A stretch of DNA of 64,000 nucleotides from Verrucomicrobiales bacterium. Its GTDB lineage: Bacteria; Verrucomicrobiota; Verrucomicrobiia; Limisphaerales; J093. Of the stretch, positions 1 to 64,000 are shown piece by piece. How positions within the stretch are numbered: position 1 is the stretch's first letter; every line of letters begins with the position of its first letter. Where the stretch lies: the NCBI GenBank assembly GCA_024233305.1, contig JACKPV010000023.1:590789-654788 (forward strand), in the 5' to 3' direction. The notes under the pieces were generated by a model, which saw only the letters and a program-made list of their open reading frames with translations, was not told the origin of the DNA and did not search any database. Both the position numbers and the translations under genes were made by a program.

Positions 1-704
1 TGCCACAACGAAAACAACTGGCCCGTGGCCACCGGACAGGCCGGCGGCAGGGGCCGTTCATGGGCGGCCAGATGCGGCGGGAGTTGGGCCGCGCGCAGGT
101 GCTTCAAGGCCGCGGGCCCCAGCGCCCGGACCCAGAGTTGCTTGGGATGGGTGGTGTCGGTGTAGAAGTCCTGCCAGTCGCGCTGGCAGCCCCGGGTGGA
201 GCCGAGCCGTTGCCAGCCGGCGGCTTTGTAGCAGGTGCCCCGGAAGCGTTGCGGATCGACGAAGGTCTCGACCGCGAGCACGGGATGGCCGAAGTGCTGC
301 TGCCAGTCCTGGGCCAGACGTTCACAGCTGAGCTTCAACACGCGCGAGGCCAGATTGGGCCAGCGCCCCGGGGCGGCCAGGACCAGGAAGCGCTGGTTTT
401 GGGCCAGCAGATGGCGCCGGGCCGCCACCTCGCGGGCCGACCAATGCAGCCAGCGCTCGCGGGGCTTGAGGTGGAAGGCGGGCGAACAGAAGACCAGCAG
501 GGCCAGCCACTGCCCCTGAAACTCGGCCACATAGCGCAGGGCCTGGCCCACGGCGGTGGCGTTCTTGAGGTAGTGCCTGCGGCGGAGAAGGTCGTCGAAC
601 CGGGGGCGTTCGGATTCCTTGATGAGACGCACCTGGACCCCTTGGAGCAACTCGGGTTCCGGGGGCAGTCCCTGGCTCACCACGTTGGAAAGATGGACCG
701 ACAT
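1..704 (-). CDS. DUF4338-like protein, partial (runs off the left window edge); probable IS accessory gene
   Basis: Absent from the ORF track because there is no stop in the window. My translation of the minus strand from the ATG at 704 gives MSVHLSNVVSQGLPPEPELLQGVQVRLIKESERPRFDDLLRRRHYLKNATAVGQALRYVAEFQGQWLALLVF...HPVLAVETFVDPQRFRGTCYKAAGWQRLGSTRG. This is colinear with, and roughly 40 percent identical by eye to, the ORF at 36301..37212. Confidence 0.6.
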   Translation of the reverse strand, partial: MSVHLSNVVSQGLPPEPELLQGVQVRLIKESERPRFDDLLRRRHYLKNATAVGQALRYVAEFQGQWLALLVFCSPAFHLKPRERWLHWSAREVAARRHLLAQNQRFLVLAAPGRWPNLASRVLKLSCERLAQDWQQHFGHPVLAVETFVDPQRFRGTCYKAAGWQRLGSTRGCQRDWQDFYTDTTHPKQLWVRALGPAALKHLRAAQLPPHLAAHERPLPPACPVATGQLFSLW

Positions 705-715
705 GCCCGGAGTGA

Positions 716-1417
716 AGCAGGGGGAGGAGGGGGTGCCCAGAGAAATCGAACCAAATCTCTCCCTTCAAACCTCTTCCACGACTCCTTGACAACCGCCCTG
801 CTGGAATCGCAGAAGACCTCCTGAACGTATCGCTCGACAAGTCTGCGACCCTGGACGTCTGCCAAGCCAGCTCGCCGGGCTTCCTTTCCACGGTGGTGAC
901 CGCCCACGGCCAACCCATCGGCGTGCTCCACCTCGAACCGAGTCAGGACGACGGCTTCGACGCGTGGGACCGGCAGCTGCTGCGAGCGTTCACGGAGAAC
1001 ATTGCGATTGCCGTTCAGTCGATCAACTGGACCATGCCTCACTCCGCTCCTCCCGATTCGGCCAAGAGGTCCTTTGTACCCTCCTTGGGTGAAGCAGAGG
1101 GCCTTTACGAGTCCATTGTCGGACACCTGCCGGCAGTCATCTGGCGCCAGGATGCCAACCATCGCTTCACGTGGGTGAACGACAGGTTTTGCGGGGCGGA
1201 TGCCATGAGCCGCGAGCAGATCATCGGCAAGACAGACTTCGAGTTGCTTCTCCCGGAGAACGCCGAGCGATCCCGTGCTGGTGATGAGAAGACGATTTCG
1301 CAGGGGGAGTTCGAGGATCTCGAAGGACCATTCGCACGGCCCGGGGCGAGGATGGTTTTGCTTCCCAGCGACGGGCCGTTCGGCATACTCCCGGCACACA
1401 AGTCAGAAGCTGATCGT
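716..1417 (+). pseudogene. Orphan GAF-PAS sensor fragment (no plausible start, no output domain)
   Basis: The frame opens right after the stop at 713..715. It encodes a GAF C-terminus (LDVCQASSPGFLSTVVTAHGQPIGVLHLEPSQDDGFDAWDRQLLRAFTENIAIAVQ) and then a PAS core (LYESIVGHLPAVIWRQDANHRFTWVNDRFCGADAMSREQIIGKTDFELL). It runs in frame into the next gene, which has its own Met and signal peptide. Confidence 0.45.
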
Positions 1418-3526
1418 ATGCAATCCTCAATGTCGTCGTTGTTGTCGTCGGTGGGCCGCTCGACCGGGTGTTTCCGGAGAGCGGCGCTCCCGGTGGTTTT
1501 GGCAGGGGCCTTTTGTGCCGGTCTGCCGCCGCTGCGCGCGGGGCAGATGCTGTTCGATTTCGGGGCGCCGGACTCGCCCACGCAACCGGGTGCCGGGGGG
1601 CCGGTCACCCATTGGAACAACATCACCACCGTGGGGACCGATCCGGTGGGCACCTTGTTCGATCTGGTGGACTCGGAGGGCAACGTCACCACGATGTATC
1701 TCTGGATGCTTGCCCGCTTCAACGGCGCGAACGAGAACGGCACCATCGCCGCGACGCGTTACCCGTCCACGGCCACCCGCGATTCGCTTTACGGGAACAC
1801 CGAGGACTTCAACGGCATGGCCGACATCTACCCCGAGTTCCGCCTGGCCGCCCTGCCCGTGGGCGAGGTGTATGACCTCACCTTTTACGCCTCGCGGACC
1901 GGGGTCACCGACAACCGGGAAACGCGCTACACGATCACCGGCAGCAACGCGACCGTCCTCGATTACGACCCGGCGAACAACGTCGACGAAACCGTCACCG
2001 CCAGCGGCATCGCGGCGGACATGTTCGGGGAAATCACCATCGGGCTCGAACCCGGCCCGAACAACAGCAACGGCAACCACTTCACCTATCTCGGGGCGCT
2101 CGAGGTGAAGCTCGTTTCGACCGGTCAGACCTGGTTGTTCGACTTCGGCTCGGGCAATTCGCCGACCGAGGCGGTCGAACCGGAACCGGAGGTTTACTGG
2201 AACAACCTGCCCACCGCCATCGGCATCGATCCCGCCGGCGTGTTGCCGGACCTGGTCACCACCGACGGGTCCGCCACCGGCGCCGCGCTCGAAATGGTGG
2301 CGCGCTTCAACGGCGCGAACACCAGCGGCAGCACGGCGGCCACGGTCTACCCAACGAGCGCGACCCGGGATTCGTTGTTTGGGAACACCGAGACGTTCAG
2401 CGGGCTGGACAACGTGCTGCCGGTCTTCAAGCTGACCGGACTGGATCCGCGCACCAGCTATGATTTCACGTTCTACGGTTCCCGCACCGGCGTGAGCGAC
2501 GTCCGCGAAACCCGGTTTACGGTGAGCGGCTCGAACGCGGCGGTGGGCGACCTCGACGCCGCCAACAACGTGGATGCCACGGTCGCGGTGAGCGGCGTCA
2601 AACCTGCCGCGACGGGGGAGGTCACGATCAGCATCACCCCCGGTCCGAACAACAACAACGGCAACCATTTCACCTACCTCGGGGTGATGCAGGTGGACTG
2701 GACCCCGCCATTCACGCCGCGGATTCTCGTGGACCTGGGCGCCACCGGCACCCCGACCGATGCCACAGCGGGCGTGACCGAGATCTGGAACAACCTCACC
2801 CAGTCCGTGGCCGGCACCGGCGACGGCGTGCTCGAACGCTTGCTGACCGTGGACGGCACGGCGACCTCGATCAACTGGGAGATGATCTCCCGCTTCAACG
2901 GCGCCAACGAGAACGGCACCCAGGATCCGGCGCCCTATCCCATCAGCGCCACGCGCGATTCAATGTACGGCAACACCGAGGTGTGGAGCGGTCTCGAGAA
3001 CATCTTCCCGGCCTTCAAGTTGACCGGGTTGACCCCCGGCGTCCCTTACGACCTGGTGCTCTATGCCTCGCGCATGGGCGTCAGCGACAACCGCGAAACG
3101 CAATTCACGATCACCGGCGCCACGGAGACCGTCGAGTTTCTGAACGTCGCCGTGAACGTGGACCAGACGGTGTCGGTCACCGGCCTTGAGCCGAATGCGG
3201 CGGGCGAAATCTCGATTGCGCTCGCGCCCGGGCCCAACAACGACAACGGCAATCACTTCACCTATCTGGGCGTTCTGCAGCTGGACTGGGAACAGGCGCC
3301 CCCCGCCGGGCCCGCGACCTTGTCGGGGGCGCAGCTCACTGATGGTGGGTTCACCTTCACCCTCAGCGGCACCATCGGGGCAACCTATCAGGTTCAGGGC
3401 TCCGCCACGCTGGCCGCCGACTCGTGGAACGACGTGCAGAGCGTCACGCTGGCGAGTGAGTCACAGCCGGTGGCGATCGACCAGGCCGGGGCGTGGCAGT
3501 TCTATCGGGCGGTGGCCGCGCCATGA
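1418..3526 (+). CDS. Secreted protein with three tandem ~190-aa repeat modules and a C-terminal FYR-ending module
   Basis: Met at 1418 (alternative 1430) is followed by a signal-like segment, RRAALPVVLAGAFCAGLPPLRAGQ. Three repeats each run from (W/M)LFDFG..WNN..RFNGAN..ATRDS(L/M)(Y/F)GNTE..SRTGV(S/T)D.RET..PGPNN.NGNHFTYLG. The protein ends in AWQFYRAVAAP. Confidence 0.75.
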   Translation: MQSSMSSLLSSVGRSTGCFRRAALPVVLAGAFCAGLPPLRAGQMLFDFGAPDSPTQPGAGGPVTHWNNITTVGTDPVGTLFDLVDSEGNVTTMYLWMLARFNGANENGTIAATRYPSTATRDSLYGNTEDFNGMADIYPEFRLAALPVGEVYDLTFYASRTGVTDNRETRYTITGSNATVLDYDPANNVDETVTASGIAADMFGEITIGLEPGPNNSNGNHFTYLGALEVKLVSTGQTWLFDFGSGNSPTEAVEPEPEVYWNNLPTAIGIDPAGVLPDLVTTDGSATGAALEMVARFNGANTSGSTAATVYPTSATRDSLFGNTETFSGLDNVLPVFKLTGLDPRTSYDFTFYGSRTGVSDVRETRFTVSGSNAAVGDLDAANNVDATVAVSGVKPAATGEVTISITPGPNNNNGNHFTYLGVMQVDWTPPFTPRILVDLGATGTPTDATAGVTEIWNNLTQSVAGTGDGVLERLLTVDGTATSINWEMISRFNGANENGTQDPAPYPISATRDSMYGNTEVWSGLENIFPAFKLTGLTPGVPYDLVLYASRMGVSDNRETQFTITGATETVEFLNVAVNVDQTVSVTGLEPNAAGEISIALAPGPNNDNGNHFTYLGVLQLDWEQAPPAGPATLSGAQLTDGGFTFTLSGTIGATYQVQGSATLAADSWNDVQSVTLASESQPVAIDQAGAWQFYRAVAAP

Positions 3527-5652
3527 GGCCGATCCTCGGCGGGGAGGGACCGAACGCGCGAGCCGGTTCCGGCTGCGATGTTCCCACCGGGCCCCGTTCG
3601 AGCCGCGCCCGATCCCAACTCAGGGCGCTGCCGGCGGTGATCGCGGGCGGCGCCCTGTGGGCTTCAGGCGGGGTGGCCCAGGAGGCGACGCGGTTCGAGT
3701 CCGAGATCCTGGCGTTCGAGCGGGCCGACCTGGCCAACCCGCCGCCAGCATCGTCGGCGGTTTTCACCGGGTCCTCGAGCATCCGCGGTTGGCCCGGTCT
3801 GGCGGGCGCCTTTCCCCCGTACGCCGTCCTGAATCGTGGCTTCGGCGGTTCGGAGATGAGCGATCTGCTTTACTACTTCGACCGGGTGGTGGCGGTCTAT
3901 CAACCCGCCTTTGTCATCGTGTACGAGGGGGACAACGATCTGGCGGGTGGCAAGTCCGTCGAGCAGGTCATCGCCGATTATCGGACGTTCCGCGACCGGG
4001 CCCAGGCAGTGTTGCCGGGAACGGGGGTGGGTTTCCTTGCGGTGAAGCCGAGCCCGAGCCGGGAGGCTTATCTGGACGCGCAGCGGGCCGTGAATGCCGC
4101 CCTTGCCGCCATGGCCGACGAGGATCCGGGAGTCGAGTTCATCGACGTTTTCACCCCGATGCTCGACGCCGATGGCCGGCCCCGCGCCGGGTTGTTCCAG
4201 TCCGACATGCTGCACATGAACGCGACCGGCTACGCCATCTGGACGGCGCTGGTGGCGCCCGTGCTCGATACCTGGATGGGCAAAGGCACGGATGATCCCG
4301 ACCCGGTAAGCTTCACGCGCGAACCGCAGGACCAAACCGTCGAGGAATTTCACGCCGTGACTTTCGAGGCGGGCGTGCGAGGCACGCCACCCGTGGCGCT
4401 GCAATGGCTGCGCGATGGTCAACCGGTCGCGGGTGCGCGGTTGGTACGCCTCACCCTCGACCCGGTGTCGCGCGAGGACGACGGCGCCGCGTTCGCGCTC
4501 ACGGCCAGCAATCGGGTCTCGACGCAGACCAGCGCCACCGCCGTGCTCCGCGTGGTTCCCGACGTCACGCCGCCGGTTCCGCTTTCGGTTGCCAGTCCCG
4601 ACGGCCGGGACTTCACGGTGACGTTCAGCGAACGGGTGGATGCCGAAACGGCCCGTCAGGCGGGCGCCTATCGGCTGAACGGCGGGGCGGCGATGGTCAC
4701 GTCGGCGGTCGTCGGCGACGATGGTGATTCGGTGGTCCTCTCGGTGAAGCCGTCGGTGCAGGGTGTCTTCACGCTGACGTTCGACGGCGTGACCGACCGC
4801 GCGGGCAACCCCGTGGCATCCGGGACCACCCTCACCGGCGAGGTGATGGACCCGGCACGGCAACCCTGGTTGTTTGATTTCGGCGCGACGGCCCGCCCGA
4901 CCCGGCCGGGGCCGGCGCCGGATGATCCGACGTTTGTGTGGAACAACGTCACCGATGCCATCGCCACGATGCCCGGGGGCCGCTTGCTCGAAATCGTGAA
5001 CCGGGTGGGCCGGCCAACGGATGCCAGCCTGATCATTCTCCGTCGGTTCAATGGCGCGAATCAGGACGGCGCCAGCACCGGCAGCCCGTTCCCGGGGAAC
5101 GCGGCGGGGGATTCCCTCTTCGGCAACACCGAACCGTTCGGCGGCCTGAGCAACGTGTTTCCCGCCTTTCGCCTCAGCCGCCTGGATCCGGCCCTGGCCT
5201 ACGATTTTCACTTCTTTGCCTCCCGTCTCGGCGTCGGCGACAACCACGAAACCCGCTACTCGGTCATCGGGGCGATTACCGCGACGGCCGTCCTGGACGC
5301 GGCGAACAACTCCGCCAGCACCGCCACGGTGCGCGGCATGCGTCCCACCGCTGCCGGTGAGGTGGTCGTCACCCTGGGGCCGTCGCCGGCCAACGACAGC
5401 GCCAGTCATTTCACCTATCTCGGCGCGCTGCAAGTGACGCCTCGTGAGCCGGAATGGCGCCTGGCGCTCCCCCGGATCGAGGCCGGTGAACTGCGGCTCG
5501 AGTGGGAGGGCGGCGGGGTGCTCCATTGGGCGCCGACCATTCGGGGCCCATGGACGCCGCTGCTGCCGGCGGTGGCATCTCCCGTGGTCGAACCGTTGGC
5601 GCCGGCGCCGGCCCGTTTCTACCGGTTGCAGGATTCCGACACCCTCCCATGA
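3523..5652 (+). CDS. SGNH/GDSL-type esterase fused to Ig-like domains, one copy of the repeat module and an FYR-ending C-terminus
   Basis: The ATG at 3523 overlaps the upstream stop (ATGA). The SGNH blocks are FTGSSSIRGW, NRGFGGSE, IVYEGDNDL and SDMLHMNATGY. The repeat module appears later (WLFDFGATARP..RFNGANQDG..HFTYLGALQV). The C-terminus is ARFYRLQDSDTLP. Confidence 0.8.
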   Translation: MRPILGGEGPNARAGSGCDVPTGPRSSRARSQLRALPAVIAGGALWASGGVAQEATRFESEILAFERADLANPPPASSAVFTGSSSIRGWPGLAGAFPPYAVLNRGFGGSEMSDLLYYFDRVVAVYQPAFVIVYEGDNDLAGGKSVEQVIADYRTFRDRAQAVLPGTGVGFLAVKPSPSREAYLDAQRAVNAALAAMADEDPGVEFIDVFTPMLDADGRPRAGLFQSDMLHMNATGYAIWTALVAPVLDTWMGKGTDDPDPVSFTREPQDQTVEEFHAVTFEAGVRGTPPVALQWLRDGQPVAGARLVRLTLDPVSREDDGAAFALTASNRVSTQTSATAVLRVVPDVTPPVPLSVASPDGRDFTVTFSERVDAETARQAGAYRLNGGAAMVTSAVVGDDGDSVVLSVKPSVQGVFTLTFDGVTDRAGNPVASGTTLTGEVMDPARQPWLFDFGATARPTRPGPAPDDPTFVWNNVTDAIATMPGGRLLEIVNRVGRPTDASLIILRRFNGANQDGASTGSPFPGNAAGDSLFGNTEPFGGLSNVFPAFRLSRLDPALAYDFHFFASRLGVGDNHETRYSVIGAITATAVLDAANNSASTATVRGMRPTAAGEVVVTLGPSPANDSASHFTYLGALQVTPREPEWRLALPRIEAGELRLEWEGGGVLHWAPTIRGPWTPLLPAVASPVVEPLAPAPARFYRLQDSDTLP

Positions 5653-6953
5653 AGCGCCCTTCGCCAGCATTTGGGTCGCGGTCCGTTTTGCCGCTGCTGG
5701 TCGCGACCACGATCGTGGCCGGAGAACCCGTGCCGGTGACGCCGTGGAAAACCATCCCTCTGGACCCGGAATACAGCGGCGCCTGGGTGGTCGCCGGAGA
5801 CCTGACGGGCGATGGCGCCGTCGAAATCGTGAGCGCCCGCAACGTCGATCAGAACGACGTGCATTACACCAGTGCGGTCGTGGCCCAGCGGTTGGACGGT
5901 GGCGTGCTCTGGCGGTGGGGCGATCCCACCATTGGCCGGCGCCAGTTGCACCATGACGTGCCCTGCCAGATCTACGATTGGGACGGCGACGGGCGAAACG
6001 AAGTGGTGCTCGCCACCCGGGGGTGGCTGGTCGAACTCGACGGCGCCACCGGCCACGAACGCCGCCGCCTGCCGCTGCCTGCCGCTGCCACCGATTGTCT
6101 CGTGTTCGCCAATCTGAACGGCGGCCCCCGCGCGACGGACGTGCTCGTCAAGACCCGCTATACGCGCATCTGGGCGCTGAATCGCGAGGGCCGCGAGTTG
6201 TGGTCCGTCGAGAACCCCGGCGGCTTTCGCACCGCGCACCAACCGGTGCCCGTCGATCTTGATGGCGACGGTCGCGACGAGGTGATGGCGGGTTATGCGA
6301 TGCTGAATGCCGACGGTTCCGTGCGCTGGGTGTATCAGGCCCGGCAGTTCGATCAGGGGCGGGGACACTGCGACTGCTTCCGGCAGGTTCGTGGCGGCCC
6401 AACGCCCGGCGACCTGCGATTTGTCATGACCTTCTGCGGCGCCAACGGCATCGCCATGCTCGATGGGAACGGGCGGACCCTCTGGGAGGTCACCGGTCAG
6501 CACTTCGAGTCGGTGGATGTCGGACCGGTGCTGGCCGGGGAGCCCGGTCGGCAGATCGCCGTGGACATCGATCATCAGCCGTGGGGGCAGGGACCGGTTT
6601 GGGTGCTGGATGAAGCGGGCACGGTGCGGACCCGGATCATGACCGACTATGCGCGCCACCACGCCCTGATCGACTGGACCGGCGACGGCGTGGCGGAAAT
6701 CCTCGTGGCCCAGCCCCGCACGCTTTACGACGGGCGGGGAAACGCGGTGGCCCTGCTGGTGATGGATCGCGCGGACGATGCCGAAGGCGAGGAGCGGCTG
6801 GCCCTGACGGGCGATTTCACCGGCGACGGCGTGCCGGATGTGCTGCTGACCACCCGCGCCATGTCGCACGTGTTCATCTATCGCAACGAGCACGGCCTGC
6901 GCCCCGACCCGCCCGCCGCTTTCGGCACCGGGGTGAACTTCAGCCTGTATTGA
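5649..6953 (+). CDS. FG-GAP/VCBS-type beta-propeller protein, secreted
   Basis: The ATG at 5649 overlaps the upstream stop. There is a signal-like N-terminus (MKRPSPAFGSRSVLPLLVATTIVAG). Calcium-type repeats recur (DLTGDGAVEIV, DWDGDGRNEVV, VDLDGDGRDEVM, DWTGDGVAEIL, DFTGDGVPDVL). Confidence 0.75.
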   Translation: MKRPSPAFGSRSVLPLLVATTIVAGEPVPVTPWKTIPLDPEYSGAWVVAGDLTGDGAVEIVSARNVDQNDVHYTSAVVAQRLDGGVLWRWGDPTIGRRQLHHDVPCQIYDWDGDGRNEVVLATRGWLVELDGATGHERRRLPLPAAATDCLVFANLNGGPRATDVLVKTRYTRIWALNREGRELWSVENPGGFRTAHQPVPVDLDGDGRDEVMAGYAMLNADGSVRWVYQARQFDQGRGHCDCFRQVRGGPTPGDLRFVMTFCGANGIAMLDGNGRTLWEVTGQHFESVDVGPVLAGEPGRQIAVDIDHQPWGQGPVWVLDEAGTVRTRIMTDYARHHALIDWTGDGVAEILVAQPRTLYDGRGNAVALLVMDRADDAEGEERLALTGDFTGDGVPDVLLTTRAMSHVFIYRNEHGLRPDPPAAFGTGVNFSLY

Positions 6954-7069
6954 GTCGGGGGAGATTGGCGGAGCGCGTCGCGCCGGCAATGGGTGTTCCG
7001 GGAAGCGCCCGCGGCGTCGCGGCGTGCATCGCGCTTGACCCCCGCGCGGAGACTTGTCAGAGAAGCGGC

Positions 7070-8338
7070 ATGCAAAAACACGTTGCCGCCCTGCCGCTCC
7101 TCGTCCTTGCCGGCGGATGGTCGCTGCTTGCCGGCCAGCCGCACTTTGACCGGTTTCGTGTGACCAATGAGTTCTGGGGTGAAGGCGCCGACTTTGCGGA
7201 CTTCAACCGCGATGGCCACAAGGATGTGGTTTATGGCCCGCTGTGGTTCGAGGGGCCGGATTTCAAGACGCGTCACGAGCTTGCCCCCGCCGGGCAGACC
7301 TTCACCCGGAAGGGTTCGGACGGCGCGGACGAAATGGTGCCCGGTTATGAAGGCGCCCTCGGCAGCCGGAACGCCTACTCGAACTGCTTCTTCTGTTTCA
7401 CCGACGATTTCAATCACGACACCTGGCCGGACGTCCTGATCATCGGGTTGCCGGGCGAACCGTGCTTCTGGTACGAGAATCCGAAGAACCAGCCGGGTCA
7501 CTGGCGGGCCCACCCCGCGATCCAGGTGCCCGACAACGAATCGCCGGACTATCTGGACGTCACCGGCGACGGTCGGCCCGAGGTCATCTGCTGCTCGGGG
7601 GGGTGTCTGGGCTACGCCCACCCCGACCCCGCCAATCCCGTGGCGCCATGGACCTTCATCCCGGTCAGCGCGAAAGGCTCGTATCACAAGTACTCCCACG
7701 GCCTGGGCGCGGGCGACATCGATGGCGATGGCCGGCTGGACCTGATCGAATCGAACGGCTGGTATCAGCAACCCGCCTCCCTCGATGGCAACCCGCTGTG
7801 GAAATGGCATCCGTTCGTCTTCTGTCCGCCCACCGACCAGGGCATTGCCGTGGGCGGGGCGCAGATGTTCGCTTACGACGTGAACGGTGACGGGCTCAAC
7901 GATGTCATCACCAGCATCGCCTGCCACGGCTACGGTCTGGCCTGGTATGAGCAGGTGCGGGACGGCGACCGCATTGACTTCAAACGGCGGCTGTTCGTGA
8001 ACAAGACCCCCGCGGAGAATCCGTATGGCGTTTCGTTCTCGCAGCCGCATGCGCTCGACCTGGCGGACATCGACGGGGACGGCCTCAAGGACCTGATCAC
8101 CGGCAAACGTTTCTGGGCGCACGGACCGCAGGGCGACGTCGAACCGAACGCGCCCGCCGTGCTCTACTGGTTCAAGCTGACCCGCGGGCCGAACGGCGCG
8201 GAATTCGTGCCGCACCGGGTGGACAGCGACTCGGGGGTGGGCACCCAGGTCAAGGCGGCGGATCTGAACGGCGACGGGCGGGCCGACATCGTGGTGGGCA
8301 ACAAGAAGGGGTTGCACGTGTTCGTCCAGCGTCCGTGA
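7070..8338 (+). CDS. FG-GAP/VCBS repeat protein, secreted
   Basis: The N-terminus MQKHVAALPLLVLAGGWSLLAG looks like a signal peptide. Repeats include DFNRDGHKDVV, DVTGDGRPEVI, GDIDGDGRLDLI, YDVNGDGLNDVI, ADIDGDGLKDLI and ADLNGDGRADIV. Confidence 0.8.
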   Translation: MQKHVAALPLLVLAGGWSLLAGQPHFDRFRVTNEFWGEGADFADFNRDGHKDVVYGPLWFEGPDFKTRHELAPAGQTFTRKGSDGADEMVPGYEGALGSRNAYSNCFFCFTDDFNHDTWPDVLIIGLPGEPCFWYENPKNQPGHWRAHPAIQVPDNESPDYLDVTGDGRPEVICCSGGCLGYAHPDPANPVAPWTFIPVSAKGSYHKYSHGLGAGDIDGDGRLDLIESNGWYQQPASLDGNPLWKWHPFVFCPPTDQGIAVGGAQMFAYDVNGDGLNDVITSIACHGYGLAWYEQVRDGDRIDFKRRLFVNKTPAENPYGVSFSQPHALDLADIDGDGLKDLITGKRFWAHGPQGDVEPNAPAVLYWFKLTRGPNGAEFVPHRVDSDSGVGTQVKAADLNGDGRADIVVGNKKGLHVFVQRP

Positions 8339-8406
8339 TGCCGGCGGGTGTCCCGGGCCCGCTGCCGCCGGGCGTCGCCGGCTTGGATCGGCGCCGAACC
8401 GGGCGT

Positions 8407-8757
8407 ATGCTGGGCGGCGTGCGACCATTGGATTTGCAGGTCATCGGCAGCGAACTCGCCATCAAGTGGGCGGATGGTTCGGAGGATTACCTTACCCTGG
8501 AAGCACTGCGAAGGGCCTGCCCCTGCGCGGCGTGCCAGGGCGAGGTCGACGTGATGGGCCATTTGCACCGGGGACCACCGCCGAAGCTGACCCCGAACTC
8601 GTATCAGCTCGTGCGGCTGGCTCCGGTGGGCGCGTATGGGTTGCAGCCGGTCTGGGGAGACGGTCACAACACGGGCCTGTTCACGTTCGACAATCTCCGA
8701 CGGCTGGCCCGGGCCCGGGATGCCTCGGCTTCCGGCCAGGACGTGTCGCAGGCTTGA
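8407..8757 (+). CDS. DUF971-family small protein
   Basis: LAIKWADGSEDYLTLEALRRACPCAACQGE...YGLQPVWGDGHNTGLFTFDNLRRLA matches the DUF971 (gamma-butyrobetaine hydroxylase N-terminal-like) pattern as I remember it. The start was chosen at the internal Met of ORF 8335..8757. Confidence 0.65.
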   Translation: MLGGVRPLDLQVIGSELAIKWADGSEDYLTLEALRRACPCAACQGEVDVMGHLHRGPPPKLTPNSYQLVRLAPVGAYGLQPVWGDGHNTGLFTFDNLRRLARARDASASGQDVSQA

Positions 8758-8803
8758 CACCCGGAGGCTTCGCTCCAGACTCTGAAACATATTTTGAGGG
8801 GAT

Positions 8804-8890
8804 ATGGATTACATCTACCTGATTCTGATGGTGGCAGCCTATTTTGCGCTGCTGAAGTGGGTGCTTCCGCGGTTGGGTTTCCGGACGTGA
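8804..8890 (+). CDS. Candidate 28-aa hydrophobic micropeptide
   Basis: Too short for the ORF track. The ATG at 8804 is preceded by GAGGGG at 8796..8801, in a locally AT-richer patch. The peptide is MDYIYLILMVAAYFALLKWVLPRLGFRT, a single predicted TM helix with a basic tail. Confidence 0.3.
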   Translation: MDYIYLILMVAAYFALLKWVLPRLGFRT

Positions 8891-9127
8891 ATGTCCGACA
8901 GTTGCTCGGTCGAGCAACATCGACGTCAGGAGAAGCGACGTGGTGAGCCACCGCCGCCCGAGGGCCCGCCCGACCGCGAGCAGGAGGTTCGGAAACAGCC
9001 GCCCGCCTGATCCGCGCGGAACCCGGACGGCTGGCCGGGAATGGCGGGGCGCGGTTGGCGGGGCGTCGGCGCAGGTCCGGCCCGGTGGAGGGCGCCGGGA
9101 GGCGGCGAATCGGCAATTTGAGGGATC

Positions 9128-9895
9128 ATGAAAATCATTGGGTGCCAGTGGGACGTTGCCTGGGAGGACAAACCCGCGAACTTCGACCGGATCCGGGCGC
9201 TGCTCCGGCAAAGCCCCCCGCCTGCGGGCTCCCTGGTCGTGTTGCCGGAGATGTTCGCCACCGGGTTTACGATGGACCTGTCCGTTACCCGGGAGGCGCT
9301 CCATGCGCCGACCGAGGAGTTCCTGGAAAGCGTCGCCCGGGAATTCGAGTGCCTGGTGATGGGCGGGGTGGTTCGTGGCGGTCGCGGTGGGATCACCGAG
9401 AACCAGGCGGTCGTGAGCGATCCTCGCGGTCGCATCCTGGCGCGCTTCGCCAAGCTGCATGCCTTCAGTCCGGCGGGCGAGGAACGGCAGATCCAACCCG
9501 GTCGGGACATCACGCTGTTCGAATGGGGCGGATTCCTGGTCTGCCCGTTCATCTGCTACGACCTGCGCTTCCCCGAGGCCTTCCGCCAGGCGGCCGCCCG
9601 CGGGGCGACTCTCTTCGTGGTGCTGGCCAACTGGCCCGCCGTCCGCGTCGCCCATTGGATCACCCTGCTCCAGGCGCGGGCCATCGAGAACCAGGCGTAT
9701 GTCGTCGGTGTGAACCGCTGCGGCGCCGATCCTGCCGTCGATTACCCGGGGCGGAGCCTCATCATCGATCCCCGCGGGGAGATCCTGGCGGATGGCGGTC
9801 CCGAAGAGGCGGTTGTGGCCGCCGAACTGGACCCGAAGGTTGTCGAGGACTGGCGCGAGGCGTTCCCTGCCCTGCGCGACGCCCACCTGTTCTGA
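9128..9895 (+). CDS. Carbon-nitrogen hydrolase (nitrilase superfamily) protein
   Basis: The Glu-Lys-Cys triad context is present: VVLPEMFATGF, ARFAKLHAF and LVCPFICYDLRFPE. LLQARAIENQAYVVGVNRCG follows. Confidence 0.85.
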   Translation: MKIIGCQWDVAWEDKPANFDRIRALLRQSPPPAGSLVVLPEMFATGFTMDLSVTREALHAPTEEFLESVAREFECLVMGGVVRGGRGGITENQAVVSDPRGRILARFAKLHAFSPAGEERQIQPGRDITLFEWGGFLVCPFICYDLRFPEAFRQAAARGATLFVVLANWPAVRVAHWITLLQARAIENQAYVVGVNRCGADPAVDYPGRSLIIDPRGEILADGGPEEAVVAAELDPKVVEDWREAFPALRDAHLF

Positions 9896-9949
9896 GCGCG
9901 TTTCGCGCGATGGCGCGGCACGGACGATGCACCGGGCCGCGCCCGAGCT

Positions 9950-11416
9950 TCAATCGAGTTCCGGGAAAACGCCGCGCAGGTCGAGCGGATCCTCCATCTC
10001 CCGCTGCAGTGCCCGGAAGCGGGTCCAAAGGCGTTTCATGATCGCGGCGCTGCCGGGTTGTTCCGCCAGGTCCTTCATCTCCTGCGGGTCCTTTTCGAGA
10101 TCGAACAGCAGTGCTTTCGGGACCTTCGGATACAACAACAGCTTGTAACCGTCGCAGGTGATCGAACGCTGGAGATTGAGATACGCGCCGTAGACGGCAT
10201 CGTAGGCCGACGTGCCGGCTGCGCCGCGCAGCAAGGGCAGCAGGCTGTGGAACTGGATGTAATCCCGGCGGCCGCGGCCGGCCAGTTCGATTGCGGTCGG
10301 CATGACGTCCTGCAGGTAGACCGGCGCATCGATGCGGCGCCCGGCCGGGACGCCCGGCCCCACGGCGATGAGCGGCACCCGGACGCTGTGGTCGAAGAGA
10401 TTCTGTTTTCCGATCAGTCCGTGATGCCCGACCGCGAGCCCGTGATCGGCGGTGAAGAAGATCCAGGTGTTGTCCGCTTTCCCTGATTGCTCGAGCGCCT
10501 TGAGTATGCGCCCGATCTGCGCGTCCATGTGCGTGATGATCGCGTAGTATTCCTGCCGGTGGACCTTCACCGCGTATTCTGTCCGCGGGAACGGAGCGAG
10601 CCGTTCGTCGCGCAGCCCCGTGCCGCATCCGATGGCTTCCTTCCAGGGATACTCGGGCAGGAAATTCACCGGGACGGCGATACGTTCGAGGGGATACATC
10701 TCGACGTATTCACGGGGGGACTGCCGGGGATCGTGGGGGGCATTGAAAGCGATGTACATGAAGAAGGGCGCGGTGCGCTGCGCGGCGGTGGCCAGGTAAT
10801 CCGTGGCGTCATCGCCCACGACCTCGCTCCAATGGCGCCCGCCTTCCCAGTAGCCTCCAAACTGCGGATCCCACGGACGCCACGAATCCGGCTCCCCGGG
10901 CTTGGGCCGGTCGTAGCCTTGGGGCGTGTCCTTCGGCATGCCGGGGCGCTCGTGGCGGGCCACGTCGAAGACCTTCGCGACGTCGGTTTTCACGTGCCAT
11001 TTGCCGGTGAAGTAGGTGTCGTAGCCCGCCGACCTCATTTCGAGGCCCCACAGCCGGCCGGCTTCGCGCTCGGGTTCGAGGTTCTTGTCCAGGGCCTGCA
11101 CGGGCCACAGAAACCGCCCCGTGTTGAGCATGGTACGACTCGGGATGCATACCGCGCCACTCCACGCGCCCATGTTGTAGGCGTGACTGAAGGTCGTTCC
11201 CGCCGCCACCAACCGGTCGAGGTTCGGCGTGCGCACCTCGAGATTGCGCCGTGCCCGGATCGTGTCGAAGCACTGGTCATCCGCAAAGAGGAACAGGATG
11301 TTCGGCTTGGCCGGCTGGGCTTCGAGGGCGGCGCCCCCGGTCAGCAGGAGCATTCCTGCGAGACGGCCCATTTGCCGCCACCAAGAAGGGGGAAGCAGGA
11401 AGGAGGGTTTTTTCAT
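9950..11416 (-). CDS. Formylglycine-dependent sulfatase (arylsulfatase A family)
   Basis: The internal Met at 11416 gives MKKPSFLL plus a signal peptide, then NILFLFADDQ and the sulfatase signature CIPSRTMLNTGR (C-x-P-x-R). Confidence 0.9.
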   Translation of the reverse strand: MKKPSFLLPPSWWRQMGRLAGMLLLTGGAALEAQPAKPNILFLFADDQCFDTIRARRNLEVRTPNLDRLVAAGTTFSHAYNMGAWSGAVCIPSRTMLNTGRFLWPVQALDKNLEPEREAGRLWGLEMRSAGYDTYFTGKWHVKTDVAKVFDVARHERPGMPKDTPQGYDRPKPGEPDSWRPWDPQFGGYWEGGRHWSEVVGDDATDYLATAAQRTAPFFMYIAFNAPHDPRQSPREYVEMYPLERIAVPVNFLPEYPWKEAIGCGTGLRDERLAPFPRTEYAVKVHRQEYYAIITHMDAQIGRILKALEQSGKADNTWIFFTADHGLAVGHHGLIGKQNLFDHSVRVPLIAVGPGVPAGRRIDAPVYLQDVMPTAIELAGRGRRDYIQFHSLLPLLRGAAGTSAYDAVYGAYLNLQRSITCDGYKLLLYPKVPKALLFDLEKDPQEMKDLAEQPGSAAIMKRLWTRFRALQREMEDPLDLRGVFPELD

Positions 11417-11442
11417 GCGAAAACAAGGTTGGCTGCCGGCGT

Positions 11443-13188
11443 TTACTCGGGGTCGGACAGGCGGCGGATCGAAACGAAGAACGCCCCACGGGAGCGCCCC
11501 TCCGCCGCATTCGTGAACCAGGTCTGCAACCGGCCCGGGCCGGCCCGCAGGTTCAATGTCAACGTGACGCTCGTCGCGCCCTCGGGAATGGCGGTTTCCG
11601 CCTCGACCTCGTCGACCTGGACCCGTGCCCGGTCGGCCTGGATCGGGAAGGCGGCCTCGCGCGGTTGCTGGCGCAGGGTGAACTCGTACCGTCCCGGACG
11701 CGTCACCAGCACGACCCAGTAACCGTTCGCCCACGGCGCGGCCCGGATCATCCCCTGATGCCACGGCACCTGGTCGCTGTGCCAGTCGTGGCAGGTGAGA
11801 TCGACCGGATCCGCGGCTTCCGCCCCGAGCGCGAGGTGCCCGTAATCATCGAACGAGGGTTCAAGGGTCGCCCACCAAGCTTCGTAGGCTTCACGCAAGC
11901 GGGTCACGACCTCCGGATGCTCCGCCGCGACGTCCCGTTGTTGCCCGGGGTCGTCCGGCAGATCGTAAAGCTCCTTCCCGTCGATCAGCCGCCAACGGTC
12001 CGTCATGGCCGCGCTTCGCACCCACTTGGGCGGAATCTCCTGCCGCTGGACGTGCGCGAACAAGGTGCGCTCCGGCCAGTCCGCCGGGTTTCCCCGCAGG
12101 AGAGGCGCCAGGCTCACGCCGTCCAGGGCAACGCGCGCGGGAATCTCGAGCCCGCAAAGTTCGGCCAGCGTCGGCAGCACGTCGAAATGCGCCGCCAACC
12201 GGTGCTCGTCGCGTCCCCCCCCGATGCCTCCCGCCGGCCAGCGCACGAAGAACGGCACGCGGTGTCCGCCGTCGTACTGGGATCCCTTCTGCCCGCGCAT
12301 GCCGGCGTTGAAGCCGCTCCACGACCCGGTCTCATTGCGGCGTGGCGCGGCGCCCTCCGCCGTGCCGTTGTCGGTCATGAAGATCAGGATCGTGTTCTGT
12401 TCGAGTTCGAGTTGGCGGAGCCAGGCGCGCAGTCGGCCCACGTTCTCGTCGAGGTTTTCGATCATGCCGTAGAAGTTCGCCATCGTCGGCGCCACCCCGG
12501 CCTCGCGATATCGCCGGCTGTATTCGTCCGCCACGTTGTAGGGACCGTGGGCCACGTTGGTCGGCAGGTAGACGAAGAACGGGCGGTCCCGGTTGGTCTC
12601 GATGAAGGCCTGCGCCGCCTCGAAGAAAACGTCGGTACAATAGCCTTGCTGCCGTTCCGTCCGGCCATTGTGGAAATAGGTGTCGTCGAAGTAGTCGTTC
12701 CCCCAGAAGTCCGGCGTCTGCGTGATCCCGCCTCCTCCGAGCACGAGGGTCTCGTCAAACCCCCGGTCCTGCGGGCGCATCGGGTAGTTGTCTCCCAGGT
12801 GCCATTTGCCAAAAACCGCCGTGCGATAACCCGCCCGCCGGAACACATCCCCCATCGTGACCTCTCCGGAGAACAACAACGACCGGCCCATGATCGTGTG
12901 CCAGCAACCGGTCCGGGTCGAGTAACGCCCGGTCATCAGCGCCGAACGCGTCGGGGAACACGTCGGATCGACGTGGAAATTCGTGAGCCGGACGCTCTCG
13001 CCGTGAAGGGTGTCCAGGTGGGGCGTCCGGATCACCCCGTTGCCGTGGCAACGCAGGTCGCCGTAGCCCTGGTCGTCGCTCATGATCAGGACGACATTCG
13101 GACGGTCGGCCGCCAATGCCTCCGGCACGGACGGGAGCACGACGAGGGCGGCGCTCAGGAGGTTGTTAAGGAGTTTGATCCGTTTCAT
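11443..13188 (-). CDS. Formylglycine-dependent sulfatase
   Basis: The internal Met at 13188 gives MKRIKLLNNLLSAALVVLPSVPEALA, then NVVLIMSDDQGYGD and CSPTRSALMTGR (C-x-P-x-R). Confidence 0.9.
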   Translation of the reverse strand: MKRIKLLNNLLSAALVVLPSVPEALAADRPNVVLIMSDDQGYGDLRCHGNGVIRTPHLDTLHGESVRLTNFHVDPTCSPTRSALMTGRYSTRTGCWHTIMGRSLLFSGEVTMGDVFRRAGYRTAVFGKWHLGDNYPMRPQDRGFDETLVLGGGGITQTPDFWGNDYFDDTYFHNGRTERQQGYCTDVFFEAAQAFIETNRDRPFFVYLPTNVAHGPYNVADEYSRRYREAGVAPTMANFYGMIENLDENVGRLRAWLRQLELEQNTILIFMTDNGTAEGAAPRRNETGSWSGFNAGMRGQKGSQYDGGHRVPFFVRWPAGGIGGGRDEHRLAAHFDVLPTLAELCGLEIPARVALDGVSLAPLLRGNPADWPERTLFAHVQRQEIPPKWVRSAAMTDRWRLIDGKELYDLPDDPGQQRDVAAEHPEVVTRLREAYEAWWATLEPSFDDYGHLALGAEAADPVDLTCHDWHSDQVPWHQGMIRAAPWANGYWVVLVTRPGRYEFTLRQQPREAAFPIQADRARVQVDEVEAETAIPEGATSVTLTLNLRAGPGRLQTWFTNAAEGRSRGAFFVSIRRLSDPE

Positions 13189-13394
13189 GGTGCGGGCTTG
13201 TGTCAGGCTGCGGCGCGAGTCTACCCCGGCCCGGCGGCCGGGGGAACCTCGAAGTGTCCCGAATCCCCCGACGTCGGGTTTGGGAGTCCCGAACGGCTTT
13301 GCCGGCAGCGGGCGGGTCGCGCGACATCGGAGACAGGGATCCGGGGCGAAGTTCCGCTTACGTCCGGCCTGAGTCCGCGGTAAAGATAGCGGGC

Positions 13395-15527
13395 GTGAAA
13401 GCCATCCTCCGCCGGTTACGATCCGGTTCTGCGGGGCCCGTTCCTGGCATCCCGTTAGCGTTCCTCCTTTCAAGCTGTCTGCTGGCGGTGGTTGCCGGCG
13501 AGCGCACCCAGCGTTTTGCCGCCACGTCACCGGGAGAGGCTGCCCAATGGCGGGAGGCGACGCGGGAGGCCCTGTTCCGCCTGATGATGGGCGGTCGCCG
13601 GCCGGCCGCTGTGCCGCTGGATCCGGTGTTGCTGCGGCATGAGCCGGCGGGGGCCGACGGCATCCGGCTCGAAGAACTCTCGATCCAGACCCTGCCGGAC
13701 CGGCGCGTGCATCTCTGGCTGGCACTGCCGTCGGAGGCCCGCGGGCGGGTGGGAGCGGTGCTGGCGCTCCACGGCCACGGCGGGACCGGGGAACAGGTGG
13801 TGCGCGGACAGGGCTTGTATTGGTACGGTCGCGCGCTGGCCCGCCTGGGCTACGTGGTGATCGCGCCGGACATCGGACAGCACATTTTGCAGCACGCGGA
13901 CTGGAGCCTGATGGGCGAACGAACCTGGGACGCCCTCCGCTGTCTGGATTATCTCGAAACCCGGCCGGAGGTGGACGCCGACCGCCTGGCGGTGGCGGGG
14001 CTTTCGTTGGGCGGGGAAACCACGATGTATGTCGCCGCGCTGGATGAACGCATCAAGGCCGCTTGCAGCAGCGGTTGGCTGACGACCGTGGCGAACATGA
14101 AGAACGGTCACTGCCCTTGCTGGGACTTCCCCGGCCTGGAAGCGCACTTTGATTTCGCCGACATCTTCGCGTGCGTGGCGCCGCGGCCGTTGGTGATGGA
14201 GATCGGCGAATTGGAACGGGCGCCCGGCGGGTTTCCGGTCGGGATCGCCCGCGGGGCATTTGCCGAAATTCGGCGGGCCTATGCGGTGAGCGGGGTCGGC
14301 AGCAACGCGGAACTGGTCGTCCATCCGTCCGGGCATGTCTTCAACGGGGTCCGGTTCTGGGAGATCCTGGGCGATGGGTTGGGCCGGCCGGAGCGGAGGG
14401 AGGAGGGTGATCCGAAATCCGAGAGTGCCGAAGTCCGGTTTCTCGCGGATGCCGCCCGGCGTCTGCTGGAAGGGTGCCAGGTTCCCGGTGTGGGTGGGCA
14501 TCCGTTCTACACCCCCGACGGCAAGGGCAATTACCGCGCGCTATGGACGCGGGATTTCACCTACATGGTCGAGAACGCCGGCGACCTCATCCCTGAGGCG
14601 GACGTCGAAGCCTGCATTCAGGCCCTCGTGGCCGGCATCCGGGAGGATGGCGCCGCGCCGGATCGCGTGCGTCCGGAAGGCGTGGCGGTTTACACGGCCG
14701 GGGGCGAAGGGCATCCTATTGGCGAACCGAACATCGACAACGCGCAGTTCCTCGCCATCGCCGTGGACACACACTTGCGACGCGTCGACCCGTTCGGCCG
14801 CCTGGCGCTCTTCCGGGCTTGGTCCGGACCGCTGGATCGCGCGATGGACTACATCCCGCGCGGTGGGAGCGGGCTGGTCTACAATGATCCGGCGAAGCCC
14901 CATTCACCATACGGGTTCACGGATACCATCGGGAAGACGGGCGAACTGCTGTTCGAGTCGTTGCTGTATTGGACAGCCTGCCAACGACTGGCGGATTGGC
15001 ATGAAGCCTTGGGCGGGCCGCGGGCGGGCGAGTATCGTCGGCGGGCGGCCCTGATCGAATCGAACCTGGCAACGCTCTGGGACGACGACGCGGGGGCGTT
15101 CGTGGCGGCGACGGAGGATTGCCGGCAACTCGACATCTGGGGCAACGCCTTCGCGGTCTGGCTGGACTTCCCGCTGGGCGACCGGCGCGAGCGGGTGATC
15201 GACTTCCTCGTCTCGCAGCGGGAACGATTCCTCTGGCGCGGCCAGGTGCGGCATTTGCTGGCGGGCGAACACTGGGAACGGTTGCTGGTGCCCATCGCGC
15301 CGGAGCGCTATCAAAACGGGGCCTACTGGGCGACCGCCTCCGGCTGGATGATGTGGGCCCTCGCGCAACGGGACGAGCACCTCGCGCGCGACCTTTGGGA
15401 CGAGTTGATTCAGGACTTCCGCGAACGCGGGATCTTCGAGTGCATCAACGAAGGCTACACGCAGCTCGACAGCTATGTGGTGAGCGCGACCAATCCCCTG
15501 GCGGCCGCGCGACGCCTCGGGTTTTGA
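13395..15527 (+). CDS. Two-domain hydrolase: alpha/beta-hydrolase (esterase-like) N-terminus fused to an (alpha/alpha)6-barrel glycoside-hydrolase-like C-terminus
   Basis: The N-terminal half has LALHGHGGTGE and the nucleophile elbow AGLSLGG. The C-terminal half has ALWTRDFTYMVEN, NIDNAQFLAI and YQNGAYWATASGWMMWAL. The GTG start at 13395 is a guess (signal-like LAFLLSSCLLAVVAG). The stop TGA at 15525..15527 lies inside the MITE target duplication. Confidence 0.7.
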   Translation: MKAILRRLRSGSAGPVPGIPLAFLLSSCLLAVVAGERTQRFAATSPGEAAQWREATREALFRLMMGGRRPAAVPLDPVLLRHEPAGADGIRLEELSIQTLPDRRVHLWLALPSEARGRVGAVLALHGHGGTGEQVVRGQGLYWYGRALARLGYVVIAPDIGQHILQHADWSLMGERTWDALRCLDYLETRPEVDADRLAVAGLSLGGETTMYVAALDERIKAACSSGWLTTVANMKNGHCPCWDFPGLEAHFDFADIFACVAPRPLVMEIGELERAPGGFPVGIARGAFAEIRRAYAVSGVGSNAELVVHPSGHVFNGVRFWEILGDGLGRPERREEGDPKSESAEVRFLADAARRLLEGCQVPGVGGHPFYTPDGKGNYRALWTRDFTYMVENAGDLIPEADVEACIQALVAGIREDGAAPDRVRPEGVAVYTAGGEGHPIGEPNIDNAQFLAIAVDTHLRRVDPFGRLALFRAWSGPLDRAMDYIPRGGSGLVYNDPAKPHSPYGFTDTIGKTGELLFESLLYWTACQRLADWHEALGGPRAGEYRRRAALIESNLATLWDDDAGAFVAATEDCRQLDIWGNAFAVWLDFPLGDRRERVIDFLVSQRERFLWRGQVRHLLAGEHWERLLVPIAPERYQNGAYWATASGWMMWALAQRDEHLARDLWDELIQDFRERGIFECINEGYTQLDSYVVSATNPLAAARRLGF

Positions 15528-15615
15528 GGTGCGCATCTCAGCTCTTTCGGAGCGCGGAATTCATTCCGCAGCAAGGTTGACTCCCGGCGGGGTCTGCGGA
15601 GTGAATTCCGCGCTC

Positions 15616-17571
15616 GTGCGCCTGTGAGGGCGTCCATATTGCGAGGTGAAAGTCCTCGTCAGGCGGTTCATTCACCCGCCTGTGACCGAAGGCTACTGCG
15701 TCGTGGCAACACGGGGTGGAGAGCTGCCGGAGGTGAACCATCGGTCCGTAACGAAGCGAAGTGAGACAACGAAGCCATGTGAACCCGATTCGGCCACGCC
15801 GAGCGGCGAGCCTGCGAGCGCTGTGCGAAGCCCAGGCCATGACCCAAGTGGGAGGACTTCCCTCGGTCGGCACCAGGCGACCGGGTCTTCTGGCTGGCGG
15901 TCCCGGCAGAGGAAGAGTGGATGGAGACAAATGCCCGGACTGGCGCGGTGGGGTGGTTGGGGACGGAACGATGGGAAGCATGGGCGAAGGAAGCAGGGAG
16001 ACCCGTCGGGGAACAGAACGGTGTTCATGGCCGCAAGGTCCGAAGAGCCGCCCGGCGGGAGTCAGAGCGTCCATAGTAGCGAGGAAGCGGGGTAACGCCC
16101 GGGGAGCGAAGGGGCGCAGGGAAGTGGAGACGGAACGACCATGACGAACGACGAACGCCAAGAACGACCGGCGATAGTGTCTGGGGCAACCCAGGCTAAA
16201 CAAGCCGGAGAGGTCCGCGCCCCTGGGTGGTGGATCCAACGTTCGGTATGGACGGACCGGATGCTAACGCGGCTCGCCCAAAGCGGGTCGACAACGGTAT
16301 GGTTCGGACTCTGGGACAAAGTCTGCGCGCTGCGGAACCTGCAGGCCGCTTTCCACGCGGTATGGCGGAACCGGGGTGCTCCCGGAGTGGATGGACAAAC
16401 GGTGCAACAGTTCGACCAACAGGGGACGAGCGAATTGGCCCGCCTGGGGGAAGAATTGCGCACCGGGAGCTACCGCCGCCAACCGGCGCGGCGCGTCTGG
16501 ATCGGGAAAATGGGCACGACCGAGAAGCGACCGCTGGGCATCCCGGCGGTGCGGGACCGGACCGTGGAAGCGGCCTTGCGCAATGTTCTGGAGCCGATCT
16601 TGGAGCGGGACTTTGCCGAGTGCAGCTATGGGTTTCGACCGGGACGTGGCTGTCGGGAAGCGGTGGGAAGGGTGGAAGAGTGGATGAGCCAAGGCTACGT
16701 CTGGTGCGTGGACGCGGACCTCAAGAGCTACTTTGACACCATTCCGCATGAGGGACTGATGGCGTTGGTCAAACAGCGAGTGGTGGATGGCAGGGTCCTG
16801 GCGCTGGTGGAACAATGCCTGAAGGCCGGCGTGCTGGAAACGCTCAAGGGCTGGCAGCCGACCGAACGCGGGACCCCGCAGGGGGCCGTGATCAGTCCGC
16901 TCCTGGCGAACCTGTATCTCAACCCGTTGGACCAGGAGATGGAACGGCGGGGCTGGGCGATGGTGCGCTATGCGGATGATTTGGTGGTGCTGTGCCGGAG
17001 CCGGGAAGCGGCCGAGACGGTGCTGGACTATCTGCGGGAGTGGACCACGGGAGCGGGGCTGACCCTGCACCCGACCAAGACCCGGATAGTGAACGCCACC
17101 GACGAGGGATTCGATTTCCTGGGCTGGCACTTCCGCGGGGGGAAGAAATGGCCGCGGAAGAAGAGCCGCAAGAAGCTGCCGGAGCGGTTGCGACCGCTGA
17201 CGCGACGGACCCACGGGCGAAGCCTGGGGGAAATCATCGCGAAAGTGAACCCGATCCTGCGGGGTTGGCTCGGCTACTTCCGGGACAGTTACCCGACGGG
17301 CCTGAGTGGCCCGGATGGGTGGCTGCGCCGCCGCTTGCGGGCGCTGCTGCGCAAGCGGGAGAAGCGGCCCGGACACGGGCTGAGTGAAGCCGACAGCCGA
17401 CGCTGGCCGAACCGCTGGTTTGCGGCGCAGGGCTTGTTTAGTCTGGAACATGGCTCGCGCGCTTACAGTTAGTCTCGCCGAGACCCCACTGACCGGAGAG
17501 CCGTATGCGGGAAATCCGCCCGTACGGTTCGGAGGGAGGGGTGGCGCTAATCCCGTCATCCCTACCCCTAT
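15616..17571 (+). mobile_element. Group II intron, copy 1 (1956 nt, IIC-like)
   Basis: The 5' end is GTGCGCC and the 3' end is CCCCTAT. Domain V is GAGCCGTATGCGGGAAATCCGCCCGTACGGTTC at 17498..17530 (AGC triad, GAAA loop, bulge), followed by a domain VI-like helix. The ORF sits in domain IV. Confidence 0.9.
16141..17472 (+). CDS. Group II intron reverse transcriptase/maturase (no endonuclease domain)
   Basis: RT motifs present: RRVWIGKMGTTEKRPLGIP, GFRPGRGCREA, DADLKSYFDTIPH, GTPQGAVISPLLANLYL and VRYADDLVVLC (YADD). The maturase X motif is ILRGWLGYFR. The protein is 443 aa and ends shortly after the X domain. Confidence 0.92.
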   Translation: MTNDERQERPAIVSGATQAKQAGEVRAPGWWIQRSVWTDRMLTRLAQSGSTTVWFGLWDKVCALRNLQAAFHAVWRNRGAPGVDGQTVQQFDQQGTSELARLGEELRTGSYRRQPARRVWIGKMGTTEKRPLGIPAVRDRTVEAALRNVLEPILERDFAECSYGFRPGRGCREAVGRVEEWMSQGYVWCVDADLKSYFDTIPHEGLMALVKQRVVDGRVLALVEQCLKAGVLETLKGWQPTERGTPQGAVISPLLANLYLNPLDQEMERRGWAMVRYADDLVVLCRSREAAETVLDYLREWTTGAGLTLHPTKTRIVNATDEGFDFLGWHFRGGKKWPRKKSRKKLPERLRPLTRRTHGRSLGEIIAKVNPILRGWLGYFRDSYPTGLSGPDGWLRRRLRALLRKREKRPGHGLSEADSRRWPNRWFAAQGLFSLEHGSRAYS

Positions 17572-17655
17572 CAACTCTTCGGGCCGCACGGAGTCGGAAA
17601 ACACTGAGATGCGCACGGTTTTGAGGTCGGTCGAACTGCGGGCTTGCTTCCTGTG

Positions 17656-20022
17656 TCAGCTCCACCGGGCGCGTTGCGCCGGCAGCCAGCGTTCCAAGAG
17701 GTCCTGGCAGTTGATCGCCTTCTCCCGGAGATCCGCGGGCACGTAGAAGTATTGATTCGAGGCCTCGAAGCCGAGGCGTGAGTCGCGGGTTTGCAGGGCG
17801 TGGAGCCGGACCGCGTCGGCCAGTTCTGCGCGAAGCACGGTTTCGAGTTCGTCCAGCAGCGGAGTCGCGACCGCCTTCGATTCCACGCCAGCCAGGGCGT
17901 TGCGGGCCACCACGAACCGCGCCTGGTGGCCTGTGCTTCGGAAGTGAATTCCCGCCGCTTCCATCACCCGCAGTTCGGCTTCGACGGTGGCCCGCTGCCC
18001 GGAGGTCAGACGTTCCGCCAGGCGCTCGACCTCGGCGCGCAGTCGTTCGCCGGCCTGCGTGAGTCCCTCGGCGACCTTCCTGAACTGCCCGATGAAAACG
18101 TCCGCGGGATACACCTGCCGCCAGGCATCGAGGTCGTCGTACGGGAAACCGACCATCGAAGCGCGGTAACCGGTCGGGCGTTCCCAGAGGAGGTTGGCCG
18201 GGCCGTATTGCATCGGGGCGTTGTAGACCAGGCCGCCGTGGTAGGGGAACTCGCTGAAGGCCTCGCTGCAACGGTTCCAGGCCGCCACCACGGACGGCGC
18301 CACAGCGGGACCGAAGCGACGTTCCGCCACCGCGCGCATCGCCGGTTCCACGGGGTCCGCAGCGGCGTTCGGCGCCTGGGACGCGATTTCGGCGACGACT
18401 TCCAGATTGGGGGATGGGTAGCCGCCGAGGGTCCAACCCAGCATCAAACCGTCCACCCCCTCGGCTTGCAGGTTGGCGGCGTGCCGGGCCACGTTGCGAA
18501 CGGCCGGGATGTAGGGCACGGACGAGAGTTCCCAGGTGTTGCCTGCCTGGATCTTGGCGATGACGCGCAGGCCGCGTTCGCGGGCCACCGCCCAGTGACG
18601 TCGGGCGCGCGGTCCCGGGCCGACCGTTGAAATCGAGTATTCGCCCACCGTGGTCCCTATGCCGCCGCGGTTGATGGGGATGCTCCACTCACTGACGCTC
18701 ATCAGGGAGGCTTCGGACGGCAACTGCCGGATGGCCTCGGGCGCCCAATCGTCCCGCCAGCCCCAGTCCCACGCGATCAACCGCGAGCGTCCCTCCGCCC
18801 GGCGGATGCCGTCGACGATGCAATGGTTGACCTCCGCGATCACGGTGGCGGGCGGGCGCGAGGCGCAACGCGGGCAGTTGGCGCCGGCATGGTGGGACCA
18901 GCAGTTGGTCAGGTTCTCCGAAGCCGTGATGGTAAAGAACCCGGCGAGGTCGGGCACGGCGCGGACGATGGATGCCACCGCATCGCGCAAGTAATCGCGC
19001 ACCGCGGGCACGCTCGTGCACAGCGTCGCGTGGTCCCCCTCGGTCACGCCCCGCAACTCGGGGTGGTCAGCGAAGAAGGCCAGCGGCATGGCGCGGGGTT
19101 CGTTCAGGTAGAGCCAGATGCCCATGCCGTGACGACCGGCGCGTTCGACGAGACGGGCCAGGTTGATGAGCCGTTTCTCGCGTTCCCGGCTCAGCTCGGG
19201 ATTCCAGGGAAAGCGGGCCAGTTGATAGAGCACCCCCTGCAACCACACACCGTCGACGCCCGACGCGGCGAGCCGGGCCAGGAAACCGTCAGGAAAAGGA
19301 TCCGCCTGCGGGTCCAGCAACGGATCACCGTAAAGGGCGAAGTAGGAATAGCAGTAGCGCGGACTCAGCTTCGAAACCGGCCGGGCGGTGGCTGCCGGTT
19401 CCGGTGGCGCACTCAACTGCCGCACGAAGTCGAACAAGGGTTCCGCGGGTTCCTGGTCGACAGCAAAAGTGGCCCGCACCTGCCGGGCGATGGTGGCTTC
19501 ACGCTCGCGGGTGGCGTCGTCGGAAGGTTGGTATCGCACCGGGGCGCAGGCCGGCTTCAGGTTGCCGAGCTTGATATACAGGAAGTCGTCCTCGCGCAGC
19601 GCAAAGGCCAGCTGGTCGGACGTCCACCCGAGCAGGGCCAGCAACTGGTCGTACGGCAGGAGTTGCCAGTTGCGGCGGATGATCGTGATGGCGCTGCGTC
19701 GTTCCTGATCGACGCTGACCGGCGCCGGCGCGCGCAACCCCATGGCTCCGCCGAGGTCGCGGATCGCCTGCGGCGTGGCGCCGACCACCGTGGCCAGCCG
19801 TTCCAGCGGGACGAGATCCCAGTTGCGCCACACGAAGGCGTGGAGGCGCGAAGGGAAATGGGGCAGGGCGACGGGCGCCGGCGCCGAACCGACCGGCAGA
19901 TCGCCGATGGCCAGGGACGCTTGGGGGGCATTGGTGGCGGCGGGAAGATTCGGGCCATCCAGCAGGAACGCGCCGGTGGCGAGACCGGTCGTCTGGAGAA
20001 AACGACGTCGAGAAGGGTGCAT
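17656..20022 (-). CDS. Tat-signal secreted TIM-barrel glycoside-hydrolase-like protein (family unassigned)
   Basis: The internal Met at 20022 gives MHPSRRRFLQTTGLATGAFLL (twin-arginine motif). The body has alternating beta/alpha-like segments (GVDGVWLQGV, GMGIWLYLNEP, FFTITASENLTNCW, LIAWDWGW, VIAKIQAGNTWE, GLMLGWTLGGYPSPN). The fold call was made by eye only. Confidence 0.65.
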   Translation of the reverse strand: MHPSRRRFLQTTGLATGAFLLDGPNLPAATNAPQASLAIGDLPVGSAPAPVALPHFPSRLHAFVWRNWDLVPLERLATVVGATPQAIRDLGGAMGLRAPAPVSVDQERRSAITIIRRNWQLLPYDQLLALLGWTSDQLAFALREDDFLYIKLGNLKPACAPVRYQPSDDATREREATIARQVRATFAVDQEPAEPLFDFVRQLSAPPEPAATARPVSKLSPRYCYSYFALYGDPLLDPQADPFPDGFLARLAASGVDGVWLQGVLYQLARFPWNPELSREREKRLINLARLVERAGRHGMGIWLYLNEPRAMPLAFFADHPELRGVTEGDHATLCTSVPAVRDYLRDAVASIVRAVPDLAGFFTITASENLTNCWSHHAGANCPRCASRPPATVIAEVNHCIVDGIRRAEGRSRLIAWDWGWRDDWAPEAIRQLPSEASLMSVSEWSIPINRGGIGTTVGEYSISTVGPGPRARRHWAVARERGLRVIAKIQAGNTWELSSVPYIPAVRNVARHAANLQAEGVDGLMLGWTLGGYPSPNLEVVAEIASQAPNAAADPVEPAMRAVAERRFGPAVAPSVVAAWNRCSEAFSEFPYHGGLVYNAPMQYGPANLLWERPTGYRASMVGFPYDDLDAWRQVYPADVFIGQFRKVAEGLTQAGERLRAEVERLAERLTSGQRATVEAELRVMEAAGIHFRSTGHQARFVVARNALAGVESKAVATPLLDELETVLRAELADAVRLHALQTRDSRLGFEASNQYFYVPADLREKAINCQDLLERWLPAQRARWS

Positions 20023-20106
20023 GACCACCGAGCTTCCACGGGCGCGGCGCCGCGTCAAGTTCGGGCAGCCGGTGGACGCACGGCGGCGCGCATCCCGGCT
20101 TCTTCG

Positions 20107-22062
20107 ATAGGGGTAGGGATGACGGGATTAGCGCCACCCCTCCCTCCGAACCGTACGGGCGGATTTCCCGCATACGGCTCTCCGGTCAGTGGGGTCTCGG
20201 CGAGACTAACTGTAAGCGCGCGAGCCATGTTCCAGACTAAACAAGCCCTGCGCCGCAAACCAGCGGTTCGGCCAGCGTCGGCTGTCGGCTTCACTCAGCC
20301 CGTGTCCGGGCCGCTTCTCCCGCTTGCGCAGCAGCGCCCGCAAGCGGCGGCGCAGCCACCCATCCGGGCCACTCAGGCCCGTCGGGTAACTGTCCCGGAA
20401 GTAGCCGAGCCAACCCCGCAGGATCGGGTTCACTTTCGCGATGATTTCCCCCAGGCTTCGCCCGTTGGTCCGTCGCGTCAGCGGTCGCAACCGCTCCTGC
20501 AGCTTCTTGCGGCTCTTCTTCCGCGGCCATTTCTTCCCCCCGCGGAAGTGCCAGCCCAGGAAATCGAATCCCTCGTCGGTGGCGTTCACTATCCGGGTCT
20601 TGGTCGGGTGCAGGGTCAGCCCCGCTCCCGTGGTCCACTCCCGCAGATAGTCCAGCACCGTCTCGGCCGCTTCCCGGCTCCGGCACAGCACCACCAAATC
20701 ATCCGCATAGCGCACCATCGCCCAGCCCCGCCGTTCCATCTCCTGGTCCAACGGGTTGAGATACAGGTTCGCCAGGAGCGGACTGATCACGGCCCCCTGC
20801 GGGGTCCCGCGTTCGGTCGGCTGCCAGCCCTTGAGCGTTTCCAGCACGCCGGCCTTCAGGCATTGTTCCACCAGCGCCAGGACCCTGCCATCCACCACTC
20901 GCTGTTTGACCAACGCCATCAGTCCCTCATGCGGAATGGTGTCAAAGTAGCTCTTGAGGTCCGCGTCCACGCACCAGACGTAGCCTTGGCTCATCCACTC
21001 TTCCACCCTTCCCACCGCTTCCCGACAGCCACGTCCCGGTCGAAACCCATAGCTGCACTCGGCAAAGTCCCGCTCCAAGATCGGCTCCAGAACATTGCGC
21101 AAGGCCGCTTCCACGGTCCGGTCCCGCACCGCCGGGATGCCCAGCGGTCGCTTCTCGGTCGTGCCCATTTTCCCGATCCAGACGCGCCGCGCCGGTTGGC
21201 GGCGGTAGCTCCCGGTGCGCAATTCTTCCCCCAGGCGGGCCAATTCGCTCGTCCCCTGTTGGTCGAACTGTTGCACCGTTTGTCCATCCACTCCGGGAGC
21301 ACCCCGGTTCCGCCATACCGCGTGGAAAGCGGCCTGCAGGTTCCGCAGCGCGCAGACTTTGTCCCAGAGTCCGAACCATACCGTTGTCGACCCGCTTTGG
21401 GCGAGCCGCGTTAGCATCCGGTCCGTCCATACCGAACGTTGGATCCACCACCCAGGGGCGCGGACCTCTCCGGCTTGTTTAGCCTGGGTTGCCCCAGACA
21501 CTATCGCCGGTCGTTCTTGGCGTTCGTCGTTCGTCATGGTCGTTCCGTCTCCACTTCCCTGCGCCCCTTCGCTCCCCGGGCGTTACCCCGCTTCCTCGCT
21601 ACTATGGACGCTCTGACTCCCGCCGGGCGGCTCTTCGGACCTTGCGGCCATGAACACCGTTCTGTTCCCCGACGGGTCTCCCTGCTTCCTTCGCCCATGC
21701 TTCCCATCGTTCCGTCCCCAACCACCCCACCGCGCCAGTCCGGGCATTTGTCTCCATCCACTCTTCCTCTGCCGGGACCGCCAGCCAGAAGACCCGGTCG
21801 CCTGGTGCCGACCGAGGGAAGTCCTCCCACTTGGGTCATGGCCTGGGCTTCGCACAGCGCTCGCAGGCTCGCCGCTCGGCGTGGCCGAATCGGGTTCACA
21901 TGGCTTCGTTGTCTCACTTCGCTTCGTTACGGACCGATGGTTCACCTCCGGCAGCTCTCCACCCCGTGTTGCCACGACGCAGTAGCCTTCGGTCACAGGC
22001 GGGTGAATGAACCGCCTGACGAGGACTTTCACCTCGCAATATGGACGCCCTCACAGGCGCAC
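20107..22062 (-). mobile_element. Group II intron, copy 2 (1956 nt) in a decayed MITE
   Basis: Same ends and length as copy 1, on the minus strand. The 5' flank hairpin arm is CTGCGGAATGAATTCCGCGCTC. A degenerate terminus GCGCGCATCCCGG at 20086..20098 matches the MITE end at 10 of 13 positions. Confidence 0.9.
20206..21537 (-). CDS. Group II intron reverse transcriptase/maturase
   Basis: 443 aa. It matches the copy-4 RT except H to N in RRTNGRS. Relative to copy 1 it also has Q for P in KKLQERL. Confidence 0.92.
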   Translation of the reverse strand: MTNDERQERPAIVSGATQAKQAGEVRAPGWWIQRSVWTDRMLTRLAQSGSTTVWFGLWDKVCALRNLQAAFHAVWRNRGAPGVDGQTVQQFDQQGTSELARLGEELRTGSYRRQPARRVWIGKMGTTEKRPLGIPAVRDRTVEAALRNVLEPILERDFAECSYGFRPGRGCREAVGRVEEWMSQGYVWCVDADLKSYFDTIPHEGLMALVKQRVVDGRVLALVEQCLKAGVLETLKGWQPTERGTPQGAVISPLLANLYLNPLDQEMERRGWAMVRYADDLVVLCRSREAAETVLDYLREWTTGAGLTLHPTKTRIVNATDEGFDFLGWHFRGGKKWPRKKSRKKLQERLRPLTRRTNGRSLGEIIAKVNPILRGWLGYFRDSYPTGLSGPDGWLRRRLRALLRKREKRPGHGLSEADSRRWPNRWFAAQGLFSLEHGSRAYS

Positions 22063-22173
22063 GAGCGCGGAATTCATTCCGCAGCAAGCTTGACGGCCGG
22101 TGGGGCCAGCGGAATGAACCCCGTGCACCATTTCCCCAGCCGCCTCGGACTTGTGAAAAGCTGCGCCGTGACC

Positions 22174-22213
22174 ATTCAGTAGCTCGTAGCCGCCGACGTG
22201 TAATCGGCGCATG
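22174..22213 (+). repeat. REP-like palindromic unit, copy A
   Basis: ATTCAGTAGCTCGTAGCCGCCGACGTGTAATCGGCGCATG. Near-identical units occur at 61956..61995 (+) and 62093..62145 (-). The core hairpin is GCCGAC-N5-(G/A)TCGGC. Confidence 0.6.
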
Positions 22214-22598
22214 CTTTAGCCGTAACCATGCAGTAGGATCCACCACGGATGGGCACCTCGCGCGGGTCGCGGTGACGTCCGGTGCCTTGAACACACTCGG
22301 GCTGTCGACTTCTCGCTTCCCGCACCGCGAGCACGGCCTCCCTCACCAACCCAAGGCCCGAGGGCAGGCATGTGACAATATCAAGAACTGACCCCTTTGC
22401 AGTGATAACCCACGTTTCTGTGGGCGCCGGAGAGGGTGTGGAAACCGGCCTGAAGACTCCCGTCAGCGGATGACGTGCGAGCGAAGACTCACGAAAACGA
22501 CTGCAAATATTTCGCCCGAAGAAAGGGTTGACAGGTTTTTGGCAGCGCGAGCGGAGAGCTTGCCGGTCAGTCCGTGCACGCGGTATCATCCCGCCTCA

Positions 22599-23162
22599 AT
22601 GAGCGAGGTAACCCGGCTGCTGGATGCCGTGGAACGTGGCGAATCCCAGGCCGCGGAGGAATTGCTGCCGCTCGTATACGGGGAACTGCGCCGCCTGGCA
22701 GCGGTTCGCATGGCTGCCGAGAAGCCCGGCCAGACCCTGCAGGCGACTGCCCTGGTCCACGAAGCGTGGCTGCGGCTTGCCGGCAATGATCACCAACAGT
22801 GGCGCGGGCGAACTCACTTCTTCAGGGCTGCCGCCGAAGCCATGCGGCGGATTCTCATTGATCGCGCGCGGAGTAAGGCAGCCGCCAAACGCGGTGATGC
22901 GGTGCCGCTCGAGGAACTCCACGAAAGCCGCCTCGTGATGCGGGCACCAGAATCGGAGGCCCTCGCCGTGAATGAAGCCTTGGATGAACTCTCCGACACC
23001 GATCCCGTCGCCGCCCAGGTGGTCAAACTGCGCTACTTCGCCGGCATGACGGTCCCGGAGATTGCGCAGGTGCTCGGGGTCTCGGAGCGGACCGTGCATC
23101 GCAATTGGGCGTACGCCCGGTCCTGGTTGAAGGGGGCGATTCGTGACGGCGAAACGGTCTGA
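22599..23162 (+). CDS. ECF-type sigma-70 family factor, TIGR02999-like (the kinase-associated ECF group)
   Basis: The N-terminus MSEVTRLLDAVERGESQAAEELLPLVYGELRRLAAVRMAAEKPGQTLQATALVHEAWLRL is the characteristic start of this family. The region 4 HTH is MTVPEIAQVLGVSERTVHRNWAYARSWL. A Ser/Thr kinase lies immediately downstream. Confidence 0.85.
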   Translation: MSEVTRLLDAVERGESQAAEELLPLVYGELRRLAAVRMAAEKPGQTLQATALVHEAWLRLAGNDHQQWRGRTHFFRAAAEAMRRILIDRARSKAAAKRGDAVPLEELHESRLVMRAPESEALAVNEALDELSDTDPVAAQVVKLRYFAGMTVPEIAQVLGVSERTVHRNWAYARSWLKGAIRDGETV

Positions 23163-23273
23163 GGGCGCTTCGCGATTTGAGGCGCCGGGAGCGCCCCGGA
23201 CAGAATTTTGAAATTCCGTGTCAGGGTTTGGCCCCGGATTACGCCATTCCCTCATGAACGGACCGTGTCAGCG

Positions 23274-24406
23274 ATGAACGCCGAAGCCAAAGCCAGCGAT
23301 TGTCCCGAGCGCGACATCTTCTTCGAAGCCATCGAAAAGGCATCGGAGGAAGAGCGCGCGGCGTACGTCGAGGTGGCCTGCGGCGAGGATGCGGCCCTGC
23401 GTCGGCGCGTCGAGGTCCTGCTGACCGACCATTCCGAGGACGACGAGTTCATGCGGACCCCGGTCGCGGAGATTGTGGCCCTGGATACACCCAACGCGGC
23501 AACACTGGAACAACCCGGCACCCTGATCGGCCGCTACCGGCTACTGGAACCACTCGGCGAAGGCGGGTTCGGCGTGGTCCATCTGGCGGACCAACAGGAG
23601 CCGATCCGCCGCCAGGTCGCCCTGAAGATCATCAAGCTGGGCATGGACACCCGGCAGGTCATCGCCCGCTTCGAGGCCGAGCGGCAGGCCCTGGCGATGA
23701 TGGACCATCCCAACATCGCCAAGGTGCTCGATGCCGGGGTCACGGAGACTGGACGTCCCTACTTCGTCATGGAACGGGTCCGGGGCATTCCGATCACGCG
23801 GTTCTGCGAGGAAAACCGACTCTCGATCGAGGGACGCCTCGAACTCCTCATCCCCGTCTGCCACGCCATCCAGCATGCCCACCAGAAGGTGATCATTCAC
23901 CGGGACATCAAGCCCTCGAACGTCCTGGTCACGGGCAGTCCCGATGGTTCGGGCCACCCGATGGTGATCGACTTCGGAGTCGCCAAGGCCATCGAGGAAC
24001 CGCTTACCGACAAGCCGCTCCACACCAGCCTGCTCCAGATGATCGGCACGCCGGCTTACATGAGCCCCGAGCAGGCCGAGCGGGGACCGGGCGGCGTCAG
24101 CGATGTGGACACCCGCAGCGACGTCTATTCGCTGGGCATCCTGCTTTATGAACTCCTCACCGGCACCACGCCTTTTCCCGAGGAACGGCTGCGAGAAGCC
24201 GGGTTCGCCGAGATTCAACGGATCCTCAGCCAGGAGGAACCGCAGCAGCCGTCCGCCCGCCTTGCGGAAATCCAGGGGAGCACACGCGCCCCCGCGTGTC
24301 CCCGACCGGCGCCCCCGCCGGTTGGCTCTGGAAAGGGGGCTGGGGCCGGAAGTGAAAACGGATTCGACGGGGGCGTCGAATCCTGCACGCGAGGGCGCGT
24401 GCGCTC
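23274..24406 (+). CDS. Ser/Thr protein kinase, exon 1 (interrupted by group II intron copy 3)
   Basis: Hanks kinase motifs present: GEGGFGVVHLA, VALKIIK, IIHRDIKPSNVLV, DFGVAKA, GTPAYMSPEQ and DVYSLGILLYELLTG. The ORF-track tail beyond 24406 reads into the intron. Confidence 0.85.
24278..24406 (+). repeat. 129-nt hairpin cluster inside the kinase ORF, immediately 5' of intron copy 3
   Basis: Four local hairpins with C4 or G-rich tetraloops: 24282..24299 (ACACGCG-CCCC-CGCGTGT), 24305..24322 (ACCGGCG-CCCC-CGCCGGT), 24360..24383 (GGATTCGACG-GGGG-CGTCGAATCC) and 24385..24402 (GCACGCG-AGGG-CGCGTGC). The outer 21 nt are also mutually complementary, with 2 mismatches. Confidence 0.7.
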
Positions 24407-26362
24407 GTGCGCCTGTGAGGGCGTCCATATTGCGAGGTGAAAGTCCTCGTCAGGCGGTTCATTCACCCGCCTGTGACCGAAGGCTACTGCGTCGTGGCAA
24501 CACGGGGTGGAGAGCTGCCGGAGGTGAACCATCGGTCCGTAACGAAGCGAAGTGAGACAACGAAGCCATGTGAACCCGATTCGGCCACGCCGAGCGGCGA
24601 GCCTGCGAGCGCTGTGCGAAGCCCAGGCCATGACCCAAGTGGGAGGACTTCCCTCGGTCGGCACCAGGCGACCGGGTCTTCTGGCTGGCGGTCCCGGCAG
24701 AGGAAGAGTGGATGGAGACAAATGCCCGGACTGGCGCGGTGGGGTGGTTGGGGACGGAACGATGGGAAGCATGGGCGAAGGAAGCAGGGAGACCCGTCGG
24801 GGAACAGAACGGTGTTCATGGCCGCAAGGTCCGAAGAGCCGCCCGGCGGGAGTCAGAGCGTCCATAGTAGCGAGGAAGCGGGGTAACGCCCGGGGAGCGA
24901 AGGGGCGCAGGGAAGTGGAGACGGAACGACCATGACGAACGACGAACGCCAAGAACGACCGGCGATAGTGTCTGGGGCAACCCAGGCTAAACAAGCCGGA
25001 GAGGTCCGCGCCCCTGGGTGGTGGATCCAACGTTCGGTATGGACGGACCGGATGCTAACGCGGCTCGCCCAAAGCGGGCCGACAACGGTATGGTTCGGAC
25101 TCTGGGACAAAGTCTGCGCGCTGCGGAACCTGCAGGCCGCTTTCCACGCGGTATGGCGGAACCGGGGTGCTCCCGGAGTGGATGGACAAACGGTGCAACA
25201 GTTCGACCAACAGGGGACGAGCGAATTGGCCCGCCTGGGGGAAGAATTGCGCACCGGGAGCTACCGCCGCCAACCGGCGCGGCGCGTCTGGATCGGGAAA
25301 ATGGGCACGACCGAGAAGCGACCGCTGGGCATCCCGGCGGTGCGGGACCGGACCGTGGAAGCGGCCTTGCGCAATGTTCTGGAGCCGATCTTGGAGCGGG
25401 ACTTTGCCGAGTGCAGCTATGGGTTTCGACCGGGACGTGGCTGTCGGGAAGCGGTGGGAAGGGTGGAAGAGTGGATGAGCCAAGGCTACGTCTGGTGCGT
25501 GGACGCGGACCTCAAGAGCTACTTTGACACCATTCCGCATGAGGGACTGATGGCGTTGGTCAAACAGCGAGTGGTGGATGGCAGGGTCCTGGCGCTGGTG
25601 GAACAATGCCTGAAGGCCGGCGTGCTGGAAACGCTCAAGGGCTGGCAGCCGACCGAACGCGGGACCCCGCAGGGGGCCGTGATCAGTCCGCTCCTGGCGA
25701 ACCTGTATCTCAACCCGTTGGACCAGGAGATGGAACGGCGGGGCTGGGCGATGGTGCGCTATGCGGATGATTTGGTGGTGCTGTGCCGGAGCCGGGAAGC
25801 GGCCGAGACGGTGCTGGACTATCTGCGGGAGTGGACCACGGGAGCGGGGCTGACCCTGCACCCGACCAAGACCCGGATAGTGAACGCCACCGACGAGGGA
25901 TTCGATTTCCTGGGCTGGCACTTCCGCGGGGGGAAGAAATGGCCGCGGAAGAAGAGCCGCAAGAAGCTGCAGGAGCGGTTGCGACCGCTGACGCGACGGA
26001 CCCACGGGCGAAGCCTGGGGGAAATCATCGCGAAAGTGAACCCGATCCTGCGGGGTTGGCTCGGCTACTTCCGGGACAGTTACCCGACGGGCCTGAGTGG
26101 CCCGGATGGGTGGCTGCGCCGCCGCTTGCGGGCGCTGCTGCGCAAGCGGGAGAAGCGGCCCGGACACGGGCTGAGTGAAGCCGACAGCCGACGCTGGCCG
26201 AACCGCTGGTTTGCGGCGCAGGGCTTGTTTAGTCTGGAACATGGCTCGCGCGCTTACAGTTAGTCTCGCCGAGACCCCACTGACCGGAGAGCCGTATGCG
26301 GGAAATCCGCCCGTACGGTTCGGAGGGAGGGGTGGCGCTAATCCCGTCATCCCTACCCCTAT
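24407..26362 (+). mobile_element. Group II intron, copy 3 (1956 nt), inside the kinase ORF in sense orientation
   Basis: Same GTGCGCC...CCCCTAT ends and length as the other copies, anchored by conserved internal ORF offsets. Confidence 0.9.
24932..26263 (+). CDS. Group II intron reverse transcriptase/maturase
   Basis: 443 aa. It matches the copy-4 RT except S to P in LAQSGPTTVW. Confidence 0.92.
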   Translation: MTNDERQERPAIVSGATQAKQAGEVRAPGWWIQRSVWTDRMLTRLAQSGPTTVWFGLWDKVCALRNLQAAFHAVWRNRGAPGVDGQTVQQFDQQGTSELARLGEELRTGSYRRQPARRVWIGKMGTTEKRPLGIPAVRDRTVEAALRNVLEPILERDFAECSYGFRPGRGCREAVGRVEEWMSQGYVWCVDADLKSYFDTIPHEGLMALVKQRVVDGRVLALVEQCLKAGVLETLKGWQPTERGTPQGAVISPLLANLYLNPLDQEMERRGWAMVRYADDLVVLCRSREAAETVLDYLREWTTGAGLTLHPTKTRIVNATDEGFDFLGWHFRGGKKWPRKKSRKKLQERLRPLTRRTHGRSLGEIIAKVNPILRGWLGYFRDSYPTGLSGPDGWLRRRLRALLRKREKRPGHGLSEADSRRWPNRWFAAQGLFSLEHGSRAYS

Positions 26363-28136
26363 CCCGGAGGATGTCACGCTCGGTTTCAAGGTTCCCACCG
26401 ACCTCGACTGGATCGTGCTCAAGGCCATCGACAAGGACCGCAACCGCCGCTACGTCACCCCCAACGAACTGGCCGATGACCTCAGGCGTTTCCTCAAGAA
26501 CGAGCCCATCCTCGCCCGTCCTATCAGCCAGACCGCCAGAGTGTGGCGCTGGTGCCGACGTCACACGGCGGTCGCAGCCCTGACTGCCGGCTTGGTCCTG
26601 GCGCTGATCGCCGGCTTTGGCGGTACTCTCTGGCAGTTGCAGCGGGCGGAACAAAATGCTGCCGAGAACCTCCGCCAAGTCGCCCGGTTGAACGTCCTCA
26701 CCGGCGTCAACCTCCTGCAGGAAGGCGACTCCTTCAAGAGCCTGCTCTGGTTCGCCGAAGCCCTGGCGCTGAAGGCCGGGCCGCCCGAACGCGACGTCGT
26801 GGATCGGCTCCGCATCGCTTCCATCATCGCGCAAGGGCCGCGACTCGCCGCCGTCATCACCCACGACGGCCAACCCGTTGCCGACGCCGCCTTTCATTCC
26901 ACGAAGGATCAACTCGCCACCGTGGGACGCGACCGTCGCCTGCGCCTCTGGGACCTTGCCACCGTCGAGACAGTGTTCCTGACCGAACCCTTTGCCGAAC
27001 GTCCTTCCGAGGTCCTCTTCTCACCCGACGGCGAAGTGATCCTGGTGGGCAGCTCCGAGTTCAACCAGGTGCGCATGATCTCCGCGTTGGATGGCAAGCC
27101 GCTGAGCAACACCATCCCTCACTTTGCCGGCGGGGCGAACAACCGCCCGCTGCCACCACGCTTCGATGCTTTAGGTGAACGCCTTCTCACCCAAAGCGCA
27201 CCGAAAACACTTCGAGTCTGGGCTGTGCGCGACGGCTCCCCGCTCGGCCCGTCGATCCCGCTCGGCGCCCCGGTCGCGTGGACGGGCTTCAGCGAACATG
27301 GCACGCAAGTTCGGACGGTCACTCAGGACGGGAAGGCGACGACTTGGGATTGGCGAAGTGGAAGCCGGATATCGAACCCAGAACCCCGAACGCTGAATAT
27401 CGAAGGCGAGCCCAACTTCGACGTTGGACGTTCAGTGTTCGACATTCGAAGTTCGACTTCAGTCCGCAGCCCCGACGGCTCCCGCTACGCCACCCTTGCC
27501 GCCGATCACCGCGTGCGTGTCTGGGACTCGGGAACCGACGAACCGCTCACACCTCCCATCGACCATTTCACGGCGTCCGGCCCCGTCGGTTTCAGCGCCA
27601 ATGGCCGGTTCTTCTTCACGATGCACCCGGCCCATGCGGTGTACGTTTGGGAACTTCCGGAGAATACCGAACCGCCAGTCCTGCTCCGGCCCGAGGCCCC
27701 GAACACTCTGGCGGAGACTGGCCGGGACGGTTCGGTCATTGTGACCCGTGATCCGGGCAGCCCGATTCGCGTGCGGGCCCTGTCGGGTACCCAGGAAGTG
27801 TCCCTCCATCCCGCCAGCCTGAAGGAAGTTCCCGTGCAGGCATGGTTCGATGACACCGGCCAGTTCATCATCCTCGAATACCCGAACCAGCGTGCTCAGG
27901 TCTGGGATGCCACCTCCGGTCTGCCTGTCACTCCCGTGTTCCGGAGCCGCTACGCCACCAATGAAGCCGCCTACCGGACGATCCAGTTTCCTGATTTCCC
28001 ATCTGACACTCGCCACTCGCCGCCGCAGGCCCTGGCCGAACTCCTCTCCGGCAGCCGCCTCGACGGCACCGGCGGTTGGAAGCCGCTCGAACTGGGCGAC
28101 ATCCTCGCGCGCTGGAATGCTGTCAATCGCGAATAG
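26363..28136 (+). CDS. Ser/Thr protein kinase, exon 2 (juxtamembrane segment, TM helix, WD40-like beta-propeller)
   Basis: It resumes with PEDVTLGFKVPTDLDWIVLKAIDKDRNRRYVTPNELADDLRRFL, the typical post-catalytic segment of PVC kinases. It continues with the TM helix AVAALTAGLVLALIAGFGGTLW and WD-like repeats (RLRLWDLAT, TLRVWAV, HRVRVWDSGT, AVYVWEL, RAQVWDATS). Confidence 0.85.
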
Positions 28137-28174
28137 CTCCCTACTTCGAACTCAGTTCAACCCATCCCGTGACC

Positions 28175-30439
28175 ATGAAGACTCGAAACACTGACCCGAC
28201 CCGCTCCGCTTTCTTAACCTCCGCCTCCTTGGCCCTGCTGATTGGGCTGACCAGGATGGCTGCTCCAATGGCTCACGCCCAGGACTTGGACCTCCGGGTG
28301 GTCGGAGGATACGACACCGGCGGCGCAGTTTATGATGTGGTCATGGCAGGCAACCATGCCTACGTGGCCACCAGTTCAGGGCTGCAGGTGATCGACATGA
28401 GCGAACCGAGCGATCCACGGCAGGAGGGAATCTGCAGCACAATCGGTCATGCTTGGGGCGTCGTGATCTCCGGCAGTTACGCCTTTGTTGCCTGCCTGGA
28501 AGGTGGCTTGCAGGTGGTCGACATCAGCAACCCCGCCATCCCCCAGAGGGTGGGGGGCTACATTACCGGCGGCTTCTCCAGGAGCGTGGCAGTCTCCGGC
28601 AACCATGCGTTCGTGGCGGTTGAAGATTCAGATCTGCAGGTGCTCGATATCAGTGACCCCTTAAATCCGCAGAGAGTCGGCGGCTACGGCGTTTCTTCGG
28701 GCGCAATCGCAGTGTCCGGAAACCATGCATACGTGCTGACAGTTGGTTCTGAACTGCAGGTGCTCGACATCAGCAACCCCGCAAATCCACGCCGGGTGAG
28801 CATCATGGGCGGTGTGGAGGGATCTCTCGCGATTCAGGGCGAACATGCTTACGTCGCCGGTTCTTTACAGGATGGCGAGGGAATGCACGCAGGTCTGAAG
28901 GTCATTGACATCAGCGCCCCGGCCAATCCGCATGAGGTGGGCCGGTACAATGCCTCTGGCTATGATGTGCATGATGTGTTCGTTTCCGGCAATCATGCAT
29001 ACCTGACGGAAAACGCGGCCAACCCTGCAAGCCGCCTGATTGTGGTTGACGTCAGTGACTCAGGCAACCCGCGACAGGTGGGCAGTTACGACACAGACTT
29101 CGGCTTTTACGGCGCGGACGTTGCTGTATCCGGGAATTATGCCTATGTGGCAAGTGGTCGTGAGCAGTCCAGTCATCAGGTCATCGATATCAGCGATCCG
29201 ACCAGCCCGCGAGGAGTAGGCAGCTATCAAACATCCACCTCGCTCGATTTGGCGGTCGCCGGTGACCATGCCTACGTGACAACTTGGTCTGGTCTCCAAG
29301 TGTTCGACATCAGCCATCCCGCCAGTCCGCAGCCGGTGGGTGCTTATGACACGAGTTCGGACACTCACGAGTGGTTTACGCGTCGCGTGGCAGTCTCGGG
29401 CAACTACGCCTGCGTGGCCGAAACGTGGTGGGACCAGGGTCAAAGCTACACAGACCAACAAGGCCGCCTTGAGGTAATTGACGTGAAGGACCCGGCAAAC
29501 CCACGGCGGGTGGGTGGCTACGACACGAGCGGGGGTGCCCGTGCCGTGGCGATGTCGGGCAGCCATGCGTACGTAGCGGAGACTTGGTATGATCAGGAGG
29601 CGCAGACATCCAAAGGCCTGGTCGAGGTCATCGACCTCAGCGACCCGGCAAACCTACGCCTTGTCAGCCGTTACGAGACGAAAGGAGCAGCCAACGACGT
29701 TACGGTTGCGGGAACCTACGCCTACGTTGCCGGCGGGCGTTTTGACGAGACCGCGGGCCATCACCAAGATGGTTTGACGATTCTTGACATCAGCAATCCG
29801 GCCAATCTCCAGCGGGTGGGCAGCTACGACCTCGCCGGTCTTGCCATCGGCGTGACTGTTTCCGGGGAACATGCCTACACAACCGACATTTGGGAGGGCC
29901 TGCGAGTGCTCGACGTTAGCGACCCCACCAACCCGTCGCTAGTGGGCGGATCGCAGGCCCCGGTTGGCTACGTGGGCTACCCCGCGATCTCCGGTGAAAT
30001 CGTCTTCGTGGGGGCGCCGAATGTTCTGGCGTTCGATATCAGTGACCCGGCCAATCCCCGGCAATCGGGAATCTCGGACCTCATCGGCCCAGTCTGGGGG
30101 GACTCTGATGAGCGGCGGCACGATGGGCATGTGGCGGTTTCTGGCGGCTATGCCTACGTGGCGGGGATTACTGCCGGTCTCAAAGTAATCGAAATCAGTC
30201 CAGCCACCGAACTCCGCATCGGCCCGGCAATGATGGAGGCGGATGGGAGCATTCGGCTGCCGGTCAACGGGAAGTGCGGCCAGCGTGTCCGACTGCAGCG
30301 GAGCGACAACTTGGTCGATTGGGAGGACTGGCAGACCATGATCCTGGGTGGCGACGGCTGCGGCCTCATCGACACCACCACCGCCACGCCAGCCCGCTTC
30401 TACCGCGCGGTCAACGACATCACCCCGGCAGCCGATTAG
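28175..30439 (+). CDS. LVIVD-repeat beta-propeller protein, secreted, with an FYR-ending C-terminal module
   Basis: About 14 repeats of G(N/S/D)(H/Y)A(Y/F)VA....L(Q/K)V(I/L/F/V)D(I/V/M)S.P..P. The signal-like N-terminus is MKTRNTDPTRSAFLTSASLALLIGLTRMAAPMAHA. The C-terminus is ARFYRAVNDITPAAD. Confidence 0.8.
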   Translation: MKTRNTDPTRSAFLTSASLALLIGLTRMAAPMAHAQDLDLRVVGGYDTGGAVYDVVMAGNHAYVATSSGLQVIDMSEPSDPRQEGICSTIGHAWGVVISGSYAFVACLEGGLQVVDISNPAIPQRVGGYITGGFSRSVAVSGNHAFVAVEDSDLQVLDISDPLNPQRVGGYGVSSGAIAVSGNHAYVLTVGSELQVLDISNPANPRRVSIMGGVEGSLAIQGEHAYVAGSLQDGEGMHAGLKVIDISAPANPHEVGRYNASGYDVHDVFVSGNHAYLTENAANPASRLIVVDVSDSGNPRQVGSYDTDFGFYGADVAVSGNYAYVASGREQSSHQVIDISDPTSPRGVGSYQTSTSLDLAVAGDHAYVTTWSGLQVFDISHPASPQPVGAYDTSSDTHEWFTRRVAVSGNYACVAETWWDQGQSYTDQQGRLEVIDVKDPANPRRVGGYDTSGGARAVAMSGSHAYVAETWYDQEAQTSKGLVEVIDLSDPANLRLVSRYETKGAANDVTVAGTYAYVAGGRFDETAGHHQDGLTILDISNPANLQRVGSYDLAGLAIGVTVSGEHAYTTDIWEGLRVLDVSDPTNPSLVGGSQAPVGYVGYPAISGEIVFVGAPNVLAFDISDPANPRQSGISDLIGPVWGDSDERRHDGHVAVSGGYAYVAGITAGLKVIEISPATELRIGPAMMEADGSIRLPVNGKCGQRVRLQRSDNLVDWEDWQTMILGGDGCGLIDTTTATPARFYRAVNDITPAAD

Positions 30440-30619
30440 GACCATGAACCGTGCAACTCTCCATGGTTCGCGCGAGCGACTTGCTTTGAGCTTCGGTCTC
30501 TTGGAGGGGCGATTTCCACGAGCTCCATGCTTTCTGCGAAGACTGGAGGAATGTCAGGGGCTCGCGGGAGCTCGCCCCTCCATGGGCGTCAAGCGACGTT
30601 CCACCATGACAGCAGCCGA

Positions 30620-30940
30620 CTATGGAGAACTCAAGCGCATGTATTCGCCAGGGCCGATCGCATCAACGGCCGCTTGGATGACGTCGATCATCGTCCGGAG
30701 CAGCGGCCAGGAGTTGAACGGCAGTTCGATGATGGCCAGACGGCGTCCCGAGAGGTTCTGCTGGTATCGGAGGCTTTGGTCGGCGGTGATGAGAACGTCG
30801 CAAACACCCTCCGCGCTCTGGACGAGCAGGCCGTTCTTCCGGCCCTTCCATCCCAGCGCATCCACCGTCAACACCTTGACTCCTTTGAGATCGCGGCCGA
30901 GGGGAGACGGGCAGCACTCGTCCAGCAGCACTCTTCTCAT
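30620..30940 (-). CDS. DUF5615-like (PIN-like/Mut7-C type) putative toxin
   Basis: MRRVLLDECCPSPLGRDLKGVKVLTVDALGWKGRKNGLLVQSAEGVCDVLITADQSLRYQQNL. The start overlaps the stop of the upstream DUF433 gene (ATGA at 30937..30940). Confidence 0.6.
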   Translation of the reverse strand: MRRVLLDECCPSPLGRDLKGVKVLTVDALGWKGRKNGLLVQSAEGVCDVLITADQSLRYQQNLSGRRLAIIELPFNSWPLLRTMIDVIQAAVDAIGPGEYMRLSSP

Positions 30941-31173
30941 GCCGCTTGGGCCAGGGTCCGGAGGGCGTGGCGCAGCACCACCTCGGCCTGTTGACGGGAA
31001 ACCGTTGGAAACCACTCAAGGAACTGGTCCAAGGTGGCGCCGTCGGCCAGATTGCTCCAGAACGCTTGCAGCGGTACGCGGGTCCCGGCGAAGACCGGCT
31101 TCCCGCCCAGCACCTCGGGGTCAACCGAGACCGGCAGCGCTTTCAGATCCTCTGGGTCGAGAACGATCCGCAT
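30937..31173 (-). CDS. DUF433-family putative antitoxin
   Basis: VDPEVLGGKPVFAGTRVPLQAFWSNLADGATLDQFLEWFPTVSRQQAEVVL matches the DUF433 pattern. The protein is 78 aa and is translationally coupled to the downstream DUF5615-like gene. Confidence 0.65.
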   Translation of the reverse strand: MRIVLDPEDLKALPVSVDPEVLGGKPVFAGTRVPLQAFWSNLADGATLDQFLEWFPTVSRQQAEVVLRHALRTLAQAA

Positions 31174-31188
31174 GAACCCACTGTAACG

Positions 31189-32034
31189 ATGCGTCCGGCC
31201 AAAGGCAATCACGCGAAATCCGCCTTCACTCTCGTCGAGTTGCTGGTGGTGATCGCGATCATCGCGATTCTGGCCGGGTTGCTTCTGCCGGCGTTGGGCG
31301 CCGCCAAGGGGCGGTCCCGATCCGTCGCCTGCCAGAGCAACCTGCGCCAGCTTCAGTTGGGGTGGCTGTCCTATGCGGGCGATAACGGCGGCGAGATGGT
31401 TCCCAACGAGGAGGGCCGGCCGTTCGGATTCTGGGAGGGCGTCCGGTACTCCTGGGTCCTCGGCAACGCCCAACGCGACGCGACGCCGGATAACATCGAG
31501 CGCGGCACGCTTTTCCCGCACGTGGGCGGCCCCGGCCCCTACCACTGTCCCAGCGACCGCTCGACGGTGACGGACCAGCCGTCCGGGGCACGCCTGCGCA
31601 GCTACAGTCTGAACGGCGAGCTGAACTACTGGATCATCGCAGACACCCAGTACGGCCTCCCGATTCTCCAGGCGTTTCACAACGAATCTCAATTGCGACG
31701 GCCATCGAAGACCTACGGCTTCCTCGACGTGACGGCGGAGACGATCGACTCAGGGATCTTCGGCCTGCCCGGACCGGCAGCCAGGACGGAGGAGGAACTG
31801 CGTCGCAACCTGATCGAGCTGGATCGCAACCGCTGGCTCCATCTGCCCGCCTACCGGCATGGCGGTGGGGCAAACCTGAGTTTTCTGGACGGCCACGTGG
31901 AGCACCACAAGTGGGAGTACCAAGACCGCGTAGCAGTCTCACCTCAAGGCAATCGTCCGCTGAACACGGCGGACCTGGAGGACATGCGCTGGCTGGTCCA
32001 ACGCGGCGCCTCCTGGCAGCGGGTGTTTCCCTGA
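31189..32034 (+). CDS. Prepilin-type N-terminal cleavage/methylation domain protein, DUF1559 (H-X9-DG) family
   Basis: AFTLVELLVVIAIIAILAGLLLPAL occurs at the N-terminus, and HGGGANLSFLDGHVEHHKW near the C-terminus. Confidence 0.85.
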   Translation: MRPAKGNHAKSAFTLVELLVVIAIIAILAGLLLPALGAAKGRSRSVACQSNLRQLQLGWLSYAGDNGGEMVPNEEGRPFGFWEGVRYSWVLGNAQRDATPDNIERGTLFPHVGGPGPYHCPSDRSTVTDQPSGARLRSYSLNGELNYWIIADTQYGLPILQAFHNESQLRRPSKTYGFLDVTAETIDSGIFGLPGPAARTEEELRRNLIELDRNRWLHLPAYRHGGGANLSFLDGHVEHHKWEYQDRVAVSPQGNRPLNTADLEDMRWLVQRGASWQRVFP

Positions 32035-32075
32035 AGTGGCAGGGCCGTCCCGCGTGTGCGTCCTCCAAAAGGGAC

Positions 32076-33500
32076 TCAGCCAAGCAAGCGCAACAGCTGC
32101 TCCCGATCCCTCCGCCACGTCTTCGCCGTCATCCCCTGCAGAATCTCCCGAGCCTCCTCGATGGCCGACTTCCGGCTGCCTTCGCCCAGCATCTTGGGCA
32201 TCGCCGCCAGGATCGCCTGCCGGAAATCCTCCCGGCCCGGTCGGAAGTAGTGCTTCAGCACCACCGCGACGGTGCGGTGACCCGTGACGCGCTGGACGAG
32301 TTCCAACGGCACACCCGCCGCCAACGCCAGCGTGATCCACGTCACCCGGAACGAGTGGAAGTCGTGCACGGAGACCTTCCGCTGGCCGTTCTGCCGGGAC
32401 GACTGGAGTTCGTCGGTGTTGAGTGCCCGGCGCTTTCCGCGCACCACCGGGCAGCCGATCTCCCGCTCAATCTCGTTCAGGTAGCCCGACACCGAGCCCC
32501 GGCTGCAGCCGGTTTCCCGCATCACCTCTTTCAGTCCCTTCCCGTTTGCGTAGGCCGTGAACACCGACCGCATCTTCTCCGCCCTGGGCGATTCCTCGAG
32601 CCCGTCCAGATACTCCAGGCCCCGGCACCGGACTTCCTCCGGCGACACCTCCGGCAACGCCTTCGGAGCGTGTGCCCACCGCAGCGCCTTCGCCAGGACC
32701 TGCTTCACCCGCCACGTGATCCCGTCCGGGTTGTTGGCGTACATCTCCGCCTGCTTCGGAAAGCAGTAGGGCGATTTCCCCTTGCGGGTCCGTTCCAGTT
32801 CCTCCTTCAGCAGGGGGAAGATCGGGATGTCCACCTTCTGGCCCGTCTTCGCCGTCTTCACCGTGATGAACCCGTGCTCCAGATCGACATCCTGCCACTT
32901 GAGTTCACAGCAGTCGCCACGGCGCATCGCGGTGCACATCCCGGTGGTGATGATCGGCCGGATGAAGTCGTCCTGGGCGCAGGCTTCCGTGATCGCCTTC
33001 AGCTCTTCCACCGTGAACGGCTCCCGGTTGATGGTCTGGGTCGCCTTGGTCACCAAGCCGTGGAACGGGTTGCTGCCGTCGCTCAGGTGCGGGTGGAGAT
33101 GCTTGAAGGTGGCCCGGAGCAGCTTCAGCGTGTCGTTCCAGGTCTTGGGCGAAACGCCTCGGGCGCTCTCGCTGTCCATGAAGGCTCTGGCGGTTTCCTC
33201 CTTCACTTCGATGAACTCCCGCGCTCTGGGCTGTTTCTCGGCCACGAAGGCGGCGAATCGTTCCAGCCTCACTCGGCACTGGCCGGCGTACCGCTCCTCC
33301 GGTTCCTTCCGCCGGGGCAGGGCCGCCCACAACTTCGGCAGATCAGCCAGGGCCGGGTAGGTCACCTTCTTGCCGGTCCTGATCTCGGCGAGTTTGATCA
33401 GGGCTTTCTCACCGGTTCGGTCTTCGGTCAGCTTCCTGAGCTGCTTGGCGTAGGCCTCCTGGGCTCGTAAAGGGGTCGGTTCTTGATATTGTAATATCAA
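32076..33500 (-). CDS. Tyrosine-type site-specific recombinase (phage integrase family)
   Basis: The catalytic-region motifs are TGMCTAMRRGDCCELKW, VHDFHSFRVTWITLALAAGVPLELVQRVTGHRTVAVVLKHYF (R...HxxR...Y). Confidence 0.85.
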   Translation of the reverse strand: MILQYQEPTPLRAQEAYAKQLRKLTEDRTGEKALIKLAEIRTGKKVTYPALADLPKLWAALPRRKEPEERYAGQCRVRLERFAAFVAEKQPRAREFIEVKEETARAFMDSESARGVSPKTWNDTLKLLRATFKHLHPHLSDGSNPFHGLVTKATQTINREPFTVEELKAITEACAQDDFIRPIITTGMCTAMRRGDCCELKWQDVDLEHGFITVKTAKTGQKVDIPIFPLLKEELERTRKGKSPYCFPKQAEMYANNPDGITWRVKQVLAKALRWAHAPKALPEVSPEEVRCRGLEYLDGLEESPRAEKMRSVFTAYANGKGLKEVMRETGCSRGSVSGYLNEIEREIGCPVVRGKRRALNTDELQSSRQNGQRKVSVHDFHSFRVTWITLALAAGVPLELVQRVTGHRTVAVVLKHYFRPGREDFRQAILAAMPKMLGEGSRKSAIEEAREILQGMTAKTWRRDREQLLRLLG

Positions 33501-33836
33501 CCTTCCCGTCTCGCGCGGCCCCGCGGCAGGGCAAAGTCACGCGTTCGTCGTCAGGACGTCAGGAGGATGATCGGCGAACGTCGTTTCTACCAGCCTGGCT
33601 TCGCCGTCGATGGCGGTGATCGTACCGGCTCAGAAGAGATCGGGCTGGATTTGCCGAGGAATCGGGAAGACGCCGATGATGCCCCACGGATTCGGCGCGA
33701 CGAAATGAAATTGCTGAGTTGTCCCGAGGAAGAAGTGCAGGTCGGTCGCGATGAACTGATCCACGTATTTCACTGAAAGTGTTGGGTAGGTTTTGACGGT
33801 GATGAGAACGCGTTCTTTCCCCATGCAGACCCCTTG

Positions 33837-34733
33837 CTACAAGTTGACCGCCATGAATTCCTTTCCGTATTGTCTTTCCAGCGCCTCCGCCACGCAGTGC
33901 CGGTGACACTGGCTCGGCAGCTTCTCGAAGCACGTTAATGCCACCCGCTCACCGGTTGCTATCCAGGCGTAGATCCTCGCCAGCGCCGCCGTCTGCTTCG
34001 GTAGGCTCTCGCGTTCATACCGGGCGAAGAGGGCGTCATAATCCGACTGGGTCTTCAGCTCGCGCCGTTGGCCCGAAGGGATCCCCAATTCCGGCACATG
34101 CTCATAGCGGATGCCCACGCCGCCGCACGACTCGGCCAGCGTGTTCTTGGAAAACCCGTACTTGTGGCTGAACGCATTCCGGCGCACGTCACACAGGAGC
34201 GTTACGCCGTCCTGGAGCAGCCTGTTCAGGTAGCCCTCCAGGGCGCGACCCTCGTAGCCGATAGTGACGAGACCCGGCCGGGGAGGATCGGGACGTGCCG
34301 CTTCCACCGCCGTCAGGGCCGGACCGTCCTCGGCGAGGACCCTCGTTGCCATCTCGCTGCGCGTGGCGAAATACGGATGTCTCCGATAGGCCTCGGCCAC
34401 CAGTGCTTCCCCGCGCCACTGCGAGTGGGTCTTCGCAAACTGGTGCATGCGCAGCCGTTCCGGCCTGTCAACCATCGCCGCTGCGCGGCCCGTCGGCGTC
34501 AGCTTCCACAGACGTTCTTCGTCTGCCAGCATGCCCTGTTCGATCAGCCGACGCTTGTCTGCGTACGAGGTGAAGGAAAATCCGCCGAACCGGTAGGGGA
34601 CGAACTCGTAGGAAGGCGATTCCTCGACGTCCTGGCAGTAAAGGAACAGCAGCTTCTGGAAATCCAGGCCGCAGACCTCGCCGCCCAGCGCGTCGACGAG
34701 CGCGAGCAGGCGTCTCTGGCGCGCGAAAAGCAT
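33837..34733 (-). CDS. DUF488-domain protein with an extra ~150-aa N-terminal domain
   Basis: The C-terminal half matches the DUF488 pattern as I remember it: LVTIGYEGRALEGYLNRLLQDGVTLLCDVRRNAFSHKYGFSKNTLAESCGGVGIRYEHVPELGIP...ALTCFEKLPSQCHRHCVAEAL. The N-terminal FQKLLFLYCQ...YEFVPYRFGGFSFTSY is weakly reminiscent of DUF4065/Panacea-type domains. Confidence 0.65.
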   Translation of the reverse strand: MLFARQRRLLALVDALGGEVCGLDFQKLLFLYCQDVEESPSYEFVPYRFGGFSFTSYADKRRLIEQGMLADEERLWKLTPTGRAAAMVDRPERLRMHQFAKTHSQWRGEALVAEAYRRHPYFATRSEMATRVLAEDGPALTAVEAARPDPPRPGLVTIGYEGRALEGYLNRLLQDGVTLLCDVRRNAFSHKYGFSKNTLAESCGGVGIRYEHVPELGIPSGQRRELKTQSDYDALFARYERESLPKQTAALARIYAWIATGERVALTCFEKLPSQCHRHCVAEALERQYGKEFMAVNL

Positions 34734-35313
34734 GGGCTACGGTAACGGCTGGTGATTCAGACTTCAATCTCCCCGCTCCTCAACCGCGGCTACTGGAGCT
34801 TGCGAGCGGCGACGAGTCTCTGGTTTTGGAGAGCAGACAAACAAGGTGACAGTTTCGTCGTCGGGGCGGCGGCTGCGATTCGGACTGGGCTCCGGGCAGG
34901 AGGGAGCGCTAATCCGGCGCGAGCAACGGGATCACACAAAGGGACCGCAAGACCATTCAACGGTGGGGAGGAGCGCTGCGCAGCCGCAATGGCGAGGAGT
35001 TGATCCGGGTGCTGGAAGGTCGCCAGGCGAGCCGGAAGTTCAGCGCCCAAATCCAGGCCTATGCGCGTGTGCGGTGGCCGGAGTTGGCGCGAGTGGATCT
35101 CTATGAGATCGGGAAACGGCTGCGGAAGGAGATTGCGTCGGTGTTTGGGGTGAAGCGCTCGCAGGAGACGCTGCGGCCCTTGATGGGCGGGTTGAAGCGG
35201 GGGGGGCGAGGGGACGGTGGCGCCGGAGGTGTCATATCGGACCGGGTTGGACACGCGCCGCGCCACGGCCAGAGGGCTCGGTGTGAAGGATTGTGGGGCG
35301 GGTCGTCCGATCT

Positions 35314-35712
35314 CTACCAGAGAGTCCTGGCATGCGGGTAGTTGCTGATCAACTGATCCTTCGAGATGATCGTTGCGTTTTCCTCTCTGGCTGTCGCGAC
35401 GATGATTTGGTCCGCCGGATCGTCGTGAAAAGGCTGGGGGAGAATGGTCGATCGGTAAGCAATCGCCGGGGTGAGAGGGACCAGGCGGAGTTTCGGCATT
35501 CGCAGGGCCTCCGACATCCACTCCTCCGGGTCACAGGAAATGCCGATGCGTTTCTTCTCAAGCAGTTTGCAGAACTCCCACGCCGAAATGGCAGATAACA
35601 GGAGCTCTGAGTCGCCTTCCGCGTTCTCCATGGCTGCGCGGGCCTTGCGCGACAGCTTCTTTGGCGACATGTTCCACCAAACCCAGGCATGAGTATCAAG
35701 GAGGTACTTCAT
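35314..35712 (-). CDS. PIN-domain toxin (VapC-like)
   Basis: MKYLLDTHAWVWW...ELLLSAISAWEF...FHDDPADQIIVATAREENATIISKD carries the acidic PIN residues. The start overlaps the antitoxin stop (35709..35712). Confidence 0.85.
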   Translation of the reverse strand: MKYLLDTHAWVWWNMSPKKLSRKARAAMENAEGDSELLLSAISAWEFCKLLEKKRIGISCDPEEWMSEALRMPKLRLVPLTPAIAYRSTILPQPFHDDPADQIIVATAREENATIISKDQLISNYPHARTLW

Positions 35713-35936
35713 CGGCACACGTTCCACACCGTCTCCCCAAGAGGGCTGACAATGTCTTCCTCGAACACGAGGGCTGCCGCAAGGTGGCCCGGAGTTGGTG
35801 TGGTTTCGGTGTAAGGGACGACTTCCACGAGCGGTCGGCCCCGCTTCGTCACGACGACCCGTTCCTTGCGCGCCGCAACGTCACCGAGCACCTGCAAAGC
35901 GTGGGCCTTGAAGTCCGTGATGGCCATTGTCTTCAT
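35709..35936 (-). CDS. Phd/YefM-type antitoxin
   Basis: MKTMAITDFKAHALQVLGDVAARKERVVVTKRGRPLVEVVPY is a typical Phd/YefM N-terminus. It is translationally coupled to the PIN gene. Confidence 0.8.
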   Translation of the reverse strand: MKTMAITDFKAHALQVLGDVAARKERVVVTKRGRPLVEVVPYTETTPTPGHLAAALVFEEDIVSPLGETVWNVCR

Positions 35937-36300
35937 ACGAGAGATCTACAGTCGAACGCCGGCAGGGTAGTCATTTCAAGTGGTCATGTCAAACGACGGG
36001 TCGCTCTGGAGAAAAGAGAGGCCGGTCCTGAAGGCGGACACTGGTCTGCTCAGCGGTCATCCCCTGCGCTTGTGCCGGTCCTGGGGCAACAGGCTCGACG
36101 CCTTCGTCCACGCTTCCCTGGGCAGCCTTTCAGCCAGCCGCTTCAGCCTCATCGTGGGCTCCTGCGGCAGTCTGTGGCGTGCGCATCTCAGTTTTTTCAC
36201 AGCGAGGGAGAAATGGTGGTGTGAACGAAGCGCCACCGGCTGAAAAATAGTGTCATTTTAGACGGGACTCTGATCCTCCCCTTCGCCATAGTCCGCGGGC

Positions 36301-37212
36301 GTGACGGAGTGCGAAGTGATTCAAGGCCGGCGGATGGGCCCCGGGGATCTGACCCAGGTCAAGGACCTCCTGGCCCGGCATCCGGACTGGAGCCGATACC
36401 GTTTGAGCCGGGAACTGGCGCAGTTGTGGGCGTGGCGCAGCGCGGCGGGCCAACTCAAGGACATGGCCGCCCGGAGCCTGCTGCTCAAGCTCGAGCAGCG
36501 CGGCTGGATCACCCTGCCACCCTGCCGCTGGGCCTCGCCCAACCGGATGCGCCACAAACGCCCGCCCTCCCTGCCAGCGTCGTTCCATCCGGAGCCGCTA
36601 CCGGGCCCCTTGTCGGCGCTGCGACCGCTCAAGCTCAGCGAAGTCAGTGCCGGACCGGCGACCGAGCGGGCCCTGTTTGAAGGGTTGCTGCACCGCTATC
36701 ACTATCTGAGCCACCGCAGCCCGGTAGGGGAGAACCTCCAGTATTTGGTGCGGGAACGGGCCGGGCGACCGGTGGCCTGCCTGCTCTTTGGCGCGGCGGC
36801 TTGGCAGTGCGCCGATCGCGACCGCCACATCGGCTGGGATCGCGCCACGCGGGCGGCCCAGCTTCCTCTGATCGCCAACAACACGCGCTTCCTGATCCTG
36901 CCTTGGATTGGCGTGCCGGGACTCGCCAGCCATCTCCTGGCCCGCGTCAGCCGCCGGGTCCGGGCCGACTGGCAGCGCAAGTACGGGCACCCGGTTTATC
37001 TGCTGGAGACCTTTGTCGAGACCGGGCGTTTCGCCGGCACCTGTTATCGCGCGGCCAACTGGCAACGCGTTGGTCAGACCAAAGGTCGTAGCCGGCAGGA
37101 CTCCCCGGAGGGCGGAGCGCTGCAGGTCCCTCGCAAAGACGTCTATCTCTACCCGCTGATTCCCCGCTACGCCGAACGCTTGCGGGCAGTCCCCAACCCC
37201 ACCCATCCATGA
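36301..37212 (+). CDS. DUF4338-domain protein (IS accessory ORF)
   Basis: YHYLSHRSPVGENLQYLVRERAGRPVACLLFGAAAWQCADRDRHIGW...FLILPWIGVPGLASHLL...GHPVYLLETFVETGRFAGTCYRAANWQRVGQTKGR. The stop overlaps the transposase start (ATGA at 37209). Confidence 0.75.
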   Translation: MTECEVIQGRRMGPGDLTQVKDLLARHPDWSRYRLSRELAQLWAWRSAAGQLKDMAARSLLLKLEQRGWITLPPCRWASPNRMRHKRPPSLPASFHPEPLPGPLSALRPLKLSEVSAGPATERALFEGLLHRYHYLSHRSPVGENLQYLVRERAGRPVACLLFGAAAWQCADRDRHIGWDRATRAAQLPLIANNTRFLILPWIGVPGLASHLLARVSRRVRADWQRKYGHPVYLLETFVETGRFAGTCYRAANWQRVGQTKGRSRQDSPEGGALQVPRKDVYLYPLIPRYAERLRAVPNPTHP

Positions 37213-37836
37213 GCCCAGAAATCCCCCCCTCCGTTCCTCGCCGCTCCCGCCGACCCCACGTTAAAGTCCGCCGCGAGCAGCGCCGCCAAGCCCAAGAACA
37301 ACAACCCCTCACCGAGGAGATCCTGACGGCGGGCCAGGCGGCGGCGCAAGCCGCTGCCACCCTCTCCCAAGTGTGCCTCACCGAGGCCGAAGTGGCCGCC
37401 TGGCGCCAGGACCTGGAAAAGCGACTGGCCAGCCTCCAGGAGCACCCCGAACAGAACCTGGGCTTCATCGAGGAGCAACTCGCCCTGGCCAGCCGGGAAT
37501 CCATCCGCCTGCTGGCCGAGCGGGCCGCCCAGGCCAAGGCCAACGCCACCCCTTGCCAGTGCCTCACCTGCCAGCAACCCCTGCGGCGGCAGCGCTATCT
37601 GGCCCGCACCATCGAGTCGCGCTTCGGCCCCTTGCGGGTGTTCCGCAACTACGGCTGGTGCCCCAAGTGCGACGCGTGGCAGTTCCCGGCCGATCCCGCC
37701 TTGGCATTGAGTCGCCATGCCCCCGCTTCCCCCTATGTCCAGGAGATGGCCGCGCTGCTGGTAAGCAAAATGCCCCCCGAGCAGGCCGTGCCGGTGGCCC
37801 AACGCATGGGACTCCAACTCTCCCGCTGCACCCTCG
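37209..37836 (+). pseudogene. ISKra4-family transposase, N-terminal fragment (split by the IS21-like insertion)
   Basis: It carries the Zn-finger-like CQCLTCQQPLRRQRYLARTIESRFGPLRVFRNYGWCPKCDAWQFPAD. The reading frame continues exactly at 41709 once 37837..41708 is removed. Confidence 0.75.
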
Positions 37837-37949
37837 TGCGTAGCGACAATTAAAACTTTCCAGTGACGATTATCGGATTGGCGGTGGTTTGGGGATGATG
37901 AGGCGGCGGCCCCGCCCGAGGCCAGAAGGCCTCGGGGGGGCTGCCGCGA

Positions 37950-38460
37950 ATGATCACCAAACAACATTACCGAAAACTGATGAGCGAGTATCAAGAGACT
38001 GGAAACGTGAGCGTGAGCGCCATGAAGGCGGGGATGAGCCGGCCGACGGCGCAGAAGTATCTGAAGGCGGGTCAACCGCCGCAGGAACTTCAAGGGAAGC
38101 ACACTTGGCGGACGCGGGAGGATCCTTTGGAGGAGATCTGGCCGCAGGCTTTGGTGATGCTTGAGGAGAGCCCGGATCTGGAGGCGAAGGCTCTCTTCGA
38201 ATACCTGGGGGAACGGTCGCCGTGGGCGGTGCAGGAGAAGCAACTGCGGACCTTTCAGCGGCGGGTCAAGGTGTGGCGTCTGCAACATGGGCCGGACAAG
38301 GAGGTCTTTTTTCCTCAGGACTGGGAAGCCGGACGGGCGATCCAGTTGGACTGGACCAATGCGAACGAGCTGGCGGTGACTATCAGCGGGCAGCCATACG
38401 AGCACCAGCTTTGCCACTGCGTGTTGCCCCATTCCAACTGGGACTGGGCCACCCGGTGTT
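37950..38460 (+). pseudogene. istA: IS21-family transposase IstA, N-terminal fragment
   Basis: The HTH N-terminus is MITKQHYRKLMSEYQETGNVSVSAMKAGMSRPTAQKYLK. It is intact to ...HSNWDWATRC and then runs into the IS3-like left end. Confidence 0.75.
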
Positions 38461-38520
38461 TGGATCTCCCCCGATTTCGTGGACAGGGAGGGCGCAGTCA
38501 GCGAAGAAAGACCGACTGAC

Positions 38521-38853
38521 ATGCCCAAAACCAGACCTGCCTACACCGAAGAGTTCCGCCAGCAGGCGGTCCAACTGCTCCTGGACAGCGGTCGCCCCCT
38601 GGACCGGGTGGCCGCCGAACTGGGCGTCTCCGCCAACTCCCTCCGTTCCTGGCGGGACCGTTCCCTGGGCCGGGGGCGTGGAGCGCAGGCCCCTTCGACG
38701 CAGTCGAAGGGCCGGAGCGCAACGCCCCCGGCCCACGCCGCCGAGCAGATCCGCCAGCTCCACCGCGAGGTCCAATACCTCCGCCGCCAGCGCGACATCC
38801 TAAAAAAAGCCATGAGCATACTGGCCGGGGAACCGCAGGGCAGTATGCACTGA
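38521..38853 (+). CDS. IS3-family OrfA (HTH + leucine-zipper-like)
   Basis: MPKTRPAYTEEFRQQAVQLLLDSGRPLDRVAAELGVSANSLRSWR...QLHREVQYLRRQRDILKKA. Confidence 0.85.
   Translation: MPKTRPAYTEEFRQQAVQLLLDSGRPLDRVAAELGVSANSLRSWRDRSLGRGRGAQAPSTQSKGRSATPPAHAAEQIRQLHREVQYLRRQRDILKKAMSILAGEPQGSMH
38802..38808 (+). promoter_or_regulatory. A7 slippery run, candidate programmed -1 frameshift site for the OrfAB fusion
   Basis: AAAAAAA followed by G lies within orfA. The -1 frame is open from here (KKSHEHTGRGTAGQYALIDQLRSHFPL) into orfB, as is usual for the IS3 family. Confidence 0.55.
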
Positions 38854-38861
38854 TCGATCAA

Positions 38862-39728
38862 TTGCGGTCCCACTTTCCCCTCACCGAGCTCTGTGATGCC
38901 CTCGCCGTTTCCCGCTCCGGTTACCACGCCTCCCGCCGCCGCCAGCCCGGGCCCCGCGCCCGCCAGCAGGTGGTCCTGCTCCAGGCCATTGAGAAGGTCC
39001 GCGCCCATCGCCATGCCCGCTGTTACGGCAGTCCCCGGATGACTCATCAACTCCGTCGCCAGGGCCATCAGGTCTCCGAGAACCGTGTCGCCCGCCTCAT
39101 GCGCGCCAACCACCTGCGCGCCCGGCCCCGGCGTCCCTACCGACCCAAGACCACCCAGCCCGACCACGCTGCCTGTCCCTCCCCCAACCTCCTGGCCAGC
39201 GCGCCCGCCCCTACCGCCCCAGGCCAGCAACTGGTCAGCGACATCACCTACATTCCCACCGCCGAGGGCTGGCTCTACCTGGCCCTGGTCGTGGATCGTT
39301 TCAGCCGCAGCGTCTTTGGCTGGCACTTGGCCGACTCCCTTCACGCGGACCTGGTTTGCCACGCCCTGGACCACGCCCACCGCACCGGCCTGATCGGCCC
39401 CCAAGCGATCTTCCACTCCGATCGGGGCTGCCAATACACCGCCGCCCTCCTGCGCGGCCAACTCGCCCGCCTGGGCCTGCGCCAGAGCATGAGCGCCCGA
39501 GGGCATTGCTATGACAACGCCATGGCCGAAAGCGTCTTTGCCGCTCTCAAGGCCGAGGCCCTGCCCCCCGAGCAGCCCTTCGCCTCCCGGGCCCTGGCCC
39601 GCAGCGCCCTCTTCGACTACCTCGAAACCTTCTACAACCGCCAGCGCCTGCACAGTTCGCTCGGCTACCGGCCACCCCGAGAATTCCTGGATCTCTACTT
39701 CCAAACCCACCCTCTTGCACTACACTGA
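38862..39728 (+). CDS. IS3-family OrfB (DDE integrase core)
   Basis: VSDITYIPTAEGWLYLALVVDRFSRSVFGW, IFHSDRGCQYTA and HCYDNAMAESVFAALKAE give the D, D, E context. It is probably expressed as OrfAB by a frameshift at 38802..38808. Confidence 0.88.
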   Translation: MRSHFPLTELCDALAVSRSGYHASRRRQPGPRARQQVVLLQAIEKVRAHRHARCYGSPRMTHQLRRQGHQVSENRVARLMRANHLRARPRRPYRPKTTQPDHAACPSPNLLASAPAPTAPGQQLVSDITYIPTAEGWLYLALVVDRFSRSVFGWHLADSLHADLVCHALDHAHRTGLIGPQAIFHSDRGCQYTAALLRGQLARLGLRQSMSARGHCYDNAMAESVFAALKAEALPPEQPFASRALARSALFDYLETFYNRQRLHSSLGYRPPREFLDLYFQTHPLALH

Positions 39729-39781
39729 ACTCAACAAAACCCTGCGCCCCGCCTGTCCACTTTTTCGGGGGAAGACCAGTT

Positions 39782-40770
39782 TGTCGGAGTCGCTGCTGTC
39801 CTGCCGCCAGGGGCTCCAGGAAGCGCTGCAGCGCTTGGGCAAGGTGCCGCGGGAACTGCGGGTGGACAACAGCAGCGCGGCGACACACCGCGTCGGTGGC
39901 GGCGGGACGGGGCGTGAGTTCAATGAGCAGTTCGCCTCGCTCTGCGCCCATTACGGGCTGGTGCCGCGCACCATCGGGATCGACCGTCCCAACGAGAACG
40001 GGGATGTCGAGTCGAGCAACGGACATCTGAAGCGGCGCTTGCGGCAGCACTTGCTCTTGCGCGGCAGCCGGGACTTCGAGTCGGAAACGGCCTACGAGCG
40101 ATTCCTGGAGCAGGTGTTGGAGCGTGGCAATCGAAGCCGGCAGGAGAAGGTGGCCGCCGAGTTGGCGGTGATGAAGCCGCTGCCGCCGACGCGGTTGAGC
40201 GAGTATGACGAACTGACCTGCACCGTTGGGATGGCCAGCACGATTCGGGTCAAGAAGGTGGGCTACTCGGTGCCGGCGCGCTTGATTGGCCAAGAGCTCA
40301 AAGTGGAGGTGTACGAGCGCGAGCTCAGGCTCTACAGCGGGCGGGAGTTGTTGCTGGTTCTACCGCGCCAGGGTGGAGATCGGGGTGTGGTGCTCGATTA
40401 CCGCCACGTAATTGACCATCTGTTGCGCAAGCCCGGGGCCTTCGAGCGGTATCGCTATCGGGAGCAGTTGTTTCCCAGCCGGTCGTTTCGGCAAGCGCAC
40501 GATCACCTGGTCGGCAAACACGGTCAGCGTGGTGGCGCGGTCGAGTATTTGCGGTTGCTGAAGTTGGCCAGTGAGGTGGGCGAGAGCGACATCGAAGTGA
40601 TGCTGGCCGATTATCTGACCCCGCCTTATCCGGCCTGGAGTGTTCAGGAACTACGACGCCTCTTGCAGCCCGAGTCCCGGCCGGTGATCGAGCTGATCGA
40701 ACTGCAGCCGGAGTGCCATTCGTATGACGCGCTGTTGAGTCCAGAAACGGAGGTGGCCCATGCCGGCTGA
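39782..40770 (+). pseudogene. istA: IS21-family transposase IstA, C-terminal fragment
   Basis: It resumes with SESLLSCRQGLQEALQRLGKVPRELRVDNSSAATH...PNENGDVESSNGHLKRRL, the DDE region of IstA. Confidence 0.75.
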
Positions 40771-41608
40771 AGGACTGACGGTGCTCTTGCGCGCCTTCCG
40801 CCTGCCGACCATGGCGGCGATTTGGTCGGAGAGTGTCATCCGCGCTGAGCGGGAAGACTGGGGCTACCAACGGTTGCTGCAGCATCTGTGCGAGAGCGAG
40901 GCCCAGGATCGGCGTGAGCGCAAGGTGCAACGGTTGCTCCACGAATCCGGACTGCCGGAGGGCAAGACCCTGGGCAACCTGGAGGAGAAGTTGCTGCCGG
41001 TGAAGATCCGACGGTTGCTGCCGACGCTCCTGGAGGGCCGGTTTGTCGACCGCGGGGAAAACCTGCTGGTCTTTGGTTTGCCCGGGCGTGGCAAGACGCA
41101 CTTCTTGGCGGCGGTGGGCCGCGAGTTGGTTTTGCGTCATCGTTACCCGGTCCTGTTCACCCCGACGTTCAAGCTGGTGCAACGGTTGCTGGCCGCGAAG
41201 CAGGAACTGCGTTTGGAGAGCGAGCTCAAACGGCTGGATCGCTTTGCCGCCGTGATTTTGGACGATATCGGCTACGTGCAGCAGGATCGGCAGGAGATGG
41301 AGGTTCTCTTCACCTTCCTGGCGGAGCGCTATGAGCGGCGCAGCGTGCTGATCAGCAGCAATTTGGTCTTCTCCAAATGGGACCAGATTTTCAAGGACCC
41401 GATGACGACGATGGCGGCGATCGACCGTTTGGTGCATCACGCCACGATCCTGGAGTTCAACAACGAGAGCGTACGCGGGCAGCAGGCGCGCGGTCGGCAG
41501 AAGGGCCAGGCCGACGCACCCGAAGGCCCCTTCGGCTCCACTCCGTCTTTGGCGCCTGACGGCGCCAAAGACTCCGTTCCGCCGAAGGGGCCTTCCCCCC
41601 AAGACTAA
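40760..41608 (+). CDS. istB: IS21-family helper ATPase IstB
   Basis: Walker A is GLPGRGKTH and Walker B is AVILDDIGY. ISSNLVFSKW...DRLVHHATILEF is also present. Confidence 0.88.
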   Translation: MPAEGLTVLLRAFRLPTMAAIWSESVIRAEREDWGYQRLLQHLCESEAQDRRERKVQRLLHESGLPEGKTLGNLEEKLLPVKIRRLLPTLLEGRFVDRGENLLVFGLPGRGKTHFLAAVGRELVLRHRYPVLFTPTFKLVQRLLAAKQELRLESELKRLDRFAAVILDDIGYVQQDRQEMEVLFTFLAERYERRSVLISSNLVFSKWDQIFKDPMTTMAAIDRLVHHATILEFNNESVRGQQARGRQKGQADAPEGPFGSTPSLAPDGAKDSVPPKGPSPQD

Positions 41609-41708
41609 CCCTGGAGAACAGGTGAGGAGAGGAGGATTTCATCCCTGAGCCACTGGCAAAAAATAGTTGTCGCCGGTGCAAAGGAATAATTGTCGTTGAC
41701 CACCCTCG

Positions 41709-42676
41709 ACCGGGAGGCGCATCGCCAGGGCCTGCGGGCCCAGAGCTTGCGGGCCGCCCACTTGAGCCAACTCGACACCTCGGAGCAACTCCAAGGCTTG
41801 GTGGCCGGCCGCGAGGGGCCGCCTTCCCAGCCCTTCACCCTGGTCATTGAAATTGACGCGTGGAACATCCGCGAACGCGACCACTGGGGACAGACCGAGG
41901 CGTTGCGCGCCCAGGGCGAGAAACTCTCCCGCTGGCACTGGGTTTACGTGGGCACTGTCTTCCGTCTCGATCATCGCGCCCAAACCGCCGGGGGCCGACC
42001 GCTCATCAGCCAGCGGGCCTATGCCGTCACCCGCGGCGGCGTCGAGGCGCTGATCCGGCAGATCTACTACGAAGCCTTACGCCTCGGGATGGGGCAGGCC
42101 CAGGAGGTGCTGGTCATCGCCGACGGGGCCCTCTGGATTTGGAAGGCGGTGGCGGATCGTTTTCCCGATGCCCGCCAACGGCTCGACCTCTATCACGGCG
42201 AGGAACATCTCTGGGCTGTCGCTCGCGAGCTTTACGGCCAGGGCACGCCTGAAGCCCGGGCCTGGGTTGTCCCGCTGCTTGAACAGCTCCGCCGCGACGA
42301 GAGCCCCGCACTCATCCGGAGCCTGAAGGAACTCCAGCCCCGCCTGACCGAAAGCCTGCAGGAAAAGGTGCAGCAGCAAATCGACTACTTCGACAACAAC
42401 GCCCACCGCCTCCAATACCGGGACATCCTCCGCGCCCGCAAGGCCGTGAAGGAAGGAAATGCCACGGCCGCCCAGATCCGCAAAGCCAACGAACCCTTGG
42501 GCTCAGGCGCCATCGAATCGACCTGCCGCCAGTATCAGTGTCGTTTCAAACGCACCGGCCAGTTCTGGTCCACCGCCGGTGACGAGGCCCTGATGGGCTT
42601 GGAGACCTTCTGGCGCAACGGTCGCTGGCACGAGCTCTTCCCCCACGCCGAACTCACCTCCCCTCACCTCAACTAA
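41709..42676 (+). pseudogene. ISKra4-family transposase, C-terminal fragment
   Basis: DREAHRQGLRAQ...IEIDAWNIRERDHWGQ...VLVIADGALWIWKAVADRFPDARQRLDLYHGEEHLW...FWSTAGDEALMGLETFWRNGRW is the DDE region typical of ISKra4-type transposases. Confidence 0.75.
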
Positions 42677-43015
42677 ACACCCCACACCCTGGACCGCATC
42701 CCCTCCCGCCAAAAACCTGAGATGCGCACGTCTGTGGCCGGCGGTCTGGTGGTTGAAGAATCTGACAGATTAGAAGTTGATGACACGGCTTCCATGGCGT
42801 TCTCTTCCGAGGATTCCTCCAAAACCCCTTCTTCCTTCTTCGGGATACGCTTCTCGGGCGGCGCGCCGATCCTCATGTTCCAAAGAGTCGCGACAAAAGT
42901 GAAAGTGCGCATCTCAGTGTTTTCCGACTCCGTGCGGCCCGAAGAGTCGGAGCGCGGAATTCATTCCGCAGACCCCGCCGGGAGTCAACCTTGCTGCGGA
43001 GTGAATTCCGCGCTC

Positions 43016-44971
43016 GTGCGCCTGTGAGGGCGTCCATATTGCGAGGTGAAAGTCCTCGTCAGGCGGTTCATTCACCCGCCTGTGACCGAAGGCTACTGCG
43101 TCGTGGCAACACGGGGTGGAGAGCTGCCGGAGGTGAACCATCGGTCCGTAACGAAGCGAAGTGAGACAACGAAGCCATGTGAACCCGATTCGGCCACGCC
43201 GAGCGGCGAGCCTGCGAGCGCTGTGCGAAGCCCAGGCCATGACCCAAGTGGGAGGACTTCCCTCGGTCGGCACCAGGCGACCGGGTCTTCTGGCTGGCGG
43301 TCCCGGCAGAGGAAGAGTGGATGGAGACAAATGCCCGGACTGGCGCGGTGGGGTGGTTGGGGACGGAACGATGGGAAGCATGGGCGAAGGAAGCAGGGAG
43401 ACCCGTCGGGGAACAGAACGGTGTTCATGGCCGCAAGGTCCGAAGAGCCGCCCGGCGGGAGTCAGAGCGTCCATAGTAGCGAGGAAGCGGGGTAACGCCC
43501 GGGGAGCGAAGGGGCGCAGGGAAGTGGAGACGGAACGACCATGACGAACGACGAACGCCAAGAACGACCGGCGATAGTGTCTGGGGCAACCCAGGCTAAA
43601 CAAGCCGGAGAGGTCCGCGCCCCTGGGTGGTGGATCCAACGTTCGGTATGGACGGACCGGATGCTAACACGGCTCGCCCAAAGCGGGTCGACAACGGTAT
43701 GGTTCGGACTCTGGGACAAAGTCTGCGCGCTGCGGAACCTGCAGGCCGCTTTCCACGCGGTATGGCGGAACCGGGGTGCTCCCGGAGTGGATGGACAAAC
43801 GGTGCAACAGTTCGACCAACAGGGGACGAGCGAATTGGCCCGCCTGGGGGAAGAATTGCGCACCGGGAGCTACCGCCGCCAACCGGCGCGGCGCGTCTGG
43901 ATCGGGAAAATGGGCACGACCGAGAAGCGACCGCTGGGCATCCCGGCGGTGCGGGACCGGACCGTGGAAGCGGCCTTGCGCAATGTTCTGGAGCCGATCT
44001 TGGAGCGGGACTTTGCCGAGTGCAGCTATGGGTTTCGACCGGGACGTGGCTGTCGGGAAGCGGTGGGAAGGGTGGAAGAGTGGATGAGCCAAGGCTACGT
44101 CTGGTGCGTGGACGCGGACCTCAAGAGCTACTTTGACACCATTCCGCATGAGGGACTGATGGCGTTGGTCAAACAGCGAGTGGTGGATGGCAGGGTCCTG
44201 GCGCTGGTGGAACAATGCCTGAAGGCCGGCGTGCTGGAAACGCTCAAGGGCTGGCAGCCGACCGAACGCGGGACCCCGCAGGGGGCCGTGATCAGTCCGC
44301 TCCTGGCGAACCTGTATCTCAACCCGTTGGACCAGGAGATGGAACGGCGGGGCTGGGCGATGGTGCGCTATGCGGATGATTTGGTGGTGCTGTGCCGGAG
44401 CCGGGAAGCGGCCGAGACGGTGCTGGACTATCTGCGGGAGTGGACCACGGGAGCGGGGCTGACCCTGCACCCGACCAAGACCCGGATAGTGAACGCCACC
44501 GACGAGGGATTCGATTTCCTGGGCTGGCACTTCCGCGGGGGGAAGAAATGGCCGCGGAAGAAGAGCCGCAAGAAGCTGCAGGAGCGGTTGCGACCGCTGA
44601 CGCGACGGACCCACGGGCGAAGCCTGGGGGAAATCATCGCGAAAGTGAACCCGATCCTGCGGGGTTGGCTCGGCTACTTCCGGGACAGTTACCCGACGGG
44701 CCTGAGTGGCCCGGATGGGTGGCTGCGCCGCCGCTTGCGGGCGCTGCTGCGCAAGCGGGAGAAGCGGCCCGGACACGGGCTGAGTGAAGCCGACAGCCGA
44801 CGCTGGCCGAACCGCTGGTTTGCGGCGCAGGGCTTGTTTAGTCTGGAACATGGCTCGCGCGCTTACAGTTAGTCTCGCCGAGACCCCACTGACCGGAGAG
44901 CCGTATGCGGGAAATCCGCCCGTACGGTTCGGAGGGAGGGGTGGCGCTAATCCCGTCATCCCTACCCCTAT
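43016..44971 (+). mobile_element. Group II intron, copy 4 (1956 nt)
   Basis: Same ends and length as the other copies. It is inserted after the hairpin at 42950..43015. Confidence 0.9.
43541..44872 (+). CDS. Group II intron reverse transcriptase/maturase
   Basis: 443 aa. This is the apparent consensus of the four copies. It has one synonymous difference near 43670 (ACA versus ACG). Confidence 0.92.
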   Translation: MTNDERQERPAIVSGATQAKQAGEVRAPGWWIQRSVWTDRMLTRLAQSGSTTVWFGLWDKVCALRNLQAAFHAVWRNRGAPGVDGQTVQQFDQQGTSELARLGEELRTGSYRRQPARRVWIGKMGTTEKRPLGIPAVRDRTVEAALRNVLEPILERDFAECSYGFRPGRGCREAVGRVEEWMSQGYVWCVDADLKSYFDTIPHEGLMALVKQRVVDGRVLALVEQCLKAGVLETLKGWQPTERGTPQGAVISPLLANLYLNPLDQEMERRGWAMVRYADDLVVLCRSREAAETVLDYLREWTTGAGLTLHPTKTRIVNATDEGFDFLGWHFRGGKKWPRKKSRKKLQERLRPLTRRTHGRSLGEIIAKVNPILRGWLGYFRDSYPTGLSGPDGWLRRRLRALLRKREKRPGHGLSEADSRRWPNRWFAAQGLFSLEHGSRAYS

Positions 44972-45098
44972 CGAAAAAGCTGAGATGCGCACAAAGTGAA
45001 ACAGCGGTCTTGGTTTTTTGGCGTGGGGCACATAAGCTCTGGTCATTGAACCCGAGGACAGCGCCCGGCGCGTCTGACCGATTGAAAGCACATATTCC

Positions 45099-46103
45099 AT
45101 GAAGCAACGACCCCTTGGCAGTTCCGGATTGAACGGTTCCGTGGTGGCGCTCGGCGCGTGGGTCCTGGGCGGCGGACGGTTTTGGGGCACGGATCCCGAT
45201 GACCGCGAGTCGATCCGCGTCGTGCAGACGGCGCTGGATCTGGGCATCAACCTCATCGACACGGCGCCTGCCTATGGTTGGGGCCGGAGCGAGCGCATCG
45301 TTGGCCAAGCCCTGCGCGGCCGGCGCGACCAGGCCATCGTGGCCACCAAATGCGGTTTGTGGGCCGACGACGAGCGCGGTTCGTTCTTCGCCGAACTGGA
45401 TGGGCGGCGGGTACATCGCAGCCTGCGGCCGGACACGATTCGGATCGAGATCGAGCGCAGCCTCGGCAACCTCGGCATCGACTGCATCGACCTCTACCAG
45501 ATCCACTGGCCGTCGGCGCCGCCGGAGCAGACGGCGATTGCGGACACGATGGCCTGCCTGCTCGGACTGCGCGATCAGGGCAAGGTCCGGTTCCTCGGGG
45601 TCTGCAACGTCTCCCTCGCCGAGCTGCAGGAGTATCAGCGGTGCGGGGCGATCGTGAGCGACCAGTTCCGGTATTCCATGCTGCACCGGCAACCGGAGAC
45701 CGACATCCTGCCCGCCTGCGCGGAAAGCGGCCTGGCGACGCTCACTTACATGTCGCTGGAGCAGGGGTTGCTCACCGGCAAAGTGGGTTTGGAACGGGAG
45801 TTCAAGCCGGACGAATTCCGCTCGAACGAGGCCTGGAACCCGTGGTTCACCCGCGCCAACCGCCGTCGGGTGCTCGACCTGCTGGCCGGTTGGCGGGAAC
45901 TGACGGACAAATACGACTGCACGCTGGCCCAGTTGGCGCTCGCCTGGACGCTCGCGCAGAAGGGAGTCACGCACGTGCTGGCCGGCGCCCGGACCGAGAC
46001 GCAATTGCGCGAGAATGCCGAGGCCGGAAACCTGGCCATCGAAGCCGCGGATCTCGATCGCATGCGCGGCGATATTCTCCGACTGGGGGAACCCGACGCC
46101 TGA
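45099..46103 (+). CDS. Aldo/keto reductase family oxidoreductase
   Basis: MKQRPLGSSGLNGSVVALGAWVLGG...LDLGINLIDTAPAYGWGRSERIVGQAL...ATKCG...IDLYQIHWP. Confidence 0.88.
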   Translation: MKQRPLGSSGLNGSVVALGAWVLGGGRFWGTDPDDRESIRVVQTALDLGINLIDTAPAYGWGRSERIVGQALRGRRDQAIVATKCGLWADDERGSFFAELDGRRVHRSLRPDTIRIEIERSLGNLGIDCIDLYQIHWPSAPPEQTAIADTMACLLGLRDQGKVRFLGVCNVSLAELQEYQRCGAIVSDQFRYSMLHRQPETDILPACAESGLATLTYMSLEQGLLTGKVGLEREFKPDEFRSNEAWNPWFTRANRRRVLDLLAGWRELTDKYDCTLAQLALAWTLAQKGVTHVLAGARTETQLRENAEAGNLAIEAADLDRMRGDILRLGEPDA

Positions 46104-46164
46104 CCCACGGCATCGACGGGACGCAAGCTGGACCGCAAAACGAACGCCCACTCTCTGCAATCGC

Positions 46165-49100
46165 ATGAAAACACTTCTGTTGCTCGGCCTCGGCCTGGGA
46201 TTCGCGACCGGCCACGCGGGGAGCTTCGACATCCCGGCCTGGGCCTTCGATCGCGGCAACGTCCGGGTGTTTACGGACCAATGGGCCGACGCCGGCCCGA
46301 TGGTTGCCTACGGGGGGCGGTCGCCCATCGTTGTCGAATACGACCTTGAACTGCCGGTCGGCGGTCGCTATGGGCTGTCCGTTCAGTATGCGGCGGGCAC
46401 GCCCCGACCGGTGGAACTGCGCATTGACGGTCGTCCGCAAGGAACCGTCTGTCGGACCAGCACCGGATCGTGGAACACGAGCGGCGCCGTCTGGGAAGAG
46501 GCAATCGGGTTCGAACTGGCTGCCGGGAAGCACTGCCTGCGCCTCGAACGGGGCGAGGCCTTTCCGCACGTGGTCGCCCTGCGACTGACTTCGCCGGCGA
46601 TTCCGGAAGGCTATCGGCCCCATCGGCCGGGCGCGCGCGCCCTGCCGGCGAATGCTGGCGAGGACGGGGCAACCGGGTTCGTAAAGGTGCCCAACCCAGC
46701 GGCGCTGCGCCGGGCCATCGAAGACCTGATCGCGTCGTATGGCGCCCGCTATGCCGGAGGGGCGTCCTTTCTCGAGCGTTTGGCGGCAATCGAAGCCGCC
46801 CTCGAGTCGGACGAACCGGCCCGGAAGTCCCGGGCGTCCGCCGGGCTTGAAACGCTCGAGCGGGAGGCGTTGCTGGCCAATCCGCTGCTCGATTTCGCTC
46901 GTTTGCTGTTACTTCAACGCGGATTCTCGAACCCGGCCGACGCGCGCCGGGCGATGGGGCAATCGCTGGGGGTCGGTTCGTTGAACGCGCATACCAGCGA
47001 CGACACCCCGCGGCAGGGTCGGTGGGATGACCGTCTCGTTGTCCTGTCCAACCTGCGCGGCGAGCCAAGGCGGGAAACCCTCTACGAACCGCCGGACCGG
47101 AACACGCTCCTCGATCCGGTGCTCGATTTCGATGGCGACCGGTTGCTGTTCGCGATGAACGGTCGGGAGGAGCGAAACTGGCGCCTTTGGGAACTGGGTG
47201 TTGACGATCGCGGGTTGCGGCAGGTAACGCCGGATGATGGCGCGGACGTGGCGCATTTCGATCCCTGCTACCTGTCCAACGGGCGCATCATCTTCGCCTC
47301 GACGGCGGTCTACCAGGGGTTGCCGTGCGAGTTTGGGGCGCAGGCGATGACCTGTCTCTATCTGCTCGATCCGCGGACGCAGGGCATCCGCCAGCTGACC
47401 TTCGAGCAGGACAGCGACTGGTGCCCCACCATGCTGCCGAATGGGCGCGTGCTTTATCTGCGCTGGGAATACACGGATCAGTCGCACTCGAACTCGCGGA
47501 TCCTGTTTCACATGAACCCGGATGGCACGGATCAGCGCGAGTTCCGGGGGAGCGGCTCGTGGTTTCCCGGTTCCTTCTTCTATGCGAAGCCGCTGCCCGG
47601 CGACAGCCACCGGGTGATCGGCATCGCCACCGGCCACCATGGCACGCCGCGCTCGGGGCGGTTGTTGATCCTCGATCCGCGGGAAGGACGGCGGGACGGG
47701 GAGGGGATTGTGCAGGAGATCACGGGCTACGGGGAGGTGGTTGAGCCCGTCGTGCGTGATCGCCTGGTGGACGGGGTTTGGCCTCAGTTCCTGATGCCGT
47801 GGCCGCTGAGCGCGAAATACCACCTGGTCGCGGCGAAGCTCGAACCCGGCGGCCTGTGGGGCATTTATCTGGCGGACGTGTTCGACAATCTCACGCTGAT
47901 TTCCGAATACGAGGGGAGCGCCCTGCTCTGGCCCATCCCGCTGCGCCAAACCGCGCCACCACCGGTGATTCCTGACCGGGTGGATCCCACGCGCGACGAC
48001 GCGACGGTGTTCATCACCGACGTGCATGCCGGCCCGGGGTTGAAGGGGGTTCCGCGCGGCACGGTGAAGGCCCTGCGGATCATCGAATACTATTTCTCGC
48101 ACCGGGGTTTTGGCGGGCTTTACGGCACGCTTGGTATCGATGGCCCGTGGGATGTCAAACGCATCCTGGGCACCGTTCCCGTTGAACCCGACGGTTCGGC
48201 GTTTTTCACCATCCCGGCCAATTCGCCGCTGTCGCTGCAACCCGTGGACGAACAGGGCCAGGCGCTGCAACTCATGCGCAGTTGGTTCGTCGGGATGCCG
48301 GGCGAGGCGGTTTCCTGTGCCGGCTGCCACGAGACCCAGGATGCCGTGTCGCCCGGCCGGTTGACGATTGCCGCCCGACGTCCGCCGACGCCCATCGAAC
48401 CCTGGTACGGCCCGGCCCGAGGGTTCAGCTTCATCCGGGAAGTCCAGCCGGTGCTGGACAAATACTGTGTCGCCTGTCACGAGGACGCCCGCGAGGGCGA
48501 TCAGCGGGAGATCGCCGGCGCAAGCAAGCCGCCGAGCCTGAAAGGCGGTCAGTGGCTGGAGGACTGGTCCAGCCAACTCGCCGGGCGTTGGGTGGGCGGC
48601 GGCAACTTCACCGAGTCCTATTACCAACTTCAGCGGTACGTTCGCCGGCCTGGTATTGAAGGGGACCGGCGGATGTTCCCGCCGCTGGAGTATCACTTCA
48701 GCACGACGGAACTCGGCCAGTTGCTCGCCAAGGGACATCACGGCGTGACGCTGGATCGGGAAGCCCACGAGCGGTTGGCCGCTTGGGTGGATCTGAACGC
48801 GCCCTTCCACGGGACCTGGGGGGAGATTCCGCCGTTCAACGGGGACTCGGACGATGCCCGGCGCCTGGCGCAGGTGCATGCGCGGGCCATGGAATTGCGC
48901 CGGCGCTACGTCCCGATGGGGCCGCATCCGGACTATGAGATTGTGCCCGAGCAACCGGCTTACGATACGACGCCGGTGAGGTTTGAGGGTCCGGAAAGTT
49001 CTCTGGAGGTGCGGAAAACGACTTCCCAAGGGACGGTTGCGCGCGGGCCGGAGGCGACCGGATGGCCATTCGACGCGGCGACCGCGGCCGTCCGTCAGCA

Positions 49101-50013
49101 AGCGGCCGCCGATCCGGGGCCCATGCGGCGTGAACTCGACCTGGGCGACGGGGTGACGCTCGAACTCGTGCGGATTCCCGGCGGGACATTCGTGATGGGC
49201 TCGACGGCAGGGCATCCGGATGAGGCGCCGCCGGGCGTGACCACCGTGCGCCCGTTCTGGATGGCCCGGTTCGAGACCACCAATCGGCAGTTCCGACAGT
49301 TCCAACCCGAACACGACAGCCGGACCGAGGATCGGCATGGGTATCAGTTCGGTCGGCTCGGCTATGACCTGAACGGTCCCGAACAACCGGTGGTCCGGGT
49401 CTCCTGGTCCGACGCGGTGGCCTTCTGTGACTGGCTCGGCAAACGGACGGGCATTCGAGTGGCGCTGCCGACCGAGGCCGAGTGGGAATGGGCCTGTCGC
49501 GCCGGCACGGCGACGCCGTTCTGGTTCGGTGGGCTGGAGGCGGACTATTCCGCCTGCGCCAACGTGGGCGACCGGATGCTGGCGGAGTTCGCCGCCGACA
49601 CGGCCCTGGACAACTACACGGCCGCCCGGCCGATGGAGAATCCGAATCGCTACGATGACTGGATTCCCCGTGACGATCGCTTCTCCGACGGTGGCTTTGT
49701 GACGGAGACCGTCGGGCGATATCGGGCGAACGCGTGGGGTTTGCGCGACATGCACGGCAATGTCTGGGAATGGACCCGGTCCGCCTACGCGCCCTATCCG
49801 TATCGTGACGACCGCCGAAACGAGGCACGGCATGCCGGGCGGCGCGTCGTGCGCGGCGGGTCCTGGTATGATCGTCCGGAGCGGTGCACGGCGAGCCGCC
49901 GGCTGGCCTATCCGCCTTGGCAGGCGGTGTTCAACGTGGGTTTCCGCGTCGTGATCCCGGACGATTCGGAGGCCATGAACCTCGCGTCCAACGACGGCGC
50001 ATCGGAACCGTGA
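46165..50013 (+). CDS. Large secreted multidomain protein: N-terminal beta-sandwich-like region, TolB/PD40-like propeller region, two CXXCH motifs, C-terminal formylglycine-generating-enzyme (FGE/SUMF1) domain
   Basis: The signal peptide is MKTLLLLGLGLGFATGHA. CXXCH motifs lie at 48316..48330 (CAGCH) and 48466..48480 (VQPVLDKYCVACH, PSCyt-like). The FGE domain shows GGTFVMGS, PVVRVSWSDAVAFCDWL, LPTEAEWEWACRAG, MHGNVWEWT, RVVRGGSW and GFRVV. Confidence 0.8.
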   Translation: MKTLLLLGLGLGFATGHAGSFDIPAWAFDRGNVRVFTDQWADAGPMVAYGGRSPIVVEYDLELPVGGRYGLSVQYAAGTPRPVELRIDGRPQGTVCRTSTGSWNTSGAVWEEAIGFELAAGKHCLRLERGEAFPHVVALRLTSPAIPEGYRPHRPGARALPANAGEDGATGFVKVPNPAALRRAIEDLIASYGARYAGGASFLERLAAIEAALESDEPARKSRASAGLETLEREALLANPLLDFARLLLLQRGFSNPADARRAMGQSLGVGSLNAHTSDDTPRQGRWDDRLVVLSNLRGEPRRETLYEPPDRNTLLDPVLDFDGDRLLFAMNGREERNWRLWELGVDDRGLRQVTPDDGADVAHFDPCYLSNGRIIFASTAVYQGLPCEFGAQAMTCLYLLDPRTQGIRQLTFEQDSDWCPTMLPNGRVLYLRWEYTDQSHSNSRILFHMNPDGTDQREFRGSGSWFPGSFFYAKPLPGDSHRVIGIATGHHGTPRSGRLLILDPREGRRDGEGIVQEITGYGEVVEPVVRDRLVDGVWPQFLMPWPLSAKYHLVAAKLEPGGLWGIYLADVFDNLTLISEYEGSALLWPIPLRQTAPPPVIPDRVDPTRDDATVFITDVHAGPGLKGVPRGTVKALRIIEYYFSHRGFGGLYGTLGIDGPWDVKRILGTVPVEPDGSAFFTIPANSPLSLQPVDEQGQALQLMRSWFVGMPGEAVSCAGCHETQDAVSPGRLTIAARRPPTPIEPWYGPARGFSFIREVQPVLDKYCVACHEDAREGDQREIAGASKPPSLKGGQWLEDWSSQLAGRWVGGGNFTESYYQLQRYVRRPGIEGDRRMFPPLEYHFSTTELGQLLAKGHHGVTLDREAHERLAAWVDLNAPFHGTWGEIPPFNGDSDDARRLAQVHARAMELRRRYVPMGPHPDYEIVPEQPAYDTTPVRFEGPESSLEVRKTTSQGTVARGPEATGWPFDAATAAVRQQAAADPGPMRRELDLGDGVTLELVRIPGGTFVMGSTAGHPDEAPPGVTTVRPFWMARFETTNRQFRQFQPEHDSRTEDRHGYQFGRLGYDLNGPEQPVVRVSWSDAVAFCDWLGKRTGIRVALPTEAEWEWACRAGTATPFWFGGLEADYSACANVGDRMLAEFAADTALDNYTAARPMENPNRYDDWIPRDDRFSDGGFVTETVGRYRANAWGLRDMHGNVWEWTRSAYAPYPYRDDRRNEARHAGRRVVRGGSWYDRPERCTASRRLAYPPWQAVFNVGFRVVIPDDSEAMNLASNDGASEP

Positions 50014-50545
50014 CCGCCCCGTCGCGGGTCACGAACGAACGTGCTCGCAGGCCACTTCTTGGCGGTTGAGGTTGTTGCATTCTCCCCCTTGATCGCGACC
50101 CTCTCCTTACCCGGCGCCAGATCGATTCCTTACCCGTTACCGGATTGCGAACCGGTCACCATATCTCCAATGGCCGCCAGCTCCACCGGAAGGTCCTCGA
50201 TCCTGCTACGAGCGTGTTACCTTGTTACCGAGAAGCGCCTGCAAGCGGGTTGATACACCCAGCGCAATGGCCATGGAGCGAGGAGCACCCGCTGCCATGC
50301 CAAGGCCGCTCAAGCGGGGTTGAATCGCGGGCCGCCTGCACGGGTTTCCTTCTCTTCGAGGGTAGGAACGAGGTGGGCGTTTCCGTGCGGCAGCGATTTG
50401 CGGTGTTCGCCCGCGCAGGTCCCCTCAAGACAGCGCCCAGCAGCGCGGCAAGAAACCGCGCCGGGGAAGGAGCGCGATCAGGAGGCTCGCGTGCGAGGGC
50501 GGCGGCTCGTTGCGGCTCAGCCTGGCGGTGGCCTCCGGGGACGCG

Positions 50546-51688
50546 TCAGAGCCGCAGCCCTCGGGCAATGATGTTGCGCTGGATTTCCGAGGTGCCGGAG
50601 TAGAGCGTGCTGCCGATGGCATCTCGGAGTTCCCGCTCCAGCCCCACCTCGGCCATGTAGCCCGTGGCCCCGTGGATCTGAACAGCGTCGAGGCTGGAGG
50701 CGATGAACGCCTCCGAAACGTGGAGTTTGGTCATCGCAGCGTCCAGGTCTGCGGAACGGTTTTGGGAAAGCAACCAGGCGACTCGATAGATCATCAGCCG
50801 GGAGGTATCGAGGCGGAGCTTCATGTCGACCAGCCGGTTGGCGACGGACTGGAATTTTCCGATGGGCTGACCGAACTGCCTGCGGGTCCGGGCATGTTCC
50901 AGGCAGCGCTCAAGCTGGCGCTGCATCGTTCCCAGGCAGGCGGCCAGGATGCATGACCGTTCCCATGCCATCGAACAATTGAACACCTCGGCGCCACGCC
51001 CTTCACGGCCAAGCAGGGCGGTGGCGGGGATTGCGCAGTCGTCGAAGGCGAGTTCGGCCATCGGGGAGGTTCGGAGCCCCATCTTGTCCATCTTCTGCCC
51101 GACCTGCAATCCGGCGGTCCCCTTGTCGATGACGAAGGCGCAGATCCCCATCGTTCCCAGGCCGGGATCCAGGGTGGCGTAGACCGTGAAGACGTCCGCC
51201 ACCGGGGCGTTGGTCACCCAGGTCTTGGCGCCGCTGAGGATGTAGCCGTCATCCGACTTCCTTGCCCGGGTGCGCATGGAAAACACGTCGGACCCGGCAT
51301 CGGGCTCGCTGGCGCCGTTGGCCCCGATCAACGAGCCGTCACACAAGCCGGGGAGGTACCGCCGCTTCTGTTCCTCGGAGCCGTACCGCAGCAGCGGTAT
51401 GGAGTTGGTCCAAAGGTGGGCGTTGATTGAGAAGAGCAATCCCTGATCGAGACCGCCATAGCCCAGTCCCTCCATGACCGCGGCGGTGCTGATGGCATCC
51501 AGCCCGCTGCCACCGTAATCCTCGGGCACGGGGAGCCCCTGCACGCCGAAGTCGGCACACTTGCGCCACAGCTCGCGGGAAAAACTGGCGGCGGCATCGC
51601 GCTCCCGGATCCCCTGCTGCATCCCGCGGGCAAATTCAATGGCCGCCTTCTGCAGTTCCCGTTGGTCGGTCGTCAGTTCGAAGTCCAT
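50546..51688 (-). CDS. Acyl-CoA dehydrogenase family flavoprotein
   Basis: MDFELTTDQRELQKAAIEFA..., GANGASEPDAGSD, WVTNAPVADVF and a C-terminus of IHGATGYM...RDAIGSTLYSGTSEIQRNIIAR. Confidence 0.88.
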   Translation of the reverse strand: MDFELTTDQRELQKAAIEFARGMQQGIRERDAAASFSRELWRKCADFGVQGLPVPEDYGGSGLDAISTAAVMEGLGYGGLDQGLLFSINAHLWTNSIPLLRYGSEEQKRRYLPGLCDGSLIGANGASEPDAGSDVFSMRTRARKSDDGYILSGAKTWVTNAPVADVFTVYATLDPGLGTMGICAFVIDKGTAGLQVGQKMDKMGLRTSPMAELAFDDCAIPATALLGREGRGAEVFNCSMAWERSCILAACLGTMQRQLERCLEHARTRRQFGQPIGKFQSVANRLVDMKLRLDTSRLMIYRVAWLLSQNRSADLDAAMTKLHVSEAFIASSLDAVQIHGATGYMAEVGLERELRDAIGSTLYSGTSEIQRNIIARGLRL

Positions 51689-51788
51689 GGTCTTGTTGGC
51701 AGCGTGTTTCTTGATCCCGGCAGGCCGGCCACCGGACGTCCGGAATCCGGCTGGTCAGGTTTCACCGGTCCTCCAGTAGGCGGTTGAT

Positions 51789-53870
51789 TCATGCGGTTGA
51801 GTCGGATTGAAGCTGGTCGTCCAGAATCTCGGCCACATCCCGGACGTTGGTTGTCACATCCCTTGCCGCCAGCCCTTCGGTCATCATCACCAAGCAAAAC
51901 GGGCAGGACACCGCGAGCGTGTCTGCGCCGGCGGCTTCGATTTCTGCCAGGCGCTCGCGGCCGGCCCGGCGTTCCGGGGCTTCATCAAACCACATTCGCC
52001 CGCCGCCAGCGCCGCAGCAGGCCGTGTTTCTTCCCTTGCGCGGCAACTCCGTGAACGGCGCGCCCTGGCGGGCGGCCCGCAGCAGCCTCCGTGGCTCGTC
52101 CACCCCCCCGCCAACCCGGGCCAAGTAGCACGGATCATGGTAGGTCAACGGCGCCGCTGCGTTCCCTCCGTCCGGCCCTTTGACGGCCAGCCTTCCCGAG
52201 GTCAGCAGATCATCCAGGAACTCGGTGTGGTGGACGACGTCGAGCCGGGCTCCCATCTGGGCATAATCCTGCCGCAGGCTGTTCACACAATGCGGGCAGT
52301 GGGCCACGATGCGTTTTCCACCCGCACCGATGCCGTGCTTTCGGAAGCTCTCCAGATTGCGGCCCGCGAGTTCCTGGAACAGGAGTTCGTCCCCCATGCG
52401 ACGGGCCGACTCGCCGGTGCATTGTTCCCGGTTCCCGAGAACCGCGAAGTTGACCCCGGCGGCGCGCATGAGCCGGACCAGACTCCTTGCCACCTTCTGG
52501 ATCCGACGGTCGTAAGCGGCGGCACACCCAACCCAGTAGACGAGCTCACAATCCGGATTCTCCTCAATCGTGGGAACCTCCAGTCCCGCCGCCCAAGCCA
52601 TCCGTTCGCCGGAGGACATGCCCCACGGGTTGCCGGCACGCAGGGTTTTCTGCAGCGCCTGCGCCGGCGTGCCACGCAACCCGGAGGCGGTGACGGTCGC
52701 GCGACGCAGGTCCAGCAGGAACCCGACCGGGTTCACCGCCAGCGGACACACCTCCGCGCATGCGGAGCAGGTCGTGCACGCCCACAGCGCGGGGGACCCC
52801 ACTACCTCGCCTGCCAGGTCCCGACCCTCGTCCGAGGTTCCCTCCCCCGGGTGGCCGGGAGATCTCGCGAGAACCGTCCGATCCATCTCGGCGCGGAGAC
52901 CAAGCACCACTTCGCGGGGTGACAACGGCTGCCCCGCCTCATGGGCCGGACAAGCCTGGTCGCATCGCCCACAGGCCACACAGGCATCCAGCGCCATCAA
53001 CTGCCCGCGGGAAAACTGCTCGATCCGGGTCACCCCGAGTTCGCCCGTGGCTTCAACCTCCTCGATCGAAACCGGACGGAGATTCCCCAGCCGGACGGGC
53101 CCGCCCGCCAGCCGAAGCGTCCCGGCGATGGCATGCAGGAGGCGGCTGTAGGGAAATAGACCGATCAAGCCAAGGGCGAGCACCGCGTGGATCCACCAGG
53201 CAATCTGATGCGCGGTCGCCGCGCCCGCCGCGGTGAGACCCGCGGCCGCGAAACCGTGCGCCAGGGGTGCTCCGACAAACGAAAGCCACGGCAGCGGGGT
53301 TTGCTCCCGCAGAATGCGAAGGCCCTCGAGCAGATAGCCGGTCACCGAAATCGAGGCGAGCAGCCCGAGCACCAACCAGTCGCCTGGCGCGTTTGGCGAG
53401 GTCCTTGGCTGACGCCACCGGCGGTGCGCGAAGAAGGCGCACCCGGCCAGAACCGCCAGGCCCGCGAAGTCGAGGACGGGTTCATAAATGGCGTAGTACA
53501 GCCCTTTGTGGAAGACGGGGCCTCCCCCAGCGGGCGTCCAGAGCGCGGCGAGCCAGTGTTCAACGCCGATCAACGTGGTGCCGAGGAGCAGGAGGCAGAA
53601 CCCGCCGAAGAGCAGCAGGTGGGCGGCGTGGGCGCTGGTCCGCCCCCGGTTGCGACGCTGCAGAAGCGCCAGGCGCCAGAGGTTTCTCCCGATGGTTCTC
53701 CAAGGGGGCAGCCCGGATTCCGGGCGGCCCCGAAGCCAGAGCCGGACGCGGCGGATCACGGCCTGGGCGAGCACTGCAACGACGAGGCAGGAGAGCCCGT
53801 AGAACAGGAGCCGGGCTTCGGCTGACACATTGCCGAAGATCTCGCGGCTGAGCCCGGGGAGCGAGGCCAT
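51789..53870 (-). CDS. Membrane-bound Fe-S oxidoreductase (multi-TM N-terminus, two 4Fe-4S motifs, two CCG-type cysteine-rich domains), ETF-associated type
   Basis: The N-terminal half is hydrophobic. The cluster motifs are CVACGRCDQACP and CTTCSACAEVCP. The CCG-like motifs are YWVGCAAAYD, VAHCPHC, YHDPCYLAR and CCGAGGG. Confidence 0.8.
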   Translation of the reverse strand: MASLPGLSREIFGNVSAEARLLFYGLSCLVVAVLAQAVIRRVRLWLRGRPESGLPPWRTIGRNLWRLALLQRRNRGRTSAHAAHLLLFGGFCLLLLGTTLIGVEHWLAALWTPAGGGPVFHKGLYYAIYEPVLDFAGLAVLAGCAFFAHRRWRQPRTSPNAPGDWLVLGLLASISVTGYLLEGLRILREQTPLPWLSFVGAPLAHGFAAAGLTAAGAATAHQIAWWIHAVLALGLIGLFPYSRLLHAIAGTLRLAGGPVRLGNLRPVSIEEVEATGELGVTRIEQFSRGQLMALDACVACGRCDQACPAHEAGQPLSPREVVLGLRAEMDRTVLARSPGHPGEGTSDEGRDLAGEVVGSPALWACTTCSACAEVCPLAVNPVGFLLDLRRATVTASGLRGTPAQALQKTLRAGNPWGMSSGERMAWAAGLEVPTIEENPDCELVYWVGCAAAYDRRIQKVARSLVRLMRAAGVNFAVLGNREQCTGESARRMGDELLFQELAGRNLESFRKHGIGAGGKRIVAHCPHCVNSLRQDYAQMGARLDVVHHTEFLDDLLTSGRLAVKGPDGGNAAAPLTYHDPCYLARVGGGVDEPRRLLRAARQGAPFTELPRKGRNTACCGAGGGRMWFDEAPERRAGRERLAEIEAAGADTLAVSCPFCLVMMTEGLAARDVTTNVRDVAEILDDQLQSDSTA

Positions 53871-53876
53871 CGTCGT

Positions 53877-54857
53877 TCAGCGGGCGAGCGCCCGGACGAG
53901 CTGGGGCACGATTTCGCGCAGGTCACCCACCAGTCCATAATTGGCCAGCGAGAAGATCGGGGCATCGGGATCCGTGTTGACCGCTACGATGACCCGCGAG
54001 TTCTTCATCCCGGCGAGGTGCTGCACGGAGCCGGAGATGCCGAGCGCGACGTAGAGTTCAGGGCTCACCACCTTGCCGGTTTGCCCGACCTGCCATTCGT
54101 TCGGCGCAATGCCGGCATCGACCAACGCGCGCGTGCAGCCGGCGGCTCCCTGCAAGGCGTCGGCCAAGCCGCCGACGAACGCCTGAAACTCCTCGCTGGA
54201 GCGGAGGGGACGCCCCCCGGAGACCACCACGCGCGCCTCGCCGAGTTCGGGACGGTTCGTGGACCGCGATTCCAGGCCCACGAATTCGGTCCGGTCCGGC
54301 AGGGCGTCCGCGTTCAACGGCCAGTCCAAACAGCATGTGGCTTCGGATTCCGGCAGAGGCTTGGCCGACGGGAAGGCCGCGGCCCGAACGGTGATGATCT
54401 GCGGCGTCCCGTGCAGGACGAAACTGGCCATGGCGGCTCCGGCATGGATCGGCCGCTGCAACTCGACCCGCTCCGCCTCCGCCGCAGCACAAGCGGTAAC
54501 ATCCCCCCCCATCGCCGCGTCGACCACAGCCGCCACCCGCGGCAGAATGTCCCGCGAGAAGGTGGACGCAGCGGCCACCAGCTCCCGCACACCCTGTGCG
54601 CGGATGATGTCCGCAATCACGGCGGCGTAGCGTTCGGCCGTCGGTCGGGCCAGCAGCGAATGATCAGCAACCACCACGTCGCCGAAGCGCCGCGCGTCGT
54701 CTCTGACCGCGGCCAGCTCGCGGCCAAGGAGGAGTATGACCGGCTTGCTTCCCGAACGTGAGGCCAGGTCGCGGGCCACGGTCAACGCGCAAAGCGTACC
54801 GCGCCGCAAGGTCTTTCCGTCGTGTTCCGCCAGAACCAGCGTTTCCATTCGATCCAT
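53877..54857 (-). CDS. etfA: Electron transfer flavoprotein, alpha subunit
   Basis: PELYVALGISGSVQHLAGMKNSRVIVAVNTDPDAPIF is the FAD-binding signature region. Confidence 0.88.
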   Translation of the reverse strand: MDRMETLVLAEHDGKTLRRGTLCALTVARDLASRSGSKPVILLLGRELAAVRDDARRFGDVVVADHSLLARPTAERYAAVIADIIRAQGVRELVAAASTFSRDILPRVAAVVDAAMGGDVTACAAAEAERVELQRPIHAGAAMASFVLHGTPQIITVRAAAFPSAKPLPESEATCCLDWPLNADALPDRTEFVGLESRSTNRPELGEARVVVSGGRPLRSSEEFQAFVGGLADALQGAAGCTRALVDAGIAPNEWQVGQTGKVVSPELYVALGISGSVQHLAGMKNSRVIVAVNTDPDAPIFSLANYGLVGDLREIVPQLVRALAR

Positions 54858-54865
54858 TCCGGAAT

Positions 54866-55621
54866 TCAGATGACTTTCGCCTCGGAACGCAACCGATGGA
54901 GCAACTCATCCGTGTCAGCCACCCGCACGCACTCGCGGGCCATGGTCGACTGCTCCATCCGGAGCTGGACGACTCGGCTTCGCGGTTGGATCCCCAGGTC
55001 GGCCACCGGCAGCGTCTCAATCGGCTTCCGCCGCGCCCGCATGATCGCCGGCAGAGAGGCGTAGCGCGGCTCGTTCAATCGGAGGTCGGCGGTGATCACC
55101 GCCGGCAAACAAAGGCGCAGCGTCTCCAGGCCGTGGTCGGTTTCCCGCACCACTTGCACCCGGCCGTCCTCCAGAAACGTGATCACCGAGGCGAAGGTGG
55201 CCTGCGGCCAGTCGAGGAGACCAGCGAGCATGGGCCCGGCCTGCCCGGCATCGCTGTCCACCGCCTGCTTGCCGGCCAGAACCATCGCGGGCCCCTCCCG
55301 CCGCACGACCCCGGCCAGGATCTTGGCCACGCTCAGGGAATCCAACGACGCCTCGCAGGCCACCCGCAGACCGCGATCCGCCCCCATCGCCAGAGCCGTC
55401 CGGAGCTCCGCTTCGACCTCGGAATCCCCGATGCACACCGCCAGAACCTCCCCGCCGTCCGGGTGGCTGTCGCGGATTCGCAAGGCTTCCTCCAGGGCAA
55501 TGGCATCGAAGGGGTTGATCATGAACGCCCGTCCGTCATCCTCAATGCCGGTGCCATCCGGTCGGACGCGAACCGGCTCGTCCGCAGACGGGACGCGCTT
55601 GATCGGGACCAGCAACTTCAC
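54866..55621 (-). CDS. etfB: Electron transfer flavoprotein, beta subunit
   Basis: MKLLVPIKRVP...MINPFDAIALEEALRI...LAGKQAVDSDAGQAGPMLAGLLDWPQ. Confidence 0.88.
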   Translation of the reverse strand: MKLLVPIKRVPSADEPVRVRPDGTGIEDDGRAFMINPFDAIALEEALRIRDSHPDGGEVLAVCIGDSEVEAELRTALAMGADRGLRVACEASLDSLSVAKILAGVVRREGPAMVLAGKQAVDSDAGQAGPMLAGLLDWPQATFASVITFLEDGRVQVVRETDHGLETLRLCLPAVITADLRLNEPRYASLPAIMRARRKPIETLPVADLGIQPRSRVVQLRMEQSTMARECVRVADTDELLHRLRSEAKVI

Positions 55622-57201
55622 GCAGCCTCCGGCGCGGGGGTTTGCAGTCGTTGCTGGAGTTGCTGGAAGTCCACCTTGCCCGTGGAGGTCTGCGGCAGCG
55701 AGGGCAGGGAGGTGAAGCGGTCCGGCACCATGTAGAGGGGCAGTCTCGCAGCGCAGAAGGTCTTCATCTCGACCATTGAAAGCACCCGCTCATCGTGGGT
55801 TGAGAGGAAGGCATGCAGCAGCAGACCGTCCTCCCGGGCGTGGGCAATGACCGCCGCCTCTTTGACCGCCGGGTGCCGGTAGAGGGCGGCTTCAATCTCG
55901 CCCAGTTCGATCCGGTAGCCCCGCTTCTTGATCATCCGGTCGCGGCGGCCGATGAAGCGGTACCCTCCCTCGGGCAATTCCGTCACCAGGTCGCCGGTGC
56001 GGTACCAACGCCGCCCCTCCCGTTCGAGGAAGACCGCCGTCGTCTGGGTGGGCAGGTTCCAGTAACCTTGCAGCACACTGGGGCCGGCAATGCAAAGCTC
56101 ACCCGCCGTCCCCGGAGCAACCGGCTCGCCCGCCTCGTCCACCACCAGGGGGGCGCAGTGCGCGCAAGGCCGGCCGATGGGCATCGGCTCCACCTGCTCG
56201 GACGGAATCCGGGCCGGAATCTCGTGGTAGGTGCAGACGTTCGTCTCCGTCGGGCCATAGAGGTTGAAGAACCGCGGGCCGGGCCACAGGTCCCGCAGGG
56301 CCTTGAGGTGCTTGATGGGAAAGACCTCCCCGGCGAAAAGTACCGTTCGCAGCGCCCCGTAGTCGTGGGCTTCAAGGCCGCCGAACTGGGCCATCATGGC
56401 CAGGATGGACGGCGCCGAATACCAGCTGGTCAGGCGTTTCTCGGCAATCCAGGCCGCCAGCGCGCCCGGCTCCTTCCCAAGCTTCTCATCCACGATGACG
56501 AGCGTCGCTCCGTGGCTCAACGGCAGATAGATGTCCAGGATCGAAAGGTCGAAGTGGAAGGGTGCGTGCGAAGAAAACCGGTCGGACGGGCAGGGATCGA
56601 AGGTGGCCGCGCACCACGCGACAAACGATCGCGCATTCCCGTGACTCAACACCACGCCTTTCGGCCGTCCCGTCGACCCCGACGTGTAGAGGACGTACGC
56701 GAGGGAGTCGTCGGACACGGCGGCACTCGGATAGGCTCCAGCCTCCTCGTCTCCGTCCAAGTGCTCGAGGCAGAGCTCCAATGGCCGTCCCGCGCCTGTT
56801 CCTGAGAGCAGAATCATCGGCGGCTCGGAGCCGGCCGGCTCGAAGCCCTCGCGCACCGCCGCCGCATAGCGATCCTGGGTGAGGATGAGCGCGACGCCAC
56901 AGTCCCGGAAGATCAAGGTGTTCCGCTCCGCCGGCGCGGTCGGATCGACCGGCACATAAGCGGCCCCAGCCTTCATGATGCCGAGGAAGGACGCGACGGC
57001 ATCCGCTGATTTGGTCAACCAGACTCCCACCCGGTCCCCGCGCTGGATGCCGCGAGCGCGCAACCGGTCGCGCACCCGGTTCGACAGCCCGGCCAGCTGG
57101 GCGTAGGTGATTGTCTCACCGTTGGATTCTTCGATCGCTATCCGGTCGGGGAACCGCCGTGCGGCGTCGTCGAAGAGTGAATGTAGGGAAATTGAACTCA
57201 T
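55618..57201 (-). CDS. Adenylate-forming enzyme (amino-acid adenylation / DltA-like carrier-protein ligase)
   Basis: Adenylation core motifs present: LAYVLYTSGSTGRPKGVVLSH, NLYGPTE, YRTGDLV and GRRDRMIKKRGYRIELGEIE. It is stand-alone at about 527 aa. The stop overlaps the etfB start. Confidence 0.85.
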   Translation of the reverse strand: MSSISLHSLFDDAARRFPDRIAIEESNGETITYAQLAGLSNRVRDRLRARGIQRGDRVGVWLTKSADAVASFLGIMKAGAAYVPVDPTAPAERNTLIFRDCGVALILTQDRYAAAVREGFEPAGSEPPMILLSGTGAGRPLELCLEHLDGDEEAGAYPSAAVSDDSLAYVLYTSGSTGRPKGVVLSHGNARSFVAWCAATFDPCPSDRFSSHAPFHFDLSILDIYLPLSHGATLVIVDEKLGKEPGALAAWIAEKRLTSWYSAPSILAMMAQFGGLEAHDYGALRTVLFAGEVFPIKHLKALRDLWPGPRFFNLYGPTETNVCTYHEIPARIPSEQVEPMPIGRPCAHCAPLVVDEAGEPVAPGTAGELCIAGPSVLQGYWNLPTQTTAVFLEREGRRWYRTGDLVTELPEGGYRFIGRRDRMIKKRGYRIELGEIEAALYRHPAVKEAAVIAHAREDGLLLHAFLSTHDERVLSMVEMKTFCAARLPLYMVPDRFTSLPSLPQTSTGKVDFQQLQQRLQTPAPEAA

Positions 57202-57273
57202 TGATCTTGGAGGGCCGGGGGTGGTGCGGTTGAGGGGAACCCGGACGGGAACTCGCAACGCCGGCCGGCGCCA

Positions 57274-57534
57274 CTACTGGGGCCCGAGTTTCGAGAGCAC
57301 GAGTGCCGTGATGTCCGACAGGGTGTTCAGATTCTCGACCCTGGCCTCGTGCGCTTCGATGGTGATGGAGAAGTGGGACTCAAGGAAGGCCACGAGCTTG
57401 AGGGTAGAGATCGAGTCGAGGATGCCCGTCGTGGCCAGTTCCGTGGTATCCGTCAGGGAGGCCGGGGCCTCGCCGGGCAGAAACTCGTTCAGGATGTGGG
57501 TCTTGATCGCAGATTTGATGTTCGCTTCGTTCAT
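57274..57534 (-). CDS. Acyl/peptidyl carrier protein
   Basis: 86 aa, with the phosphopantetheine attachment context ATTGILDSISTLKLVAFLE. The start overlaps the stop of the MBOAT gene (57531..57534). Confidence 0.8.
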   Translation of the reverse strand: MNEANIKSAIKTHILNEFLPGEAPASLTDTTELATTGILDSISTLKLVAFLESHFSITIEAHEARVENLNTLSDITALVLSKLGPQ

Positions 57535-60236
57535 AAGGTCTGATCCGTCAATTGGGGTGAGATCTCCGCGTCCGCGTTGCTTGCCGCCGTTTCCGATGCG
57601 TCCCCGGCGCCCGCAAGCGCCGTCCGAAGCGCCGCGAAGAGGGCGTCCGCCAGCAGTCGATGTCCCTTTGCATTGGTGTGCTCGTCCCAGGGGGCGATCA
57701 CCAGTGGTTCGTCGGCGGGGACGCCGGCAAAACAACCTGAGAGATCAATGACCTCGAGCCCGGCGCTCCGCGCCAGCCCGAGCATTCGCTCGCGGACCGG
57801 AGCCTCCGCGTGTTCCGCCTGGTTGGGCCCCGGCCGGTAGACAACCAACGGCCGGACCCCGTGCCGGGCGCACTCACCCGCGAGCCGTTGAAAGACCCAG
57901 GTGAAAACGACGGGCAGCTGGGAACGAAGCCGGCGCTCAATTAGCGCCTGCGGCATCGTTCCCTTCACCCCCGCCTCCCGGAACAACTCCCGCAGGAAGG
58001 GCGCGTACGCATCCGGCATCGACAGGTCCTCGCGCAGGCAGCGCGCGAGATGTCCCAGTGCAAACTGCTCGTCCAGCGCGAAGACCACGAAGAGCGCAAC
58101 GTCGGGTTGGAGCGCGAACCCGTCGACTTCGAGTCGGAGCAGGCGCTGCACCTGGCTATAGCCACCCACCGAGAGGTTCAACATCTCATAGCGGTCATGA
58201 GGCAGGCCGGAAGCGGCGTCATTCAACCGGTCTTCCACTTGGTTCTCGAAGGTCTCGTCGTCGCGCACCCCGACACCGAAGGTGTGCGAAGCGCCCAGGA
58301 CCACCGTGCGATGGCTCCCCGGAGGCTTCTCCCGGAGATAATCCCGATCCCGCATTCCAAACGGATTGGTCGAAACCGTCTCACCCGCCGCCGTGACCGA
58401 CACGGAAGGCAGGACCTCCCGCCACAAGATATCCGATCGTTTGCGGTGAAGCCGTTTCTCACCGTCGTCCCAGCCATCCGGAGCCGCGGGCAATCCCCAA
58501 CGCGCATCCCCGGCGACCTGCACATCAAGCTCCTCGTAGTACCCACGACGTTGGTGGTCCAAATCCCGGGCGTTCAGGCGGTGGCCCTGCAGCGAGTCCA
58601 GCACGCGCGCCATGCGGGTTCCGCTGGAAGAGCCTGCGCGCGGCAGCGCGAACAAAACGATGGCGGTCAAACTGACGCTCGCGGCTACCCGCCAGAACGG
58701 GAAGGTGCCCGCGGCCGCCCGCGGCCGGCCTTCCGACGTCTCCCGCCGGGTCTGGCCCCAGCGAATGCCCGCCAGCGCCAGTGCCACCAACCCGGCGATG
58801 ACAACGAAAACCTCGAACAGCGTTGCTCCTGCGAGGGCATCGGCGACGACCAGCAATTCCTCCATGGAGCGGCACGACCAGATGTTCCACAACAGACAGA
58901 TCGCGCAGAAAGTCGCCACCGTCTTGATGCCGGTGTTGATCTGCTCGCGAAGCGCCGGCCGGGAGCCGGGCAGCCTTCGGCCCCGGCTGGAAGTGGCCTC
59001 CATCAGCGCGTTGATCAACACCAGAATGGCGAGCACCGCCCAAAAGGTCACGTCCTGCCAGGTTAGCAGAAGGGCGCCTCGAATCCAGAACCACTGCCAT
59101 GAGTGCAGCGCCCACGTCGCGACAAACGTCAACACAGTGGCCAGCGACATCGCCCGAACTGTCCCCCACCGGCGCATCGCGAAAAAGGCCGGGTAGAAGA
59201 ACAACTTCATGACGAAGTCCTTCCAGTAGATGTTGATGCGCCGCCAGAAGTCGGTGAAAGAGGCCGAAAGCAGATACAGATGGTGCGTTTCCGGCAGGTG
59301 GAAGCCGAACATGTGCAACAGCCCGACGATAAGATGAAACTCGCCGGAAATCCGGAGGTAAAGGAGGTAGGTGCCCAGCAGGAACCCAACAGCGTCCAGC
59401 GATGACGCCAGCATTGAGACGTCCAGGGGGGCGAACTGATAAACCAGCCGGTGGAGCAGCAGGTGAATAATCCCCCGGAGCATCCACTGAAGCCCGCGTT
59501 GATAGCCGGTCAGGCGCGGCTCGCTTCCGCAAGTGGCGCAGAACGTCTTGTAATCGACCAGCGGAAACAAGGGGAAACAAACATTCGGCAGCATGAAGAA
59601 ATAGGCGAGGCTCCGGGGCAGGCTGAAGGGCGCCGTGCGATGGTGCAGATCGTAGAGGTAGACCATCAACCGGAACACGAACATCGACCCCAGAATCGGC
59701 CATATGGCCGCAATCTCCGGAAACCAAGCGCCGTTGGCCCGGATGACCGCCAGTCCAATGCCGCAGAGCACGAGCAGACCAACTCGCACCCCGAGCCTTA
59801 CCCGGAGATGACAGACGCCGATCAGCACCAACCCGACACTCACAAGCACCAGCCCGGGCAGCATGCGGTACGCGATCTCGTACACCGGCAACTCTCCCTG
59901 TACAAGCGATCGCAGGGCGCCGATCCCCAGCCCCCCGGGCGCGGTCACCGTGACCAGGATGGAAAGGGCGGCAAAGAAGCCAAGACACCAGCGCGCGGGC
60001 AGGAAGTGGTGGCCGATGAAGCCGATGAACGCGATCTGCATGACCCGTCCGAAGACAGGCGTTTCAAGCTTCCATACCCTGACCACCAGAACGATCAGGG
60101 CAAACTGCGCGACCACGGCTGCGAAGTGAAGCCAGCCCCCGCCCTGAGCACGCTGACCGCTTCCCACTTCGGCGGAAGCAGGCAGGCGATGGGCTGAGCG
60201 GCTGTTTGACGAGTCCATTAACGTCTGCAATGTCAA
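57531..60236 (-). CDS. MBOAT-family membrane O-acyltransferase (DltB/AlgI-like) fused to a C-terminal SGNH-like (DltD/AlgX-like) domain
   Basis: The multi-TM N-terminal half has FFMLPNVCFPLFPLVDYKTF and FTDFWRRINIYWKDFVMKLFFYP (MBOAT core). The C-terminal soluble domain has VVLGASHTFGVG and APWDEHTNAKGHRLLA (SGNH blocks I and V). Confidence 0.8.
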   Translation of the reverse strand: MTLQTLMDSSNSRSAHRLPASAEVGSGQRAQGGGWLHFAAVVAQFALIVLVVRVWKLETPVFGRVMQIAFIGFIGHHFLPARWCLGFFAALSILVTVTAPGGLGIGALRSLVQGELPVYEIAYRMLPGLVLVSVGLVLIGVCHLRVRLGVRVGLLVLCGIGLAVIRANGAWFPEIAAIWPILGSMFVFRLMVYLYDLHHRTAPFSLPRSLAYFFMLPNVCFPLFPLVDYKTFCATCGSEPRLTGYQRGLQWMLRGIIHLLLHRLVYQFAPLDVSMLASSLDAVGFLLGTYLLYLRISGEFHLIVGLLHMFGFHLPETHHLYLLSASFTDFWRRINIYWKDFVMKLFFYPAFFAMRRWGTVRAMSLATVLTFVATWALHSWQWFWIRGALLLTWQDVTFWAVLAILVLINALMEATSSRGRRLPGSRPALREQINTGIKTVATFCAICLLWNIWSCRSMEELLVVADALAGATLFEVFVVIAGLVALALAGIRWGQTRRETSEGRPRAAAGTFPFWRVAASVSLTAIVLFALPRAGSSSGTRMARVLDSLQGHRLNARDLDHQRRGYYEELDVQVAGDARWGLPAAPDGWDDGEKRLHRKRSDILWREVLPSVSVTAAGETVSTNPFGMRDRDYLREKPPGSHRTVVLGASHTFGVGVRDDETFENQVEDRLNDAASGLPHDRYEMLNLSVGGYSQVQRLLRLEVDGFALQPDVALFVVFALDEQFALGHLARCLREDLSMPDAYAPFLRELFREAGVKGTMPQALIERRLRSQLPVVFTWVFQRLAGECARHGVRPLVVYRPGPNQAEHAEAPVRERMLGLARSAGLEVIDLSGCFAGVPADEPLVIAPWDEHTNAKGHRLLADALFAALRTALAGAGDASETAASNADAEISPQLTDQTL

Positions 60237-60759
60237 CTAGGCTGATTTGGTAATTCATGCCAACTACTCTGTCAACAGGCTTGTCCGGGAAAGACCAGGA
60301 TACCCGCAGGTCCCAGCAAGATTTGGCCGAAAAGACGCAAATAATTGGCTGATAATACGATAAGATGTTGGGTTGGTGTGATGCCTGCTTCGTTCTGGGG
60401 GACTCGTTAGGCAGTTCGGGTCGATTTCGTCCACCGGGATGACCGACACCGCGGAAGACCCGCCATCAGGCGCCATCGTTTTCAGTTTTGATGAAAAGAC
60501 AGCCGATCCGGTAGCCGACGCAGAAGGTGTTCAGGACGTATTGCCAGGGTCGTCCGTGATCCTGCTGCCCGCCGCACCGATGTCGCGCACGGAAAGGAGC
60601 GGTCGGGTTGCCGGCAAGAACCGGGAGGGCGAGGGATGGAAGGTTCAGGGCGGGCGCAATGGCGCGCAGGACGCCCTTCATGCCGCTGGTCTACGCGGCA
60701 AGTCGTCCGAGGCCTGGGGCACGCAGTCGCTGTCCGGGCATCGAAGAAGGGGCCGTCAG

Positions 60760-61776
60760 TCAAAACAGCTTCCCCTGCGCCCCGGCTTCCCGGCCAAGTC
60801 CCAGTGTGCGGTAGCTCAGTTCGTTCGCCACCCGGCCTTGCGGCGTGCGTTTCAAATAGCCCTGCATGATCAGGTACGGCTCGTAGACCTCCTCGAGCGT
60901 GTCGGGCTCCTCGCCAACGGCCACCGCCAGCGACGCCACGCCGACCGGGCCGCCGCCGAACTTGACGATGATCGCCTCGAGGATCCGCTTGTCCATTTCG
61001 TCGAGCCCCTCGCGGTCGATCTCGAGCATGGCCAGCGCGCGGTCGGCCAGTTCCGCGGTGATCCGGCCATCCCCCCGCACCTGGGCGTAGTCGCGGACGC
61101 GGCGGAGGAGGTTGTTGGCGATGCGCGGGGTGCCCCGGCTGCGGCGGGCGATGTCGAGCGCGCCGTCGCTGGCGATCTCGACGCCCAGCAACCGGGCGGA
61201 ACGCACGACAATGTGCCGCAATTGCTCCGCCTCGTAGTAGTCCACCCGTTCGCGCAACGGAAAACGCGTGAGCAAAGGCGCGGTCAGGAGCCCGCTGCGT
61301 GTGGTGGCGCCGACGAGCGTGAACCGGGGCAGGTTCAAGCGGACACTGCGCGCGTTGGGGCCCTGGTCGATGATGATGTCCAGCTTGAAGTCCTCCATTG
61401 CGGGATAGAGGTACTCCTCAATGGTCTTTTGCAGCCGGTGGATTTCATCGATGAAGAGCACATCGCCCTCCTCGAGGTTGGTGAGGAGTCCGGCGAGGTC
61501 GCCCGCCTTCTCGATGGTGGGCCCGCTGGTGGATTTCAGGCTGGCCCCCATCGCCTTGGCGATGATGTTGGCGAGGGTGGTTTTGCCGAGTCCCGGGGGA
61601 CCGCTCAGGAGGAGGTGATCGAGGGCTTCACCCCGTTGCCGGGCGGCCTGCACCGCGATTTCGAGCCGTTCCTTGACCCGCTCCTGCCCGACGAAATCGG
61701 AGAACATCGCCGGCCGGAGCGTCAACTCCAGCGCGGCGTCAGGCTTGTTCAATCCGGACAACGGCCGCTCAGACAT
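60760..61776 (-). CDS. ruvB: Holliday junction branch-migration helicase RuvB
   Basis: [43 protein letters not shown] and [16 protein letters not shown]. Confidence 0.95.
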
Positions 61777-61875
61777 CGCCCGGCAGCATCCGGAACCGCC
61801 CCTTGACCGACAAGGCTAATCGCGATCCTCGCATCCCCCGGCGGCCGACTCGCCTTCCGGGCTTTCGCCCCTCCC

Positions 61876-61924
61876 AATCCCCATCCCCATCCCCATCCTA
61901 ATCCTAATCCTAATCCTAATCCCC
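61876..61924. repeat. Hexanucleotide array, 8 units (AATCCC/CATCCC x2/CATCCT/AATCCT x3/AATCCC)
   Basis: Read directly: AATCCCCATCCCCATCCCCATCCTAATCCTAATCCTAATCCTAATCCC. Confidence 0.9.
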
Positions 61925-61955
61925 TGCGTCAACTCTGCGATCCTGAGCCGTAGCG

Positions 61956-61995
61956 ATTCAGTAACTTGTAGCCGCCGACGTGCAGTCGGCGCATG
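61956..61995 (+). repeat. REP-like palindromic unit, copy B
   Basis: ATTCAGTAACTTGTAGCCGCCGACGTGCAGTCGGCGCATG. Similarity to copy C extends left to about 61942 (CCTGAGCCGTAGCG). Confidence 0.65.
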
Positions 61996-62092
61996 ATTCC
62001 GCTGGGATAGAGCCGCCTGCCGCCGAGGGCGACGATTCACCCAAAGGGGACTGCTGATCGGAATCGGCGAGCCCGCGTAAGCGCTTGGATTT

Positions 62093-62145
62093 CAGCGCCG
62101 ACTACACGTCGGCGGCTCCCCCGTGTTGAATCGATACGGCTGAGG
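62093..62145 (-). repeat. REP-like palindromic unit, copy C (inverted)
   Basis: The reverse complement reads CCTCAGCCGTATCGATTCAACACGGGGGAGCCGCCGACGTGTAGTCGGCGCTG, which is colinear with copy B. Confidence 0.65.
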
Positions 62146-62246
62146 AACCTGTGGCCGCCAGGGCGCGCATGATGAGCATCGCTTCGATGCGGGCAGGATC
62201 GATCGGGTTGAATGCGCACCGCCGGCTGCACGCGGGGGGCTTGCAT

Positions 62247-62324
62247 GGGGGATTGGGATCGGAATCGAGGTTAGGATTGGGATTACGATTAGGATTGCGA
62301 TTACGATTACGATTACGATTACGA
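62247..62324. repeat. Hexanucleotide array, 13 units (NNGATT type, ending in 4x ACGATT), inverted relative to 61876..61924
   Basis: Read directly: GGGATTGGGATCGGAATCGAGGTTAGGATTGGGATTACGATTAGGATTGCGATTACGATTACGATTACGATTACGAG. Confidence 0.9.
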
Positions 62325-62414
62325 GAAGGAGGGGCAGGGGCTTCGGTGCGGGCGGGGATGCCTTCCGTTCGGCCTTGAACCGCGGCCGGCGAGGCTCAAT
62401 GGTGCGGCCATCTG

Positions 62415-63755
62415 ATGCAACGACTCCGTGCTTCACACCTGCAGGCCCTCGGCGCTCCGGTCAAGGGCGGCGCCCAGCAGATCGAGGACTGGCTTCGATC
62501 CCTCCTGCAGAGCGGAACGATCCGCCTGGACTGCGGGCTGGTGGAACTGCGCGGCAGCCAGCCCGTGGCGACCACGCTCGGCGACCTGAAACGCGCCTGC
62601 GGCGTGGCGATGGAAACGGTCAAACAGGGCCTGCGCGCGCTCGAACTCGACCACTGGGTGCTGCTGGTGGACGGCGTGCACACGCGCCTGCTCGGTCCGC
62701 CACGCTTTCGCGTCAGTGTTACCAAGGAGAACATTGCCGGCAGCGTGGGCCGCGCGATTGTCATCGCCCCGATGGACGGGCTCAGTCCGCTCGAGAGCAT
62801 CGACTACGATCAACTCCGTCGCGCCGAGGAAATCGTCAGTCGCAAGCGCGTGCTCGCCGTCGAGAAGGTGGCGTTGCACTGGAACACCCGGCTGCGATTG
62901 GCGAGCGGCGACGAGGTGGACCTGCCGGCGGGCAGCCGGGTTACGCTCGCGGCCGGCAGTCAGGTGCGTACGGAAGGCCGGCTCGGGCGGGTGGAGCGGG
63001 ACCTGGAAGTGACCGCGCCCGGCGGCCGGGAGATCCGGCTGTCGCGGGCGGGAGCGGTCGTCCTCGACAAGGGCGGGCCACTCGGATTGCGGACCGGCGC
63101 CCGTCTGCATCTGGAACGGAGCAACATCGTGCGGCTGGCCGACGGCCGAACCGGGCTGCTTGAGGTGAGTTCCCACGCCGAACCGGGCCACACCGGCGAG
63201 GTCAACTGGGACGACGACAGCCACTGGCTGGCCCGTTTCACAGACGGGGTGCCGTTGGTGTTATTGCGCCGGGTGGTGTTCGCCGAATTCGAAGGGGTGG
63301 TGAACGACCAGTGTGTGGGGGTTGGGGGGCAGGGGTCGGCGGCATGGCGGGTGGCGCTGGGGGTGCACGACTGTTTTCTTGACGGTTCGATTCCGTTCCG
63401 GGCGGGGCAATGTCCGTTGCGCCGGTCGCCCGAGTTCCTGATGCGGTTTCTGAATGAACTCGACGAGACGGGTTCGCTCCGCGAGGCGATGGCGGCGCGA
63501 TTCGGGTTCGCGGCCGAGGCGGCCGACGTGCGCCTGTCGCCGGCGCGGTTCGCCGGTCCGAGTTTGCGCGGGCTCCTGCGCCAGGTCGCCACCGATCCGG
63601 CCCTGAACTCGGAGCTGCTCGCCATTGGCAGTCGCGCCGCGTGCTGGACCCAGGTCGGCGCCTATTACCGCAAGGGCGAGGCGTGGCCGTGGGAGGTGAC
63701 GCGGGAGGCCTACTTCACGTTCGTCGACATGAGTTACCGGCAGCAGGCGCTTTGA
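62415..63755 (+). CDS. Hypothetical protein (446 aa), no family recognised
   Basis: A long ORF whose codon usage resembles that of its neighbours. The competing ORFs on both strands look like frame shadows. I saw no motif I can name. Confidence 0.5.
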   Translation: MQRLRASHLQALGAPVKGGAQQIEDWLRSLLQSGTIRLDCGLVELRGSQPVATTLGDLKRACGVAMETVKQGLRALELDHWVLLVDGVHTRLLGPPRFRVSVTKENIAGSVGRAIVIAPMDGLSPLESIDYDQLRRAEEIVSRKRVLAVEKVALHWNTRLRLASGDEVDLPAGSRVTLAAGSQVRTEGRLGRVERDLEVTAPGGREIRLSRAGAVVLDKGGPLGLRTGARLHLERSNIVRLADGRTGLLEVSSHAEPGHTGEVNWDDDSHWLARFTDGVPLVLLRRVVFAEFEGVVNDQCVGVGGQGSAAWRVALGVHDCFLDGSIPFRAGQCPLRRSPEFLMRFLNELDETGSLREAMAARFGFAAEAADVRLSPARFAGPSLRGLLRQVATDPALNSELLAIGSRAACWTQVGAYYRKGEAWPWEVTREAYFTFVDMSYRQQAL

Positions 63756-63935
63756 CCGCGGGAGGAATCGCGATGGCCCGCGCGCCGCGGCCGGTGCGGC
63801 GGTTGCCGCCCCCGGGCGTGCAGCCTGTGGGCGTTCGTTTGCCCGCCGGTTCTGCCGCCTAGCTAGTTAGCATTCTGCCGTCTACTCCAAAGAGTTCTTG
63901 CTTCGGGGCCCGGCTCATCTTACGAGAGTCGCCGC

Positions 63936-64000
63936 ATGAAAGTATCATTCTACGGACACGTCCGGCAGTACAACAACATCAAGGCCGAGATCGACGCGAA
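63936..64000 (+). CDS. DegT/DnrJ/EryC1/StrS-type aminotransferase, N-terminal 21 codons only (runs off the right edge)
   Basis: MKVSFYGHVRQYNNIKAEIDA resembles the conserved N-terminus of this family (..F.D...qy..ik.eid.a). Confidence 0.45.
   Translation, partial: MKVSFYGHVRQYNNIKAEIDA

Follow-up and report, generated by a model that had tools for sequence, protein, structure and literature searches.

Does a group II intron that sits inside transposon-ended elements travel with those elements, or does it enter them afterwards, one at a time? The question is raised by a 64,000-nt stretch of DNA from a Verrucomicrobiales bacterium (the whole of which we call the window), in which the 13-mer GTGCGCATCTCAG stands at the borders of three units, two of 2,088 bp and one insertion sequence (IS) of 6,551 bp. 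Exact copies of this 13-mer occur in the window only at 15529+, 17604-, 36179+, 42717-, 42905+ and 44980-, where chance alone would yield about 0.002 exact matches in 2 x 64 kb, and each of the three units is flanked by a perfect 9-bp target duplication, namely GGTTTTGAG (MITE 1), AAAGTGAAA (MITE 4) and GTCTGTGGC (the IS). The original prediction had drawn the three units and their duplications in just this way; in the details checked its observations were correct, save for one small correction. The extended terminal motif GTGCGCATCTCAGTNTTTT, which it had assigned to the ends in common, matches just the left end of the IS and one MITE end; position 14 is G or C at the remaining ends, and the motif common to all ends is GTGCGCATCTCAGNNNTTT.

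The insertion sequence and the 132-bp elements

The transposase-bearing unit contains two nested insertions, and its ORFs were assigned with Pfam and NCBIfam:

36170..36178, no strand: left copy of the 9-bp IS target duplication (GTCTGTGGC); right copy at 42730-42738
36179..42729, plus strand: ISKra4-like IS, bounded by the MITE-type 13-mer termini; 2,679 bp after removal of the nested insert
36301-37212: DruA/DUF4338-like ORF of the IS
37209-37836 and 41709-42676: IS transposase, split
37837..41700, plus strand: nested IS21-family element that interrupts the IS transposase, with the 8-bp duplication CACCCTCG at its flanks
about 38467-39772: IS3-family element that interrupts the nested IS21-family element

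Deletion of the IS21/IS3 insert together with one copy of the 8-bp duplication restores an uninterrupted transposase ORF of 531 aa. The reconstructed protein scores 189.3 bits with the ISKra4 model NF033572, which is below the curated cut-off of 205 although this is still the top-scoring family, and it is 25-27% identical to annotated ISKra4 transposases; because of this score and this identity, "ISKra4-like" is the right wording. Three full-length relatives (L240, L241 and L244; 66-75% amino-acid identity) have the same layout of a DruA-like ORF plus transposase, and their termini are exactly GTGCGCATCTCAG / CTGAGATGCGCAC. With L243, the 13-mer ends are found in four full-length IS relatives, in support of the original prediction. 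L240 also has a 9-bp duplication, GGAGAAAAG; among the full-length relatives no recognisable target duplication was found in L241, L243 or L244, which could reflect metagenome chimeras or IS-mediated rearrangement.

The other units with these ends, and a decayed third copy, are laid out as follows:

15520..15528, no strand: left copy of the MITE 1 target duplication (GGTTTTGAG), which includes the TGA stop of ORF 13200-15527
15529..15615, plus strand: MITE 1, left 87 nt, which begins with the terminal repeat GTGCGCATCTCAG followed by the hairpin
15550-15571 (far arm), 15572-15593 (loop) and 15594-15615 (near arm): MITE 1 hairpin, the near arm ending in IBS1 GCGCTC
17572..17616, plus strand: MITE 1, right 45 nt, terminating in CTGAGATGCGCAC
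17617..17625, no strand: right copy of the MITE 1 target duplication, 9 bp
20086..22166, minus strand: decayed MITE 2 with intron copy 2 inside
42896..42904, no strand: left copy of the 9-bp MITE 4 target duplication (AAAGTGAAA); right copy at 44993-45001
42905..43015, plus strand: MITE 4, left 111 nt, in the opposite orientation to MITE 1
42950-42971 (far arm), 42972-42993 (loop) and 42994-43015 (near arm): MITE 4 hairpin
44972..44992, plus strand: MITE 4, right 21 nt, terminating in CTGAGATGCGCAC

Once the 1,956-nt intron is subtracted, MITE 1 and MITE 4 are each 132 bp long and non-coding, and they are 128/132 identical as reverse complements; re-computation gave the same figures as had been reported. 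The decayed third copy that had been proposed to hold intron copy 2 is real as well. MITE 2 has a 10/13 terminus at 20086-20098 and aligns to MITE 4 over the MITE length, its ends are decayed and it contains internal deletions, its orientation relative to the intron is that of copy 4, and no target duplication is recognisable around it. The MITEs, the window IS and L240 have the identical 13-mer and about 20 nt in common at their ends, and a duplication length of 9 bp is common to MITE 1, MITE 4, the window IS, L240 and two elements from outside the window, L133 and L208. The units are small (132 bp without the intron), non-coding and multicopy (three in the window plus homologues). The 132-bp element is a non-autonomous derivative (MITE) of the ISKra4-like IS, as the shared ends of about 20 bp and the 9-bp duplications had been taken to indicate.

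The further claim that every MITE copy is occupied by the intron stands for the window, where 3/3 are filled and a BLAST search with the MITE found neither an empty copy nor a further copy of its hairpin, but fails beyond it. Soil metagenomes contain members of this MITE family that are empty and have 9-bp duplications; L133 (133 bp, duplication AGATCGAGG) and L208 (132 bp, duplication CCGCGGGAA) are both empty and align end to end with MITE 4. A diverged MITE, L122, holds an intron that is 82.6% identical and whose junction likewise lies 21 nt from the end, and L220 and L235 are decayed or partial related copies. The organism of L122 is another one than that of the window, and a distant one.

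The intron and the hairpins that it enters

Four introns, each of exactly 1,956 nt, lie in the window:

15616-17571, plus strand: intron copy 1, with EBS1 GAGCGC at 15815-15820, the ORF for the intron-encoded protein (IEP) at 16141-17472 and domain V/VI at 17496-17571
20107-22062, minus strand: intron copy 2, IEP ORF 20206-21537, inside decayed MITE 2
24385..24406, plus strand: target of copy 3, not a MITE; a short hairpin GCACGCG-AGGG-CGCGTGC with GCTC after it, in a kinase-like ORF
24407..26362, plus strand: intron copy 3, 1,956 nt, IEP ORF 24932-26263
43016-44971, plus strand: intron copy 4, IEP ORF 43541-44872, whose product equals the four-copy consensus protein

Copy 3 is in sense orientation and in frame inside the kinase-like ORF 23208-28136. 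Every copy begins GTGCG and ends TAT, in agreement with the GUGYG...AY boundaries, and in 4/4 introns Rfam RF00029 matches domain V/VI at 57.6 bits (gathering score 40), the matches ending at the intron 3' ends. There is one private SNP per copy, and these form a star pattern with no variant common to two composites of MITE and intron.

The IEP (443 aa) scores 377 bits on TIGR04416 (cut-off 300), and in Pfam it matches RVT_1 and GIIM only, with no DNA endonuclease domain. Its best solved relatives are the GsI-IIC reverse transcriptase (6ar1, 2.6e-64) and the E. rectale IIC reverse transcriptase (7uim, 3.2e-63), with IIB (1.4e-47) and IIA (1.3e-37) proteins ranking behind. Based on this similarity to solved IIC reverse transcriptases, we classify the intron as putatively class C (IIC)-like. 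Class C equals IIC, and introns of this class depend more on structure than on sequence (PMC7306698); the best match of the Rfam D1-D4 models to the intron was non-significant (17.8 bits, E = 0.39).

Insertion directly after a stem-loop is seen in 4/4 window copies and in the relatives L117, L122, L249 and L251-L254, some of the intron relatives lying after other REP-like hairpins. Each 5' exon in the window ends, after the stem-loop, in GCGCTC, and the first base of the 3' exon is always C. EBS1, at intron nt 200-205, base-pairs with the final 6 nt of the 5' exon; the two covary across relatives (EBS1/IBS1 GAGCGC/GCGCTC, GAGTGC/GCGCTC, GAGTCC/GGACTC and TAGTGC/GCACTA). The junction after the near arm is identical to the nucleotide in 3/3 window MITEs and in L122. 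IIC introns are known to sit after terminators or other inverted repeats and to use a 3-4 bp IBS1 plus stem-loop (PMC1702495); in the MITE hairpin IBS1 lies inside the base of the stem, whereas its place at canonical IIC sites is after the stem. The position directly after a stem-loop, the EBS1/IBS1 covariation and the IIC-like character of the intron all support the original prediction that the MITE hairpin is a landing pad for the intron.

This hairpin has a 22-bp stem with one G.T pair, and the two MITE versions fold at -47.6 and -49.7 kcal/mol (z-scores -9.3 and -9.8). On the intron-bearing strand the T.G wobble lies at stem position 15, and this is the same in either MITE orientation. The hairpin is not specific to the MITE: as a palindrome of REP-like type it also occurs widely elsewhere than in MITEs and is common among related environmental bacteria, it is without an intron in 55/55 metagenome instances, and copy 3 of the intron sits at another hairpin.

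The order of events and the alternatives

MITEs 1 and 4 differ at 4/132 positions and their introns at 2/1956 (Fisher p = 2e-4), so that the divergence of the MITEs is about 30 times that of the introns; therefore the introns arrived later, and independently. Decayed MITE 2 likewise holds a near-identical intron, 2 nt off the others. The MITE came first and the intron later. The near-identity of the introns could in part reflect gene conversion among the copies, not recent arrival.

Given these observations, we consider it highly probable that the locus was built up from an ISKra4-like IS, through its MITE, to later and independent insertions of a IIC-like intron after hairpins. Three selfish DNAs are stacked here: a DDE-type, ISKra4-like IS of 2,679 bp with a DruA-like ORF, a 531-aa transposase and repeats starting GTGCGCATCTCAG, which makes 9-bp duplications; a 132-bp MITE with IS-type ends and the 9-bp duplication, whose core is the REP-like 22-bp-stem palindrome; and the IIC-like group II intron. 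Like other IIC introns, the last would recognise a stem-loop plus a short pairing, with EBS1 GAGCGC paired to IBS1 GCGCTC at the 3' base of the hairpin and reverse splicing immediately after it. Because the palindrome is the same target on either strand, MITE 1 would have received the intron on one strand, MITEs 2 and 4 on the opposite strand; copy 3 would have entered the unrelated short hairpin followed by GCTC in the kinase-like gene. The four insertions would be recent and independent of one another, each the outcome of retrohoming or retrotransposition with a near-identical master sequence as the source, probably by reverse splicing into hairpin-forming single-stranded DNA with endonuclease-free priming, as described for IIC introns. 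If so, the locus is a tidy example of one mobile element parasitising another, in line with the known habits of this intron class.

We regard as unlikely a durable two-tier partnership of the MITE with the IIC intron, in which the MITE, driven by the transposase, spreads a preferred homing hairpin within and between genomes and filled MITEs stay transposable. Were it true, a retroelement would have gained a route by DNA transposition, and the recurrence of this architecture in the distant L122 and the T.G wobble at position 15 would have been left by co-evolution or by 5'-exon co-conversion.

It is very unlikely that the filled copies of the window arose by transposition of the 2.1-kb MITE-plus-intron composite with the ISKra4-like transposase acting in trans, a route that the original prediction had put forward with the caveat, here borne out, that copies 1 and 4 are opposite in MITE orientation. 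The terminal repeats of copies 1 and 4 are intact and their 9-bp duplications perfect, the transposase ORF is undamaged save for the IS21 insertion and its activity would therefore be recent, and the distant L122 agrees with copies 2 and 4 in MITE-intron orientation and in the junction 21 nt from the end. However, the mixed orientations, the divergence of the MITEs relative to the introns that they hold (4/132 vs 2/1956), the internal deletions of decayed MITE 2 around an intron only 2 nt different, and the star of private SNPs leave composite transposition unsupported. Within the window no two composites have a MITE variant and an intron variant in common at distinct target duplications; moreover, copy 3 lies outside any MITE, and the flanks of the related intron-bearing metagenome contigs L117 and L254, which are long enough for the comparison, do not terminate in MITE ends.

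The possibility that the 132-bp flanks are exon sequence that moved together with the intron, such as through retrotransposition of an unspliced transcript, with the repeats and duplications due to intron mobility, is extremely improbable. Although in the window these flanks never occur without the intron, their empty homologues of 132-133 bp (L133 and L208) have perfect 9-bp duplications, a transposase-bearing IS has these very ends in the window, in L240 and in L244, copies 1 and 4 have the flanks in opposite orientation at an unchanged intron junction, and copy 3 and many relatives lack them. That there is no targeting, the coincidence of intron and MITE being due to junk-rich regions or to assembly duplication of a repeat, is scarcely credible even in a window so rich in mobile DNA (IS21, IS3, four introns), given the nucleotide-exact junction in 3/3 MITEs and L122, the EBS1/IBS1 complementarity that is kept and covaries across relatives, and the unique flanks, unique duplication and private SNP of each copy.

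Relation to known systems

Group II introns inside ISKra4 elements have a precedent: within this group of p-MULT4 (Mutator-related) DDE transposons some members carry passenger genes, and ISLdr1 has a group II intron reverse transcriptase (PMC3942029). The window IS resembles the group in its best transposase family match, its terminal inverted repeats and its passenger ORF, but at 189 vs 205 bits and about 25% identity to annotated members it stands apart, and the intron lies in a non-autonomous MITE derivative and not, as in ISLdr1, in the IS. IStrons and the Thiomargarita "MITEtron" join group I introns with an IS or MITE (PMC4853749). There too intron and transposon-type element lie one within the other, but the outer element is a group I intron and the inner one the IS or MITE, whereas here it is the MITE that encloses a group II retroelement, with no sign that the two work as one unit.

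REP sequences are targets of several mobile elements, among them the group II intron of Pseudomonas putida KT2440, which is located in REPs at 2/9 copies (PMC1525189); a repeated extragenic palindrome is the insertion target there as here. In the window, by comparison, palindrome occupancy is 3/3 and the palindrome rides in a MITE, and the covariation shows sister intron lineages retargeted to different REP families.

IIC-attC introns home strand-specifically to a folded hairpin that belongs to another mobile-DNA system. They are associated with the attC hairpins of integron cassettes (PMC7923331). The IIC-like intron described here homes in the same strand-specific way to the hairpin of another mobile element, but its host is a DDE-transposon-derived MITE and not an integron site, and the hairpin sequence family differs.

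Class C introns, for instance B.h.I1 of Bacillus halodurans, lie after intrinsic terminators or other inverted repeats (Robart et al. 2007, via PMC7306698; PMC1702495). Common to those introns and the present one are an endonuclease-less IEP, insertion right after a stem-loop, a short IBS1/EBS1 pairing used with a structural cue, and a multitude of copies spread over different loci, the sequence specificity being relaxed. In contrast to the terminator sites, the preferred stem-loop here is followed by no T-run and is no terminator but a 22-bp REP-like palindrome in a MITE; IBS1/EBS1 reaches up to 6 bp and overlaps the stem base in the MITE hairpin, and one copy lies in frame within a protein-coding gene.

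Shared termini of the MITEs and the ISKra4-like element

In the window there are six exact copies of the 13-mer GTGCGCATCTCAG, far above the chance expectation of about 0.002, and these form three inverted pairs (15529/17604, 36179/42717, and 42905/44980); when three mismatches are allowed, its frequency is not above that in shuffled sequence. Outside every pair lies a direct repeat of 9 bp without a mismatch (GGTTTTGAG, GTCTGTGGC, and AAAGTGAAA), in agreement with the initial description of three units with these ends and target duplications. With their introns (copies 1 and 4) subtracted, two of the units are 132 bp each and 128/132 identical as reverse complements, again as described. Folded as single strands, MITE 1 and MITE 4 form a stem of 22 bp that includes a single G.T pair and is enclosed by the paired termini, with energies of -47.6 and -49.7 kcal/mol and z-scores near -9.5. 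The decayed third copy proposed around intron copy 2 aligns with MITE 4 over its whole length; one of its ends is partly missing, and a large part of one arm is gone. A search of the window found no empty MITE and no further copy of the MITE hairpin. At 15520-15528, MITE 1 is inserted exactly at the stop codon of a hydrolase-like ORF (13200-15527), the end of which is kept because the TGA falls inside the duplicated 9 bp.

The third unit, of 6,551 bp, encodes a DruA/DUF4338-like ORF and two halves of an ISKra4-like transposase, which are parted by an IS21-family element that is in turn split by an IS3-family element.

Insertions in the ISKra4-like IS
37837-41700: IS21-family insert, with the 8-bp duplication CACCCTCG at 37829-37836 and 41701-41708
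about 38467-39772: IS3-family element inside istA of the IS21-family element (triple nesting)

This IS copy is thus disabled by nested insertions, as had been noted. Taking out the insert and one copy of CACCCTCG gives a 2,679-bp IS in which a 531-aa ORF runs without interruption, and the inactivation is therefore recent. ISKra4 is the best family for the restored transposase at 189 bits, under the curated cut-off of 205, and identity to annotated ISKra4 transposases is only 25-27%; on these scores "ISKra4-like" is the right wording. Metagenomes contain many members of the transposase family, usually on contigs of 2.7-3.2 kb. Four full-length relatives (L240, L241, L243, and L244) keep the layout of DruA-like ORF and transposase at 66-75% identity, and both ends of every one are exactly the window 13-mer, which corroborates the view that IS and MITE share their termini. 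L240 has a 9-bp duplication (GGAGAAAAG); none was found at the ends of L241, L243, or L244. The DruA-like ORF (36301-37212) lies directly upstream of the transposase, with a 4-nt overlap with its start, and is a conserved passenger in all full-length relatives examined (L239-L245).

Scanning metagenomes with the hairpin arm yielded at least 116 loci. Among the matches listed, L133 (133 bp) and L208 (132 bp) match MITE 4 from one end to the other and share its termini, and each lies between perfect 9-bp duplications (AGATCGAGG and CCGCGGGAA). Neither holds an intron. The 132-bp element is thus a true non-autonomous transposon that also exists in empty form. The claim that every MITE is occupied thus holds within the window (3/3) but not elsewhere. 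A scan of genome contigs with GTGCGCATCTCAGNNNTTT was unspecific, with many matches inside a conserved housekeeping gene. Among the matches listed from Verrucomicrobiota MAGs, the same terminus stands at the head of IS ends and of intron-free, MITE-like inverted-repeat units of 74-135 bp. Two such MAG units lie between exact 13-mer pairs (L021, 3959-4032, 74 bp; L047, 2356-2445, 90 bp), with no recognisable 9-bp duplication at either; the L047 unit carries a short, empty GAGCGCG...CGCGCTC hairpin.

Class and targets of the intron

Four group II introns of 1,956 nt each are present.

Group II introns in the window
15616-17571 (+): copy 1, in MITE 1
20107-22062 (-): copy 2, in the decayed MITE 2
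24407-26362 (+): copy 3, outside a MITE
43016-44971 (+): copy 4, in MITE 4

In all four, a significant Rfam match to domain V/VI extends to the last base of the intron, and each copy encodes an intact 443-aa intron-encoded protein (IEP) with reverse transcriptase (RT) and maturase domains and without an endonuclease domain. The closest solved proteins are the GsI-IIC RT (2.6e-64) and the E. rectale IIC RT (3.2e-63), and IIC reverse transcriptases are well ahead of IIB and IIA proteins as matches. The Rfam D1-D4 models gave no ribozyme classification. The intron most likely belongs to class C/IIC. The IEP has more than 8,000 homologous proteins, the best 93% identical, and many are on contigs of ~2 kb; no exact match to the consensus IEP was found. 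For a host protein of the window (51789-53870), the single exact match was on a 10-kb contig from the short-read run SRR12358675.

In all four copies the 5' exon has GCGCTC as its last six nucleotides, with the intron directly behind a stem-loop, and the 3' exon starts with C. Intron nucleotides 200-205 (GAGCGC) are complementary to the 5'-exon end, and this EBS1 position covaries with the 5'-exon end (IBS1) in relatives with usable flanks (GAGCGC/GCGCTC, GAGTGC/GCGCTC, GAGTCC/GGACTC, and TAGTGC/GCACTA), which are placed after other REP-like hairpins and at times inside hairpin arrays. The intron works like a class C/IIC intron, with a REP-like palindrome as its target in place of a terminator; the hairpin as an intrinsic terminator is ruled out, there being no T-run after it on either strand. 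The proposal that the hairpin is a landing pad is upheld by the stem-loop-adjacent junction and the EBS1/IBS1 pairing. IIC introns are described as lying downstream of terminators "or other inverted repeats", with a short IBS1 and the stem-loop as the means of 5'-exon recognition (PMC1702495; PMC7306698), and the window intron and its relatives show the same behavior. The landing pad is accounted for by this known IIC biology, and no new mechanism is revealed.

Copy 3 follows the short hairpin GCACGCG-AGGG-CGCGTGC plus GCTC, and therefore a MITE is not required as a target. The long MITE hairpin is occupied in 3/3 cases in the window, where at least three short perfect hairpins followed by GCTC and C are free.

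Potential target sites without intron
1489 (+): short perfect hairpin + GCTC + C
62118 (+): short perfect hairpin + GCTC + C
24278 (-): short perfect hairpin + GCTC + C

These very small numbers suggest that the intron prefers the MITE hairpin. Copy 3 is in sense orientation and in frame within a Ser/Thr-kinase-like gene (23208-28136); 23208-24406 joined to 26363-28136 gives a single uninterrupted 990-aa ORF, so splicing is predicted to restore the protein. IIC-like introns normally lie outside genes, and the position of copy 3 is unusual.

The first 6 nt of the far arm of the MITE 1 hairpin at 15550-15555 (GAGCGC) are identical to EBS1 at 15815-15820; IBS1 would therefore be sequestered in the stem base, and EBS1 must compete with the far arm. 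In L251, L252, and L253 (JGI 3300059600), ~80% identical introns sit inside short REP-like hairpin arrays (GCAGGCTAAAGCCTGC, GCCGCCTAAAGGCGG), with partial 5' intron fragments close by and EBS1 retargeted to GCACTA. L121 (3473-7401) holds two tandem copies of an 88%-identical intron with an 8-nt spacer (CGGCGCTC), within a ~120-bp repeat; the second copy evidently used GCGCTC after the first.

Order of insertion

Each of the four introns has one private substitution relative to the consensus, a star pattern. MITE 1 and MITE 4 differ at 4/132 positions, whereas their introns differ at 2/1956 (Fisher p = 2e-4), and even the intron of the decayed MITE 2 is 2 nt from the others. Furthermore, MITE 1 and MITE 4 have opposite orientations with respect to the intron, which bears out the earlier argument for independent intron insertions. 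The simplest reading is a recent burst of independent insertions into MITEs already present. Gene conversion among the introns could make the age contrast look larger than it is, yet it cannot account for the opposite orientations. It had also been posited that MITE and intron could move as one ~2.1-kb composite with DDE-transposon ends, mobilized in trans by the IS transposase. The perfect ends of copies 1 and 4 would in principle permit this. However, the idea is unsupported: the age contrast, the opposite orientations, and copy 3 outside a MITE give no sign of a filled MITE having transposed, and the intron contigs L117 and L254, checked for the MITE-terminus ends indicative of composite amplification, had none. 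We favor recent independent insertions.

The association is also found in L122, from a different sample and organism. Its intron, 82.6% identical to that of the window, lies inside a diverged MITE, whose termini read GGGCGCATCTC... and whose hairpin is a compensated variant (GGACATTCTTGTCC / GGACAGGAATGTCC), at the same junction, 21 nt from the element end. The MITE-intron association thus recurs, as expected if the hairpin is a favored target. On the intron-bearing strand of MITE 1 and MITE 4, G at -15 in the near arm faces a far-arm T (a T.G wobble at stem position 15), and the wobble strand is constant (hairpins 15550-15615 and 42950-43015) although copies 1 and 4 carry flanks and loop in opposite orientation. 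This wobble makes up two of the four MITE 1/4 differences and is present in L122 (3400-3472, filled) and in the empty L036 and L142; copy 2 has A at -15 and a perfect T-A pair. Co-conversion of the 5' exon or target preference is a possible origin of the wobble.

The palindrome and related systems

The hairpin arm is present in 129 instances among the metagenome loci listed, 55 with a recognisable partner arm, and nearly all of these 55 lie in unique sequence without MITE termini. None of the 55 palindromes is followed by an intron, no intron DNA is present in any of the at least 116 hairpin-bearing metagenome loci examined, and none was found in the Verrucomicrobiota loci listed. The palindrome behaves like a repeat of the REP type, one that happens to lie in the MITE.

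Close parallels are IIC introns at integron attC hairpins (PMC7923331), a P. putida group II intron in REPs at 2/9 copies (PMC1525189), group II introns "hiding" in mobile elements (PMC7306698), and ISLdr1, an ISKra4-group element with a group II intron RT (PMC3942029). A group I intron is combined with a MITE in Thiomargarita (PMC4853749); full-text literature searches turned up no description of a group II intron with a MITE specifically as its host. The window offers a clean three-level case of one mobile element living on another, from IS to MITE to the group II intron inside the MITE, with an order of events readable directly from the sequence. With it, the known targets of IIC-like introns, terminators and attC sites, come to include REP-like palindromes on MITEs, and the natural EBS1/IBS1 covariation shows by what route sister lineages of the intron acquire other palindrome families as targets. 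In the annotation of genomes from Verrucomicrobiota/Planctomycetota-like bacteria, this case accounts for a recurrent 2.1-kb repeat and many contig breaks.

Many members of the palindrome family have GTTGAC or GTCAAC in an otherwise variable loop (window 15572-15593 and 42972-42993; L133, L208, L134, L165, L169, L122, and L036). The conserved motif could be a putative protein-binding site or -35-like box; for the loop TTGAC as a promoter element, the -10 match is weak. L135 (1946-2300) shows a different repeat organisation of the hairpin sequence, a tandem array of at least four 89-nt units, every one with the far arm only (GAGCGCGGAATTCATTCCGCAG) and no partner arm.

Follow-up and report, generated by a model that had tools for sequence, protein, structure and literature searches.

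Four near-identical copies of a group II intron with an E/F-like ribozyme and apparent insertion behind DNA hairpins in a Verrucomicrobiales bacterium

Bacterial class C (IIC) group II introns, such as B.h.I1, O.i.I1, GsI-IIC, and E.r.I1, encode an RT without an endonuclease (En) domain, have no EBS2–IBS2 pairing, and insert at targets in which a DNA stem-loop is followed by a short spacer/IBS1 and one IBS3. They proliferate to many sites, and in the IIC-attC case (S.ma.I2) the hairpin may belong to another mobile element. According to reviews and a 2022 cryo-EM study (Zimmerly & Semper 2015; Chung 2022), recognition of a DNA stem-loop is exclusive to class C/IIC; the same literature argues from this exclusivity on the ancestral form of the intron, and on an origin of EBS2 as an imitation of a DNA stem. 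Toor 2006 lists the following IIC features: the AGC triad is replaced by CGC, the distal stem of domain V (DV) is shortened by 2 bp relative to IIA/IIB introns, EBS1 spans only 3–4 bp, and the ribozyme is abbreviated, with AGGAA in an ε' bulge of 11 nt.

Introns of class F (g2–g4) and class E (Ni.ha.I1, Pe.th.I2, Ge.ur.I1, Cl.be.I2) also encode En-less RTs, of ~430–445 aa, within introns of 1.9–2.0 kb, and have a well-defined EBS2–IBS2 pairing. The hallmarks of IIE/IIF ribozymes are a 5-nt DV loop, rather than a 4-nt ζ' loop, and an α' strand located in the terminal loop of DId3 (Nagy 2013). RmInt1 of S. meliloti (class D) is En-less as well and colonises another mobile element, homing to one particular IS sequence by means of EBS1, EBS2, and EBS3; by its established route it inserts where DNA is single-stranded at the replication fork. 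Hairpins of repeat palindromes also serve as landing sites for IS110/IS1111 and IS200/IS605 elements found in REP and other hairpin repeats, but these are DNA transposons with a different chemistry, not RNA-guided reverse splicing.

Intron copies and the elements that carry them

The DNA studied here (the window) is a 64,000-nt stretch of Verrucomicrobiales bacterium GCA_024233305.1, contig JACKPV010000023.1, positions 590,789–654,788 of the forward strand. Four intron copies are present in it (window coordinates are used throughout):

15616–17571, plus strand: full-length intron copy 1, 1956 nt; its private SNP, Q347P, is at intron nt 1565
20107–22062, minus strand: intron copy 2, 1956 nt, within a degenerate MITE copy; private SNP at nt 1597 (H358N)
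24407–26362, plus strand: intron copy 3, 1956 nt, within a Ser/Thr kinase–WD40 gene; private SNP at nt 673 (S50P)
43016–44971, plus strand: intron copy 4, 1956 nt; private SNP at nt 654, synonymous, the RT being that of the consensus

The copies start with GTGCGCC and finish with CCCCTAT (4/4), and are 99.9% identical (n = 4), with one private difference from the consensus in each. The initial annotation had claimed four near-identical 1956-nt copies with these ends, RTs with single-residue differences (P/Q in copy 1, H/N in copy 2, S/P in copy 3, and a synonymous change in copy 4), 5' flanks ending in GCGCTC, and 3' flanks beginning with C. On re-check, lengths and ends were exact, the RT differences were as described, and both flank motifs were present at 4/4 sites. 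The 5' end of the RNA, GUGCG, fits the group II sequence GUGYG, and the Rfam model RF00029, which covers DV and domain VI (DVI), scored 57.6 bits in 4/4 copies (gathering score 40). The ORF lies in domain IV (DIV):

16141–17472, plus strand: 443-aa RT/maturase with a YADD motif and no D/En domain; Pfam RVT_1 and GIIM

The protein scored 377 bits against TIGR04416 (cutoff 300). The general features of group II introns are all present, namely DV/DVI with the catalytic triad and a bulged branch-point A, a six-domain fold, and an RT/maturase ORF in DIV. Since the intron and its En-less RT ORF are intact and the copies nearly identical, the annotated "En-less, recently active" element was borne out, and on sequence grounds we consider it a recently active mobile group II intron without an endonuclease domain.

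The copies are located in the following elements:

15529–15615 (left part) and 17572–17616 (right part), plus strand: MITE copy 1, 132 bp; TIR GTGCGCATCTCAG, TSD GGTTTTGAG
42905–43015 (left part) and 44972–44992 (right part), plus strand: MITE copy 2; TSD AAAGTGAAA; in opposite orientation to MITE copy 1
22063–22125, minus strand: degenerate MITE remnant, the hairpin source for intron copy 2
24275–24406, with its end at 26363–26364, plus strand: palindromic insert of 134 nt in the kinase gene

The element at the first three loci is non-coding, has 13-bp TIRs and 9-bp TSDs, and is present as two intact copies and one degenerate copy, as is characteristic of a MITE. Its central palindrome of 22 bp ends in GCGCTC, and the DNA fold for MITE copy 1 had −28.3 kcal/mol (z = −7.6). 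An ISKra4-family element at 36179–42729 shares these TIRs, is flanked by a TSD of 9 bp, and is a related autonomous IS. Because MITE copies 1 and 2 are oppositely oriented, the intron has hit the other strand of the palindrome in MITE copy 2. The view that the MITE supplies the hairpin held for 3/4 sites; the fourth, that of intron copy 3, follows the right-end hairpin of the palindromic insert (24385–24402) and GCTC. Copy 3 is in sense orientation in the kinase gene; removal of the intron restores a continuous ORF, an uninterrupted kinase homolog (L110) is collinear across the junction, and the predicted exon junction without the intron reads GCGCTC followed by CCCGGAGG. The insertion contexts (two oppositely oriented MITE copies, an old diverged MITE, and an unrelated palindrome) show that the insertions were independent of one another.

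Target hairpins and exon recognition

Of 26 related sites, 23 have a perfect stem (≥5 bp) that stops 3–6 nt short of the insertion point. The sites are not fully independent, since several sit in repeated elements (L100–L107, for example, share repeats); the corresponding frequency at random window positions was 9.8%. Stems of at least 6 bp were found at 15/26 related sites vs. 2.2% of controls. The stem-to-insertion offset had its mode at 4 nt, and was exactly 4 nt at 13 of the 26 sites. Five deeper clade members, judged by eye and outside the 26-site metric, also follow a nearby hairpin, with a spacer of 4 nt (L012, L013) or ~5–7 nt (L014, L090, L111). The same metric was positive for 3/3 IIC references, with stems of 9–14 bp and offsets of 3–7 nt. 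One class D reference has a 7-bp hairpin near its 5' junction, which indicates that isolated hairpins arise by chance. In contrast to class C targets, the hairpins here are short (5–9 bp) and GC-rich, overlap IBS1 by 1–2 bases, and have no T-run, and so are not terminators.

Two intron elements were considered in exon recognition:

15816–15821, plus strand: EBS1, GAGCGC, in the terminal loop of hairpin 15805–15832
15801, plus strand: tentative EBS3 (G), 4 nt 5' of the EBS1 stem; a candidate only

EBS1 had been put forward as a candidate from its sequence. Both its terminal-loop position and its pairing bear this out: EBS1 covaries with the last 4–6 exon bases in >30 related insertions with 11 EBS1 sequences (GAGCGC, GAGUGC, GGGCG, GACCGC, GGAGC, GAGUCC, UAGUGC, ACUAAA, GUAGGG, GUAG, and AUAGC), and complementarity to IBS1 is maintained across these variants. 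Most sites pair over 5–6 bp, and positions −5 and −6 covary (L093, L081); in L012 the pairing covers 4 bp. EBS1 pairs with the four spacer bases and the last 1–2 bases of the stem. When exon positions −7 to −18 were searched for complementarity to domain I (DI) as an indication of EBS2, only scattered, chance-like matches were obtained, and the same intron sequence occupies sites that differ upstream of −6. The expected EBS3–IBS3 pairing was less clear: an alignment-wide covariation scan yielded no column, and while G15801 (intron position 186) fits all sites with IBS3 = C, as well as L081 (U–A) and L013 (C–G), it is contradicted by L008 and L009 and stays tentative.

As read from the insertion sites, target selection appears to be IIC-style, i.e., a small GC-rich DNA hairpin, ~4 unpaired nt, and the insertion point, usually followed by C. 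A target of hairpin, short IBS1, and C, without EBS2, is what the initial annotation had proposed, and the 23/26 sites and the null EBS2 search agree with it.

The same sites could in principle be reached by ordinary sequence-specific retrohoming of the class F kind, with the hairpin going unrecognised and present only because the repeat, or selection for harmless sites, brings it along. We consider this unlikely. A preference for the repeat would be in keeping with the same MITE being hit at 3/4 window sites and with the repeats shared by L100–L107, but at least 12 unrelated stem sequences keep the ~4-nt spacing, and identical introns occupy sites that have only the hairpin and IBS1 in common (copies 1 and 3; L100 vs. 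L108). A 6-bp IBS1 together with IBS3 does provide some sequence specificity. However, GCGCTC occurs 79 times on the two strands of the window, and all 73 hexamers without an in-register hairpin are empty, while four of the six with one carry the intron, an occupancy that excludes chance; counted as loci with hairpin plus GCGCTC, the window has four, of which 4/4 are occupied. The ribozyme is E/F-like (see below), and classes E and F have been described as homing introns; yet no EBS2 was found here in the search above, and none of the five F-like references with assignable 5' ends has a qualifying in-register hairpin. Finally, the location of copy 3 inside a gene, which also differs from class C, argues against pure selection for harmless sites.

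Ribozyme structure and RT phylogeny

The structural elements of the ribozyme, given for copy 1, are:

15669–15675, plus strand: α, CAUUCAC, in the terminal loop of hairpin IB (15660–15682); pairs with α' with compensatory changes
15686–15730, plus strand: subdomain IC, one long hairpin with a GCAA tetraloop
15917–15923, plus strand: α', GUGGAUG, in the terminal loop of the DId3 stem-loop
15998–16063, plus strand: domain II, fold with covariation
16067–16117, plus strand: domain III, fold with covariation
17498–17530, plus strand: DV, 33 nt; AGC triad at 17499–17501, 4-bp distal stem, 5-nt loop GAAAU at 17511–17515
17564, plus strand: bulged branch-point A of DVI, 8 nt before the 3' end (Rfam alignment and sequence reading)

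In the clade alignment, the fold of DI–DIII comprises 134 pairs, is 94.5% paired, and has 55 pairs altered on both sides. Its covariation score was 0.294, compared to 0.147 for shuffles (reached by 0/500) and ~0.06 for slid controls. Covariation analysis of the α–α' helix (helix 5) found both sides changed in 4/7 pairs; the alternative α' strands GGUGAAC, at J(IC/ID) and preceding ID2, were dropped for want of covariation with the IB loop. The non-ORF RNA amounts to ~624 nt, with a DI of ~380 nt.

Both IIE/IIF hallmarks are thus present: the IB loop pairs with the DId3 loop at 15917–15923, the tip at which α' is found in classes E and F, and the DV loop is the pentaloop GAAAU, in a GCGG-GAAAU-CCGC hairpin of the same form as in Ni.ha.I1 (class F/g3). 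A covarying EBS2–IBS2 pairing, well defined in classes E and F, is the exception, as no consistent complementarity was found. None of the Rfam D1–D4 models matched at the gathering threshold. A permissive search, read only side by side with labelled reference introns, gave weak matches to D1D4-4 (17.8 bits; gathering score 49) and D1D4-1 (16.7 bits) only, whereas F-like introns score 61–104 bits with D1D4-4. The IA motif GGUGAAAGUCC, IB, IC1, and the CGUAACG region resemble the D1D4-4 model, but its IC2 hairpin is absent from subdomain IC. The ribozyme is therefore IIB-like and of E/F type, by virtue of its AGC triad, 5-nt DV loop, α' in the DId3 terminal loop, and an EBS1 pairing of up to 6 bp.

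These features bear directly on the IIC label of the initial annotation, under which a bona fide class C intron would be using terminator-like stem-loops. The stem-loop in the IBS2 position of the 5' exon, the IBS1 targeting without a detected EBS2/IBS2, and the En-less RT are all as in IIC introns. The four RNA features of Toor 2006 are not: AGC stands where IIC introns have CGC; the distal stem of DV has 4 bp and a 5-nt loop, vs. the 3 bp and tetraloop of D.p.I1, a class C reference; EBS1 reaches 6 bp, vs. 3–4 bp; and no AGGAA ε' motif was found in the 5' part of DI of a ribozyme well above the ~410 nt of IIC introns. The covariance model D1D4-3, which matched 3/3 IIC references at 51–136 bits, gave no match. 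The DV and DI features by themselves already largely refute class C membership.

Among RTs of solved structure, the best matches are from IIC introns (GsI-IIC, 220.8 bits; E.r., 217 bits), followed by IIB (165.6 bits) and IIA (132.8 bits). Identity to class C RTs is nevertheless no higher (37–41%) than that to F-like RTs (39–41%); the class D reference used, the B. pseudofirmus pBpOF4-01 intron and not RmInt1, has ~31% RT identity, and its DI matches D1D4-2. In a neighbor-joining (NJ) tree of 31 taxa, whose labelled references did not extend to classes A, B, E, or ML, the RT family of the intron forms a clade of its own (98–100% bootstrap), here called clade X. The class C clade (98%) excludes it, and its sister grouping with class C, the nearest neighbour, is weak at 67%. 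It is likewise apart from the F-like/D1D4-4 clade, with deep nodes at 22%. RT phylogeny and RNA structure had been set beforehand as the grounds on which class C would be abandoned, and both came out against it; given in addition hairpins without T-runs, class C membership is very unlikely, and the IIC assignment was not upheld. Instead, the intron probably belongs to an unclassified lineage, clade X, which combines an E/F-like ribozyme with IIC-style targeting. The clade X members identified come from Verrucomicrobiota, from Cupriavidus and Sulfobacillus, and from one MAG of the Acidobacteriota.

A possible insertion route and its meaning

That the copies multiplied as DNA, for instance through a transposing MITE with the intron inside it or through segmental duplication, is scarcely credible and was rejected: a nearby ISKra4-family element with the same TIRs and the individual 9-bp TSDs of MITE copies 1 and 2 would suit it, but copies 1 and 4 differ in strand with respect to the MITE, the MITE around copy 2 is highly diverged while its intron is not, copy 3 is outside that MITE, and similarity stops exactly at the intron boundaries.

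Work on the En-less introns RmInt1 and IIC and the E.r. IIC RNP–DNA structure (Toor 2006; Chung 2022; Zimmerly & Semper 2015) suggests how clade X introns may insert. The intron would be transcribed by read-through from an upstream gene and spliced as a lariat with the help of its RT. The resulting RNP may then reverse-splice into transiently single-stranded DNA at an extruded hairpin, as in the route established for RmInt1, with the RT thumb/C-terminal region and DI reading the shape of the DNA stem in place of an EBS2–IBS2 pairing. A nascent replication strand would prime cDNA synthesis; GC skew in the window is ~0 and gives no replication direction. The palindromic MITE would act as a landing pad with one site per strand. 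The long palindrome of the MITE holds its IBS1 bases in base pairs, and here the scheme assumes that the stem breathes or that another hairpin forms locally.

Tentatively, clade X may connect F-like (IIB-type) introns with IIC introns in evolution, as a lineage that already recognises structured DNA, has lost EBS2 or never had it, and has kept an elaborate E/F-type ribozyme. If so, hairpin targeting would not be exclusive to the minimal IIC ribozyme, the IIC RNA could be a reduced derivative and not a primitive form, and the proposal that EBS2/D1d2 evolved to mimic a DNA stem would be affected. A recurrent partnership would also be implied, in which palindromic MITEs and REP-like repeats serve as two-sided intron landing pads.

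A widespread hairpin-targeting lineage with a non-IIC ribozyme would put the argument on ancestry and EBS2 to the test, as the targeting mode would be separable from the minimal IIC RNA architecture. It would provide a natural system for asking which parts of the RNP read DNA shape, and a candidate scaffold for structure-guided gene targeting with a longer, reprogrammable EBS1. For the bacterium itself, the locus points to a nested ecology of mobile elements, in which a MITE makes intron landing sites on both strands and the MITE/hairpin loci of the window have been colonised at 4/4.

Intron copies and their targets

Alignment of the four group II intron copies in the window bore out the copy number, coordinates, length, single-nucleotide differences and flanks described in the initial annotation:

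15616-17571, + strand, intron copy 1, 1956 nt
20107-22062, − strand, intron copy 2, 1956 nt
24407-26362, + strand, intron copy 3, 1956 nt
43016-44971, + strand, intron copy 4, 1956 nt

Each copy departs from the four-way consensus at one private position; in the 443-aa ORF, these changes are Q347P, H358N, S50P, and one synonymous change. The Rfam group II DV/DVI model scored 57.6 bits in all four copies (gathering score 40). The ORF carries RVT_1 and GIIM domains and matches NCBIfam TIGR04416 at 377 bits (cutoff 300), while the domain search detected no endonuclease domain in it. GCGCTC closes every 5' flank, and C opens every 3' flank.

Insertion behind hairpins, as initially proposed, held up when relatives were gathered from genomes and metagenomes (26 scored sites, four in the window and 22 in relatives). 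A hairpin with a perfect stem of at least 5 bp, a loop of 3-12 nt, and a 3' arm ending 3-6 nt before the insertion point was present at 23 of the 26 sites, compared with 9.8% of random window positions; stems of at least 6 bp were present at 15, compared with 2.2%. The stem-to-insertion distance was exactly 4 nt at 13 of the scored sites. Five deeper members outside this metric also had a hairpin nearby upstream when judged by eye, the spacer of L012 and L013 measuring 4 nt and that of L014, L111, and Sulfobacillus L090 about 5-7 nt. The target hairpins comprise at least 12 unrelated stem sequences, and no T-runs were found at those of the window intron and its relatives; thus, they are not intrinsic terminators. 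Only six of the 79 GCGCTC hexamers in the window follow an in-register hairpin, and four of the six contain the intron. The two unoccupied sites (15544-15549 and 42944-42949, both − strand) belong to the two intact MITEs, one in each, on the strand opposite the resident intron.

With the same metric, terminator hairpins were recovered at three of three IIC references (stems 9-14 bp, offsets 3-7), and no qualifying in-register hairpin was seen at any of five F-like references with assignable 5' ends. In a class D reference from a B. pseudofirmus plasmid, a 7-bp hairpin ends 2 nt before the intron 5' junction, a single case, nested among other intron RT genes, that may be due to chance.

Copies 1 and 4 are hosted by a 132-bp MITE with 13-bp TIRs (GTGCGCATCTCAG), 9-bp target duplications (GGTTTTGAG and AAAGTGAAA), and a central 22-bp palindrome, which as single-stranded DNA folds at about −28 kcal/mol (z about −7.6). 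An old, degenerate version of the same MITE hosts copy 2. The MITEs of copies 1 and 4 have opposite orientations relative to the intron; thus, in both MITEs the palindrome 3' end was the entry point of the intron, but on opposite strands. The duplication GGTTTTGAG of the copy 1 MITE (15520-15528 and 17617-17625) includes the TGA stop of an α/β-hydrolase ORF (13200-15527), so that the MITE, and later the intron, landed exactly at the gene end. An ISKra4-family insertion sequence at 36179-42729, with the same 13-bp TIRs and a 9-bp duplication (GTCTGTGGC), is probably an autonomous relative of the MITE. An IS21 element nested within it (istA-like, 39511-40770; istB, 40760-41608, 228 bits) has left only part of the transposase (41690-42676, spanning positions 175-374 of the 422 in the profile); another ORF of the ISKra4-family element, 36301-37212, matches Pfam DruA.

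Copy 3 lies in sense orientation in a Ser/Thr kinase-WD40 gene, the halves of which are annotated as separate proteins in the source Verrucomicrobiales MAG. An uninterrupted Pedosphaerales homolog (protein P0121, locus L110; 80% identity) runs collinear with the spliced sequence, whether compared as protein or as nucleotides (junction ...GCGAGGGCGCG(A/T)GCGCTC↓CCCG..., the arrow marking the insertion point), independent evidence that fixes both boundaries of the intron. The hairpin targeted by copy 3 forms the right-hand end of a palindromic insert of 134 nt (24275-24406 and 26363-26364; MFE −90.7 kcal/mol) that is missing from most kinase homologs but present in P0121/L110. Read in frame, the insert adds about 34 residues; at its left end, the minus strand carries another potential site for the intron (…CGCGTGTGCTC↓C).

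Exon recognition

The EBS1 proposed initially, GAGCGC at 15816-15821, was upheld: in the comparative model it occupies the terminal loop of a hairpin in DI, and in all relatives it pairs with the final 4-6 bases of the exon. There are 11 sequence variants: GAGCGC, GAGUGC, GGGCG, GACCGC, GGAGC, GAGUCC, UAGUGC, GUAGGG, GUAG, AUAGC, and ACUAAA, the last from the Cupriavidus intron (RT only 48% identical). Pairing extends to −5 and −6, overlapping the stem base. The 5' arm of the MITE palindrome also begins with GAGCGC (15550-15555, 42950-42955); the arm and EBS1 must therefore compete for IBS1 positions −5 and −6. An alternative local hairpin of the palindrome, GCGGA…TCCGC, keeps GCTC free.

No EBS2 was recognized: sites holding identical introns diverge upstream of −6, and searches for complementarity returned only scattered matches. 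IBS3 is C at almost all sites, and a covariation search across relatives gave no confident EBS3 position.

Ribozyme structure and RT phylogeny

The comparative DI-DIII model contains 134 pairs (94.5% paired, two-sided changes in 55), with a covariation score of 0.294, versus 0.147 in shuffles (0/500 reached 0.294) and about 0.06 in slid controls. The intron fails most of the features defining IIC RNA listed by Toor 2006. Its DV triad is AGC rather than the CGC of IIC; its DV distal stem has 4 bp and a 5-nt loop, compared with 3 bp and a tetraloop in the reference D.p.I1 of class C; its EBS1 (up to 6 bp) and non-ORF RNA (about 624 nt) depart from the IIC definition. The AGGAA ε' motif, an IIC feature, was not found in the intron, nor was a match to Rfam D1D4-3, which detects three of three IIC references at 51-136 bits. 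In contrast, the intron has both IIE/IIF hallmarks of Nagy 2013, a DV pentaloop and α' in the terminal loop of the DId3 stem-loop. The pentaloop region of its DV, GCGG-GAAAU-CCGC, has exactly the form seen in Ni.ha.I1 of class F/g3, and α' pairs with the IB loop with compensatory changes (CAUUCAC/GUGGAUG, CGUUCAC/GUGAACG, GCCAC/GUGGC). The only Rfam D1-D4 similarity is a weak D1D4-4 match; F-like introns match this model at 61-104 bits. The window intron lacks the IC2 hairpin.

BLASTP identity of reference intron RTs to the window RT
Cupriavidus intron, unlabelled (clade X), 48%
D.p.I1, class C, 41%
Ni.ha.I1, F/g3, 39%
GsI-IIC / E.r., class C, 37-38%
Sr.me.I2, g1, 36%
T.el4h, CL, 35%
B. pseudofirmus pBpOF4-01 intron, class D, 31%

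In an NJ tree (357 columns, 100 bootstraps) of limited taxa, without labelled class A, B, E, or ML members, the window RT family groups with the Cupriavidus RT (100%) and then with Sulfobacillus (98%) as a distinct clade, X, and class C forms a separate clade (98%). Clades X and C join at only 67%, an F-like clade has 67%, and deeper nodes lack resolution. The initial targeting and EBS1 proposals stand, and the class C label does not: triad, pentaloop, EBS1 length, D1D4 profile, and RT position all speak against it. The RT search returned at least 8,000 matches, group II RTs in general included; the close family alone comprises over 120 clusters at ≥78% identity. An RT fragment from Chthoniobacter (Verrucomicrobia) was listed as "unclassified" by Toro 2013. 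Two RTs named from Nitrospira and Candidatus Binatia MAGs, 79-80% identical to the window RT, reflect either cross-phylum transfer or binning errors.

Spread and mobility

Spread by duplication or MITE transposition is excluded by the MITE orientations, the degenerate copy 2 MITE, and the kinase setting of copy 3; the sequences point to four separate retromobility events. Introns of this family also stand in tandem in other genomes: neighbouring copies are separated by 8 nt in L096 (2931-2940) and by about 175 nt in L098 and L099, and abut directly in L013 (4400-4401). In another metagenomic population (L100-L103, L107), the 5' flanks share a long palindromic repeat (…CATCCGCG…CGCGGACGAAGGCGTCCGCGCTC) and the 3' flanks differ, so the association of intron and palindromic repeat recurs outside the source genome.

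Computational analysis of the sequences establishes that ribozyme and RT are intact, that the copies are near-identical and independent, that the target rule holds, and that EBS1 pairs with IBS1. By analogy with En-less introns and with the RNP-DNA structure of E.r. IIC, the intron would be transcribed by read-through; the called ORF directly upstream of each copy is on the intron strand, the α/β-hydrolase and kinase being those confirmed as genes. Lariat splicing, helped by the maturase, would yield an RNP that may reverse-splice into single-stranded DNA at the extruded hairpin. The DNA stem would take the place filled by EBS2-IBS2 in IIB introns, and the nascent replication strand could serve as primer.

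Hairpin targeting joined to an E/F-type ribozyme in a widespread lineage was not found in the accessible literature, though the lineage may be described beyond open sources. The combination counts as new because that literature describes stem-loop targeting as unique to class C. We consider it quite likely that this is a recently active En-less intron of an unclassified lineage, which couples an E/F-like ribozyme with IIC-style hairpin targeting.

Follow-up and report, generated by a model that had tools for sequence, protein, structure and literature searches.

How a class C group II intron came to lie inside a protein-coding gene, and what becomes of the product of that gene, are the questions raised by a kinase locus in a metagenome-assembled genome of a Verrucomicrobiales bacterium, which we analyzed within a stretch of 64,000 nucleotides (the window). 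Class C introns are the most abundant group II introns of bacteria, and their success has been attributed to their place behind terminators, where they leave genes unbroken and are little transcribed. Here, the initial annotation had reported a sense-oriented class C intron within an otherwise intact, sigma-linked kinase ORF, a reading that our analysis supports. The locus comprises:

22599–23162, + strand: ECF sigma factor of the ECF43/TIGR02999 type, 187 aa (TIGR02999 2e-62, PF07638 6e-59)
23274–24406, + strand: kinase exon 1, with the N-terminal region and Hanks subdomains I–X (Pkinase 7.6e-39, profile positions 1–220 of 263)
24407–26362, + strand: group II intron assigned to class C (copy C), 1956 nt, 5′ GUGCG ... 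CUAU 3′
26363–28136, + strand: kinase exon 2, with subdomain XI (DLDWIVLKAIDKDRNRRY...ADDLRRFL), a transmembrane helix and a WD40-type β-propeller sensor

We consider it probable that an active class C intron very recently retrotransposed into an intact gene for the kinase partner of an ECF43 sigma factor, by way of an in-frame palindrome in that gene.

The kinase gene itself can be reconstructed in full. Exon 1, which starts with an ATG at 23274 (with an alternative TTG at 23208), codes for the motifs GEGGFGVV, VALK, HRDIKPSN, DFG and SPE and ends at 24406 with ...GGC GCG TGC GCT C, while exon 2 begins at 26363 with C CCG GAG GAT and codes for the transmembrane helix at about 26565–26651. Their union yields a Ser codon (TC from exon 1, C from exon 2) and one ORF of 2973 nt with no internal stop; the spliced kinase ORF of 968 aa is colinear with P0002 and P0003. 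Thus, the borders and the in-frame join proposed in the initial annotation are correct to the base, and the transmembrane and WD40/β-propeller regions it placed in exon 2 are recovered by both domain matches and an AlphaFold model. The restored frame is no evidence on its own because any precise excision restores it and 1956 equals 3 × 652. What argues for the predicted junction is that colinearity with the uninterrupted homologs holds residue by residue across it. The two halves are not separate genes elsewhere: the orthologs P0002 (locus L085) and P0003 (locus L084) are uninterrupted, single contiguous kinase genes adjoining the same type of sigma factor, and neither the orthologs nor the homologs bearing the insert described below have an intron.

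Both flanks of the intron are syntenic with a single locus, L085, which displays the sigma factor gene upstream and a gene with LVIVD repeats downstream. This argues against an assembly chimera, in which two loci would have been joined through the 2-kb repeat and the exons would derive from different kinase genes. We regard such an artifact as extremely unlikely, even though the intron is a repeat of at least 99.8% identity that is present four times, and an independent NCBI MAG assembly broke exactly at it: exon 2 is 100% identical to P0001, a “hypothetical protein, partial” from a Verrucomicrobiales MAG. Exon 1 is also slightly nearer to the P0019 family (70% identity) than to P0002 (65%), with exon 2 being clearly P0002-like. 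However, the two exons meet in frame within the αH–αI linker, with residue-level colinearity, copy-specific SNPs are resolved in the window, and a chimera would require that some other kinase gene also had an intron at the homologous codon.

The intervening 1956 nt start with GTGCGCC at 24407, end with ...CCCCTAT at 26362 and contain the parts expected of a group II intron, namely a D5/D6 core with a bulged branch A, GUGYG/AY ends and an RT/maturase in domain IV:

24401–24406, + strand: IBS1 (GCGCTC), complementary to EBS1 and common to all four copies
24607–24612, + strand: EBS1 (GAGCGC) in intron domain I
24932–26263, + strand: intron-encoded protein (IEP), 443 aa, RT and maturase (X) with YADD
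26287–26362, + strand: intron domains V and VI (RF00029, 57.6 bits); the bulged A lies 8 nt from the 3′ end

The Rfam model RF00029 is matched over its entire length (1–77 of 77; gathering threshold 40), with the match stopping exactly at 26362; the D1–D4 model RF02003 matches weakly (E = 0.62). EBS1 covaries with the 5 nt preceding the intron, giving six variant EBS1/IBS1 pairs among the intron relatives, and in copy C the predicted pairing is a perfect 6 bp. The IBS3 is the C at 26363; a search of the intron for EBS3 did not locate it. The kinases uninterrupted by an intron in L001 and L002 read ...GCGCGTGCGCTC followed directly by CCC... across the insertion point. The borders are fixed by the agreement of the four copies, the end of the RF00029 match, the EBS1–IBS1 covariation and these intron-less kinases. 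The IEP matches RVT_1 (2.5e-40), GIIM (2.2e-14) and TIGR04416 (379 bits, cut-off 300), and a profile search for an HNH/En endonuclease domain in it found none. Among solved structures, it comes nearest to the IIC RTs 6ar1 (1.4e-64) and 7uim (1.7e-63), along with 5hhl and 5hhj, with the IIB RT 6me0 and the IIA RT 5g2x matching less well. As judged by these RT affinities, the lack of an endonuclease domain and a target made of a hairpin and a short IBS1, the intron belongs to class C, with which the ~620 nt of non-ORF RNA are compatible; IIC introns are known to recognize a stem-loop plus a short IBS1 (PMC7161350, PMC1702495).

Three further copies of this intron are present in the window:

15616–17571, + strand: intron copy A, inserted after a 66-nt palindrome at 15550–15615
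20107–22062, − strand: intron copy B, inserted after a palindrome at 22063–22128 (− strand)
43016–44971, + strand: intron copy D, inserted after a palindrome at 42950–43015

Among the four copies, only 4 of the 1956 positions vary (identity at least 99.8%); all have intact IEPs and, beyond the intron ends, have in common only CGCTC upstream and C downstream. These sequence features point to a recent burst of a probably retromobile intron. At each of the four variable positions, copy C matches the outgroup, and it is the least-mutated copy. The 66-nt palindrome at copies A, B and D is embedded in a MITE/REP-like repeat; these three copies, like most relatives of the intron, are intergenic. This accords with the statement in the initial annotation that IIC introns usually sit outside ORFs, and with reports that they lie after terminators without breaking coding sequences (PMC7306698, PMC8919778).

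What drew copy C into a gene appears to be a palindrome within the kinase ORF itself, a reason for the location that the earlier reading had overlooked:

24278–24406, + strand: in-frame, multi-hairpin palindromic insert of ~130 nt in the αH–αI linker, with the translated loop GSTRAPACPRPAPPPVGSGKGAGAGSENGFDGGVESCTRGRVRS
24384–24403, + strand: local target hairpin TGCACGCG-AGGG-CGCGTGCG, then CTC, the target layout most frequent in the intron clade

The DNA of the insert has a fold of −49.2 kcal/mol (z −4.4), in which the 3′ base of the outer stem is 24406, and encodes a low-complexity loop with a block-mean pLDDT below 50 in the AlphaFold model. It is present in only 2 of 120 kinase homologs, where the motif-to-motif distance of the linker is 61–62 aa vs. 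a median of 31 aa. At the DNA level, the insert is 84% identical to those of L001 and L002, with the remaining kinase domain at 72–75%; one improbable reading is that this translated palindrome represents a mobile or gene-converted element that creates landing pads for introns in genes. Its 3′ end features an 8-bp stem, a 4-nt loop and GCGCTC, and then the C. Each of the 50 distinct insertion sites of the intron clade has a hairpin that ends 0–8 nt upstream of the intron, and at least 34 of these sites are of the type seen in the kinase (stem of at least 6 bp, loop of 3–5 nt, spacer of 2–5 nt), a class found at 3.6% of random window positions; position +1 is C at most of the sites. Only six sites in the 64-kb window combine such a hairpin and GCGCTC with a following C (or intron), and four of them are occupied. 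To judge by its sequence, the 3′ end of the insert is a near-perfect copy of the clade target, comprising a stem-loop, a 5–6-nt IBS1 and a 1-nt IBS3. We hence propose that the intron landed in the kinase gene because the palindrome mimics its usual target. There is also a cryptic motif, a stem-loop followed by GGCTC, with its last base at 24328, which lies exactly 78 nt (26 codons) 5′ of the 5′ splice site.

Copy C should be competent for splicing, as it retains the 5′-exon stem-loop, the perfect 6-bp IBS1–EBS1 pairing, IBS3, D5/D6 with a branch A and an intact IEP, and, of the four copies left by a recent burst, has gathered the fewest mutations. A different interpretation is that the insertion simply inactivated a dispensable sigma/kinase pair with paralogs, with no productive splicing, leaving a very young, undecayed pseudogene. 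No more than one or two substitutions separate the copies, which leaves no time for decay; indeed, with 0–1 substitution since insertion, the intact exons are uninformative on selection for function. Moreover, the genome lineage has many paralogous kinases of the same architecture (8000 hits), IIC introns reportedly avoid coding sequence and are seldom transcribed (PMC8919778, PMC7306698), and host mRNA drops even where introns splice (PMC6003770). Nevertheless, every cis element needed for splicing is intact, with the same sequence as in copies for which recent mobilization is evident. Copy C is sense-oriented in a transcribed context and has the ancestral state, which fits the role of a donor. 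Further, an intron relative with 89% nucleotide identity over the intron is also sense-oriented in another conserved ORF, a plasmid-type helicase gene (L004), whose protein, when joined across the intron, matches 554 plasmid records in one unbroken alignment each. We therefore see inactivation as unlikely, if still to be taken seriously, and prefer the insertion of an active intron that should be able to splice out.

If so, only transcripts that have precisely lost the intron by splicing would give rise to full-length kinase. The initial annotation had taken the unspliced product to be a soluble catalytic domain; this is not supported, as the intron lies inside the catalytic domain, ahead of subdomain XI. 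The Pfam Pkinase match in exon 1 reaches only profile position 220 of 263, and the solved ECF43-type kinase domain 9eed (1.1e-52, the best solved match; the accession appears in the PknS paper, PMC13147305) aligns through the ...ADDLRRFL of exon 2. The family-invariant L392, D393, W394, K402, R407 and Y408 are all encoded by exon 2, whose helices 390–399 and 411–422 are modeled at block-mean pLDDT 89–97. Thus, only the spliced product has the complete Hanks catalytic core (subdomains I–XI). Without splicing, translation would soon halt:

24438–24440, + strand: TGA at which read-through from unspliced exon 1 stops, after 11 intron codons

The position of the intron and of this stop imply a C-terminally truncated kinase as the unspliced product, which would end before subdomain XI and is probably inactive. 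Ribosomes reading these 11 codons may also interfere with the folding of the intron.

The consequences would extend to the sigma factor, which, as the initial annotation correctly noted, is of the TIGR02999 type and is encoded on the same strand, ending 111 nt upstream of the kinase ATG. The coupling of this sigma family to Ser/Thr kinases is likewise borne out by the adjacency of the two genes in L001, L002, L084 and L085. ECF43 sigma factors are activated through phosphorylation by kinases, as in the EcfP/PknT and EcfK/PknS pairs, and feature a Thr motif with the consensus QTTA in σ2.2 (PMC13147305). In the present protein, Thr likewise replaces the acidic DxxD motif of σ2.2, and the motif LQATALVHEAW displays QATA vs. 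the phospho-Thr consensus QTTA. By analogy, we infer that the split kinase phosphorylates and activates the neighboring sigma factor, which probably depends on it and would stay off when active kinase is lacking. Control of kinase or sigma output by the efficiency of splicing, as first suggested in the initial annotation, would be a reasonable, purely inferential consequence. IIC ribozymes without their IEP splice poorly or hydrolytically and can use cryptic 5′ sites (PMC7161350, PMC1702495), and introns, including the IIC intron BhI1, reduce host mRNA levels (PMC6003770). Overall, the insertion most likely lowers kinase expression and is less likely to be an evolved regulatory switch.

The latter would imply that the kinase, and hence sigma activity, has come under the control of a co-opted splicing reaction, possibly one that also uses another in-frame 5′ site. 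The ECF43 Thr motif, suggestive of kinase dependence (PMC13147305), the GGCTC-bearing stem-loop at 24328, in frame 26 codons upstream, and the use of cryptic 5′ sites by IIC introns in vitro (PMC1702495) are all compatible with such domestication. Use of that site could yield a second kinase isoform without most of the palindrome-encoded loop. Yet, the insertion is evolutionarily instantaneous and the arrangement is not conserved, with orthologs and insert-bearing homologs being intron-free, which makes domestication very improbable. Somewhat less so, but still improbable, is that the kinase-resident copy is the transcribed master of the local burst and that the host depends on IIC splicing for its sigma-activating kinase.

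Set against known systems, the element resembles the IIC introns B.h.I1, GsI-IIC, Ta.it.I1 and E.r.I1 in its small ribozyme (~620 nt outside the ORF), its IEP without an En domain (nearest to the GsI-IIC and E. rectale RTs), its site directly 3′ of a stem-loop, short IBS1, 1-nt IBS3 and many near-identical copies. Unlike the usual IIC introns, copy C and the L004 relative lie in coding sequence, in sense and not behind a terminator; the stem-loops are GC-rich palindromes without a T-run, and EBS1–IBS1 pairing extends to 5–6 bp. The targeting of non-terminator inverted repeats by copies A, B and D recalls the IIC-attC and REP-associated IIC introns; in contrast, the palindrome behind which copy C sits belongs to a kinase coding sequence and is translated. 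As with the introns in ltrB relaxase (Ll.LtrB), recA, RIR/dnaN and groEL, the host protein would need precise splicing, and the sense orientation and own IEP are shared with Ll.LtrB and other IIA/IIB in-ORF introns, a kind expected to depress host gene expression (PMC6003770, PMC12584367). However, those introns belong to other structural classes with long sequence-specific homing sites (IBS1 and IBS2), and several are conserved at their site, whereas the kinase insertion is found in no relative and its site was apparently chosen by structural mimicry. The signaling module parallels EcfP/PknT of V. parahaemolyticus and EcfK/PknS of X. citri in its TIGR02999/PF07638 sigma factor, σ2.2 Thr and adjacent transmembrane Hanks kinase, but here an intron splits the kinase gene, which also contains a palindromic insert that is translated, and the WD40-type propeller sensor sets the kinase apart.

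The finding concerns a known element in an unusual place and not a new mechanism. The kinase locus is a clean natural counter-example to the sparing of genes by class C introns, and indicates that structure-based targeting can bring them into coding sequence wherever a gene holds a suitable palindrome. Together with the L004 helicase, it suggests that insertions of class C introns into ORFs are reported too seldom, in part owing to breaks in assemblies and annotation at such repeats. The gene hit is one whose product should be needed for activating the neighboring sigma factor, and the locus is suited to asking whether IIC splicing in vivo is accurate enough for host protein expression. Were the host indeed reliant on such splicing, this would represent a natural signal-transduction output gated by a class C intron.

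Within the window, a group II intron sits between two ORFs that together encode a Hanks kinase, downstream of an ECF43-type sigma factor gene (22599-23162):

23208/23274-24440, + strand: kinase N-terminal ORF, up to the intron read-through stop (ORF and domain search)
26175-28136, + strand: ORF for the kinase-domain remainder, a transmembrane helix and a WD40-type propeller, in the same frame as exon 1 (domain search)

An Rfam scan recovered four matches to RF00029 (domains V/VI) in the window, each of 57.6 bits over the full model, with one match ending each intron copy:

17571, + strand: RF00029 end of copy A
20107, - strand: RF00029 end of copy B
26362, + strand: RF00029 end of copy C, the copy in the kinase gene
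44971, + strand: RF00029 end of copy D

Alignment of the four copies defines a 1956-nt unit that starts with GTGCG, ends with CTAT and varies at only 4 positions; beyond it, they have only CGCTC upstream and C downstream in common. These ends and the alignment show the borders proposed in the initial annotation, 24407-26362, to be exact. Its proposed junction also held when the spliced sequence was translated: joining 24406 to 26363 gives TC/C and an unbroken ORF of 2973 nt. The predicted ligated exons read ...GCGTGCGCTC/CCCGGAGGATG, and the empty-site junction expected for the host gene is GCGCGTGCGCTCCCCGGAGGATGTCAC. On its own, the intact frame does not count as evidence, since 1956 is divisible by three and excision is by definition precise; the real support for one split gene lies in its colinearity with uninterrupted relatives.

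A search with the spliced product retrieved P0001, an entry of 590 aa from a Verrucomicrobiales metagenome-assembled genome at NCBI (MAG; locus tag H7A46_25350; exact look-up gave no record), which matches at 100% identity and is annotated as “hypothetical protein, partial”. Its first residue is the exact start of exon 2; hence, the contig of that MAG evidently broke at the intron repeat, and the interrupted kinase is for this reason not visible in that public annotation. Two homologues are contiguous kinases of full length, P0002 (56% identity) and P0003 (54%); the 68-70% identity of P0019 and P0023 is confined to the kinase domain. The spliced query aligns colinearly across the junction with P0001, P0002, P0003, P0019 and P0023. 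Identity to P0002 is 65% over exon 1 and 72% over the start of exon 2, where it is 65% to P0003; other homologues reach at most about 52% in shorter alignments. On this comparison, P0002 and P0003 are the orthologues of the host kinase. At the P0002 locus (L085), a PF07638 sigma gene lies upstream of the kinase and an LVIVD-repeat gene downstream, the same layout as in the window, where the ORF 28076-30439 (+) matches LVIVD (4.5e-113). Three other loci (L084, L001 and L002) each have a single kinase gene with a sigma gene directly upstream. Thus, the kinase is one gene, uninterrupted in its relatives in L001, L002, L084 and L085, and not a pair of normally separate genes, the case that the initial annotation had named as counting against it. 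The source of the window is itself a MAG, and one might suppose that the arrangement is an assembly chimera joined through the intron repeat; this is unlikely given the synteny with L085 on both sides and the residue-level colinearity across the junction. The wider neighborhood includes two further genes:

11443-13725, - strand: sulfatase, neighbor gene
46015-50013, + strand: HZS_alpha and FGE-sulfatase protein, neighbor gene

These, like the LVIVD-repeat propeller, are typical Verrucomicrobiota genes; the kinase genes of P0019 and P0023 also have FGE-sulfatase genes downstream, and close to the P0003 locus there is an HZS_alpha/FGE-sulfatase gene.

The intron-encoded protein (IEP) of 443 aa combines RVT_1 and GIIM domains with a YADD motif, has no endonuclease domain and passes TIGR04416 at 379 bits. 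Its best solved-structure matches are class C reverse transcriptases, namely GsI-IIC (6ar1, 1.4e-64) and the E. rectale IIC maturase (7uim, 1.7e-63), with weaker matches to IIB 6me0 (9e-48) and IIA LtrA (1e-37). An IEP scan over one genome per species found full-length relatives in other Verrucomicrobiota MAGs, with intron borders that agree with those in the window; exact look-up returned no record for the copy-C IEP and only one collapsed 1977-nt Logan contig for that of copy B. In a domain I alignment, intron positions 201-206 (GAGCGC, window 24607-24612) complement the bases preceding each intron, and the two covary in six variants (CGCTC/GAGCG, CACTC/GAGTG, CGCCC/GGGCG, CGGTC/GACCG, GCTCC/GGAGC and CCTAC/GTAGG). 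The hexamer and the pre-intron bases make up the EBS1-IBS1 pairing between intron and exon, which is perfect over 6 bp in copy C and whose covariation independently sets the 5' splice site at 24406/24407. The splice-site signals of the intron are thereby intact. IBS3, the first base 3' of the intron, is C in nearly all copies; a covariation search for EBS3 gave no single site, with three candidate columns matching the few variant IBS3 bases. A permissive Rfam scan of 23100-26500 returned a sub-threshold D1-D4 match. In the tests with a clear outcome, the element agrees with class C, the exception being the usual, non-defining, extragenic location.

Class C targets consist of a DNA stem-loop and a short IBS1 (PMC7161350, PMC1702495). 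Copies A and D lie directly 3' of a perfect 66-nt palindrome, GAGCGCGGAATTC...GAATTCCGCGCTC, and copy B lies 3' of an imperfect version of it:

15550-15615: 66-nt palindrome of copy A
22063-22128: 66-nt palindrome of copy B
42950-43015: 66-nt palindrome of copy D

Sought by an exact match to the 16-mer of its 5' arm (GGAATTCATTCCGCAG), this palindrome was absent from all 83 loci examined. With about 45 nt on each side, it forms a longer MITE/REP-like repeat, present in both orientations, with inverted ends resembling GTGCGCATCTCAGCTTTTTCG; all three such units in the window bear an intron at one side, and at 15550 and 42950 the target site on the other strand is unoccupied.

Fifty distinct insertion sites of the clade were surveyed, 46 from JGI metagenome contigs and 4 from the window; in all of them, a hairpin ends 0-8 nt upstream of the intron. 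At least 34 of the 50 take a modal form (stem of at least 6 bp, loop of 3-5 nt, spacer of 2-5 nt), typically ...GCGGAC-TGAA-GTCCGC-GCTC up to the insertion point, against a background of 3.6% of 20,000 random window positions. The kinase site, with its 8-bp stem, 4-nt loop and 3-nt spacer, belongs to this class. GCGCTC occurs 79 times in the window, nine times after a modal-form hairpin; six of these nine precede C or an intron, with an intron copy present at four of these six. The known class C stem-loop and IBS1 rule accounts for the insertion in the kinase gene, where it is satisfied by a palindrome that happens to be translated. At two further loci, L110 (~816) and L161 (~216), introns occur in tandem, with the 5' GTGCGCCT of one copy directly abutting the ...CCCTACCCCTAT 3' end of another; there, domain VI of the resident intron seems to have acted as target hairpin.

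Residues 335-378 of the kinase (GSTRAPACPRPAPPPVGSGKGAGAGSENGFDGGVESCTRGRVRS), at the end of exon 1, are without counterpart in most homologues. Across 107 homologues, the alphaH-alphaI linker, measured motif to motif, has a median length of 31 aa; P0019 and P0023 reach 61-62 aa and the query, as read from the alignment, about 63 aa; among the homologues measured, the insert is common only to P0019 and P0023. At the DNA level, 24278-24406 forms a compound palindrome (-49.2 kcal/mol, z = -4.4), the outer stem of which has its 3' base at 24406; the last hairpin, TGCACGCG-AGGG-CGCGTGCG (24384-24403), is followed by CTC. Two loci have uninterrupted kinase genes with the palindromic insert:

L001, 4001-7504: uninterrupted kinase gene
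L002, 3001-6507: uninterrupted kinase gene

Here, the palindrome DNA shows 84% identity versus 72-75% for the preceding kinase domain, and the genes read through the site as ...GCGCGTGCGCTC/CCC..., which is the equivalent of an empty site, identical to the predicted ligated exons. Exact-pattern scans of genome_contigs and metagenome_contigs with the in-ORF palindrome gave no match; no empty-site allele of the same kinase gene and no element-bearing loci besides L001 and L002 came to light; the permissive Rfam scan of 23100-26500 had no match for the insert.

Vertical inheritance of the insert was considered, but a paralogous kinase family (P0019, P0023) has it and the closest orthologues (P0002, P0003) do not; it may have originated through a mobile element, gene conversion or loss. 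At this linker, seven other homologues (P0005, P0029, P0053, P0069, P0078, P0108 and P0110) have insertions unrelated to this one, 15-40 aa in length and some of low complexity (e.g., ...GEGRGEGDLPSPPGRGAGGEG...), which suggests that the alphaH-alphaI loop is a hot spot tolerating inserted DNA. On a less likely reading, the translated palindrome may be a mobile landing pad for introns. It also includes, at 24306-24328, a hairpin CCGGCG-CCCC-CGCCGG followed by TTGGCTC, with a 4-bp match to EBS1. Its end lies 26 codons (78 nt) before the real 5' splice site and in the same codon phase. Position 24328 is thus a possible cryptic 5' splice site; splicing from it would remove, in frame, the greater part of the loop that the palindrome encodes.

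The initial annotation held that without splicing a soluble catalytic domain would be made; this needs correction, as the intron is within the catalytic domain and not behind it. Pfam Pkinase in exon 1 covers profile positions 1-220 of 263 only. The alignment to the best solved relative of the kinase domain, 9eed (1.1e-52), an accession named in a paper on the ECF43-linked kinase PknS (PMC13147305), runs through exon-2 residues to ADDLRRFL. In a 45-sequence alignment, exon 2 encodes the invariant columns L392, D393, W394, K402, R407, Y408, D417 and A429. An AlphaFold2 model (mean pLDDT 73; below 50 for the palindrome-encoded 338-385) has the exon-2 helices 390-399 and 411-422 within blocks of mean pLDDT 89-97 and the helix 446-474 as the membrane anchor. 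Unspliced read-through ends at the stop at 24438-24440, 11 intron codons in; this would give a protein of about 41 kDa, compared with about 105 kDa at full length. In kinases of the Hanks type, the Glu of the APE motif has the subdomain XI Arg as its pairing partner, and a product without this Arg is expected to be unstable or inactive. The sigma factor has a motif, LQATALVHEAW, with a Thr at the position of the ECF43 consensus QTTA; EcfP and EcfK are activated when the partner kinase phosphorylates that Thr (PMC13147305). Given this motif and precedent, we infer with fair reason that sigma activity would depend on the spliced kinase.

The four copies, of at least 99.8% identity, lie within 30 kb; A and B face each other across a 2.5-kb segment with one 800-aa ORF (17656-20058, -), so that recombination between them could invert it. 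At all four variable positions (intron 654, 673, 1565 and 1597), copy C has the base of the outgroup introns (L004, L005, L086), so that its sequence equals that of the inferred ancestor of the burst; this fits, without proving, a role for copy C as the transcribed donor. Copies A, B and D have in common a derived T at 673, a P50S change in the IEP where nearly all relatives have Pro, and each has one private change. Copy C is the only copy lying in a gene in sense orientation, and class C copies sited after hairpins are expected to be poorly transcribed (PMC8919778). The insertion is very young, so the intactness of the exons is uninformative on selection, and this keeps alive the alternative that the intron has newly inactivated the kinase gene.

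A second in-ORF copy is seen in L004 (MAG CAZHUS01, CAZHUS010000102.1), where an intron of 89% nucleotide identity (1976-3931) lies in sense orientation, at a GCGCTC with a weak hairpin, inside a large, conserved DEAD/DEAH helicase-type ORF of plasmid type (658 aa upstream and 152 aa downstream of the junction). Across that junction, a segment of 215 aa aligns without a break to proteins annotated as DEAD/DEAH or helicase-related in 554 plasmid records. Most long ORFs over the junctions of other intron copies look, from their translations by eye, like spurious high-GC frames; L004 alone stood, and the other relatives examined appear intergenic. Reviews and surveys place class C introns after terminators or other inverted repeats, with coding sequences unbroken (PMC7306698, PMC8919778, PMC4424553, PMC1702495), in agreement with the initial annotation that they usually lie outside ORFs. 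Introns of other classes, namely Ll.LtrB and those of recA, RIR/dnaN and groEL, are likewise found inside bacterial ORFs (PMC12584367, PMC6003770). C.te.I1 was considered as a IIC precedent and set aside: its paper likens the ribozyme to mitochondrial IIB1 introns and leaves IIC unmentioned. The mechanism matches what is already known, and the location alone is unusual; that an ECF43 pathway has come to depend on IIC splicing for its regulation is a more novel and less likely reading.

Follow-up and report, generated by a model that had tools for sequence, protein, structure and literature searches.

The window, by which we mean the whole 64-kb stretch of DNA analysed here, belongs to a Verrucomicrobiales MAG and harbours a Ser/Thr kinase gene that is preceded by a gene for an ECF sigma factor and split by a group II intron lying in sense orientation (Table 1). 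Joining of the two exons yields a Ser/Thr kinase of 968 aa that contains a beta-propeller as well as a transmembrane segment, and the exon 2 product is 100% identical to the homologue P0001. The intron interrupts not only the kinase gene, but also a palindromic element of ~141 nt, whose limits were set by the termini of the repeat family described below; the point of insertion (GCGCTC|CCCCGGA) is located within the outer stem of the element, 6 nt before its 3' end.

Table 1. Features of the kinase locus and of the other intron insertion sites in the window
Feature	Position	Strand	Remarks
ECF sigma factor gene	22470..23162	+	upstream of kinase; gene pair also in L001 and L002
Ser/Thr kinase, exon 1	23274..24406	+	ATG at 23274
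Ser/Thr kinase, exon 2	26363..28136	+	DLDWIVLKAI helix, transmembrane segment, beta-propeller; stop codon included
Palindromic element, part 5' of the intron	24272..24406	+	CCAG-GGGAGC...GCGCTC; includes 24278-24406; from covariance-model matches and family termini
Palindromic element, last 6 nt	26363..26368	+	CC-CGGA; split off by the intron; putative IBS3 base at 26363
hp1	24282-24299	+	ACACGCG-CCCC-CGCGTGT; 7-bp stem, CCCC loop; family consensus GCACGCG-CCTC-CGCGTGC
hp2	24304..24323 (perfect hairpin 24305-24322)	+	ACCGGCG-CCCC-CGCCGGT; variable outer stem round conserved GGCGCC(C)YCGCC core
Element centre	24324..24359	+	variable; diverged among the three orthologous kinase copies
hp3	24360-24383	+	GGATTCGACG-GGGG-CGTCGAATCC; 10-bp stem, GGGG loop; mirror counterpart of hp2
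hp4	24385-24402	+	GCACGCG-AGGG-CGCGTGC; 7-bp stem, AGGG loop; mirror of hp1
GCGCTC hexamer, putative IBS1	24401..24406	+	common to all four intron insertion sites
Group II intron in the kinase gene	24407..26362	+	sense orientation; 1956 nt; Rfam domains V-VI at 26287-26362
GAGCGC, candidate EBS1	24607..24612	+	only exact GCGCTC complement in intron domains I-III; partly in a predicted loop
Intron-encoded reverse transcriptase/maturase	24932..26263	+	443 aa; TIGR04416, 379 bits, model covers residues 65-406
66-nt hairpin (GAGCGCGGAATTC...GAATTCCGCGCTC)	15550..15615	+	target of intron copy 15616-17571; unlike the kinase element
Degenerate copy of the 66-nt hairpin	22063..22128	-	target of intron copy 20107-22062 (-)
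66-nt hairpin, same as 15550..15615	42950..43015	+	target of intron copy 43016-44971

The core of the element, 24278-24406, reads GAGC...GCTC over 129 nt. Exact string matching located in it all four perfect tetraloop hairpins (stems of 7, 7, 10 and 7 bp) that the initial annotation had reported, and the inverted repeat it had described for the outer 21 nt is likewise present: complementarity between the arms, 24278-24298 and 24386-24406, is 90%, with 2 mismatches, and they are prolonged by GGG (24275-24277) and CCC (26363-26365), i.e. across the intron site. The segment is translated in frame with the kinase into STRAPACPRPAPPPVGSGKGAGAGSENGFDGGVESCTRGRVRS (STRAP...RVRS). Its description as exactly 43 stop-free codons gave the correct translation, but the codon register is 24279-24406, and the 43rd codon (TC|C) takes its last base from the start of exon 2 (26363). 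When folded as RNA the segment reached a minimum free energy of -84.1 kcal/mol as compared to -61.6 ± 4.2 kcal/mol for 200 dinucleotide shuffles (z = -5.4), none of which (0/200) was as good.

The element is a member of a dispersed repeat family. We scanned metagenomes with a pattern that comprised the termini only, GGGAGCRCACGCGSC-N95-125-GCGCTCCC, resulting in matches at at least 120 loci. A pattern of this kind could match GC-rich DNA by chance, and a few loci, e.g. L056, look as if it had. The great majority of the copies listed share features of hp1 to hp4 that are absent from the search pattern. The copies are inverted doublets of a two-hairpin unit composed of TCYG-GGGAGCGCACGCG-CCTC-CGCGTGC and a variable stem round GGCGCC(C)TCGCC, so that hp1 reads GCACGCG-CC(C)T-CGCGTGC, the centre is variable, and hp3 and hp4 appear as mirror images. 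The family termini reach TCYG|GGGAGC...GCTCCC|CRGA, and the flanks beyond them are random. Alignment of 126 half-units from the copies listed gave the consensus TCTGGGGAGCGCACGCGCCTCGCGTGCnG....CGGCGCCnTCGCCG with units of 18-22 nt, and 95.3% of all cells in this alignment pair, as compared to 76% upon shuffling and at most 52% upon sliding. In hp2 all nine pairs (9/9) covary and 94% are paired in the same half-units; its flanks are hypervariable yet complementary, with 87 distinct 7-mers and at least six of seven positions being paired in 124 of 141 cases among the copies listed.

We then used family copies at unrelated metagenome loci for building a covariance model of the half-unit, R1, and searched it against the window. 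Exactly two matches were obtained, 24272-24331 (+) with 48.4 bits and 24354-24406 (-) with 51.8 bits (E ~1e-9 to 1e-10), corresponding to the two halves of the kinase element, and the next best match scored 12.5 bits. The 3' half of the element was outside the training set of R1, and its match stops at model position 7, at the intron. Chance palindromes in GC-rich DNA, considered as a source of the hairpins, were ruled out by these matches and the fold z-score.

Some metagenome contigs carry 3-4 copies per ~14 kb; one copy is found in the 64-kb window and one in the 7-15 kb round each homologue. At gathering thresholds Rfam gave no match except for intron domains V-VI, and upon switching to E-value thresholds the only further matches were to plant miRNA families (long hairpins, sub-threshold) and, weakly, to D1D4-4. 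A typical family copy had no BLASTN match among 72,556 plasmids, the terminal sequences were not found in a full-text literature search, and the hp2 24-mer, searched in species-representative genome contigs, among which the host is evidently not represented, matched nothing but a coding region of Streptomyces, by chance. The family is widespread in soil bacteria and apparently new to the literature. The few copies with a taxonomic label (window, L001, L002 and L053) are all from Verrucomicrobiota.

Most of the copies listed are located just downstream of genes, a REP-like niche that is also that of terminators. ORF 3' ends are a median of 31.5 nt away, the ORFs are convergent in 13, tandem in 20 and divergent in one of the cases where both sides are flanked, and no long ORF spans 82 of the 89 copies listed with sufficient flanks. 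The 149 nearest ORFs match 151 different Pfam families, mostly with housekeeping functions; a kinase flanks none of the 122 copies listed (0/122), and no transposase recurs among these 149 neighbours. As RAYTs are single-copy, the latter result says little about a RAYT. Only ~3-5% of the copies listed lie within coding sequence, and in-frame copies inside real proteins were identified in the PHP domain of a Pol III alpha subunit (DnaE-like, L088), in a UvrD-like helicase (L061) and in a GH63-like hydrolase (L015). The initial annotation had found no target-site duplication at the kinase copy, and the same applies to the whole family, as the 119 copies listed exhibit no excess of 2-9 nt direct repeats at any offset.

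We compared the kinase with its homologues. The linker, measured from PSxRL to DLDWI, could be delimited in 108 of 120 homologues and almost always comprises ~32 aa, including the best full-length relatives, P0002 and P0003. Among the delimitable homologues a segment of ~45 aa is present at the same place only in P0019 (GCA_024233225.1) and P0023 (from a Pedosphaerales MAG). Both genes are devoid of the intron and have the same ECF-sigma neighbour as the window kinase, and their kinase cores are ~80% identical to that of the window kinase. In a neighbour-joining tree of the kinase cores these three sequences form an exclusive clade with P0002 and P0003, which have no insert, as sisters, which indicates a single insertion in the ancestor of the three-member clade. 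The insertion is old and conserved, not a recent event, and took place in the common ancestor of three verrucomicrobial lineages.

The alignment of orthologous kinases, proposed in the initial annotation as a check, thus identifies the segment as an insertion, present in P0019 and P0023 and absent from ~100 other homologues. A native structured linker, which had been put forward there as the other option, is contradicted by the absence of the segment from P0002, P0003 and ~100 other homologues and by the matches of both halves to the family covariance model. Conservation in intron-free orthologues combined with single-copy status, both of which we observe as far as the 64-kb window goes, had been named as evidence against a mobile insertion, but the idea stands, and the element belongs to a large family elsewhere. 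The view that the segment is tolerated because its length is a multiple of three holds as a condition of survivorship. In addition, the part of the linker that does not derive from the element is ~14 residues shorter than in the sister kinases, so that a deletion came with or after the insertion.

In the AlphaFold2 model of P0019 (mean pLDDT 70.6) residues 326-376 are coil with a pLDDT below 50, located between helices 316-325 and 378-387, so that the insert is predicted to reside in a disordered loop. P0040 (L004) has a linker of 73 aa, encoded by a DNA element with the same termini, GGGGAGCGCACGCGCCTCGCGTGC ... GCACGCGAGGTGCGCGCGCTCCCC, and a wholly different interior. In the kinase-core tree P0040 is far from the window clade, the common ancestor spanning 104 of 116 sequences, and its neighbours at 84-86% identity possess a plain 33-aa linker without insert. 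Tree position and termini show a second, independent insertion of a different family member into the same kinase loop. Searching with the 43-45 aa insert peptide gave no match by word index and only two weak low-complexity matches by phmmer in 1.84 billion representatives, so that the peptide, in precisely this form, is no common motif of proteins. A further homologue search with the linker region retrieved only short kinase fragments and no more insert-bearing kinases.

We also compared the nucleotide sequence of the window kinase with those in L001 and L002. Identity is 94-95% in the 31 hairpin codons and 80-82% in the catalytic domain, and at third codon positions it amounts to 97-100% and 63-67%, respectively (binomial p ~7e-5 with 31 hairpin codons compared). 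The centre of the element has diverged between the kinase copies while the arms stayed nearly constant, and in hp4 an A-T pair is replaced by C-G in L002, with L001 exhibiting a C x T intermediate. The near absence of changes in the arms even at synonymous sites argues for a constraint that acts on nucleic-acid pairing, and either hairpin-templated correction or selection on the DNA/RNA structure would produce such conservation. In quasipalindrome correction, hairpin-templated repair preserves perfect arms.

Intron-free homologues read GCGCTCCCC without a break across the intron site, validating the splice junction and demonstrating that the element is older than the intron. Given the sense orientation and the exact junction, splicing is predicted to restore the kinase reading frame. 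The window contains four copies of the intron, 15616-17571 (+), 20107-22062 (-), 24407-26362 (+) and 43016-44971 (+), which are nearly identical with one private substitution each, indicating recent spread. The three copies outside the kinase gene follow a 66-nt hairpin, GAGCGCGGAATTCATTCCGCAG...CTGCGGAGTGAATTCCGCGCTC, which is degenerate in one case. For all four copies (4/4) the insertion site reads ...GCGCTC|C and coincides with the 3' foot of a long hairpin of the form GAGC...GCTC, in agreement with the earlier proposal that the element supplied the stem-loop needed by the intron. Every hairpin of at least 12 bp in the window that ends in GCGCTC carries an intron. The window stripped of its introns has 27 GCGCTCC sites, of which the four occupied ones are all associated with a hairpin, while none of the 21 hairpin-less sites is occupied (Fisher p = 8.5e-4); with one repeat accounting for three of the four intron sites, this corresponds to only two independent target types. 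Positions -7 to -13 of the four window sites show no similarity between the target types. The intron thus appears to recognise a stem-loop plus ~7 nt, GCGCTC|C, with EBS1 (GAGCGC) probably pairing with IBS1 and EBS3 with IBS3.

The four best solved-structure matches of the intron-encoded reverse transcriptase are IIC enzymes, ranking ahead of those of IIB and IIA introns; an exact look-up of the consensus intron protein returned no record. Domain V reads GAGCCGUAUGCGG... and has an AGC triad, whereas CGC is typical of IIC introns (Toor et al. 2006, PMC1702495). Class C introns combine a stem-loop target with a short IBS1 (3-4 bp described) and lack IBS2 (PMC1702495, PMC4424553), stem-loop targeting being the established specificity of those without En (Zimmerly & Semper 2015, PMC4424553), and IIC introns are reportedly absent from ORFs (PMC1702495). 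Due to the AGC triad in domain V and the apparent IBS1 of 6 nt we do not file the window intron as IIC, although it is IIC-like in action. Like introns at the known IIC targets, intrinsic terminators and integron attC sites, it is located at the 3' foot of a stem-loop and appears to use a short IBS1/IBS3 without IBS2, and the intergenic family copies share the niche of terminators. In contrast to these targets the stem-loop is a repeat element, neither a T-tract terminator nor attC, one target is located inside an ORF, and insertion occurs within the stem, not 3-11 nt beyond it; the 6-nt apparent IBS1 and the AGC triad set the intron itself apart from IIC introns.

Our preferred reading, to which we assign a probability of roughly 0.8, is that the segment is a copy of a REP/REPIN-like family that inserted in frame into the kinase gene long ago and was later entered by a hairpin-seeking group II intron. 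Typical copies reside in intergenic regions, ~30 nt downstream of genes. The kinase copy was acquired by a common ancestor of three verrucomicrobial lineages. In the ECF-sigma-linked kinase it entered the loop preceding the DLDWIVLKAI helix, a variable region predicted to be disordered, and it would have survived because its reading frame contains no stop and the loop can change in length. Much later a retromobile group II intron entered the 3' arm of the element between GCGCTC and CCCCGGA. The lack of target-site duplications suggests that the family is probably mobilised by a hairpin-recognising single-strand transposase.

Alternatively, the segment might be native to the kinase gene or its mRNA, or exapted there, as a functional structure such as a regulatory RNA or DNA hairpin cluster or a protein-binding site, kept by selection and thus more than a tolerated selfish insertion. 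Such an origin would be expected to produce the third-position identity of 97-100% in the hairpin codons, as compared to 63-67% in the catalytic domain, the retention of the segment in three lineages and, in hp4, the compensatory replacement of A-T by C-G, but the segment is missing from the sister kinases and ~100 other homologues, the same architecture recurs at at least 120 unrelated loci, the centre of the element drifts freely, and hairpin-templated repair could, we infer, keep the arms perfect without selection, which makes this origin rather improbable; exaptation after insertion may have taken place. We also rate it as unlikely that the element represents a new hairpin-based class of mobile or functional elements, labelled to date in Verrucomicrobiota only, with its own mobilising enzyme, whose four-hairpin structure is actively maintained even in coding sequence owing to a function there, e.g. 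as an RNA/DNA structural signal, and provides a landing pad through which a stem-loop-targeting intron can enter, and possibly regulate, the kinase gene. If this were true, the locus would present an unusual IIC-like intron in a bacterial ORF whose splicing is needed for the host protein. The small palindromic insertion had initially been called MITE- or REP-like, and of this description the insertion and its REP/REPIN-like nature are borne out. A classical MITE, i.e. an IS deletion derivative whose terminal inverted repeats are bound by the DDE transposase that mobilises it, is very improbable: conserved terminal inverted repeats with a variable interior, and the occurrence of a genuine MITE with a parent transposon elsewhere in the window, would suit it, but the 119 copies listed show no target-site duplication at any offset, hairpins whose stems covary form the termini themselves, and no transposase recurs among the 149 neighbouring ORFs of the copies listed.

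As to the intron, it might be an ordinary sequence-homing intron for which the hairpins are incidental, the kinase site being an ectopic match to 7 nt. We consider this hardly probable, since positions -7 to -13, the place expected for IBS2, are dissimilar between the two target types, the four occupied of 27 GCGCTCC sites are all at hairpin feet (p = 8.5e-4), and stem-loop targeting is established for class C introns lacking En (PMC4424553), even if the AGC triad in place of the IIC-type CGC (PMC1702495), the common IBS1 of 6 nt and the fact that a single repeat provides three of the four sites are in its favour. As the element directly adjoins the intron, it might also have been brought or made by the intron, e.g. 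as co-mobilised 5' exon sequence. The probability of this is close to nil; the intron-free loci L001 and L002 carry the complete element and the sequence upstream of the other three intron copies is not the same, and an element carried by the intron was rejected on these grounds.

The two insertions into the kinase loop and the copies in replication/repair enzymes show selfish palindromes becoming protein segments. The locus is also a natural case in which a palindrome makes a coding region a target for a stem-loop-seeking intron, as opposed to the reported absence of IIC introns from ORFs (PMC1702495). Finally, the preservation of the arms at synonymous sites, while about one third of the third positions in the catalytic domain have changed, offers a test case for distinguishing structure selection from hairpin-templated repair.

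REP, BIME and REPIN sequences are described by Bertels & Rainey 2011 (PMC3116915) and Di Nocera et al. 2013 (PMC3733652), and a REP is defined by a palindromic unit of 20-40 bp that is multicopy per genome (PMC3733652); a REPIN is further characterised by a cognate gene for a RAYT (Y1 transposase) with the repeat on its flanks (PMC3116915). In common with REP/REPIN elements, the family consists of palindromic units arranged as inverted doublets round a spacer that can fold into one long hairpin. Its copies are dispersed over many loci, mostly in intergenic DNA shortly after genes, where the ORFs are convergent or unidirectional and an ORF 3' end is near, and rarely between divergent genes; they have no target-site duplication and occasionally occur in frame within genes, notably those for replication and repair. 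In-frame intragenic REP dimers, often in replication/repair genes, are known, also from the verrucomicrobium Opitutus terrae (PMC3733652). The family differs in its halves, which comprise two hairpins each, the second having a hypervariable and covarying stem, and in its termini, which are conserved over many different metagenomes instead of being species-specific; neither a RAYT nor another transposase is linked to it. The consensus of the 126 half-units contains neither the GTAG nor the CGTC tag of the REP superfamilies (PMC3733652).

By type the family also resembles Rickettsia palindromic elements (RPE), although a relationship in sequence is not expected. RPEs, reportedly described by Ogata et al. 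in 2000, are said to be ~100-150 nt long and to lie in frame in unrelated protein genes. RPEs are also mentioned by Di Nocera et al. (PMC3733652). As with the RPEs, a palindromic repeat is found in frame in unrelated protein genes, the added peptide is tolerated and the host domains remain intact; the host phylum is a different one, however, and the family is mostly intergenic. As in-frame REP dimers and Rickettsia RPEs have already been described, the kind of element is known, and the same holds for the other components. New are the repeat family, which is apparently undescribed, and the combination of a kinase-embedded palindrome with its use as landing site by a hairpin-targeting intron. 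Bacterial MITEs are likewise small, non-autonomous and bounded by inverted repeats, but unlike them the family lacks target-site duplications and a parent IS. The genuine MITE located elsewhere in the window has a 13-bp TIR and a 9-bp TSD and is accompanied by its parent transposon.

The dispersed REP/REPIN-like palindromic repeat carried by the window kinase gene is represented by five independent insertions in coding sequences, and in 5/5 of these (window 24276; L004, the locus of the distant kinase P0040; and the metagenome loci L015, L061 and L088 with GH63-like, UvrD-like and Pol III alpha-like genes, respectively) the 5' end of the element is read in the same frame, as GGG AGC GCA/ACA CGC, giving G-S-A/T-R. 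Under equiprobable frames such agreement is expected at a rate of about 1%, a value resting on a small sample (n = 5).

In the Pol III alpha-like gene (L088 101-3496) the family copy lies in frame within the PHP domain (aa 159-204), and a second look-alike segment (lgsarapratf...ntrgtcalq) is located close to the C-terminus. Another metagenome locus, L047, holds two family copies (777-910 and 3542-3674) whose flanks are likewise reverse complements of one another, suggesting either an inverted duplication on a larger scale or an artefact of assembly.

P0040 contains a second in-frame palindromic insert, GGGGGGAAGTTCGAAGTTCGAGATTCGAAGG..., which belongs to another family and occupies the N-lobe loop ahead of GRPYFVME (residues 168-224, L004 2005-2180; MFE -97.4, z = -4.8). 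The sister kinase P0003 carries an insert in this N-lobe loop as well. In the kinase fragments P0125, P0133, P0139, P0140 and P0144 the PSxRL-DLDW loop bears unrelated extensions of 10-30 aa, e.g. ...GLVPRAATAHGTRSVPAT..., which resemble translated copies of other palindromic repeats; the loop thus appears to act as a general insertion sink.

The 1956-nt group II intron is present in four copies in the 64 kb of the window, each with a single private substitution relative to the consensus (at intron positions 654, 673, 1565 and 1597), which suggests a recent burst. In both copies of a 132-nt MITE the central 66-nt hairpin holds an intron copy; the terminal inverted repeats of these MITEs, GTGCGCATCTCAG, are perfect over 13 bp, and the target-site duplications, GGTTTTGAG and AAAGTGAAA, are 9 bp long. 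Their autonomous parent is probably the 6.55-kb element.

Mobile elements and associated genes in the window
Feature	Position (strand)	Remarks
Group II intron	15616-17571 (+)	1956 nt
Group II intron	20107-22062 (-)	1956 nt
Group II intron	24407-26362 (+)	1956 nt
Group II intron	43016-44971 (+)	1956 nt
MITE	15529-17616	132 nt; span includes intron copy
MITE	42905-44992	132 nt; span includes intron copy
6.55-kb element	36179-42729	Same 13-bp inverted repeats as MITE; 9-bp duplication GTCTGTGGC
DruA-like protein gene	36301-37212	Within 6.55-kb element
Mu-transposase C-terminal domain protein gene	39511-40770	Within 6.55-kb element
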